Shown here piece after piece: positions 1 through 24,000 of a stretch of DNA of 24,000 nt (position 1 is the first letter of the stretch; each line of letters begins with the position of its first letter). The position numbers were made by a program, and so were the translations under genes. The notes under the pieces are model-generated. The model had not been told where the DNA came from and did no database searches. It saw only the letters and a program-made list of their open reading frames with translations. The stretch is from assembly GCF_033022775.1 (NCBI RefSeq), contig NZ_JAWJZI010000003.1, positions 441,185 through 465,184 on the forward strand, in the 5' to 3' direction. Origin of the DNA: Photobacterium rosenbergii (GTDB taxonomy: Bacteria; Pseudomonadota; Gammaproteobacteria; Enterobacterales; Vibrionaceae).

Positions 1-1
1 A

Positions 2-1426
2 GGTGCCGCCGCTGGTGCGGGCTTTGTACTAGGCCGAGATCCGGATGCCAATGTCGGCTGGGGGCGCACCGAAGCAGGCAAGGACATGTATTTCAACCGC
101 GAGCCTTTTCGGGTAGATGTTGCCCCAACGATGGAAGTGGTCAGTGAGCCAGTCCGTCCTGAATGGAGCGACTTCCTGTTCCACCGCACCCGCGCATTGG
201 GTAAAGAAATGGGCAATGGCTGGGTACCGACCAGAGATTGGCGTGATATTCCCAATGAGCAAGTACGCGAGTATTACTCCCGCCACCCTGAGCGCTGGGA
301 TGACATGTACCAGTCATTCGAGGAGAAAGCCAAGCACGATCAGAATATCGAACAGCACCGAGACCGATTTGCCTTGGCGTGGGCCTATTCTGCAGCTTAC
401 CTGAAAGGTAACAGCAGCAACTTCCCGCCAAAACCCAAAGGGCATCCTGAGGAGGTCGATTTCCAATGGGTAAAACGTGAGCCTCAGCCCTTTAAATCGC
501 CTAAGCACGCGTCTGAGCTTATCAAGAAGATGGCGTTCAAATTCGGCATGAGTATTGTCGGCATCACCAAGCTTGATCCGAGCTTCGTGTTCAAAAACAC
601 CATGCGCGGCATGCCAGGCTGGGACGAAAGCATTCCGAAGCATTGGAAGAATGTAATCATCTTCGGTACTCCCATGAACTGGGATCCGATGTACGCATCT
701 ATCGGTTACTCTACCTCCTATGATGGTTACTTCCGTGCTAAGAATGCCTCAGGATTAATGGCTGCCTTCCTTGGAGAACTAGGTTATGCAGCCCGCCCAC
801 AATGGCCGGGCTCAGACTACGAAATAGTCGTGCCTCCGTTGGCTATCCAAGCTGGAATGGGCGAAGCCGCCCGAAACGGGATCTTACTGACCCCAGAACT
901 AGGACCCAATATCCGCCTAGCCGCTGTGATCACCGATCTGGATCTAGAGCCAGACAAACCTATCGATACCAAAGTGAAGCACTTCTGTGAAGAGTGCAAA
1001 ATCTGTGCTGATTCCTGCCCGAGTGGTTCAATCAGCAAAGCCGACAAACCGGATGCCGTGGTTCGGGGCTACCGCAAGTTCGATTTCAATCAAGACAGCT
1101 GTTGGACCATGTGGCGTCAAGGTCCGACCGAAACCGCTATGGGGTGCCGGGTTTGTATCGCGGTCTGTCCATATACCCGAAAGAACAACTGGATCCATGC
1201 ACTGGTCAAGGAAACCGATCCACGCGATCCAACCGGGCTAACGCGTAAGACGCTATTAGCAATGCAGCATAATTTCTTCTACTACCCAGAGGCAGAAGCT
1301 TATCACGGCGACTGGAACGGCGGTCGATTTGCCGGCTACCATCAGCCCCCGGAATGGCTACGTAGTGAGGAATACCTCAAGGTCGAGAAGACATGGGACT
1401 ACGACGGTAACTGGGAGGGCTTCTAA
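2..1426 (+). CDS. rdhA: Reductive dehalogenase-like catalytic subunit (RdhA family), 5'-partial; the start lies left of the window
   Basis: Frame 2 is open from nt 2 into the listed ORF 86..1426. It reads GAAAGAGFVLGRDPDANVGW..., an Ala/Gly-rich hydrophobic stretch like the h-region of a Tat signal, so the M at 86 is probably internal. The C-terminal third has CEECKICADSCP (C-x2-C-x2-C-x3-CP, nt 986-1021) and C-x14-CRVCIAVCP (nt 1100-1170). This is the two Fe-S motif arrangement typical of RdhA. About 475 aa are visible. The rdhB- and rdhC-like genes lie immediately downstream. Confidence 0.7.
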   Translation, partial: GAAAGAGFVLGRDPDANVGWGRTEAGKDMYFNREPFRVDVAPTMEVVSEPVRPEWSDFLFHRTRALGKEMGNGWVPTRDWRDIPNEQVREYYSRHPERWDDMYQSFEEKAKHDQNIEQHRDRFALAWAYSAAYLKGNSSNFPPKPKGHPEEVDFQWVKREPQPFKSPKHASELIKKMAFKFGMSIVGITKLDPSFVFKNTMRGMPGWDESIPKHWKNVIIFGTPMNWDPMYASIGYSTSYDGYFRAKNASGLMAAFLGELGYAARPQWPGSDYEIVVPPLAIQAGMGEAARNGILLTPELGPNIRLAAVITDLDLEPDKPIDTKVKHFCEECKICADSCPSGSISKADKPDAVVRGYRKFDFNQDSCWTMWRQGPTETAMGCRVCIAVCPYTRKNNWIHALVKETDPRDPTGLTRKTLLAMQHNFFYYPEAEAYHGDWNGGRFAGYHQPPEWLRSEEYLKVEKTWDYDGNWEGF

Positions 1427-1743
1427 TGTTTCCGCAATCAACAATTTTGGACCCATTGTTCTGGATGGCTTTCGGTGCCTTGCAAGTACTGGTCTTTTCC
1501 GGGGCTAATCAGTGGGCCAAGCAATTCGAGTTAGGGATGAACTGGTGGAAATGGACACTGGTCGGCAGTTGGTGGGCTTCAATGATTCTCACCATTGCTG
1601 GGGCTTTCACCTTGCTGGGTGAAAACGAAGGCCTCGCAGGTTGGTACTTCCTCGGATTTGTCGGCACCGGGCTGATAATCGCTGGGGCTGTACTGCTCAG
1701 AATCCTTATCGCCTTGAAACCCAAGCAAGCCATCGAAAACTAA
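1426..1743 (+). CDS. rdhB: Small 3-TM membrane protein, RdhB-like anchor of the dehalogenase
   Basis: The protein is 105 aa with three predicted hydrophobic helices: ILDPLFWMAFGALQVLVFSGA, WTLVGSWWASMILTIAGAFTLLG and WYFLGFVGTGLIIAGAVLLRILIAL. It is translationally coupled to the upstream gene by a TAATG overlap at 1424-1428. The call rests on size, topology and position rather than a recognisable sequence signature. Confidence 0.55.
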   Translation: MFPQSTILDPLFWMAFGALQVLVFSGANQWAKQFELGMNWWKWTLVGSWWASMILTIAGAFTLLGENEGLAGWYFLGFVGTGLIIAGAVLLRILIALKPKQAIEN

Positions 1744-1778
1744 TCCAGATATTTAATCGATCACATAGGAAAAGGGCC

Positions 1779-3095
1779 ATGAGACATCTAACCGGTGCCT
1801 CATGGCTTTGGAGATATATGGAAAGAAAAACCAAACCCCGGCGCAATAACAACTTTGACAAGTTTGTCAGTGTATTTTCAATCTTGGCCTTGGCGTTTGC
1901 GTGGTATCTAGGCGGGCAACGCAGCAACCACTCCCAAACCCAGTTCTTCGACAGCATCCTCACCAGTGACGAACAGCTTATCGAAGCTGCTCCCCAGCTC
2001 TATCGGATCGCAACGGCTATTGAGAGCGCCCCAGAGTCAGAAACAACACAAGCCTCCAGCAAGTGGGTCAGCTTCGGCAAAGGTGTTGGCTACGGTGGTG
2101 AACTTACCGTTGGTGCGGTATTTACCCCACACGGCGATATTGAGACCATCGCTTTACTGAGTTCGAAAGAGACAACTTCTTATTTTGACAAAGTGGTCGA
2201 ACAGAAGCTTCCCGAATCATTGCTCGAGAAGAATATCAAAACAGCGCTAACGGCCGATGCAGTAACCGGTGCAACCCTGACTTCGGAAGCCTACATCCAG
2301 GCAATAAACCAAGCATCCGATCCTGTTCGCATGGCGCTTTTTGGGTACCAGTTCAGCGAAGCAAAGCCTGCCTGGCAATATATAAAATGGCTCGATGCCG
2401 CAGCGTTGGTGTTCTTCATTGCCGCTGTCTGGGTTAACCGTACCCGCTCTGAGCATAAAGCCAAAATAAATGCGACCTTGCTGGCTGGCTCTACCCTGAT
2501 ATTTGGTTTCTACTCGGCATCACTCTACTCGGCTTCCACCATGGGGAGCTTGGTGTTAGGGACATGGGTCAGCGGTGTCGCCAGTTACACCCCGTTTATT
2601 CTTCTGGTGCTCAGTATCGGCTATATCCTTTACTACAACCGTAACGTGTACTGCCAAAGCCTGTGCCCATTTGGCGCCGTGCAGCAGTGCCTAGCCAAGG
2701 TGGGTAAGGCAAAGGCATCACCTCTGCGCCAATCTTTTTTTATCTGGTTCCCGCGGTTCTTGCTACTCGCCACGCTTTGCCTTGGTGCCTACTACCGAAA
2801 CCCTGCCGCTTTCGTCTACGAGCCGTTCGGTATCGCCTTTGGCATGATTGGCGGCATGTATCTGTTTATCCTCACTGTGATGATCCTCCTAACATCGTTG
2901 ATCGTTCGTCGTCCGTGGTGCCAAAGCTTGTGTCCGATCAATACCTTGACCGACTTTGTCGTATTCAATAAACACTGGTTCAAACAACTGGCTAAGCCAA
3001 AGCGTGCCAAACAGAAGTACCGTCCAGAGACATCAGGCAAAAGAATTCCTACCAAAAATGTACCGGTAAGAGAACACGAAGAGGAAGCCTTATGA
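1779..3095 (+). CDS. rdhC: NosR/NirI/PceC-like FMN-binding polytopic membrane protein (RdhC-like)
   Basis: An FMN_bind-type motif DAVTGATLTSEAY sits at nt ~2255-2290, after one N-terminal TM helix. About 5 further TM helices follow, with two CQSLCP (C-x3-CP) motifs at nt 2652-2669 and 2919-2936, as in NosR/NapH/PceC proteins. The start was chosen at ATG 1779 (AGGAAAAGGG upstream); ATG 1818 (GGAG upstream) is an alternative. The listed ORF start at 1641 overlaps rdhB and is rejected. Confidence 0.72.
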   Translation: MRHLTGASWLWRYMERKTKPRRNNNFDKFVSVFSILALAFAWYLGGQRSNHSQTQFFDSILTSDEQLIEAAPQLYRIATAIESAPESETTQASSKWVSFGKGVGYGGELTVGAVFTPHGDIETIALLSSKETTSYFDKVVEQKLPESLLEKNIKTALTADAVTGATLTSEAYIQAINQASDPVRMALFGYQFSEAKPAWQYIKWLDAAALVFFIAAVWVNRTRSEHKAKINATLLAGSTLIFGFYSASLYSASTMGSLVLGTWVSGVASYTPFILLVLSIGYILYYNRNVYCQSLCPFGAVQQCLAKVGKAKASPLRQSFFIWFPRFLLLATLCLGAYYRNPAAFVYEPFGIAFGMIGGMYLFILTVMILLTSLIVRRPWCQSLCPINTLTDFVVFNKHWFKQLAKPKRAKQKYRPETSGKRIPTKNVPVREHEEEAL

Positions 3096-3316
3096 GACAG
3101 CGCATTTCGCTTATTTTTTACTGCTTGGCCTCTGTAGTTATCGTGCTACATATCGGCTCGAACCTGATGACATTGGGCAGTGCGGATCACCAGCACACTG
3201 TATTGCACTCAGTAACTCGCCAAACCGAAGCGCAGACTAAGATCGTTGAACAAAGCACAGCACCAACAGTCGATTTCCAGCAGATGGCAAAAGATCTAAC
3301 CCAAGAAAAGTACTAG
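3092..3316 (+). CDS. Hypothetical 74-aa single-pass membrane protein with a His-rich stretch (SADHQHTVLH)
   Basis: An ATGA start/stop overlap with the rdhC-like gene (3092-3095) is preceded by GAGGAAG 4 nt upstream. The N-terminus is positively charged (MRQR) and is followed by one TM helix (ISLIFYCLASVVIVLHIGSNLM) and a hydrophilic tail. I recognise no family. Confidence 0.45.
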   Translation: MRQRISLIFYCLASVVIVLHIGSNLMTLGSADHQHTVLHSVTRQTEAQTKIVEQSTAPTVDFQQMAKDLTQEKY

Positions 3317-3325
3317 AAGAAAATA

Positions 3326-4198
3326 ATGACAACCAAGTGTATCCCCCTCGAGCGGCTGAAAAGAGAAGTGAACCTGATCAATCCGTTCATTAACAAGATT
3401 TCAGATCTCTATTCAGTGAGGGGGCTAGACGTCGTTTCCCGGCCACATCGACTAAACTTCAGTGCCTTAATCTACATAACAGAAGGGCAAGGTCTGCACT
3501 ACGTCGAACACCAACAGCACCGGCTGCGGACCGGCTCCATGCTAGTATTGGGCAAAAACCAGATCCACGCTTTTGCCAAAGAGCGCTCAGTCGATGGCTA
3601 CGTGCTGTCGTTTGATTGCAGCTTCCTATCGAACGGCAGTAACGACCCTTACTTTGATCTATTGCTTTCCGCTATGGTCCACATCAACTGCGTACATCAT
3701 GCCGACGAAGATATCGGGCCGCTTTTCAGTGCGATGGTCAATGAATTCGAATCAACGTCCGAGTTCAAAGACGAAATTATTCGTAACCTGATCCGCTCAA
3801 TCATACTCAAGGCGGTTGTTCCCAGCTATCAGCACCAGAAGCAATCATCCCAACGCATCGGCAACAACGACTACTACCGACTGAAGAAATATATCGATGA
3901 GCATTTTCAGGACAGACCAACCGCTGGCGACATCGCTCTGGCTTTGGGCAAAAGCACCAAACAGTTGGATAAGCTAGCCAAAGATCATGCTGGTCTTAGC
4001 GTCAAAGAATTGGTTGATGAAAGGGTACTGGTCGAAGCCAAACGCCTACTGGCTTTCAGTCAGTATTCGATTTCAGATATCGCAAACCGGCTTGGCTTCA
4101 ATGAAGCGACTAACATGACGAAGTTTTTCAAGCGCCATACCGATGTCAACCCGAAGGATTTCAGGCAACTGTGTAAAATAGGGCTACACCAAAAATAG
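3326..4198 (+). CDS. AraC/XylS-family transcriptional regulator
   Basis: The protein is 290 aa. The N-terminus is cupin-like (ALIYITEGQGLHYVEHQQHRLRTGSMLVLGKNQIHAF). The C-terminus has the AraC dual HTH (ISDIANRLGFNEATNMTKFFKRHTDVNPKDFR). It starts 10 nt after the preceding ORF on the same strand. Confidence 0.85.
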   Translation: MTTKCIPLERLKREVNLINPFINKISDLYSVRGLDVVSRPHRLNFSALIYITEGQGLHYVEHQQHRLRTGSMLVLGKNQIHAFAKERSVDGYVLSFDCSFLSNGSNDPYFDLLLSAMVHINCVHHADEDIGPLFSAMVNEFESTSEFKDEIIRNLIRSIILKAVVPSYQHQKQSSQRIGNNDYYRLKKYIDEHFQDRPTAGDIALALGKSTKQLDKLAKDHAGLSVKELVDERVLVEAKRLLAFSQYSISDIANRLGFNEATNMTKFFKRHTDVNPKDFRQLCKIGLHQK

Positions 4199-4221
4199 CC
4201 CCGTACTAAAAACGTTAAGGC

Positions 4222-5166
4222 TCAAACTTGCCCATTGAACTGGTTGATAATCAGCTCCCTGAGCCATTTATGGCTCGGATCGCTGTCGAACTGTTTGTTC
4301 CACAGCAAGAACTGGCCACCAGGCTCGAGGTCGAGCGGTAAGCGCTTTACCACGATATCGGCGCTATCGACAAACTCCCGAACACACTCATAAGGGTATG
4401 TAGTGAGTAAGTCACTCTTTTCACACATCCTTACTGCACTGGCAATGTCCGACATGTTCACCGCATTGTCGAGCTTGAGGCGCTTAGCCTCCAGCACTTC
4501 ATGAAGCAGCCAAGTATTCACTCCGCCAGTAACCACTTGGATATGGCGGTATTTTAAAAACGTTTCTAGGCTCCACTCCTCCTGCAAAGCTGGATGACCT
4601 TTGCGCATCACACAAGAAGAAGCATCCCGCAATAACTCGACATAACTGAGCGAGTCTGGAATCGTCTGAACATGGGTTTTCGCCCGGCCATCCCACTCGA
4701 AAATGCCGATGCCAAAGTCCACTTCCCTTCTTTGCAGGCGCTGGATACTGTTTTCGTTCCAATCGCGGCTGTTGATACTGATATTCGGTGCTTCGGCTAG
4801 CGCCTCAGGCAGAAACCGCGGGTAAATGGTCGAGTAAGCCGTTTCAATCAGGTCGATATTAAATGTACGGGTGCTACTTTCCGGCTCGAACCGATCGGGA
4901 TCGCTGAGCTGATCAACCTGCAGCAAAATCTGTTGCAGCTTGGTTTCCAGAGACAAGGCTTTCGGTGTCGGCAGCAAGCCTTTAGATTCCCGTTCAAATA
5001 ATGGGTCATCAAACACTTGGCGCAACTTTGTCAGCTGTTTGCTCACTGCAGACTGTGACAAGTACAGCTTATCTGCTGCCCGGCTAACACTGCGCTCTTG
5101 CAATAACACATACAGGCAAATCAACAGATTCATATCATTTTTTAACAGGCGGGATAAATCGATCAT
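4222..5166 (-). CDS. LysR-family transcriptional regulator
   Basis: The N-terminal HTH reads DMNLLICLYVLLQERSVSRAADKLYLSQSAVSKQLTKLRQVFDDPLFER. The start is assigned to ATG at 5166, preceded by AAAGGAA 4 nt upstream, rather than the TTG at 5184 used by the ORF track. It is divergent from the acetyltransferase gene. Confidence 0.85.
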   Translation of the reverse strand: MIDLSRLLKNDMNLLICLYVLLQERSVSRAADKLYLSQSAVSKQLTKLRQVFDDPLFERESKGLLPTPKALSLETKLQQILLQVDQLSDPDRFEPESSTRTFNIDLIETAYSTIYPRFLPEALAEAPNISINSRDWNENSIQRLQRREVDFGIGIFEWDGRAKTHVQTIPDSLSYVELLRDASSCVMRKGHPALQEEWSLETFLKYRHIQVVTGGVNTWLLHEVLEAKRLKLDNAVNMSDIASAVRMCEKSDLLTTYPYECVREFVDSADIVVKRLPLDLEPGGQFLLWNKQFDSDPSHKWLRELIINQFNGQV

Positions 5167-5296
5167 GATATTCCTTTGATTCAACTGTTTGATGAGTAAA
5201 TGTCACTTCTAATCATATCATGGTGCCGCTATAGTGCTTGCTAGGATCTACCAAAGGCTGTTCAACCGGCCCAATTTAAAACAGATTGGAAAGACA

Positions 5297-5860
5297 ATGA
5301 CCGAATTCGAAAAAATGCTTGCTGGTGAAGACTTTGACGGCGACGACCAAGGGATTAATGAGATTCGTAATAATGCAGCGCATCTATTGATGACCCTTAA
5401 CCAAACGATTGATGATACCCAGCGCAGCGAACTACTGAGTGAGCTAATGGGTGACATGCCGGCCTCAAGTATCATTCGTTCTCCTTTCCACTGCGAATTC
5501 GGTAAAACCATCTTCATCGGCGAACAGACATTCCTCAATATGAATGTCACCATGCTGGACGGCGCAAAGATCACCATAGGTAACAATGTGCTGATCGGCC
5601 CGAATACCCAGTTCTACTGCGCAAGCCACTCGCTTGATTATCGAGAGCGCCGCAAGTGGGCGACTATCTGCAAGCCTATTACTGTTGAAGATGATGTTTG
5701 GATTGGTGGTAACGTCGTGATTAACCAAGGTGTGACCATCGGTGCCCGTTCAGTGATTGCCGCCAACTCGGTAGTCAACTCAGACGTACCGCCAGATAGC
5801 CTCTTTGGCGGAACACCTGCCAAACTGATCCGCCGTATTCACGAAAATGAACAAGACTAA
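5297..5860 (+). CDS. maa: Maltose/galactoside O-acetyltransferase-like hexapeptide-repeat enzyme
   Basis: The N-terminus MTEFEKMLAGE and the hexapeptide region (ITIGNNVLIGPNTQFY...DDVWIGGNVVINQGVTIGARSVIAANSVV) resemble E. coli Maa along the full length as I recall it. The start is at ATG 5297, with GGAAAG upstream. The ORF-track start at 5234 adds 21 unlikely residues. Confidence 0.8.
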   Translation: MTEFEKMLAGEDFDGDDQGINEIRNNAAHLLMTLNQTIDDTQRSELLSELMGDMPASSIIRSPFHCEFGKTIFIGEQTFLNMNVTMLDGAKITIGNNVLIGPNTQFYCASHSLDYRERRKWATICKPITVEDDVWIGGNVVINQGVTIGARSVIAANSVVNSDVPPDSLFGGTPAKLIRRIHENEQD

Positions 5861-5881
5861 ACAAACACTGGGTAAGCAGAC

Positions 5882-6436
5882 ATGAGCAGTGAACACTTCA
5901 AAGGAAAGTATGAAGTCGAGTTGAAGTACCGTGTGGGAGCAAAAACTGAGTTTTTACAGGTACTCAGCTCGCTCCCCCATGAAGTCATGTTGCTCGATAA
6001 TACAGAGACCGATTGGTACTTCGATACCCCAGAGCATTCACTGGGCGCCCAAAACAAGAGTGTGTCTATTCGGGAGATGGAGCCTTATGGCATCAAGTTA
6101 TGGATAGTCAAAGGGCCAGAGGCTGACCGCTGCGAAGCCACCAATATTACCGATGCAAAAGCAGCTAAAAGCATGCTGGCGAACATGGGCTATGAGCCGT
6201 ATTTGGTGATGAAGAAAGTGCGCAGCATTTACTTTGTCGGCCAATACCACATTACCTTAGATTTCCTCGAAGGCATCGGTCACTTTGCAGAATTCGCTAT
6301 CATGACCGATGATGAAGCGCTTCTTGCAAGGTATAAAGGCGAGCTTGAACAACTGGCTAGTCAGTTTGGGCTGACGGACGGGGATCTTGAGCATCGTTCA
6401 TACCGGACGCTGTATCAGATGCAATCAACACTCTAG
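5882..6436 (+). CDS. cyaB: CYTH-domain class IV adenylate cyclase (CyaB-like)
   Basis: The protein is 184 aa. The N-terminus MSSEHFKGKYEVELKYRV carries the ExExK CYTH signature. IKLWIVKGPEADRCEATNI and SIYFVGQYHITLDFLEGIGHFAEFAIMTDD closely resemble the Yersinia and Aeromonas class IV cyclases as I recall them. Confidence 0.8.
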   Translation: MSSEHFKGKYEVELKYRVGAKTEFLQVLSSLPHEVMLLDNTETDWYFDTPEHSLGAQNKSVSIREMEPYGIKLWIVKGPEADRCEATNITDAKAAKSMLANMGYEPYLVMKKVRSIYFVGQYHITLDFLEGIGHFAEFAIMTDDEALLARYKGELEQLASQFGLTDGDLEHRSYRTLYQMQSTL

Positions 6437-6449
6437 CCAAATATATTTG

Positions 6450-6854
6450 CTACAACTTCGGCTTGAGCTCCACCACATTCCCTTCGGGATCTTGGATATA
6501 GAGCGAGCGGCCAAAGCCTTCGGCGCCATAGCGTTCGGCAAAGCCTTCGCAAGGAATGTTATGCTGGGATAAATAGTCAAGCAGTGCTTGCTCTGAAACA
6601 GGCACGATCTGCAGACAAAAATGATCGAGGTTACGACCATCTTGGCTGGGCGGCTTACCGCCTAACTGGCCAAGTTGGCTATCAACGGTAACTAAGTCAA
6701 TCAACGCACTACCCGCTCGCAGTTGTACCAACCCCATCTCCTTGGGCAGTTCACGCTCCAGCTTTGCACCTAACACCTGGCAATAAAAATGCAGCATGTC
6801 AGACAGTTTGGTGGTTCTAAGCACTACATGGTCAATCCCTTCGAGTTTTATCAT
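6450..6854 (-). CDS. VOC (glyoxalase/bleomycin-resistance/dioxygenase) family protein
   Basis: The pattern MIKLEGIDHVVLRT...LDHFCLQI...GRSLYIQDPEGNVVELK is typical of single-domain VOC proteins. The start is assigned to the M at 6854; the ORF-track start at 6893 adds 13 aa. Confidence 0.75.
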   Translation of the reverse strand: MIKLEGIDHVVLRTTKLSDMLHFYCQVLGAKLERELPKEMGLVQLRAGSALIDLVTVDSQLGQLGGKPPSQDGRNLDHFCLQIVPVSEQALLDYLSQHNIPCEGFAERYGAEGFGRSLYIQDPEGNVVELKPKL

Positions 6855-6963
6855 CGCCGATCCCGTTACCCTGTCATTGATACCCACAAACACACATAGT
6901 TAATGATTTTCGCTTTTTCTTAGTATGAGCATTTCACTTTTAGTCTAATCAGTGTGGCCTAAG

Positions 6964-8193
6964 TTAAAAATTCCAGCGAATCTGGGCAAATAGTAAGGTG
7001 CTGGCAGTTTCACCGAACAAGCTATTACCGTTGCCGTCAAAGCGCTGGATAACCCCAAGCAATTGCCAATCATCTGCCAGCGAGTAGCTATTACTGGCGC
7101 CGACAAAGTACGACCCATCATCATAATAGGAGGCAGAGAGCGTCAGGCGGCTAAGGGGGGTAACATCCAGGCTAGCATCGGCATACGCCGTCCAACGGGT
7201 AAAACTCAATGTTCTGGCTGTTAGCGGCAAGTTCAAAAAGGCAATGGCATTTTGTGGGCCTTGCGGGTTAGAGATATATAGCACAGCACCGCGAGCCATC
7301 CAGTTGCGCTGGCCACCGAAGCTGTAATCCGTTTCGAGGGTGGCAACCGCTGTGTGTTCAAGCTCTTCATCTTGCCATTGCTCTTTGGTCGGTTCAAACC
7401 AAGTGAACTCCCCCCTGACACCTGCGCCTTGGACATCTCCGGCAAAACCTGCCCCGACAATAGTATCCAGCAGCGATTTTCCGACTAGCAGTTGATAATC
7501 CCACCCCTTGTGATTAAACAAGTAGCGCCCTGCATAACTGTTCAAATCACTGTCGGAATTTGGGTTAACGACCACATCGGCCGAGCTGGCAAAGCCAAGT
7601 TTGCGACTAACCATAACGGCGTCGCTGCCTGCCCGCTCTTCATAGTCAAAATCATAGATAGAATAGGAATTGAAAATATCGTTCGGGTTCCACAAAGTAG
7701 CCATTGCCCAGTTTATGCGAAAACGGCCGCCACGAACCTGCCAGTCATCGCGCTGCCAATTGACATACAGGCGATCAAACTGGCTGTTCCCCACCACGCC
7801 TTTCTTGTCCAGCCAGTTTTTCGACAAGTCCATATACCCAGTATCTATCGCCACCAGATCGCCATAGCCGGGCAGCTCTGCCGTATCGCCAAACAGTAAG
7901 CGGTTGCGCATCCCAGCATTGAAACGCAGATGTTCATTGAAGCGATATTCGAAGTTGAAGCGCTGGTGAATAAGGTGGTCAAGTCCGTTCGAGCCACCGT
8001 CTGGCAATGTCCCGGTTGCCATATACTTGACGTAGCCGTTGAGATCCCAGTCTTTTTCAGGCTCTAACCCCGGGATCTGGGCATTAGCCACCGGAGATAT
8101 CACGCCCAGCAAAGCAACTGCAGAAACTGAAACTATCCGTAATAGTCTTTTTTCGTACTCTCCCGCTACCACACCCTGTTTTATCCAGTTCAC
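6964..8193 (-). CDS. Putative outer-membrane beta-barrel protein, last gene of the tetR/LolA-like/ABC operon
   Basis: A signal peptide (LLRIVSVSAVALLGVISPVANA-QIP) is present. The sequence has many alternating amphipathic stretches and a C-terminal aromatic residue (IRWNF), typical of OMP barrels. The GTG start at 8193 overlaps the ATPase stop (GTGA). The family is not recognised. Confidence 0.6.
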   Translation of the reverse strand: MNWIKQGVVAGEYEKRLLRIVSVSAVALLGVISPVANAQIPGLEPEKDWDLNGYVKYMATGTLPDGGSNGLDHLIHQRFNFEYRFNEHLRFNAGMRNRLLFGDTAELPGYGDLVAIDTGYMDLSKNWLDKKGVVGNSQFDRLYVNWQRDDWQVRGGRFRINWAMATLWNPNDIFNSYSIYDFDYEERAGSDAVMVSRKLGFASSADVVVNPNSDSDLNSYAGRYLFNHKGWDYQLLVGKSLLDTIVGAGFAGDVQGAGVRGEFTWFEPTKEQWQDEELEHTAVATLETDYSFGGQRNWMARGAVLYISNPQGPQNAIAFLNLPLTARTLSFTRWTAYADASLDVTPLSRLTLSASYYDDGSYFVGASNSYSLADDWQLLGVIQRFDGNGNSLFGETASTLLFAQIRWNF

Positions 8194-8873
8194 TGGCGAC
8201 GATCCTCTTTGAGTTGCCCGTCTTCAAATACAATGACCCTCTTAGCCCGCTTGATCACTCTAGGATCATGGGTGGAGAAAATAAAGGTGGTGCCTTCCTT
8301 CTCATTGAGCTGCTGCATGATATCAAGCAGCTCGGAGGTGCTCTGGGCGTCAAGGTTCGCCGTTGGCTCATCGGCCATCACAAAACGGGGCCGGGGGGCG
8401 AGGGCCCTGGCTACCGCGACCCGCTGCTGCTGACCGCCCGACAGCTTGGCCGGACGCTTGTGCTGTTGATCTTCCAGCCCCACTTGGGTCAATAGCTCAC
8501 CCGCCCGTTGCCGGCAGGTTGATTCATCATGCCCTTGCAGCTGCATCACGAATTCGACATTTTCCAGCGCAGTCAGTACTGGTAGCAAGCTGTAATCTTG
8601 GAAGATAAACCCAACATGATCCCGCCGGAAGGCAATGAGTTCCTTCTCATCCAGCTGGCAAATATCGCAGTTATCAATAAGAACACTGCCCGAGCTTGGG
8701 CTGTCGATGCCGCCAATCATATTGAGCAAAGTTGTCTTCCCCGAGCCAGAAGGCCCCATGATCGCGACAAACTCCCCCTGTTCGACAGTAAGATCGAGAT
8801 CTTTTACCGCATGCACCGGGAAATCACTGTCAGCGTTATAGATTTTGCACAAGTTATTGGTTGAAATAGTCAT
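8190..8873 (-). CDS. ABC transporter ATP-binding protein (LolD/MacB-type)
   Basis: Motifs present are Walker A GPSGSGKTT, the signature LSGGQQQRVAVARAL, Walker B FVMADEPT and the H-loop STHD. The start is at ATG 8873 (MTISTNNLCKIY), 13 nt after the permease stop. The ORF-track start at 8972 overlaps the upstream gene. Confidence 0.9.
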   Translation of the reverse strand: MTISTNNLCKIYNADSDFPVHAVKDLDLTVEQGEFVAIMGPSGSGKTTLLNMIGGIDSPSSGSVLIDNCDICQLDEKELIAFRRDHVGFIFQDYSLLPVLTALENVEFVMQLQGHDESTCRQRAGELLTQVGLEDQQHKRPAKLSGGQQQRVAVARALAPRPRFVMADEPTANLDAQSTSELLDIMQQLNEKEGTTFIFSTHDPRVIKRAKRVIVFEDGQLKEDRRQ

Positions 8874-8886
8874 TAGTTCATCTCTG

Positions 8887-10146
8887 TCAGTGCTTATCGG
8901 CCATGGCATCAACAGGCCGCTGCTTGAGTATTTGCCGTGCAGGATAAAGCGCCGCCAACAGGCTGGCGGCAACCACCGTGAAGAAAATCATTTGGTATTC
9001 GGCAAAGGTGACCTGTGGAAACAGCAAGGTATCGACGCCAAATGCCCCCAAGCCTTCAGCCATTGCCCCAAGCGGGATCCCGGTGTACTGCAATACGCTG
9101 ATAAGCATAAGGCTCGCCAGCAGGCCAAGACTTGCCCCGGAGATCCCAAGCCATGCGGTTTCAAGCATGATCAGCAAAAACACACGGTGTTTTTGCATCC
9201 CGACCGCCATCAGCACACCGAACTCGCGGGTGCGCTCGAAAACAGACATCAGCATGATGTTGACGATGCCAAACCCCATTGCCACCACAAAAATCCCCAG
9301 CATAATGGCATTGCTAAGCCCCTGCTGATTGATCAGCGAGGCCAGCAAGGGCTGCACCTGTTGCCAGTCCCTGATCCGGTTACCAGTTTGAATGGCTTCG
9401 ACGCCTCTCAATCGCTGGGCTAGCAACATGGCAGCGTCATCGCTATCAAGCAAAATGGCCACCTCGTGTGCACCTTCAATTCCGGCCAATGCGGTAAGAT
9501 CGGCACGGCGAACAAAGACATTGCTGTCATCAAAACTGGTAGACGGCGTTTTGAAGATCCCCCTTACCCTGAAAGCCGCCCCGCTAACATCGCCAGCGGC
9601 ATCGGTAAAGGTGAGTACCACCTTGGAGCCAATACGCAGTTTAAGACGAGACGCAGTTTTCTCGGAAACCAGTACCGGGTTCCGTCCATCATCACTTAAC
9701 CACTCTCCTTGAGTAATATTGTCGGCCAGCGGGGTCACCGTCGATTCGGCTTGGGTATCAATACCATTAATACGAACGCCGCGGTTGCTGCGCGCTGATG
9801 CCACCATGCCATCGGCAACAAACCGGGCTGACCAACCTTTCAAACCAGGAAGTGCCGCAACTGCCTTCTCGACCTCAGACAGATCAACAATGGTGTGCTT
9901 GATATCAGGATCATCAAGATAAAGTGCACTCTGAACTTGAATATGGCTGGTCTGCCAGGCAATGGCATTGTGGATCATGCTGCCGTACATACCAGACAGG
10001 AACCCCATCATGGCAACGACCCCCATCAGGCCAAACACCATGGCGCCAAGCATGATCCCTGTACGCAATTTATTGCGCCAAAGGTTACGCCACGCTAGTT
10101 TGAAAAGCATATCTGTTCGCAAATAACTTCGCTTATCAGTTCGCAT
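8887..10146 (-). CDS. FtsX/MacB-type ABC permease (LolE/LolC-like), paralogue 2
   Basis: The protein is 419 aa. It has an N-terminal TM after LFKLAWRNLWRNKLRT, a large periplasmic domain of about 230 aa, and three C-terminal TM helices with the FtsX-type ERTREFGVLMAVGM motif. ATG 10146 has a consensus AAGGAGG 5 nt upstream and overlaps the upstream permease gene by 11 nt. Confidence 0.85.
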   Translation of the reverse strand: MRTDKRSYLRTDMLFKLAWRNLWRNKLRTGIMLGAMVFGLMGVVAMMGFLSGMYGSMIHNAIAWQTSHIQVQSALYLDDPDIKHTIVDLSEVEKAVAALPGLKGWSARFVADGMVASARSNRGVRINGIDTQAESTVTPLADNITQGEWLSDDGRNPVLVSEKTASRLKLRIGSKVVLTFTDAAGDVSGAAFRVRGIFKTPSTSFDDSNVFVRRADLTALAGIEGAHEVAILLDSDDAAMLLAQRLRGVEAIQTGNRIRDWQQVQPLLASLINQQGLSNAIMLGIFVVAMGFGIVNIMLMSVFERTREFGVLMAVGMQKHRVFLLIMLETAWLGISGASLGLLASLMLISVLQYTGIPLGAMAEGLGAFGVDTLLFPQVTFAEYQMIFFTVVAASLLAALYPARQILKQRPVDAMADKH

Positions 10147-11365
10147 GGCCGCCTCCTTTTAGCGCTTTGACGACTTCCAACCGGCGTATTCGCCACATCG
10201 GGTACATCAGGCAAACCACCAGCAGCACCAAAACAATAAGAATTTGATCAAGCATCAGCACTGGGTCCAGCGCCATTGGCAGGATAGGATCCCAGCCCAT
10301 TTCCAAGACCAGCTCGGCGGTTTCCCCTGTCAGTGTGATCGGGTTGAAATAAAACCACACCAACACAGGCAGGGTGATCACCATACCCATTGCTATCCCA
10401 AGGAAGCCTATCATCAAGGACTCCAGCCCAATCAAGGTGATGATTTTGCGCTTTAGCATACCGGTTGCTAGCATGACGCCAAATTCTCGCTGGCGCTCCA
10501 AAGTCATCATCAGCAAGGTGGCAAACAAACCGAAACCAACAACGCCGTACAGCAGGTACATGATGAAAATGCCGCCGGCCTTATCCATCAGAATTTGCTG
10601 GGCCATTTCCGGTGCCAAATCTTGCCAATCCCGCACATTGACCGTGTCGCCGTAAGCTTGTTTGAGCTGAGCCTCCGTCGCATTTAGTTGGCCAAGGGGC
10701 TTGATATCCAATACCCATGCCGTTACCTGCTCTTCGGTACTGTAAAGGGTTTGGGCGAGTGCGATTGGCATATACACCAGCTGGCTATCGAGCTGGGCAA
10801 CGGGGAAGTCCAAGATCCCTTTGACCCGGTAAAGCCCTGCTGCGGTCTGCCCACGATAACCCTGGCCGTAGAGGATCAGCTCATCCCCAACGCCTAAACC
10901 AAAATAGCGAGCAACGCCTTCACCGATGAGCACTTGCTGATCGTCGGGTGATAGGAAATCTCCCCTCTCCAAACGATTGGAGATGTTGGAATAACTGTCT
11001 TCTGCTTGAGTGTCGACCCCGAGCACCATCACGCCTTTGGACTTGTCCCCAGAGGCCGCTAAAGCAAATGATTCAATACGCGGTAAGACTCGGATAACAG
11101 TCGGGTTGGTTGACACAGGTTCCAAGAAAGCCCTATCCATCGGCAACAGATCATCAATGCTGTTGCTTTCGGCAAACTCTGGGTGCTGTAGCTGGATAAG
11201 GCCGGTATAGAAACGAGCCGCGTTTTCGATATTGTTGGCGTACGTCCCTTCCTGCAGGCTACGCATAAACAGCGACAAGGCCAATGTCAAAGCCAGGGCA
11301 GAAGCCGTCAGGATAGTGCGCCGCTTCTGCCGCCAGATATTACGCCAAGCTAATTTCAATAACAT
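10136..11365 (-). CDS. FtsX/MacB-type ABC permease (LolC/LolE-like), paralogue 1
   Basis: The protein is 409 aa with N-terminus MLLKLAWRNIWRQKRRT and the same architecture as paralogue 2, including the ERQREFGVMLATGM motif. AAGGAAG lies 4 nt upstream of ATG 11365. Confidence 0.85.
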   Translation of the reverse strand: MLLKLAWRNIWRQKRRTILTASALALTLALSLFMRSLQEGTYANNIENAARFYTGLIQLQHPEFAESNSIDDLLPMDRAFLEPVSTNPTVIRVLPRIESFALAASGDKSKGVMVLGVDTQAEDSYSNISNRLERGDFLSPDDQQVLIGEGVARYFGLGVGDELILYGQGYRGQTAAGLYRVKGILDFPVAQLDSQLVYMPIALAQTLYSTEEQVTAWVLDIKPLGQLNATEAQLKQAYGDTVNVRDWQDLAPEMAQQILMDKAGGIFIMYLLYGVVGFGLFATLLMMTLERQREFGVMLATGMLKRKIITLIGLESLMIGFLGIAMGMVITLPVLVWFYFNPITLTGETAELVLEMGWDPILPMALDPVLMLDQILIVLVLLVVCLMYPMWRIRRLEVVKALKGGGHAN

Positions 11366-11395
11366 GGTTCTTCCTTGTTGACCCGCTCCCAGCCC

Positions 11396-12145
11396 TTAAT
11401 CACGCAGCGACTTCATCTGGCTTTGGGAGAAGAAACTTTCTTTAATCGGGAAGTTGAACTGGGCTTGATGGGTAATGATTTCCGTTTTATTGCCCGGTTT
11501 ATCCGCAGGGATCATTTCCATCCGCGAGGCCACCTGGCGCCCGCCCATATATTTCACGTCGTAAGTGTTCATGGTATTGATCAGATCATCGAATTCGTCA
11601 TAGAACTCAACTTTGCGTTGCAGGTAGGTCTTCTTGGAGACCCATAGCCGAACCTTGCTCCAGACTACCGGCGCATTAGGCTTAGCAATGGCATCAATCA
11701 CCCAGCTGGCGTCATTATCAAACACTTCGCCACCCACCATTTTGTGGGTGTAATCCACCACAATGGATGACTGGTTGATCAAATCATCATTGGTAAAGTC
11801 TGAGCCCATCCAGGACTGACCCAGCATCGAAGGGGCGATTTTTACCACCCGCTCGATACTCGGCAACCAATTCCACATTTCCCGGTAGCGCTTGAGTGAC
11901 GCGCTGCCTTTGTCTTTGGCGGGCGCGGTTACTAACACCAAGGATAAATCTTGCCCTTTAGTCCAGCTTTTCATGCTCATGGTGCGGGTCCAGTCTGGAC
12001 GCACAATGCGCATGGTCGCTTCGGCATAACTGGAGTCACCCCGCATCTGCTGATCCGACTTTCTGACTATTGAGGTTGCCGACTCTGCCATCGCCCAAGC
12101 TGGAAGGCAGGCCAGGATAACCAACAAAACCTTAAGTGATTGCAT
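11396..12145 (-). CDS. Periplasmic LolA-like protein (outer-membrane lipoprotein-sorting protein family)
   Basis: A signal peptide (MQSLKVLLVILACLPAWAMA-ES) is present. The pattern MRIVRPDWTRTMSMKSWTKGQDLSLVLVTAPAKDKGSASLKRYREMWNWLPSIERVVKI matches what I recall of LolA_like domain proteins. The start is at ATG 12145, with AAGGAGG upstream overlapping the tetR stop. Confidence 0.62.
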   Translation of the reverse strand: MQSLKVLLVILACLPAWAMAESATSIVRKSDQQMRGDSSYAEATMRIVRPDWTRTMSMKSWTKGQDLSLVLVTAPAKDKGSASLKRYREMWNWLPSIERVVKIAPSMLGQSWMGSDFTNDDLINQSSIVVDYTHKMVGGEVFDNDASWVIDAIAKPNAPVVWSKVRLWVSKKTYLQRKVEFYDEFDDLINTMNTYDVKYMGGRQVASRMEMIPADKPGNKTEIITHQAQFNFPIKESFFSQSQMKSLRD

Positions 12146-12155
12146 TAACCCCTCC

Positions 12156-12836
12156 TTATTCCGTAAACCATGCGTGCAGTAGTTGATCATTGATCAAAGG
12201 CATACTGCCTGGCTTCGCCCCAACCATACGCTCAAGCACTAACTGAGTCGCTTTTACTTCTACAACAACCTCATCAAGTAAATCTGACATTTTGTCGGTG
12301 TTTAGCATTTTGCGGGTGAGCTCTTCCGAAAAGCCGTTAAGTACGCTGACCATCAACCTGGCGGTGACCGTGGTAGAAGGTGCATCAAACACCTTTTCTT
12401 GATTACCCTGGCACAAAATGACTTCGTAATAGCCTGCGAGCAAAGCACTGACTTTTTGCATGAAGTTATGCTTTAGCTGCAGATTTTCATCCATATTGAT
12501 GATCTTAAAGAAGCCCAGCATGATGTCTTTCTGACCAATTTCCCATTGATTAGTCCGACGCAACAGAGTCTCCCATTTGGTTAACGCATTGAGGTTGGGA
12601 TCCTCTACCAAGCCCCCGATCACCTGGCGGTACTGCTCCAGCATGTCATCACTCCACGCCTCCAGCACCGCTTGCTTGGAATCAAAATGATGGTAAAACG
12701 CCCCTTTGGACACCCCCACATGCTGGATAAGATCATTGACCGAGGTATTGGCATAGCCTTTAGAAAAAAACAGCGCATTGGCTGCAGCAATGAATTCTGC
12801 CCGCCGCTCCTGCGGCGACTTTACGACTCTTGGCAT
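12156..12836 (-). CDS. TetR/AcrR-family transcriptional repressor, first gene of the operon
   Basis: The N-terminal HTH reads RRAEFIAAANALFFSKGYANTSVNDLIQHVGVSKGAFYHHFDSK. The start is at ATG 12836, with AAGGAAAGGGG upstream. The ORF-track start at 12911 would translate through the operator palindrome. Confidence 0.85.
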   Translation of the reverse strand: MPRVVKSPQERRAEFIAAANALFFSKGYANTSVNDLIQHVGVSKGAFYHHFDSKQAVLEAWSDDMLEQYRQVIGGLVEDPNLNALTKWETLLRRTNQWEIGQKDIMLGFFKIINMDENLQLKHNFMQKVSALLAGYYEVILCQGNQEKVFDAPSTTVTARLMVSVLNGFSEELTRKMLNTDKMSDLLDEVVVEVKATQLVLERMVGAKPGSMPLINDQLLHAWFTE

Positions 12837-12853
12837 ACCCCTTTCCTTTACAG

Positions 12854-12870
12854 ACCGACCGACGGTCGGT
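12854..12870 (-). promoter_or_regulatory. Candidate TetR operator: perfect palindrome ACCGACCG-N-CGGTCGGT
   Basis: A perfect 8-1-8 inverted repeat lies 18 nt upstream of the tetR start codon and 8 nt downstream of the predicted -10 hexamer. Confidence 0.5.
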
Positions 12871-12878
12871 ATATGAAA

Positions 12879-12907
12879 AGCATATTCCTGATTGATATAT
12901 TTTTCAA
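12879..12907 (-). promoter_or_regulatory. Predicted sigma70 promoter of the tetR operon
   Basis: On the minus strand, TTGAAA (12907-12902) is followed by a 17-nt spacer and TATGCT (12884-12879). This is a pattern match only. Confidence 0.35.
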
Positions 12908-13071
12908 TCAAAAGGTTCTAGCTCACTAATGAACAAAAGAGCCACCACTTTCGTAATAGGTAACGTGGGCCGTTAAGTAATAAAACGACTTGACGGCTAA
13001 CCACATAGCAGCCATTGCATAACTCCAGCGTCTGGCAATGACAACCGAGAGAGTATTCAAGTGAGGTTTAC

Positions 13072-13383
13072 ATGACTTTCAAACAAGCAAGTATCGCAGC
13101 GCTTATGCTATCTGCAAGTTCATTCGCTATTGCAGATATCCGTATCATCGATACCCAAGCGGGTAGCTGGGTAAAAGTCACCGAAAATGGCAAACCGGCT
13201 GCTAATGCCAGGGTCAGTGTTAGCAATCCGGCCAACCGGGGGAAAGTATACAAAACCAATGAACATGGTGAGGTCTATATTCCTTTACATACCCGCACCT
13301 CAAGCACTCTCACCTATTCAATCCTGACTGAGGAGCGCAACGAATATACTCGGCGCAGCCTTCATACCAATAGTTTTGATTAA
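13072..13383 (+). CDS. Small secreted hypothetical protein (103 aa), possibly with a carboxypeptidase-regulatory-like beta-sandwich domain
   Basis: A signal peptide with an AxA site (LMLSASSFAIA-DIR) is present. GTGAGG lies 5 nt upstream of the ATG. GKPAANARVSVSNPANRGKVYKTNEHGEVYIP resembles CarboxypepD_reg-like repeats. Confidence 0.5.
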   Translation: MTFKQASIAALMLSASSFAIADIRIIDTQAGSWVKVTENGKPAANARVSVSNPANRGKVYKTNEHGEVYIPLHTRTSSTLTYSILTEERNEYTRRSLHTNSFD

Positions 13384-13415
13384 TCAATCTTTTCACACCC
13401 AATAGCTTCAAAAAA

Positions 13416-13437
13416 GCCAGCTCAATTTTGAGCTGGC
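13416..13437. terminator. Bidirectional rho-independent terminator between convergent genes
   Basis: The stem is GCCAGCTC/GAGCTGGC with loop AATTTT. An A5 run precedes it and TTCATTTT follows. Read on the minus strand, the hairpin is followed by TTTTTTG, which suits the glycosidase gene. Confidence 0.75.
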
Positions 13438-13468
13438 CTTCATTTTATATACTGTTTAGGCAAAACGA

Positions 13469-16045
<2,577 letters not shown>

Positions 16046-16189
16046 TCAATTATCCCCCAATGCCACCTGATGCCATGCTCTAGTGAGTCTTATTTTGCTA
16101 GCAGGCGGTGTTTATTTATTTCAATTAACAAGCTCGTTTCTTAGCGGGGAGAAGAATAATAAGTAAAACTTTAACTAAAATAGATCACC

Positions 16190-16423
16190 ATCACAGTAAA
16201 AAATTTCAGTAAAACAAATAACAAATACAAAATGAATACTATTAATAAACCATTGAAATTAAATTCAATATGGTGGCTTTTCGTGGAATTAACATCACAG
16301 TGTAATTTTTACTAACTTTTATTTTTTTGAAAGCAGATCACTGTGTGTAAATAAGTTTCTTTGTTACCTGAATAAACGGAAATAATTGCAGGATAACGAC
16401 GCTAATGGACTCGGTATCACAGT
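16190..16423. repeat. Dispersed octamer ATCACAGT: three exact copies plus the variant ATCACTGT
   Basis: Exact copies are at 16190-16197, 16294-16301 and 16416-16423. The variant is at 16337-16344. Two copies extend to TGGA-N7-TCACAGT (16284-16301 and 16406-16423). All lie in the AT-rich region upstream of the glycosidase gene. Confidence 0.5.
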
Positions 16424-16766
16424 AGCTGGTTCGACCATACTCATCATAAACAGGCTTAAAAGCCCAAACGTAACGCTAGCTTCTCTTATGTAACAGTAAA
16501 TCCCCATCGATATTGCCTCATGCAGTGCAAAAATCAGCCTGTATATTTATGCAAGCAGTTTATAGCGGAAAAAAGCCAGCCTTCGCTCACGAAGCTAGTC
16601 ACAGAGTCCTGCTAGAGATTAACAATCACCAAGCCTATAAGGAGGCTGCTTCCTTTTTTAAGCGATCAAATAAGACTTTCTGGCTGTTGTTATCCGCAAA
16701 TACGGTAGGTTTGGAAGAGGAAATATCGGGGCAAGAGGCTGCAATGAAAGGTTAAACGCACAAAAA

Positions 16767-16790
16767 AAGCCAGCTCATTTAAGCTGGCTT
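16767..16790 (-). terminator. Rho-independent terminator of udp
   Basis: The stem is AAGCCAGCT/AGCTGGCTT with loop CATTTA. On the minus strand it is followed by TTTTTTTG, and it lies 25 nt downstream of the udp stop. Confidence 0.8.
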
Positions 16791-16814
16791 TCTATAAATT
16801 GGGTATAGAGCTAA

Positions 16815-17582
16815 TTACTCAGCAAGCATACGACGTGCAGCGTCTACCACAACCTTGATTGAACGCGCTTCTGTTTCTTTCAGTGTCGCGTGATCAGGGA
16901 TCTCTTTCTGAGTACGGTTGATTATCACACCCGCCACACAGCCAGCACGTAGACCAGAACTTGCACACATAGTTAACAGCGTTGCTGATTCCATTTCGAA
17001 GTTCAATACGCCCATTTCCTGCCACTCTTTCATCGAGCCTTGGAAACGGCGAACAACACGGCCAGAGAATGTGTCGTAGCGCTCTTGGCCTGGGTAGAAA
17101 GTATCACTTGATGCTGTCACACCAGTGTGCACTTTGGCACCATCGGCATCACAAGCTGCTTTCATAGCTGTTGCCACATCAAAGTCAGCAACTGCTGGGA
17201 ACTCCATTGGTGCAAAGTGCAGGCTCGCACCATCTAGGCGTACAGAGCCAGTTGAAACGATCATGTCACCCACATTGATATGTGGCTGGATAGCACCTGT
17301 TGTACCTACGCGAAGGAACGTACGTACACCCAGCTGTGCCAACTCTTCAACAGCAATTGACGTAGACGGGCCACCAATACCGGTAGAACAAACAACAACA
17401 GACTTACCATCCAACTTAGCGCGGTACACCGTGTATTCACGAGAGCTTGCTAGAAACTCAGGGTTATCCATTAGGTTAGCGATTTTTTCAACTCGTGCCG
17501 GGTCACCAGGAATAATGGCTAGCTCTGCACCGTTAAGATCTGCTTTGTTCACACCTAAATGGAATACTGCGTTGTCAGACAT
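16815..17582 (-). CDS. udp: Uridine phosphorylase
   Basis: Starting from [11 protein letters not shown], the protein aligns along its whole length with E. coli Udp as I recall it ([72 protein letters not shown]). The start is at ATG 17582 (253 aa, AAGGA upstream). The ORF-track start at 17657 adds 25 aa. Confidence 0.95.
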
Positions 17583-17644
17583 AATCATATCCTTTCTATT
17601 GTTGCCGCCTGATAGGGAAATTGAGGCCAGCGGCTGATTCATTT

Positions 17645-17720
17645 TGTTTATACCCAAATGGCTTCAATAGGAAGACTCCAGCGTTGTAGCAACTTACTGG
17701 TAATCATTTGGGTATAAACA
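17645..17720 (-). repeat. Perfect 16-bp inverted repeat (TGTTTATACCCAAATG / CATTTGGGTATAAACA) with a 44-nt spacer, in the predicted udp leader
   Basis: The arms are at 17645-17660 and 17705-17720. The spacer contains nested CCAG/CTGG and GTTG/CAAC pairings. The repeat lies between the predicted udp transcription start (~17749) and the start codon (17582). Confidence 0.6.
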
Positions 17721-17782
17721 GTTTCTGCATAACAGTGCTCGTAACACATGCAATTACGATAGCTGATTAAAACCAACAATTG

Positions 17783-17798
17783 AGTGATCATAGTCACA
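17783..17798 (-). promoter_or_regulatory. CRP site, proximal (AGTGA-TCATAG-TCACA), udp promoter
   Basis: It matches 9 of 10 positions of TGTGA-N6-TCACA. A TATCGT -10 candidate (minus strand, 17761-17756) lies 32 bp from the site centre, which would place the site near -41.5. Confidence 0.65.
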
Positions 17799-17805
17799 GT
17801 AAGCC

Positions 17806-17820
17806 AAATTCAATGAATTT
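17806..17820 (-). promoter_or_regulatory. Perfect palindrome AAATTCA-A-TGAATTT between the two CRP sites; candidate CytR-type operator
   Basis: This 7-1-7 perfect inverted repeat is centred at 17813, 4 bp from the midpoint (17817) of the two CRP sites. The CytR assignment is by position only. The half-site differs from the E. coli TGCAA motif. Confidence 0.35.
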
Positions 17821-17835
17821 CAAATTTCATAAAAT

Positions 17836-17851
17836 AGTGATTGAGATCACC
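17836..17851 (-). promoter_or_regulatory. CRP site, distal (AGTGA-TTGAGA-TCACC), udp promoter
   Basis: It matches 8 of 10 positions of the CRP consensus. Its centre is 53 bp from the proximal site centre. Confidence 0.55.
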
Positions 17852-17977
17852 AAAAATCGTTTGCGCGTGCGGTTTATCACACTATTTTTTCTCATAGAGT
17901 TAGCAGATAATAACAGCCTATTTATCCCAAAAACTGCACTACCCAGTCAGTATAGTTAACTGCAAGGAAGTTACTTG

Positions 17978-18601
17978 ATGATCGACTTCGCCATTTTGGC
18001 TGTATTTATTCCCACTTTCTTTTTCGTCTCAGTAACACCCGGTATGTGCATGACACTTTCTATGACGCTCGGAATGACAATTGGCGTGCGCAGAAGCCTG
18101 CCGATGATGTGGGGAGAGCTCATTGGTGTGGCACTGGTGTCCATCGCCTCGGTCATCGGCGTGGCCGCGATTATGCTGAACTACCCAGCTGTCTTCTTGC
18201 TTTTGAAATATCTCGGCGGCGGTTATTTGTTCTGGCTGGGAATCCAGATGTGGCGCTCTCGAGGCAAGTTGGCCATTCCGGATAACCTCGATGAAGAAGT
18301 CGATACCTCCCCAATTGGGCTGGCGATGCAGGGCTTTGTTACTGCCATTGCTAACCCTAAAGGCTGGGCATTTATGATTTCGCTCTTGCCTCCTTTCATC
18401 AATACCGACAATACTCTGGTACCGCAATTATCAGTGCTGATCACTATTATCCTAATCACAGAGTTTAGCTGCTTGCTACTTTATGCAAGTGGTGGCCGTA
18501 CCCTACGCCGTTTCCTGCAGCAGCGCGGCAATGTCCAGATGCTAAACCGTATCGCAGGCTCCTTGATGATGGGGGTTGGGGTATGGCTAGCAGCAGGATA
18601 A
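17978..18601 (+). CDS. LysE/RhtB-family amino-acid (homoserine/threonine-type) exporter
   Basis: The protein is about 207 aa with six hydrophobic segments. The N-terminus MIDFAILAVFIPTFFFVSVTPGMCM and the motif ANPKGWAFM are typical of the LysE/RhtB family. The ATG at 17978 has AAGGAAG 7 nt upstream; the ORF track starts at TTG 17975. Confidence 0.8.
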   Translation: MIDFAILAVFIPTFFFVSVTPGMCMTLSMTLGMTIGVRRSLPMMWGELIGVALVSIASVIGVAAIMLNYPAVFLLLKYLGGGYLFWLGIQMWRSRGKLAIPDNLDEEVDTSPIGLAMQGFVTAIANPKGWAFMISLLPPFINTDNTLVPQLSVLITIILITEFSCLLLYASGGRTLRRFLQQRGNVQMLNRIAGSLMMGVGVWLAAG

Positions 18602-18613
18602 AACGTGTAATTG

Positions 18614-18642
18614 TTAGGCTTCCCTGAATAAAGGAAGCCTAA
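18614..18642. terminator. Hairpin between convergent genes, possibly a bidirectional terminator
   Basis: The 10-bp stem is TTAGGCTTCC/GGAAGCCTAA with a 9-nt loop. There is no clean T-tract on either side. Confidence 0.45.
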
Positions 18643-18668
18643 TCAAATCCAAGTTTTATCGGTAAGAG

Positions 18669-19439
18669 CTAACTCTTAGGCTGGTAAACATACGGCGTTG
18701 TGGTGGAAACAAACACAAAGCCATGCTTTTCAACAATCGGCCTGCTCATTTCAGAAGCATCAATAATCAAATATTGTTTGCCCCTCTCTTTGGCTTCATT
18801 GATTCGCTTGTTGAGCAACAACGAATAATGCCCCCTTCCACGGTATTCAGCGATAGTACTACCACCCCAGATCCCCGCAAACGGGCTCTTAGCGTTATAC
18901 ACTATCCAGGCCGAGGTGACTGGTTTGCCATCCTCATACACTACGTAGATAGAGAGTTCATCTGGGGTTTGGGTCTTCATATTGAGCAAATGGGCATATT
19001 GCCATTCGTAATTTCTGCCCCATACTTGCTCCTGGACACTGACTGCATCTCGGATCCCTTTGGCGTCAATGACTTCAACAATCCGGCTCTCATCAACCTC
19101 ACGCTCGGAAGCAGCTAAGAGATCTAGCGCCATAAATGACTCTGACTCTTCTTGCTCGAAACCATTGCTAAGTAACAGCTCACCAATATGGCTCGGTTCA
19201 TCGGTAGAATAGGTTTTCCACTCAAACGGCTTACCGAGTGAGTAAAAGTAAGCCATCTCCTTTTCTACCGCCGCCTGGGCGGATTGTTCTGTGAGAGAAA
19301 AATAGGAGATGTAGCTTCCTTCAGGGCTGTCAGAAACAAACTTAATCACACCATCCGTATCAATGACCTTTCCACCAATAGCATTGATCACTTTTCTTTC
19401 ATGCTCGTTGTAAGCATGCATAACATCCGTTGTATTCAT
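18669..19439 (-). CDS. GNAT-family N-acetyltransferase
   Basis: The C-terminal acetyl-CoA binding region reads GIWGGSTIAEYRGRGHYSLLLNKRINEAKERGKQYLIIDASEMSRPIVEKHGF. The protein is 256 aa. Confidence 0.8.
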   Translation of the reverse strand: MNTTDVMHAYNEHERKVINAIGGKVIDTDGVIKFVSDSPEGSYISYFSLTEQSAQAAVEKEMAYFYSLGKPFEWKTYSTDEPSHIGELLLSNGFEQEESESFMALDLLAASEREVDESRIVEVIDAKGIRDAVSVQEQVWGRNYEWQYAHLLNMKTQTPDELSIYVVYEDGKPVTSAWIVYNAKSPFAGIWGGSTIAEYRGRGHYSLLLNKRINEAKERGKQYLIIDASEMSRPIVEKHGFVFVSTTTPYVYQPKS

Positions 19440-19728
19440 GAAGTCCTTGTCTCTGATAAGTGTTCACATTATAAAAACGTTAGGGGTTAACTGTTGTTTT
19501 GAACAATAAAGGCGGGACTTTTAACTCAAGCACGGCGCTCTCCTTGGCCAATAATGAAAATATCTATACCCTAACGTGGCTAGGCTTTTCTAGCACGTTA
19601 GTGACAGCATCTGCAATATCTTCCATTACTTTTACGCGAGATAGTTTCACCTGTTAAATCTCCGGGCTACAAGCTTGTTAACAGATTTCGCGTCACTTCA
19701 TAGTTTACGGTAATATGCCTTAAATCAA

Positions 19729-19746
19729 AGGCACCTTCAGGTGCCT
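19729..19746 (-). terminator. Rho-independent terminator of the chemoreceptor gene
   Basis: The stem is AGGCACC/GGTGCCT with loop TTCA. On the minus strand it is followed by TTTGATTTA, and it lies 16 nt downstream of the stop at 19762. Confidence 0.55.
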
Positions 19747-19761
19747 ATCGTTAGCTGTAAG

Positions 19762-21894
19762 CTAGCTTGTCGAAGAGACTTCGAACCGATCAACCAGCTG
19801 ATGCAGTCGAATAATCGAGTTTTTCACCAAAGTTGTTCGGCGTGTTAACTGCTGCGAGGACAACTCGAGCGATGACATACTATTCTGCGCCTTTTCTGCT
19901 GTCTCACTATGCCGCTCGCTGGTGGAAGCAATGACATTAATAGTCTGGAACATAGAGTCCACGGCTTGCTGCAGCTTGTCACTGCGCTGGCTTGAATCCA
20001 ATATCATCGAGCTTTGCTCGACATTATGAACGCCCTGCTCCATATAGCTGACCGCTGTTCTGGATTGGCCCCGCAACTTACTTACCGTTTCACCTATATG
20101 GTTGGCGGCGGTTGATGTTTTGGTGGCAAGGTTCCTCACTTCATCGGCCACTACAGAGAACCCTCGGCCATGCTCGCCCGCCCTGGCAGCCTCGATAGCC
20201 GCATTCAAAGCCAATAAGTTTGTCTGCTCGGTAATTTCAGAAATAAGCCGGACCACCTCTTCGATATGCTTCATCTCGTCGTTAATTTCGTTCACGCTAT
20301 TTGCCGACGCTTTAACGATGTCTTTGATTTCCTGGGTATTGCTTACCGCTTGTTGATATTCTTCTTGTGCCGACTCGACCATATTCTGCATCAGTTCTTG
20401 CAACTGCTGTGCGGATTGCTCTGCTTTTTGGATTTCAGTTTGCTGATGGCGGGTCAAAGTTAACAGGGAGTCAATAGAGCCTGAGGTTTGAACCGTGCAA
20501 TCATCGACTACGGTACAGCGGCGTAGCATTGAATTACTCACCTGTTCAACTTCATTGGACGCAAAGATAATGCCACCAACCACGCCTTCGAGGTTATCAA
20601 TAAAACTGTTGATCCACCGCCCTAAATCCCCGGTCTCATCAGGATAAAACTGCTGGCTATCAAGCCGGCGCTTCAGATCTCCATCACCTTCCGCAATGGT
20701 TTTGATCACCCCTGTCATTTGTTCCAATTGCCTGACCATTGGCTTGGCAACCATATACTTAAACACGCCATAGCCAATCAACAATGACATGGTCATCATC
20801 AGGCCTAAAGCCGGGCTCCCCAATGACATATAGTGCGCGAGCAGTAATGGGGGCACAACGGTAAACAACCAAATCAGCGCGTATTTATTACTCAGTTTCT
20901 TGGAAAGGGAGCGGTGACGGTAGACCTCTTCCAAATCGGCTTCGCACATCATCCCCCAGCGGTCGGGAGAGCCGCGAAGCTGGAATGTCACCCCCTTCCC
21001 GATTACCGGAATATGCCGGTAGTCAGAATAGCCGGGGTATTCCACATACAGGTTTTCACCTTTAGCAATCGTCTCCCTGACACCTGGATGCAACTTCTTG
21101 GTCGCCGGATCGGTGAAGACGATTTCAAACTCAGTATGTTTATCTATCTTGACTGCACCCCAGTCAGTCCCGATACCCGATTTCAGATTCTCTCCATGAG
21201 AAAACGTACTGTCTTCAAATCGCGAACGAGAAAGGGCTGTTCCAGGCTGTATTGACGAGTCAAAATTCGAATCCACCATAAAAATGTAGTTATCACCCGA
21301 CTCACTATAGATATGCCCGGCTTCTCGCTGGATAAGATCTCCCAGCACATCATTCGGAACGCGGCCACATAGGCAGCCGATAAAAGTGCCTGACACTTCT
21401 ATAGGTTGATAGAACATCAATGTGACTTCATCATGGAAACTTGAACTTGAAGCGCCCGGCGCCAACGTTTGTTTATCTATATACGGTCCATGCAAAAATT
21501 GTTTTGCACATCCTTGAGTCAAAGCATCTTGTTGGCGATGCGTTTGGCCAGTATGAGCGGAAAAACTACTTGCCGTGATCATGCCGTCGGCATTGACGAT
21601 AAATAGCTCTGAAAAGTCATTATTTCGTTTTAGCAATTGTGCCAACACGCTAGGCTGCTCTTGTGCCGGTTTAGTCGCGAGGTAGAACATCGCATCTTGC
21701 AGGAAGTCCCACTGTGTTTCGGTCCAAGTATGGAGCAGTCTTACCCGCGTGTTCGAAATACTGTCGAATGTCTCTTCAAGGTAAGAGATTTTATCCCGGT
21801 TTAACCAGCATGCTTTGCGCATCGCCAGCTTACCGTTAGGGCCAAAAATAGGGAGCCAGTTCTTTTCTTGCTGTGAAAGCTGCATTGTATCCAT
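19762..21894 (-). CDS. Methyl-accepting chemotaxis protein: N-terminal sensor domain of about 335 aa with no leading TM, then a TM hairpin, HAMP and the signalling domain
   Basis: The conserved signalling hairpin is [40 protein letters not shown]-like segment follows two adjacent TM helices ([19 protein letters not shown] and [20 protein letters not shown]). There is an in-frame TGA 4 codons upstream of the ATG at 21894. Confidence 0.9.
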
Positions 21895-22035
21895 CCATAT
21901 ACATCATCCTATTGTTTTAAATGCAAAAAAAATACCAAGCTCTACAGTTTGTCATTTTATGGATTGATAGTAAAAGATAGGGGCAACCCACTGAAAGAAG
22001 TGATAAAAAACTTAGAATGGACACTCTTAGTCTAA

Positions 22036-22067
22036 ATTGGTGCATCACATAGAAGCGACGCACCAAT
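22036..22067 (-). terminator. Possible weak terminator hairpin downstream of zntA
   Basis: The 8-bp stem is ATTGGTGC/GCACCAAT with a 16-nt loop. On the minus strand it is followed by TTTAGAC. The large loop and poor T-tract lower confidence. Confidence 0.3.
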
Positions 22068-22093
22068 GTTGATCAGAACGAACAGGGCTAACC

Positions 22094-24000
22094 TTATTCC
22101 TTGTATTTAAACTTGAGCAAGCGCAGTGCATTTAGGGTAACCAAAGCCGTAGCGCCGCTATCTGCCAATACCGCCACCCACAAACCTGTCATGCCTAGTA
22201 AAGTGGTGATCAAGAAAACACCTTTCAGCCCCAAAGCCAGGAATACATTCTGTTTGATGTTAGCCAATGTTGCTTTGGATAGCGCGATCATCATTGGCAG
22301 CTCAGCAACGCGGTTATGGGTCAAAGCAGCATCGGCAGTTTCCAACGCCACATCAGTACCACCGCCCATCGCGATACCAATCGAGGCCGTTTTCATGGCT
22401 GGTGCATCGTTGATACCATCACCGACCATAGCAACATTGGCGCGCTGATTGGCAAGTTCCACATGCTTCACTTTATCTTCCGGCAACAGGCCCGCTTCAA
22501 AAGCAATACCGATTTCCCCGGCTATTGCAGCCGCTGCACGCGGGTTGTCACCGGTCAGCATCACTGAATGGATACCCATGGCCTTAAGTGCTTTCACTGC
22601 CTTGGCACTGTCTTCACGCAAGTTATCACGCCAAGCAATCAAGCCAACGGGTACTGCGTTGCGAAGAGCAACAACCAAGGTTTTCCCCTCGCCTTCAAGG
22701 TGGAAAGCTTGTTCTACTTGCTGCGCAGATAGCGCCACACCTTCAGGCAAACGGTCTGCCGCAACCAGCATCAGGATATCGCCATCAGTGTTGCCTTGGA
22801 TCCCCCTGCCCGGCAGCGCTTGGCGCTCTTGAGCTTCTTCAACATTCAAACCACGCTCTTTCGCCGCATTAACGACTGCCTGGGCCAACGGGTGAGCCGA
22901 CCCCATCTCTACCGCTGCTGATTGTCGCAGCAAGCGTTGCTCATCACCGTCCCAGCTAACAATATCTGTCATCACAGGTTTACCCTCGGTCAGGGTACCG
23001 GTCTTATCAAATGCCATGGTTTCAATTCTACCGAGCTGCTCCAATGCAGCACCGCCTTTGATTAATGCACCACGGCGCGTTGCGGCAGCCAAACCAGAAG
23101 TAATTGCAGCCGGGATGGAAATAACCAATGCACACGGACAGGCAATCAACAACAAGGTTAAGCCTTTGTATAGCCACTCATCCCAAGCCTGACCGAAAAG
23201 TATTGGCGGGATCACCACCACCAAGGCAGCCAGTACGATCATCGCCGGGGTGTACCAGCGACTGAACCGGTCGACAAAGCGCTCTAGTGGCGCCTTACGC
23301 GATTCTGCATCTTCAATTAAGTGAAGGATGCGGTCGATGGCGTTTTCGCCCTGCTCAGAGATAATCCGCAGGCGTACCACTTTATCAGCCACCAAGGCAC
23401 CGGCCATCACTTGCTCACCCGGTAAGCGCTCGACCGGAACAGACTCGCCCGTCAAAGCACTTTCATCTAAACTGGCTGCCGCATCCATCAATTCGACATC
23501 AGCAGGTAAACGCCCACCCGGTGCCACCTCGATAATATCGCCCGGCTTAAGCTCACTCGCCGAGATCTGCTCTTTGCTACCGTCCGCCAATACACGGCTG
23601 GCTTTTTCCGGTACCAAAGCCATCAGCGCCTTTACACCGCTGCGGGCTTTCGCTGATGCATAGCCTTCTAATTGCTCACCGATAAGGAAAAGCAACAATA
23701 CCATCGCCGCTTCGGCAGTTTCACCCAAATAAAGCGCGCCAATAGCTGCCACACTCATCAGGGTTTCAATAGAGAATGGCGAACCACTTTTCGCAAGCTT
23801 AATGGCTTTGCGGGCAATCGGGAACAGGCCAACTAAGGTCGTGGCAGTAAACGCGGCTAACCCCATAACCTCTGATTGTTTGCTAACGATGAAAGAGACC
23901 ACCATCATCATGGCAATCATCAAAACTGGCAGATTTTCTTTCAACCGGTTGGCAGGCTTCTCATCTTCTGATACCCCACCAACAGTAAATAACTGGAAGC
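22094..24000 (-). CDS. zntA: Zn/Cd/Pb-translocating P1B-type ATPase, 5'-partial; the N-terminal metal-binding domain lies right of the window
   Basis: Motifs present are the CPC motif (IACPCALVIS), DKTGTLT, HPLAQAVV, GDGINDAPAM and the C-terminus ALRLLKFK. The protein is near-colinear with E. coli ZntA as I recall it. The frame stays open from 23944 to nt 24000 (..FQLFTVGGVSEDEKPANRL..), so the TTG at 23944 is not the real start. Confidence 0.9.
   Translation of the reverse strand, partial: FQLFTVGGVSEDEKPANRLKENLPVLMIAMMMVVSFIVSKQSEVMGLAAFTATTLVGLFPIARKAIKLAKSGSPFSIETLMSVAAIGALYLGETAEAAMVLLLFLIGEQLEGYASAKARSGVKALMALVPEKASRVLADGSKEQISASELKPGDIIEVAPGGRLPADVELMDAAASLDESALTGESVPVERLPGEQVMAGALVADKVVRLRIISEQGENAIDRILHLIEDAESRKAPLERFVDRFSRWYTPAMIVLAALVVVIPPILFGQAWDEWLYKGLTLLLIACPCALVISIPAAITSGLAAATRRGALIKGGAALEQLGRIETMAFDKTGTLTEGKPVMTDIVSWDGDEQRLLRQSAAVEMGSAHPLAQAVVNAAKERGLNVEEAQERQALPGRGIQGNTDGDILMLVAADRLPEGVALSAQQVEQAFHLEGEGKTLVVALRNAVPVGLIAWRDNLREDSAKAVKALKAMGIHSVMLTGDNPRAAAAIAGEIGIAFEAGLLPEDKVKHVELANQRANVAMVGDGINDAPAMKTASIGIAMGGGTDVALETADAALTHNRVAELPMMIALSKATLANIKQNVFLALGLKGVFLITTLLGMTGLWVAVLADSGATALVTLNALRLLKFKYKE

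Follow-up and report, generated by a model that had tools for sequence, protein, structure and literature searches.

Results

Five genes on the + strand occupy the left end of the window, the 24 kb (24,000-nucleotide) stretch of DNA analysed here: rdhA, encoding the catalytic subunit of a reductive dehalogenase; rdhB, its membrane anchor; rdhC, a NosR/PceC-type membrane flavoprotein; an ORF for a 74-aa membrane protein; and a gene for an AraC/XylS-family regulator. Each was found at the coordinates given in a preliminary description of this DNA, and all five ORFs are undamaged, with coupled starts. The DNA comes from a Photobacterium of the P. lutimaris group, and the window holds the 3' four-fifths of the operon. 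The operon extends further than that description had it: its left part (in relatives a TPR gene and the promoter) would fall outside the window, and the twin-arginine motif, which we likewise infer from relatives, also lies left of the window edge. The same gene order recurs in 56 loci of other genomes, so the arrangement is not due to chance; these loci, with differing flanks, belong to eight genera (Photobacterium, Vibrio, Aliivibrio, Enterovibrio, Shewanella, Ferrimonas, Psychromonas and Endozoicomonas). Neither cobamide supply genes nor apbE are encoded within the 24 kb window, and no cobalamin riboswitch was found near the operon.

The rdhA gene (2..1426, +) is 5'-truncated, with 474 of about 504 codons in the window; frame 2 is open from base 2 until the stop at 1424-1426. 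The ORF opens with GAAAGAGFVLGRD, an Ala/Gly-rich h-region which together with the c-region is the remainder of a Tat signal peptide (2..40, +), and an identical stretch follows SRRDFLKLGGVAAATATV in orthologues. By comparison with locus L028, where a GTG start lies at 7827 and the window-equivalent position is 7917, 30 codons are missing at the left edge, including the start codon and the SRRDFLK twin-arginine motif. The Tat assignment, which had been proposed from the h-region, was borne out in orthologues, essentially all of which have SRR(D/N)FLK upstream of the identical h-region, the motif itself being outside the window.

Both Fe-S motifs that had been noted are present. The first [4Fe-4S] motif, CEECKICADSCP (CxxCxxCxxxCP; 986..1021, +), has every cysteine invariant in an alignment of 43 homologues, and the second, split motif C367...CRVCIAVCP (1100..1171, +; C367 at nt 1100-1102, CRVCIAVCP at nt 1145-1171) has C367, C382, C385, C389 and P390 invariant. 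The codons for Tyr243 (728..730, +) and Arg305 (914..916, +) align, by phmmer for the former, with the catalytic Tyr246 and with Arg305 of S. multivorans PceA, and both residues are invariant in the 43 homologues; Asn272 of that PceA stands opposite a Pro, where the alignment is locally uncertain. The sequence RKNNWIH (1178..1198, +) aligns with the quinone-pocket segment K489...W493..H495 of D. hafniense PceA (chain offset 48, checked against the residue list of the structure), and R393, W397 and H399, the counterparts of these menaquinone-pocket residues, are likewise invariant.

The best profile match of RdhA was TIGR02486 (reductive dehalogenase; 167.7 bits, cutoff 160.35), and identity as QueG was rejected (56 bits against a cutoff of 200). 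Among PDB sequences the best matches were PceA 4uqu (1.6e-31), PceA 8q4h and NpRdhA, the sequence alignment to PceA covering the C-terminal two-thirds only. An AlphaFold (AF2) model (pLDDT 86.5, pTM 0.88) was searched with Foldseek; the top 36 PDB matches were all reductive dehalogenases (E about 1e-16, TM 0.5-0.63), compared with 1e-6 and TM 0.35 for QueG. The predicted fold is thus much closer to PceA and NpRdhA than to QueG, consistent with an intact corrinoid-binding core. RdhA is 96-97% identical to that of P. lutimaris, P. satsumensis and related species.

The start of rdhB (1426..1743, +) lies within TTCTAATGTTT, where the rdhA TAA stop and the rdhB ATG share one base (TAATG). As described earlier, the product is a 105-aa protein with three hydrophobic segments, as for a three-helix membrane anchor. 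Mean column identity is 76% over 15 orthologues; the only match of the RdhB profile in the PDB was PceB (8q4h_C), and RdhB shares 46% identity with a Desulfoluna RdhB that carries the annotation PF27193 VcrB. The loop between helices 2 and 3 carries the ExE motif GENEG (1618..1632, +), which is invariant in all 15 orthologues and aligns with E61/E63 of PceB.

For rdhC (1818..3095, +; 425 aa) the ATG at 1818 was taken as the start because it fits the N-termini of orthologues; an alternative ATG at 1779 would give 438 aa, and a mechanically listed TTG at 1641 was rejected since it overlaps rdhB. The protein has 5-6 hydrophobic helices and matches Pfam FMN_bind (7.8e-11) and, in two stretches, Fer4_5 (1e-15). 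Its features had been recognised correctly: the FMN-attachment motif TGATLT (2265..2282, +) agrees with the published definition [S/T]G[A/S]TX[S/T], and two CX3CP motifs, both CQSLCP, lie at 2652..2669 and 2919..2936 (+), so that RdhC carries all three published motifs of the RdhC family definition. Matches to NCBIfam NapH, NosR and RnfG were weak (24-27 bits against cutoffs of 213-1000), and NosR membership was rejected on these scores and on the lack of the NosR C-terminal ferredoxin-like domain. Aligned over its full length, RdhC shares 30% identity with the RdhC of Desulfoluna, and rdhC is absent from seven to nine related cassettes.

The ATG of the 74-aa ORF (3092..3316, +) overlaps the rdhC TGA (TTATGAG; an ATGA overlap), and its product is a single-pass membrane protein with one N-terminal hydrophobic helix. 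The coupling was described correctly, but the ORF is no orphan: one of about 70 aa with a single helix follows rdhC in 44 of 47 copies and is absent where rdhC is absent, and Desulfoluna, Halodesulfovibrio, Desulfuromusa and a Bacteroidota MAG have ORFs that match it in size and position. Its dN/dS of 0.07-0.28 indicates purifying selection, and this conserved companion of rdhC bears no family name.

The cluster closes, as reported, with the regulator gene (3326..4198, +), encoding 290 aa with a cupin-type sensor domain and HTH_18 (Pfam and NCBIfam; Pfam HTH_18 2e-18, AraC_binding 7.9e-10). It is adjacent to the cassette and in the same orientation in about 53 of the 56 loci, whose outer flanks differ, and it is the probable effector-dependent activator of the operon. 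The spacer between the 74-aa ORF and araC is 9 nt in the window and about 80 nt in the nearest relatives. Ahead of the operon in relatives, 27 of 33 loci carry an FNR-type box (TTGAT-N4-ATCA), where chance would give 0.016; downstream of it come two direct repeats, spaced 21 bp and abutting TTGACC. This promoter is conserved across genera without gaps. The repeats are of the kind typically bound by AraC-family activators and are here putative sites.

A conserved TPR gene starts the operon in relatives, immediately left of the position equivalent to the window edge. No trigger-factor-like RdhT is visible, as previously remarked, and a candidate to stand in for it is the TPR protein. In most gammaproteobacterial loci the cassette is flanked by the TPR gene on one side and the AraC gene on the other; in one subgroup the TPR gene lies between rdhB and rdhC. 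Between Gamma- and Deltaproteobacteria the TPR proteins resemble each other at the repeat level only (23% over 150 aa).

The cassette is patchy among Vibrionaceae species, with variable flanks, and some loci (e.g., L053, L055) are fragmented. Values of dN/dS were about 0.01 for RdhA, 0.04-0.05 for rdhB and 0.1 for the small ORF, at saturated synonymous sites. Shewanella atlantica and S. canadensis have cassette orthologues at 73-74% identity; a peptide-pattern scan did not retrieve S. sediminis.

Discussion

Our interpretation is based upon which genes are present, their family and fold, conserved motifs and synteny, evidence of purifying selection and, in relatives, the conserved motifs of the promoter. 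The locus is very probably a genuine RdhABC-type reductive dehalogenase operon, and the overall reading offered in the preliminary description, an rdhA-rdhB-rdhC-like operon, is supported by the profile, the fold, the RR motif in orthologues and rdhABC synteny. Four findings had been named that would count against it, and none was made: the best profile match was TIGR02486, above cutoff, with QueG far under its own; the RR motif precedes RdhA in orthologues; the modelled fold argues for a retained corrinoid-binding core; and rdhB and rdhC do not belong to an unrelated cluster, since both accompany rdhA in every genus examined. The novelty implied there was overstated, because publications of 2009 and 2018 already reported this type of gene in Vibrio and Photobacterium: RdhA of Photobacterium and Shewanella was in published trees by 2009, a 2018 catalogue included the RdhC of Vibrio, Photobacterium and Ferrimonas, and a TPR-rdhABC cassette has been described in marine Deltaproteobacteria and tied to bromophenol respiration. 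No activity, cofactor or expression data on any Vibrionaceae member were found in the searchable literature.

We favour, with reasonable though far from full confidence, a Tat-exported, membrane-anchored, quinol-dependent corrinoid/[4Fe-4S] reductive dehalogenase. Pre-RdhA would acquire its cobamide and its two [4Fe-4S] clusters while still in the cytoplasm, perhaps helped in its maturation by the conserved upstream TPR protein, and would then be exported by Tat and dock on the three-helix RdhB at the periplasmic face. The R393/W397/H399 segment of RdhA and the ExE loop of RdhB may form a site for quinol oxidation resembling that of D. hafniense PceA2B2, from which electrons would pass through the Fe-S clusters to the corrinoid for halide removal from an organohalide, with Tyr243 as the presumed proton donor and Arg305 as its partner in catalysis. 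RdhC (with FMN covalently bound to the Thr of TGAT, and two CX3CP motifs) and its 74-aa partner could make up an optional module for electron supply or reactivation, a role just as tentative in model organisms, where PceC is 50-fold less abundant than PceA. The AraC-type protein would activate the promoter on a probably phenolic effector, and the upstream FNR-type box would limit expression to anoxia.

An alternative role for the upstream TPR protein, as a co-activator of the AraC regulator and not as a chaperone for RdhA maturation or Tat proofreading, has precedent in the TPR chaperone and AraC activator pairs established in type III secretion regulation (SicA-InvF, IpgC-MxiE) and would suit the flanking of the cassette by these two genes in most gammaproteobacterial loci. 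It is nevertheless improbable: in Desulfoluna, Halodesulfovibrio and Desulfuromusa, whose clusters have a sigma-54 activator in place of AraC, a TPR gene also stands directly before rdhA, so that the TPR gene tracks rdhA and not the type of regulator, and its position between rdhB and rdhC in one subgroup also speaks against co-activation.

The substrate would most likely be of the class of natural ortho-bromophenols or similar marine organobromines, a suggestion made by analogy and one to which we give somewhat less than an even chance for a bromophenol-type compound. According to one report (PMC11921367), specificity can differ even between near-identical reductive dehalogenases, so substrate range is not transferable at 46-49% identity. 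Marine carriers of the Vibrio family probably use the enzyme under anoxia on natural bromophenol-like chemicals.

Whether such use is coupled to growth is a closer question, on which we lean slightly towards respiration. The same complex might instead serve periplasmic detoxification or co-metabolic dehalogenation of toxic host, algal or sediment bromophenols without conserving energy, as would suit facultative hosts with many other electron acceptors, animal-associated carriers (Endozoicomonas, Aliivibrio, V. scophthalmi and V. ichthyoenteri among them) and effector-specific AraC-type control resembling that of catabolic or stress operons; the RdhA of S. sediminis, too, is reportedly tied to PCE dechlorination and not to demonstrated growth-coupled respiration. 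We consider this rather unlikely, as there is no variation in the quinone-pocket residues or in the RdhB ExE, which are linked with the oxidation of quinol and the release of protons, the FNR-type box fits a respiratory regulon, and 2,6-dibromophenol (2,6-DBP) is a terminal electron acceptor, with measurable protein yield, for the closest studied relatives. Detoxification and respiration are not mutually exclusive.

That RdhA reduces a non-halogenated natural product and is a dehalogenase in name only we regard as very improbable. QueG, which reduces an epoxide, is a non-dehalogenating branch detectably related to this RdhA, most RdhA homologues are uncharacterised, and the limited alignment to PceA leaves some room for such a reaction; but the curated dehalogenase cutoff was passed, the catalytic Tyr and Arg are invariant, Tat export, RdhB and RdhC are hallmarks of respiratory dehalogenases, and in relatives with 46-49% identity there is induction by, and a link to, the debromination of bromophenols. 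Least credible of all is that the cassette arrived by horizontal transfer and now lies silent or decays in its present host: the undamaged ORFs with coupled starts, the low dN/dS despite saturated synonymous sites and the gap-free promoter motifs outweigh the patchy distribution with varying flanks, the fragmented loci elsewhere and the short spacer before araC.

[quoted passage not shown] 2020, PMC7031245). RdhA is 46-49% identical to these over 97% of its length (Desulfoluna DBB RdhA3 46%, H. marinisediminis 49%, D. kysingii 47%), which is below the clade 5 membership threshold of >68%; locus L057 was identified as Desulfoluna DBB rdhA3 because published rdhA3 qPCR primers match inside it. 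Desulfoluna rdhA3 is induced 2000-fold by 2,6-DBP, and H. marinisediminis and D. kysingii respire it. A Phenol_MetA_deg outer-membrane gene adjoins the D. kysingii cluster. The order TPR, Tat-rdhA, rdhB, rdhC and an approximately 70-aa single-helix ORF overlapping the rdhC stop is shared, as are the marine habitat and the RdhB (46%) and RdhC (30%) identities. Clade 5 differs in its divergent sigma-54 enhancer-binding protein and -24/-12 elements, whereas here a 3'-encoded AraC-type regulator goes with sigma-70-type features, an FNR-type box and direct repeats in relatives; its RdhA has 555-560 aa, about 50 more than the 504 here; its hosts are sulfate or sulfur reducers and those of the present operon facultative anaerobes; and its bromophenol link has been studied, whereas the present system is known from sequence.

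With PceABCT of Desulfitobacterium hafniense / Dehalobacter restrictus (8Q4H, the PceA2B2 cryo-EM structure; PMC10624902) the operon shares the RdhA fold (Foldseek E 5e-17), a three-helix RdhB with ExE on the P-side loop, the quinone pocket (K489/W493/H495 of PceA, R393/W397/H399 here) and an RdhC with an FMN domain and two CX3CP motifs, but sequence identity is only about 20%, the trigger-factor-like PceT has no counterpart in the cassette (relatives have the TPR gene instead), an extra small ORF follows rdhC, and control is by an AraC regulator and not constitutive or RdhK-dependent. NosR and NapH membrane redox proteins resemble RdhC in their periplasmic FMN_bind domain, polytopic membrane part and paired CX3CP motifs; NosR differs by its C-terminal ferredoxin-like domain. 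Shewanella sediminis, to our knowledge the only gammaproteobacterium with a studied RdhA, is likewise marine, and its rdh genes, including that for PceA, encode a Tat-type RdhA and an RdhC. The promoter was compared, at the sequence level, with the araBAD layout of E. coli: the relatives' box follows the consensus of FNR (TTGAT-N4-ATCA), not that of CRP, but common to both are a CRP/FNR-family palindrome, about 58 bp upstream of a -35-like TTGACC in the relatives, and two 17-bp direct repeats, spaced 21 bp, that abut the -35 element.

RdhA, the catalytic subunit

The five ORFs of the cassette were all found on the + strand at the places given in the preliminary description. The first of them, rdhA, is read in frame 2 and is open from base 2 to a stop at 1424–1426. 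The protein scored 167.7 bits against TIGR02486, the curated NCBIfam profile for reductive dehalogenases (cutoff 160.35), and 56.2 bits against the QueG profile TIGR00276, well under the cutoff of 200 for that family; the preliminary description had proposed that a best hit to QueG would count against the identification, and the best hit was TIGR02486. The first Fe-S motif is CEECKICADSCP (CxxCxxCxxxCP), and the second is split, C367 being followed at a distance by CRVCIAVCP (which ends CxxCxxxCP); every Fe-S cysteine is invariant in an alignment of 43 RdhA homologues. A sequence search of the PDB returned S. multivorans PceA at the top (1.6e-31), followed by D. hafniense PceA (8Q4H) and NpRdhA, with QueG 20 orders of magnitude weaker than these top matches.

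An AlphaFold (AF2) model built on the 43 homologues (pLDDT 86.5, pTM 0.88) was compared with the PDB using Foldseek. The best 36 matches were all reductive dehalogenases (PceA 8q4h, 4ur3 and others; NpRdhA), with E values of 5e-17 to 6e-15 and TM scores of 0.5–0.63, and QueG came next (1e-6, TM 0.35). The model and these matches support a reductive-dehalogenase fold that includes the corrinoid-binding core, the loss of which had been named beforehand as a ground for rejection. The alignment to catalytic residues that was also proposed at that stage (phmmer) placed Tyr246 and Arg305 of S. multivorans PceA opposite Y243 and R305 of RdhA, both of which are invariant in the 43 sequences; PceA Asn272 falls opposite a Pro within a poorly aligned stretch. 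The menaquinone pocket of D. hafniense PceA is lined by the segment S486-W487-x-K489-x3-W493-x-H495, and this segment aligns with P390-Y391-x-R393-x3-W397-x-H399 of RdhA, in which R393, W397 and H399 are invariant among the same homologues.

The first residues of the open frame, GAAAGAGFVLGRD (nt 2–40), make up the hydrophobic h-region and the c-region of a Tat signal, and the same stretch comes after the RR motif of orthologues. The motif SRR(D/N)FLK precedes this Ala/Gly-rich stretch at essentially every orthologous locus, relatives at 96–97% identity among them, which would put the twin-arginine motif ~20 codons left of the window edge; rdhA of the close relative L028, for which the sequence corresponding to the left of the window is available, begins at a GTG 30 codons before the position equivalent to the window start. 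The dN/dS of rdhA is ~0.01, with synonymous sites saturated (pS about 0.7). The protein is 96–97% identical to those of its nearest relatives (window 2–1426 compared with loci L001, L014 and L028) despite the saturation of synonymous sites. On sequence grounds, RdhA is the catalytic subunit of a respiratory-type reductive dehalogenase, for which cobamide binding and dehalogenation are predicted.

The RdhB membrane anchor

The rdhB gene (+ strand) starts at 1426 inside TTCTAATGTTT, sharing one base with the rdhA stop, and encodes 105 aa with three hydrophobic segments; a length of about 100 aa, 2–3 transmembrane helices and a position adjacent to rdhA are as expected for the RdhB family. Mean column identity across genera is 76%, and dN/dS is 0.04–0.05. 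Between helices 2 and 3 lies GENEG (an ExE motif), invariant in 15 of 15 sequences and aligned to SEREY (E61/E63) of PceB (8q4h_C). When an RdhB profile was run against the PDB, the single chain matched was PceB of 8Q4H, weakly (E 2.2) and over the full length; a match of this strength is counted as supportive only because it was the sole PDB match and the ExE motifs align. RdhB was not assigned to a family by Pfam or NCBIfam, using a Pfam copy without PF27193, with which the known members in the Desulfoluna spongiiphila (L057) and Halodesulfovibrio marinisediminis (L058) loci also went unmatched. It is 46% identical (E 6e-28) to a Desulfoluna RdhB that carries a precomputed match to PF27193 (VcrB).

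RdhC and its small partner

The rdhC gene ends at 3095 (+). Its listed start, a TTG at 1641, runs into rdhB; the ATG at 1818 is preceded by GGAGA and yields a short Lys/Arg-rich N-terminus like that of the orthologues, and an alternative ATG at 1779 is preceded by AGGAAAAGGG. The product contains a Pfam FMN_bind domain (7.8e-11) and two Fer4_5 stretches. The RdhC family is defined by an FMN-binding motif, two CX3CP motifs, six transmembrane helices with the FMN domain after the first of them, and a genome that also carries rdhA (Buttet et al. 2018). In the window protein, TGATLT fits the family pattern [S/T]G[A/S]TX[S/T]; CQSLCP at residues 279 and 368 provides the two CX3CP motifs; a simple hydropathy scan gave five clear helices and a weaker one near residues 215–235, the FMN domain falling between helices 1 and 2; and rdhA lies in the same operon. 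Judged by its FMN domain after helix 1, its FMN motif and its two CX3CP motifs, the predicted protein agrees with the published definition. A sequence search found no PDB relative of RdhC.

The next ORF (3092–3316, +) encodes 74 aa, starts in TTATGAG over the rdhC stop and has one N-terminal helix. It had been described as an orphan, and this label is wrong, since an ORF of 63–81 aa lies –10 to +70 nt after rdhC in 44 of 47 rdhC copies. These ORFs start with an Arg/Lys-containing N-terminus, have a single helix and in most cases carry (I/V)D(Y/F)K at the C-terminus; cassettes without rdhC lack them. The dN/dS of the small ORF is 0.07–0.28. Identity to nearest relatives is 66–78% for RdhC and 55–74% for the small protein, so that both evolve much faster than RdhA. 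Desulfoluna, Halodesulfovibrio, Desulfuromusa and a Bacteroidota MAG also have, after rdhC, an ORF that matches in size and topology and whose start overlaps. An HMM of the gammaproteobacterial proteins scored these deltaproteobacterial and Bacteroidota equivalents at ~10 bits, which is not significant, and BLASTP detected nothing; we therefore claim equivalence across phyla in size, topology and position, and not homology. No Pfam or NCBIfam family was assigned to the 74-aa protein. A FliO match (20.3 bits, cutoff 22) was dismissed as noise from the hydrophobic helix.

The upstream TPR gene

An exact-sequence search of the assembly collection with the window RdhB gave no match, and features to the left of the window were read from orthologous loci. 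A gene for a cytoplasmic TPR protein (~370 aa) ends ~16 nt before rdhA in about 50 of the 56 loci; in a subgroup (L039–L043, L051, L053) the TPR gene lies between rdhB and rdhC. The gene was located at L028:6671–7810 and L001:6671–7810, and its product has a non-TPR N-terminal region of ~110 aa. The TPR proteins of Gamma- and Deltaproteobacteria are similar at the repeat level only. Judged by the relatives, the operon in the window is truncated, and its first gene and its promoter would lie beyond the left edge. We predict that the sequence to the left would contain a GTG or ATG start with SRRDFLK, 30 codons upstream, a TPR gene of ~370 aa ending ~16 nt before rdhA, and TTGATCAAAATCA ~121 nt before the TPR start, followed by two GGG-N8-TACC repeats.

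The AraC regulator and proposed promoter control

The araC gene (3326–4198, +) starts 9 nt after the 74-aa ORF; this spacer (3317–3325) compares with ~80 nt in the closest relatives, L001 and L028, and an intergenic stretch has thus apparently been lost in this genome. The protein has a C-terminal double HTH (HTH_18, 2e-18) and an N-terminal AraC_binding domain (7.9e-10). Its best NCBIfam match was HpaA, the 4-hydroxyphenylacetate regulator, at 94.5 bits; this is far under the cutoff of 274.65, and the protein is therefore not an HpaA equivalog. As the closest match of the sensor domain, HpaA may give a weak hint of a phenolic ligand. A PDB search with the protein matched only AraC/MarA-type DNA-binding domains and gave no ligand clue.

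TTGAT-N4-ATCA, which corresponds to the FNR consensus TTGAT-N4-ATCAA, occurs upstream of the TPR gene in 27 of 33 loci, usually 121–126 nt before the start codon, where chance would give 0.016 per region. A gap-free promoter alignment of 18 loci from six genera gave the order: invariant box, 13 variable nt, two direct repeats, invariant ACCTT and a –35-like TTGACC(A). The repeats, (A)AGGG-N8-TACC and GGG-N8-(T/A)ACC, are exactly 21 bp apart; the classical layout of AraC-family sites has two 17-bp direct repeats that are offset by one 21-bp step and abut the –35 element. At L028:6545–6654 and L001:6545–6654, ~121 nt 5' of the TPR gene, the box, the GGG-N8-TACC repeats and TTTTGACCA were all observed. 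If TTGACC is the –35 element, the FNR-type box would be centred near –94; the CRP site of araBAD is centred near –94. Global FNR may act at this box in the relatives, and the two motifs together suggest dual control, by anoxia through FNR and by an effector through the AraC protein of the cassette. Neither the FNR-type box nor the double direct repeat was found inside the window, which gives no evidence of a second, internal regulated promoter, and promoter and terminator scans of 1–5400 revealed no notable site of either kind between the cassette genes. Rfam searches of the window and eight related loci returned no cobalamin riboswitch or other RNA, and there were no tRNAs.

Distribution of the cassette and its flanks

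Scanning a single genome for each species yielded 56 loci. The nearest, at 96–97% RdhA identity and with flanks syntenic with the rest of the window, are those of Photobacterium lutimaris, P. satsumensis, P. minamisatsumaniensis and P. makurazakiensis; many Vibrio, Aliivibrio, Enterovibrio and Thaumasiovibrio loci follow at 83–91%, and other Photobacterium, Shewanella atlantica, S. canadensis, Psychromonas, Endozoicomonas and Ferrimonas at 53–75%. The outer flanks vary by genus and the cassette is constant. Base composition gives no hint of recent transfer, the GC content being the same in the cassette as elsewhere in the window. Shorter cassettes (TPR-rdhA-rdhB-araC, without rdhC and the small ORF) were seen at L022, L035, L037, L048, L049, L052 and L054. 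Several genomes have two or three cassettes, including Vibrio sp. HN007 with three and an Endozoicomonas MAG with two separated by about 16 kb; at L036 two rdhA genes lie in tandem.

The gene following the cassette encodes a LysR regulator on the opposite strand, and the other 20 kb of the window contained no cobamide, apbE, Tat or quinone genes. An operon-like set at 6964–12911 (–), whose place beside the cassette is conserved in the P. lutimaris group alone, encodes a TetR regulator, a LolA-like protein, two MacB/FtsX-type permeases, an ABC ATPase and a 409-aa protein without a Pfam family that looks outer-membrane. An AT-rich stretch of about 770 bp (16046–16814; GC about 0.39), with no ORF of at least 100 aa and no Rfam or tRNA match, lies between the genes for a YgjK-like glucosidase and a nucleoside phosphorylase.

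Proposed mechanism and alternative explanations

The cofactor would be loaded in the cytoplasm, with the TPR protein as a possible substitute for RdhT. RdhA would then be exported by Tat and dock on RdhB; quinol would be oxidised at a site formed by the RdhA C-terminus and RdhB, and electrons would pass through two [4Fe-4S] clusters to the corrinoid, where halide would be eliminated with the participation of Y243 and R305. RdhC and the small protein may form an optional flavin-based module for electron supply or reactivation: seven to nine related cassettes lack both genes, and in the published view PceA2B2 is the minimal respiratory module and the role of PceC is still open, both of which fit the optional status. 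Ortho-bromophenols or similar compounds are a lead for the substrate class, taken from relatives at 46–49% identity, and not a finding.

Other explanations were considered. The enzyme could serve detoxification and conserve no energy, which we think less probable than respiration. That it catalyses a non-dehalogenating reaction is unlikely because the catalytic residues and the accessory genes argue otherwise, and the very strong purifying selection is at odds with a decaying cassette. The TPR protein could be a co-activator of transcription and not a maturation factor; this is less likely, because its gene is also found with rdhA in clusters that have a sigma-54 activator as regulator. Beyond respiratory dehalogenation itself, a broader proposal, which we put forward as tentative and rather doubtful, would be that the promoter (with its FNR-type box and AraC-type repeats), TPR gene, rdhA, rdhB, rdhC, 70-aa gene and araC form a self-contained, horizontally spread module in Vibrionaceae, Shewanella, Ferrimonas, Psychromonas and the animal symbiont Endozoicomonas, with which facultative marine heterotrophs would use natural organobromines for anoxic respiration; the TPR protein, taking the place of RdhT as maturation chaperone, and the small membrane protein, as a subunit of the RdhC module, would be functionally required and previously unrecognised parts of proteobacterial and Bacteroidota reductive dehalogenase complexes. 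If this were true, the marine halogen cycle would have a large sink, so far overlooked, in ordinary facultative marine heterotrophs.

Most work on organohalide respiration uses strict anaerobes. Bacteria of the Vibrio family are fast-growing, easily manipulated genetically and abundant in sediments, animal guts and symbioses; should the cassette be active, they would offer a tractable host for what RdhC does, for corrinoid-enzyme maturation without an RdhT chaperone and for organohalide sensing, and would widen the set of natural-bromophenol recyclers. The FNR-box and direct-repeat promoter, the AraC sensor, the TPR gene and the conserved 70-aa rdhC partner provide the comparative handles. Photobacterium and Shewanella RdhA were present in published trees in 2009, and a 2018 listing gave RdhC in Vibrio (16), Photobacterium (11) and Ferrimonas (10) as candidate organohalide respirers; with rdh genes of Photobacterium, Vibrio, Shewanella and Ferrimonas thus published, the present cassette is a useful lead and not a surprise. 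In the searchable literature we found no report on the activity, regulation or cluster anatomy of the Vibrionaceae version, nor of the small ORF coupled to rdhC, the promoter that combines an FNR-type box with direct repeats, the systematic association with AraC or the breadth of the cassette across gammaproteobacterial genera. The TPR-containing cassette and a link to bromophenol respiration have been published for Deltaproteobacteria.

Comparison with known systems

The next-best RdhA matches after the Gammaproteobacteria were in marine Deltaproteobacteria, at 46–50% identity. Among them, P0046 was recognised as Desulfoluna spongiiphila DBB RdhA3 because the RT-qPCR primers published for rdhA3 match within the gene at L057; this gene is induced 2000-fold by 2,6-dibromophenol. 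P0033 is from Halodesulfovibrio marinisediminis and P0056 from Desulfuromusa kysingii, both of which respire 2,6-dibromophenol, but not 2,6-dichlorophenol, with induction of RDase A transcripts by the substrate. The loci of the three species (L057, L058 and, for D. kysingii, L060) have the order TPR-A-B-C-small ORF, as in the Gammaproteobacteria. Directly 3' of the small ORF, Halodesulfovibrio has an ApbE flavin-transferase gene (L058:9459–10472), and 3' of that of Desulfuromusa are a Phenol_MetA_deg outer-membrane gene and tatA (L060:8515–9669); the ApbE and Phenol_MetA_deg neighbours are useful hints bearing on RdhC flavinylation and a phenolic substrate.

"Clade 5" clusters combine rdh genes with genes for a sigma-54 activator and a TPR protein (Liu & Haggblom 2018, PMC6299228). 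Membership requires an RDase A identity of >68%, whereas the window RdhA is 46–49% identical to P0033, P0046 and P0056, and it therefore belongs to a sister group and not to clade 5. The position expected for a TPR gene like that of clade 5 is beyond the left edge of the window; among the 56 relatives, about 50 have the gene immediately 5' of rdhA. Clusters of the pceABCT type (Firmicutes) have RdhT/PceT; in agreement with the preliminary description, no such trigger-factor-like chaperone was found in the window or in the flanks of the relatives, which carry the TPR gene there. The same description had placed AraC where RdhK usually stands, and this also holds: RdhK-regulated clusters carry a CRP/FNR-type gene, whereas neither the cassette nor the rest of the window does. 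In the Bacteroidota version a MarR gene is present and a TPR gene is absent, and clade 5 (L057, L058, L060) has the sigma-54 activator where the window cassette has an AraC-type regulator instead. The common TPR-A-B-C-small ORF order with differing regulators indicates that the enzyme module is shared and that each lineage adds a regulator of its own, which in the Gammaproteobacteria is AraC.

Follow-up and report, generated by a model that had tools for sequence, protein, structure and literature searches.

An accessory Lol-like ABC module with a LolA-fold carrier and a dedicated outer-membrane barrel, putatively an inducible exporter, in Photobacterium rosenbergii

Introduction

Hydrophobic molecules are known to cross the Gram-negative cell envelope through ducts (RND or ABC pumps joined to a membrane-fusion protein and TolC), along bridges (Lpt and possibly Tam/Yhd-type systems) or, for lipoproteins, by way of the Lol shuttle. 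MacB, LolCDE, FtsEX and YbbAP, all type VII ABC systems, either work outwards, starting at the periplasmic face, or have a mechanical action. In the LolCDE-LolA-LolB system of E. coli (LolDF elsewhere), a heterodimer of 4-TM permeases works with a separate ATPase and a soluble LolA-fold partner, and neither an adaptor nor TolC is involved; the Hook hairpin of LolC recruits LolA. MacAB-TolC combines a mechanotransmission-type ABC permease of MacB_PCD and FtsX domains with efflux-like operon logic and crosses the periplasm through a continuous channel. YbbAP-TesA of E. coli pairs a type VII ABC system with a dedicated periplasmic hydrolase and handles membrane-embedded hydrophobic molecules (PMC12646458). 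Clusters of DUF1302, DUF1329 (LolA superfamily), BNR/Ycf48-like and RND (HAE3) genes, such as AmeABCD of Castellaniella defragrans and Sama_1588-1591, combine a pump in the inner membrane with a periplasmic protein of the LolA superfamily and a dedicated outer-membrane barrel, and lack both a membrane-fusion protein and TolC; AmeABCD confers monoterpene tolerance and Nile Red efflux (PMC6394551). Borrelia BBJ23-29, which brings together a MacB-like type VII ABC system, a LolA-like protein and an outer-membrane beta-barrel, has been proposed in silico to export a non-polar ligand (PMC13078400).

Here we analyze a locus of Photobacterium rosenbergii which suggests another route, in which a Lol-like extractor and shuttle feed a private barrel. 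With a probability of roughly 0.6, we read it as accessory transport machinery that spans the envelope and answers to its own TetR autorepressor; in this Photobacterium it would serve for the inducible export of a compound that partitions into membranes, and not as a constitutive biogenesis pathway. Literature searches found no experimental study, defined cargo or published phenotype for a module of this composition, in agreement with the earlier note on this DNA, according to which such clusters have no experimentally defined substrate.

Organization of the locus

The window is the whole 24,000-nt stretch that was analyzed (GCF_033022775.1 NZ_JAWJZI010000003.1:441185-465184), and positions are counted from its start. 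Six close-set genes occupy the minus strand from 6964 to 12836. All of their ORFs were recovered, and the spacing from tetR to the barrel gene (10 nt, 30 nt, an 11-nt overlap, 13 nt and a 4-nt overlap) is exactly that given in the earlier note. Gene starts were placed at internal ATGs backed by orthologue coverage. The features are as follows:

12879..12907, minus strand: sigma-70-like promoter candidate TTGAAA-17-TATGCT (consensus scan, 9/12 matches), 8 nt upstream of the operator
12854..12870, no strand assigned: candidate TetR operator, a perfect 17-bp dyad ACCGACCG-T-CGGTCGGT, read directly
12156..12836, minus strand: TetR-family regulator, 226 aa from the ATG at 12836 (TetR_N, E 3.9e-16)
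11396..12145, minus strand: LolA-fold, predicted soluble periplasmic carrier, 249 aa (LolA_like PF17131, E 2.3e-54)
10136..11365, minus strand: type VII ABC permease 1, 409 aa (MacB_PCD and FtsX)
8887..10146, minus strand: type VII ABC permease 2, 419 aa (MacB_PCD and FtsX)
8190..8873, minus strand: LolD/MacB-NBD-like ABC ATPase, 227 aa from the ATG at 8873 (ABC_tran, E 3.1e-36)
6964..8193, minus strand: dedicated outer-membrane beta-barrel of about 18 strands (AF2 model and fold search)
6450..6893, minus strand: glyoxalase/VOC-superfamily gene, 70 nt downstream of the barrel gene (PF00903, E 2.3e-11)

None of the intergenic gaps of the module holds a terminator-like site with a convincing T tail. 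The domain search assigned the six genes otherwise and found no HlyD-type membrane-fusion adaptor and no BNR or RND gene within the cluster; there is also no TolC-type trimeric outer-membrane factor in it, the outer-membrane component being a single-chain barrel. With MacAB-TolC the module has in common the MacB_PCD and FtsX permease fold, a mechanotransmission-type ABC system and an efflux-like layout of the operon; it differs in having no membrane-fusion protein, no TolC-type duct and an unfused NBD, with a putative shuttle protein in place of the continuous channel. It differs from YbbAP-TesA in its carrier and barrel, which stand where that system has a hydrolase, and in its split permeases. 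The Borrelia BBJ23-29 system, by comparison, has an Omp85/BamA-family barrel, a homodimeric permease and TPR proteins.

Conservation and regulation

The earlier note had described a self-contained module of six genes whose co-conservation could be surveyed. Five of these genes, from the carrier to the barrel, form a core that is inherited and lost as a unit. Their order survives in about 76 of the 80 loci drawn from gammaproteobacteria (Photobacterium, Vibrio, Aliivibrio, Ferrimonas, Shewanella and Psychromonas). Among 18 loci from other classes 13 have the same order, with barrels that match the window barrel at E 1e-6 to 1e-12 only, and 3 more carry a fused double-permease variant (L091-L093). 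In a family sample of 201 species the barrel was found in 57 and an orthologue-level carrier in 59, so that the module is patchy, neither universal nor housekeeping in the family. A barrel lies 3-5 kb away from 55 of the 59 orthologous carriers; the other four are decayed remnants whose pump and barrel genes have both been deleted or survive as fragments, and some decayed copies are in Aliivibrio. Co-occurrence therefore holds in both directions for the five-gene core, which is ancient and conserved across classes without TetR. No extra gene recurs beside the module across 98 loci, and the neighborhood analysis found no recurrent cargo-related gene.

The TetR gene is lineage-specific. In 13 loci from Photobacterium and Ferrimonas an orthologue lies directly upstream of the carrier gene, and only some members of these two genera have it at the head of the operon; most lineages lack it and have unrelated upstream genes. 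Since the regulator falls outside the conserved unit, the portable module comprises five genes and not six: co-conservation, which the earlier note named as a check, holds for the core and fails for TetR. It also follows from its absence in most lineages that inducible xenobiotic efflux may be a local adaptation rather than the ancestral role. The regulator scores below every NCBIfam equivalog cut-off, and its C-terminal domain matched no curated family in Pfam or NCBIfam.

The operator claimed at 12854-12870 was read there as an 8-1-8 palindrome, with the promoter-like site on one side and the tetR ATG on the other. Upstream of tetR, 13/13 TetR-bearing loci have the dyad or its core, ACCGACGGTCGGT, and it is kept even in Ferrimonas and Paraferrimonas, whose TetR proteins are 35-41% identical and whose flanks are unalignable. 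The exact dyad occurs as a single copy in the 5.9-Mb genome, and one further site with 2 mismatches is at chance level. The single promoter that the earlier note placed beside this operator is unproven: promoter-like consensus matches are as numerous in shuffled sequence as in the real region, which makes TTGAAA-17-TATGCT a candidate and not evidence. The locus has the layout of autoregulated efflux, with a TetR_N regulator first in the operon and a palindrome at its own promoter region, and TetR-repressed operons headed by their own repressor are typical of efflux. The dedicated TetR and its conserved candidate operator offer a handle for derepression and for fishing out the inducer, a ligand with a likely relation to the cargo. 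The module is widespread and present in tractable marine models such as Aliivibrio fischeri ES114.

The outer-membrane barrel and a second barrel-carrier pair

The last gene had been read as a barrel-type outer-membrane protein, and structure prediction and fold search bear this out. The protein has zero matches in Pfam or NCBIfam, with no Pfam match even at E 10, and its AlphaFold2 model is a confident beta-barrel (mean pLDDT 86.7) whose best PDB neighbors, at TM ~0.57, are 18-stranded outer-membrane barrels (C. jejuni MOMP, chitoporin, OprD/Occ and AlgE). It ends in an aromatic beta-signal (...IRWNF). The family comprises 1230 clusters at 50% identity, and its most conserved stretch is a non-strand loop (residues 159-192). 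Distant members touch DUF1302 (PF06980; best 26.6 bits), and hhalign joins the family to the DUF1302-bearing family of a second barrel in the same genome (92% probability, E 6.6e-7, 289 columns). By these profile comparisons the barrel appears to belong to an unnamed family that is a remote relative of DUF1302, and by the curated model it is not a PF06980 member. This distant kinship was newly seen here.

The module resembles the AmeABCD-like clusters in joining a dedicated barrel, a LolA-fold periplasmic protein and an inner-membrane pump, and in a distantly related barrel family, and differs from them in its type VII ABC motor in place of RND, in having no BNR protein, in a barrel of ~400 aa with no PF06980 match (540-600 in those clusters) and in a PF17131 carrier of ~250 aa where they have a DUF1329 protein of ~450 aa. 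The second barrel, also newly seen, lies at G000:C28 and is a short DUF1302-type protein accompanied by a LolA_like protein (PF17131, E 3e-51), an MMPL/RND pump and TetR. The two barrels are of related families, the same size and a common fold class. The C28 pair lies inside a polyketide- or lipid-like set of ACP, KS, aminotransferase and SDR genes, which may supply its cargo; unlike C28, with its RND motor and biosynthetic surroundings, the window module has no biosynthetic neighbors. As a natural comparison, the RND-coupled pair is one for which the cargo may be predictable. Because two such pairs occur in one genome, one ABC-coupled and one RND-coupled, barrel and carrier look like a module that accepts either motor. 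More tentatively, and somewhat short of an even chance, barrel and LolA-fold carrier could be a general, motor-independent outer-membrane delivery unit that docks to a type VII ABC extractor (as in the window) or to an RND/MMPL pump (as in C28 and AmeABCD). If so, its ABC form would add a fifth functional class to the type VII systems, after FtsEX, LolCDE, MacAB and YbbAP, and would export lipids or lipophilic small molecules through the full width of the envelope by a shuttle, with no adaptor and no TolC.

Proposed route and the possibility of lipid export

The module most likely carries a greasy molecule out of the inner membrane and on to the cell surface. The ABC complex would place the molecule in the hydrophobic groove of the LolA-like protein, which would ferry it across the periplasm, and the barrel, taking the place of LolB, would insert it into the outer membrane or let it through. 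TetR would sit on the conserved 17-bp dyad over the promoter until a small ligand, which might be the cargo itself, sets it free; it is this repression and release that would make the module an inducible exporter in this Photobacterium. The nature of the cargo and the direction of transport are our inference.

It is possible, although unlikely, that the exported molecule is instead one of the cell's own envelope lipids (a lyso-lipid, amino lipid or glycolipid), moved for outer-membrane homeostasis rather than detoxification. The ancient core, conserved across classes without TetR, would fit such a role, as would the placement of the C28 pair within a lipid/polyketide-like biosynthetic cluster. 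For DUF1302/DUF1329/RND systems, Price et al. suggested that a cell-wall component is exported (10.1101/072470), and YbbAP takes lipids, as well as hydrophobic compounds, out of the inner membrane (PMC12646458). Against this, the module is dispensable, with its patchy distribution and its decay in some Aliivibrio, the ABC version has no recurrent biosynthetic neighbor, and in this genome it would be repressed by a TetR with a single-site regulon.

Relation to the Lol system

The earlier note's reading of an accessory Lol-like module is supported by the profile match of the carrier, the predicted structure of the barrel, the co-conservation of the core and a separate housekeeping lolCDE. The full LolABCDE set is encoded elsewhere in the genome, so that the module is not the organism's only lolCDE: canonical lolC and lolE lie at G000:C2 (507/450 bits against a cut-off of 362, where the window permeases reach 134/109), the sole PF03548 (LolA) gene at G000:C3:545743-546219 and LolB at G000:C33, with no LolB in the module cluster. 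The canonical lolC/E, lolA and lolB genes score above their cut-offs. These genes, together with the sub-cut-off scores of the module, rule out the module as the housekeeping Lol system.

The two permeases are, as had been claimed, paralogues of the MacB/LolCE type (30% identity, E 1e-44), both with MacB_PCD and FtsX, and together with their separate NBD they form a set of two distinct 4-TM permeases with a MacB-type periplasmic domain. Their best NCBIfam model is lolCE (TIGR02212, cut-off 362.45 bits), on which permease 1 reaches 134.5 and permease 2 109.4. The closest solved chains are LolC and LolE for permease 1, over nearly the full length, and LolF and LolC for permease 2, with MacB aligning in the FtsX part only. 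Relative to E. coli LolC, permease 1 has a 6-residue gap at the Hook position (...SQFTPMGRIPSQR...), and a different hairpin is possible there, given the low identity and an alignment of permease 1 alone. The ATPase has Walker A (GPSGSGKT), signature (LSGGQQQR), Walker B (FVMADEPT) and H-loop His motifs in its translation; its 219.2 bits on the LolD model TIGR02211 (cut-off 307.75) are barely above its scores for DevA (214.9), MacB NBD (211) and FtsE (210.3), and it scores 198 bits on the YbbA model.

A LolA-like protein with a signal peptide had also been proposed, and the profile search (PF17131, E 2.3e-54) and a type I signal peptide confirm it. No conserved lipobox was found across 92 orthologues, which have type I signal peptides, and the carrier is judged from sequence to be soluble. 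It matches PF17131 only and not PF03548. Its solved relatives are 9TP6, 3BUU, 4Z48 and 3BK5, the closest being 9TP6 (E 1.2e-17), P. gingivalis LolA3, which does not bind its cognate LolB; that pair lacks the LolA Arg and the LolB Leu (PMC13103446). The module thus departs from LolCDE-LolA-LolB in its ~18-strand barrel in place of LolB, its PF17131 carrier, the apparently shortened Hook region of permease 1, its accessory, patchy and here TetR-controlled character and its equivalog scores far under cut-off.

These comparisons bear on a specialised lipoprotein route, in which the pump would extract a subset of triacylated lipoproteins, the carrier would ferry them and the barrel would act in place of LolB, for example in surface exposure. 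The nearly full-length matches of both permeases to solved Lol chains, the lolCE model and the LolA fold of the carrier all point this way, and a comparable in silico proposal exists for Borrelia BBJ23-29 (PMC13078400). We nevertheless consider this route improbable, given 1) the scores well under the Lol equivalog cut-offs beside a complete LolABCDE elsewhere; 2) the apparent deletion in permease 1 at the LolC Hook position; 3) a carrier of PF17131 rather than PF03548, with a relative in LolA3 that is unpaired with LolB and without the LolA Arg (PMC13103446); 4) TetR control, which suggests a small-molecule inducer; and 5) the absence of a recurrent lipoprotein gene beside the module in 98 loci.

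Direction of transport and neighboring genes

The basis for an outward direction is a single analogy, namely that type VII ABC systems are known to act outward. In an inward route, the barrel would admit a hydrophobic nutrient, the carrier would ferry it and the ABC complex would hand it to the inner membrane for catabolism. No type VII ABC importer is known, no catabolic genes recur beside the module, and a self-repressed, TetR-headed operon is typical of efflux, all of which leave this route very doubtful despite the resemblance of the barrel to OprD/Occ-type substrate-specific channels. In its favor, P. putida mutants in DUF1302/DUF1329 show defects on Tween 20 and butyl stearate (10.1101/2020.07.04.188060), and DUF1329 genes are found in aromatic and steroid catabolic islands (10.1101/072470). 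The fitness data for the DUF1302/DUF1329 pair are pleiotropic; one interpretation is cell-envelope export, another is ester use (10.1101/072470, 10.1101/2020.07.04.188060), and the data therefore do not fix the direction of transport.

That the genes are chance neighbors, or the barrel an unrelated porin, as its want of a family annotation and the general porins among its structural neighbors might suggest, has a negligible probability and is already contradicted by the synteny data, with order and strand kept across classes at very low barrel identity, a 4-nt start/stop codon overlap between ATPase and barrel genes, and two-way co-occurrence of genes that are lost together.

The VOC gene lies downstream of the barrel only in the four closest Photobacterium loci. 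No terminator-like site was seen between the two genes, and the VOC gene is possibly a lineage-specific passenger outside the core.

Gene organization and domain content

The module lies within six minus-strand ORFs spanning 6964-12911 of the window, which itself occupies positions 441185-465184 of contig C3 of the source genome (G000:C3:441185-465184). With gene starts placed at internal ATGs, chosen by coverage among orthologues, the layout is as follows:

12156-12836, minus strand: tetR; TetR_N (Pfam)
11396-12145, minus strand: LolA-like carrier; LolA_like PF17131, E 2.3e-54 (Pfam)
10136-11365, minus strand: permease 1; MacB_PCD + FtsX (Pfam)
8887-10146, minus strand: permease 2; MacB_PCD + FtsX (Pfam)
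8190-8873, minus strand: ATPase; ABC_tran (Pfam)
6964-8193, minus strand: barrel; predicted from an AlphaFold2 model and Foldseek, without a sequence-family match

The junctions are those described in the earlier note (a 10-nt gap, a 30-nt gap, an 11-nt overlap, a 13-nt gap and a 4-nt overlap), and its domain reading was borne out by Pfam for TetR_N, for MacB_PCD + FtsX in both permeases, for ABC_tran and for the second gene, whose LolA-like assignment survives the profile search (PF17131, E 2.3e-54). The permeases, which had been called paralogues, share 30% identity (E 1e-44), and the ATPase translation retains intact Walker A, signature, Walker B and H-loop motifs. A glyoxalase/VOC-superfamily gene (6450-6893, minus strand) follows the barrel gene in the same direction, 70 nt beyond its stop, and a search of the interval for a terminator-like site revealed none; just the four nearest loci, all Photobacterium, keep this gene downstream of the barrel, and it may be a co-transcribed, lineage-specific passenger.

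Distinctness from the housekeeping Lol system

The cluster is not the organism's only lolCDE, consistent with its original description as an accessory route. Genuine lolC and lolE are found on contig C2 (G000:C2:10528-13647), scoring 450 and 507 bits on the lolCE model, while the window permeases score 134 and 109 bits, far under the cut-off of 362; canonical LolA (PF03548) and LolB (PF03550) are each present in one copy in the genome, both outside the module. The ATPase reaches 219 bits on the LolD model (cut-off 308), which barely exceeds the DevA, FtsE and MacB scores. Because the barrel is present in only 57 of the 201 sampled species of the family, and in 5 of 13 genera, the module is accessory. 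The nearest solved relatives of both permeases are LolC, LolE and LolF, over almost the full length, and the MacB match to both is confined to the FtsX part. The Hook of LolC is the element that recruits LolA, and at its position permease 1 carries a 6-residue deletion, only suggestive given the low-identity alignment.

The carrier is predicted to be soluble, as LolA is, rather than anchored in the manner of LolB, since a type I signal peptide (AxA, then E/Q) is found in all 92 orthologues examined and a lipobox-like string occurs at chance level (8/92). The ILAC motif of the window's carrier is not conserved, the nearest orthologue reading ILAY (Cys to Tyr), and identification of the carrier as a lipoprotein was rejected. 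Its top solved relative is 9TP6 (E 1.2e-17), LolA3 of Porphyromonas gingivalis, which has neither the arginine conserved in LolA nor the leucine of LolB, binds its cognate LolB only very weakly, and is judged by its authors to have a separate function (PMC13103446).

Co-conservation and joint decay of the five-gene core

A barrel-seeded scan using one genome per species identified 154 relatives, and 80 loci were fetched. About 76 of these 80 have carrier, permease 1, permease 2, ATPase and barrel in this order on one strand, the others being too short to display the entire cluster; the genera represented are Photobacterium, Vibrio, Aliivibrio, Ferrimonas/Paraferrimonas, Shewanella and Psychromonas, with one record labelled Marinobacter. 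Phylum-wide, barrel homologues were found in 63 of 401 sampled genomes. Among 18 of the most divergent loci, where the barrel matches that of the window only at E 1e-6 to 1e-12, the identical five-gene order is kept in 13, three have a fused-permease layout and two are partial. The fused variant, from three genomes of one class (L091-L093), consists of carrier, ATPase, a fused double permease of ~830 aa (YbbP-like) and barrel.

The reverse search, with the carrier as query against the same 201-species sample (orthologues defined by at least 59% identity), recovered the barrel 3-5 kb off on the same contig in 55 of 59 genomes, a count in which related genomes are not independent samples. The four barrel-less genomes (L112-L115, four species of one genus, g222) hold remnants in which the carrier gene is intact and the genes for the permeases, the ATPase and the barrel are either missing or shortened to stubs of 62, 122 and 31 residues, beside a cbpA-like gene. 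Barrel damage is also seen in G524, where the gene is split over two frames, and in G438, which has a fragment with an in-frame TGA. The carrier-seeded 201-species sample yielded no case of pump and carrier both intact with the barrel missing. The proposal that these genes are co-conserved thus holds in both search directions, through a common order across classes and through joint decay. Despite the kinship among genomes, we argue that the five genes form one functional unit, because they are kept across classes and decay together.

In Aliivibrio, a gene for a cbpA-like J-protein (DnaJ + DnaJ_C) is inserted between ATPase and barrel (L041:8033-8938 in Aliivibrio fischeri ES114, NC_006840.2; also L032-L036, L042 and L044), and the same loci have a PEMT/ICMT-like membrane methyltransferase gene upstream of the carrier. 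The record labelled Marinobacter nauticus DP3N21-5 (L025, JAHVJZ010000001.1) carries a module ~70% identical to that of Ferrimonas balearica assemblies of the same study, with which it also has downstream flanking genes in common; the cause is either an assembly with the wrong label or a larger block that moved horizontally.

The barrel family

The window barrel and four orthologues have no match in Pfam at E up to 10, and sequence searches of NCBIfam and the PDB with the barrel likewise gave none; Pfam also failed to reproduce UniRef names of the type 'Alginate export domain-containing'. The earlier assignment of a barrel-type outer-membrane protein, left without a match by sequence profiles, is upheld by structure prediction. 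AlphaFold2, run on a 40-sequence alignment, returned a confident barrel (pLDDT 86.7, pTM 0.77), whose Foldseek neighbours are 18-stranded outer-membrane barrels, including C. jejuni MOMP (E 2.7e-12), chitoporins, OprD/Occ and AlgE, with TM about 0.57. On the basis of this model and placement, the sixth protein is predicted to be an outer-membrane barrel without a close solved relative.

The best orthologue is from P. rosenbergii (91% identity), and an exhaustive search of the family at 50% identity gave 1230 clusters at E <= 1e-3 and 336 at <= 1e-30. No close member carries a Pfam domain, and several distant members match DUF1302 weakly (top 26.6 bits vs a cut-off of 23.2). Conservation in the family peaks in a non-strand loop at residues 159-192 (window 7617-7718), with the consensus NW...LWNPNDiFN.YS..DFDYEER.GSDA, rich in acidic and aromatic residues and having 75-89% column identity across representatives that are ~30% identical overall. 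The loop is a candidate plug, constriction or docking site.

A second barrel and carrier pair

The second PF17131 gene of the source genome is on contig C28, in a cluster at about 16600-31500 (L090:4671-16767, L111:493-5527) where a barrel, LolA_like, MMPL/RND and TetR lie directly downstream of biosynthetic-type genes. The series reads ACP, KS, KS-like, KS, KS-like, a 956-aa aminotransferase fusion, SDR, SDR, a 403-aa protein, LolA_like, MMPL/RND and TetR, and resembles a biosynthetic cluster for a lipid or polyketide-amine-like product that has export genes of its own. AlphaFold2 confidently models the 403-aa protein as a barrel (pLDDT 88) whose structural neighbours are those of the window barrel, and homologues of this protein contain PF06980. 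Simple comparisons of the two barrels gave a BLASTP E of 0.01, 2.5% probability for a shallow profile against a single sequence, and 5.4 bits for one sequence scored with an HMM built from 142 representatives. The link is visible only with two deep profiles: 86 diverse members of the window family against 29 of the C28 family gave 92% probability and E 6.6e-7 over 289 columns, nearly end to end. Both models have a 30-35-residue non-strand insert after strands 5-6, which in the window family is the loop at residues 159-192, and the counterpart of the loop motif in the C28 family (DUF1302-type) is VVNPLDLKDFVLFDIDDYR. We read the barrel and LolA-fold carrier as a pair of common origin, drivable by either an ABC type VII or an RND motor.

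A lineage-specific TetR switch

TetR had been counted as part of the module; it heads the operon in the window but falls outside the conserved unit, being directly upstream in only 13 loci (Photobacterium, Ferrimonas/Paraferrimonas). Upstream genes in TetR-less loci are unrelated (GGDEF, DUF3332, glgC-like, and PEMT/ICMT-like in Aliivibrio). All 13 TetR-bearing loci have, 18-60 nt upstream of the tetR start, the 17-bp dyad ACCGAC(C/G)GTCGGTCGGT (window 12854-12870) or, in one Ferrimonas, its core ACCGACGGTCGGT, and it persists where TetR identity drops to 35-41% and the surrounding DNA is unalignable. This phylogenetic footprint makes the dyad a strong candidate for the TetR operator. Of the promoter and operator predicted in the earlier note, the operator is thus backed, while the promoter amounts to no more than hexamers that match the consensus. 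The exact dyad occurs once in the source genome, at the module, which suggests a TetR regulon of one operon; a wider regulon was rejected given this uniqueness, the lone 2-mismatch site falling below the reversed-pattern control. The operator makes the module in the window unusually tractable.

Functional interpretation

The module is a real, well-defined, accessory ABC-carrier-barrel unit with a lineage-specific TetR switch, which would combine Lol-type extraction with DUF1302/DUF1329-type delivery, and it is widespread. That such clusters have no experimentally defined substrate agrees with our literature searches, which covered only a minority of subscription journals and found neither a characterised system of this composition nor experimental work on the ABC version (ABC, carrier and barrel). 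The RND version, in contrast, is experimentally supported in part. AmeABCD of Castellaniella defragrans, comprising a DUF1302 barrel, a DUF1329 LolA-superfamily protein, a BNR protein and an HAE3 RND pump, is monoterpene-induced, and in deletion mutants monoterpene tolerance is lower and Nile Red influx higher (PMC6394551). For the ABC version, the closest account in print is that of Borrelia BBJ23-29, an in-silico model with an Omp85-type barrel (PMC13078400). In YbbAP-TesA, a type VII ABC system has been shown to pull hydrophobic compounds out of the inner membrane on behalf of a periplasmic partner, a step that by analogy may take place in the window module (PMC12646458).

We propose a route in which a hydrophobic or amphipathic molecule would be extracted from the periplasmic leaflet of the inner membrane by ATP hydrolysis and handed to the carrier, which would deliver it to, or through, the barrel, with TetR derepressed by a ligand related to the cargo. 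Outward, non-lipoprotein transport of this kind has, in our estimate, a probability of about 0.6, and for the lineage of the window a membrane-partitioning compound exported on induction seems a likelier reading than a constitutive function.

Export of an endogenous lipid is rather unlikely. In a small-genome family of another class (L094-L108), a psd-pssA-leuA block is conserved downstream of the module, with an opposite-strand cNMP-binding gene between the two; the block is probably a housekeeping neighbour, though its context is phospholipid synthesis. Clustering of 787 flanking ORFs from 98 loci returned no recurrent non-core neighbour except TetR, and no cargo clue was found in these 98 loci or the psd-pssA-leuA block. 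By fitness profiling, genes homologous to the four of AmeABCD are cofit in several bacteria with pleiotropic phenotypes, for which export of a cell-wall component was proposed (10.1101/072470). A specialised lipoprotein route, with the Lol kinship of the permeases to be weighed beside the separate function judged for LolA3, is improbable. Inward transport of a hydrophobic nutrient would find a parallel in the failure of P. putida DUF1302/DUF1329 mutants on Tween 20 and butyl stearate (10.1101/2020.07.04.188060), and we regard it as very doubtful. That the genes are neighbours by chance can be dismissed, given a core conserved across classes and decaying jointly.

An adjacent reductive-dehalogenase operon (window 1-4198; compared with L012, L014 and L015) was rejected as a conserved partner, since just 2-3 of 80 loci have it close to the module. 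It is absent within 9 kb of the module in P. rosenbergii and sp. BZF1, and is found near it only in P. satsumensis, P. minamisatsumaniensis and, partly, P. makurazakiensis.
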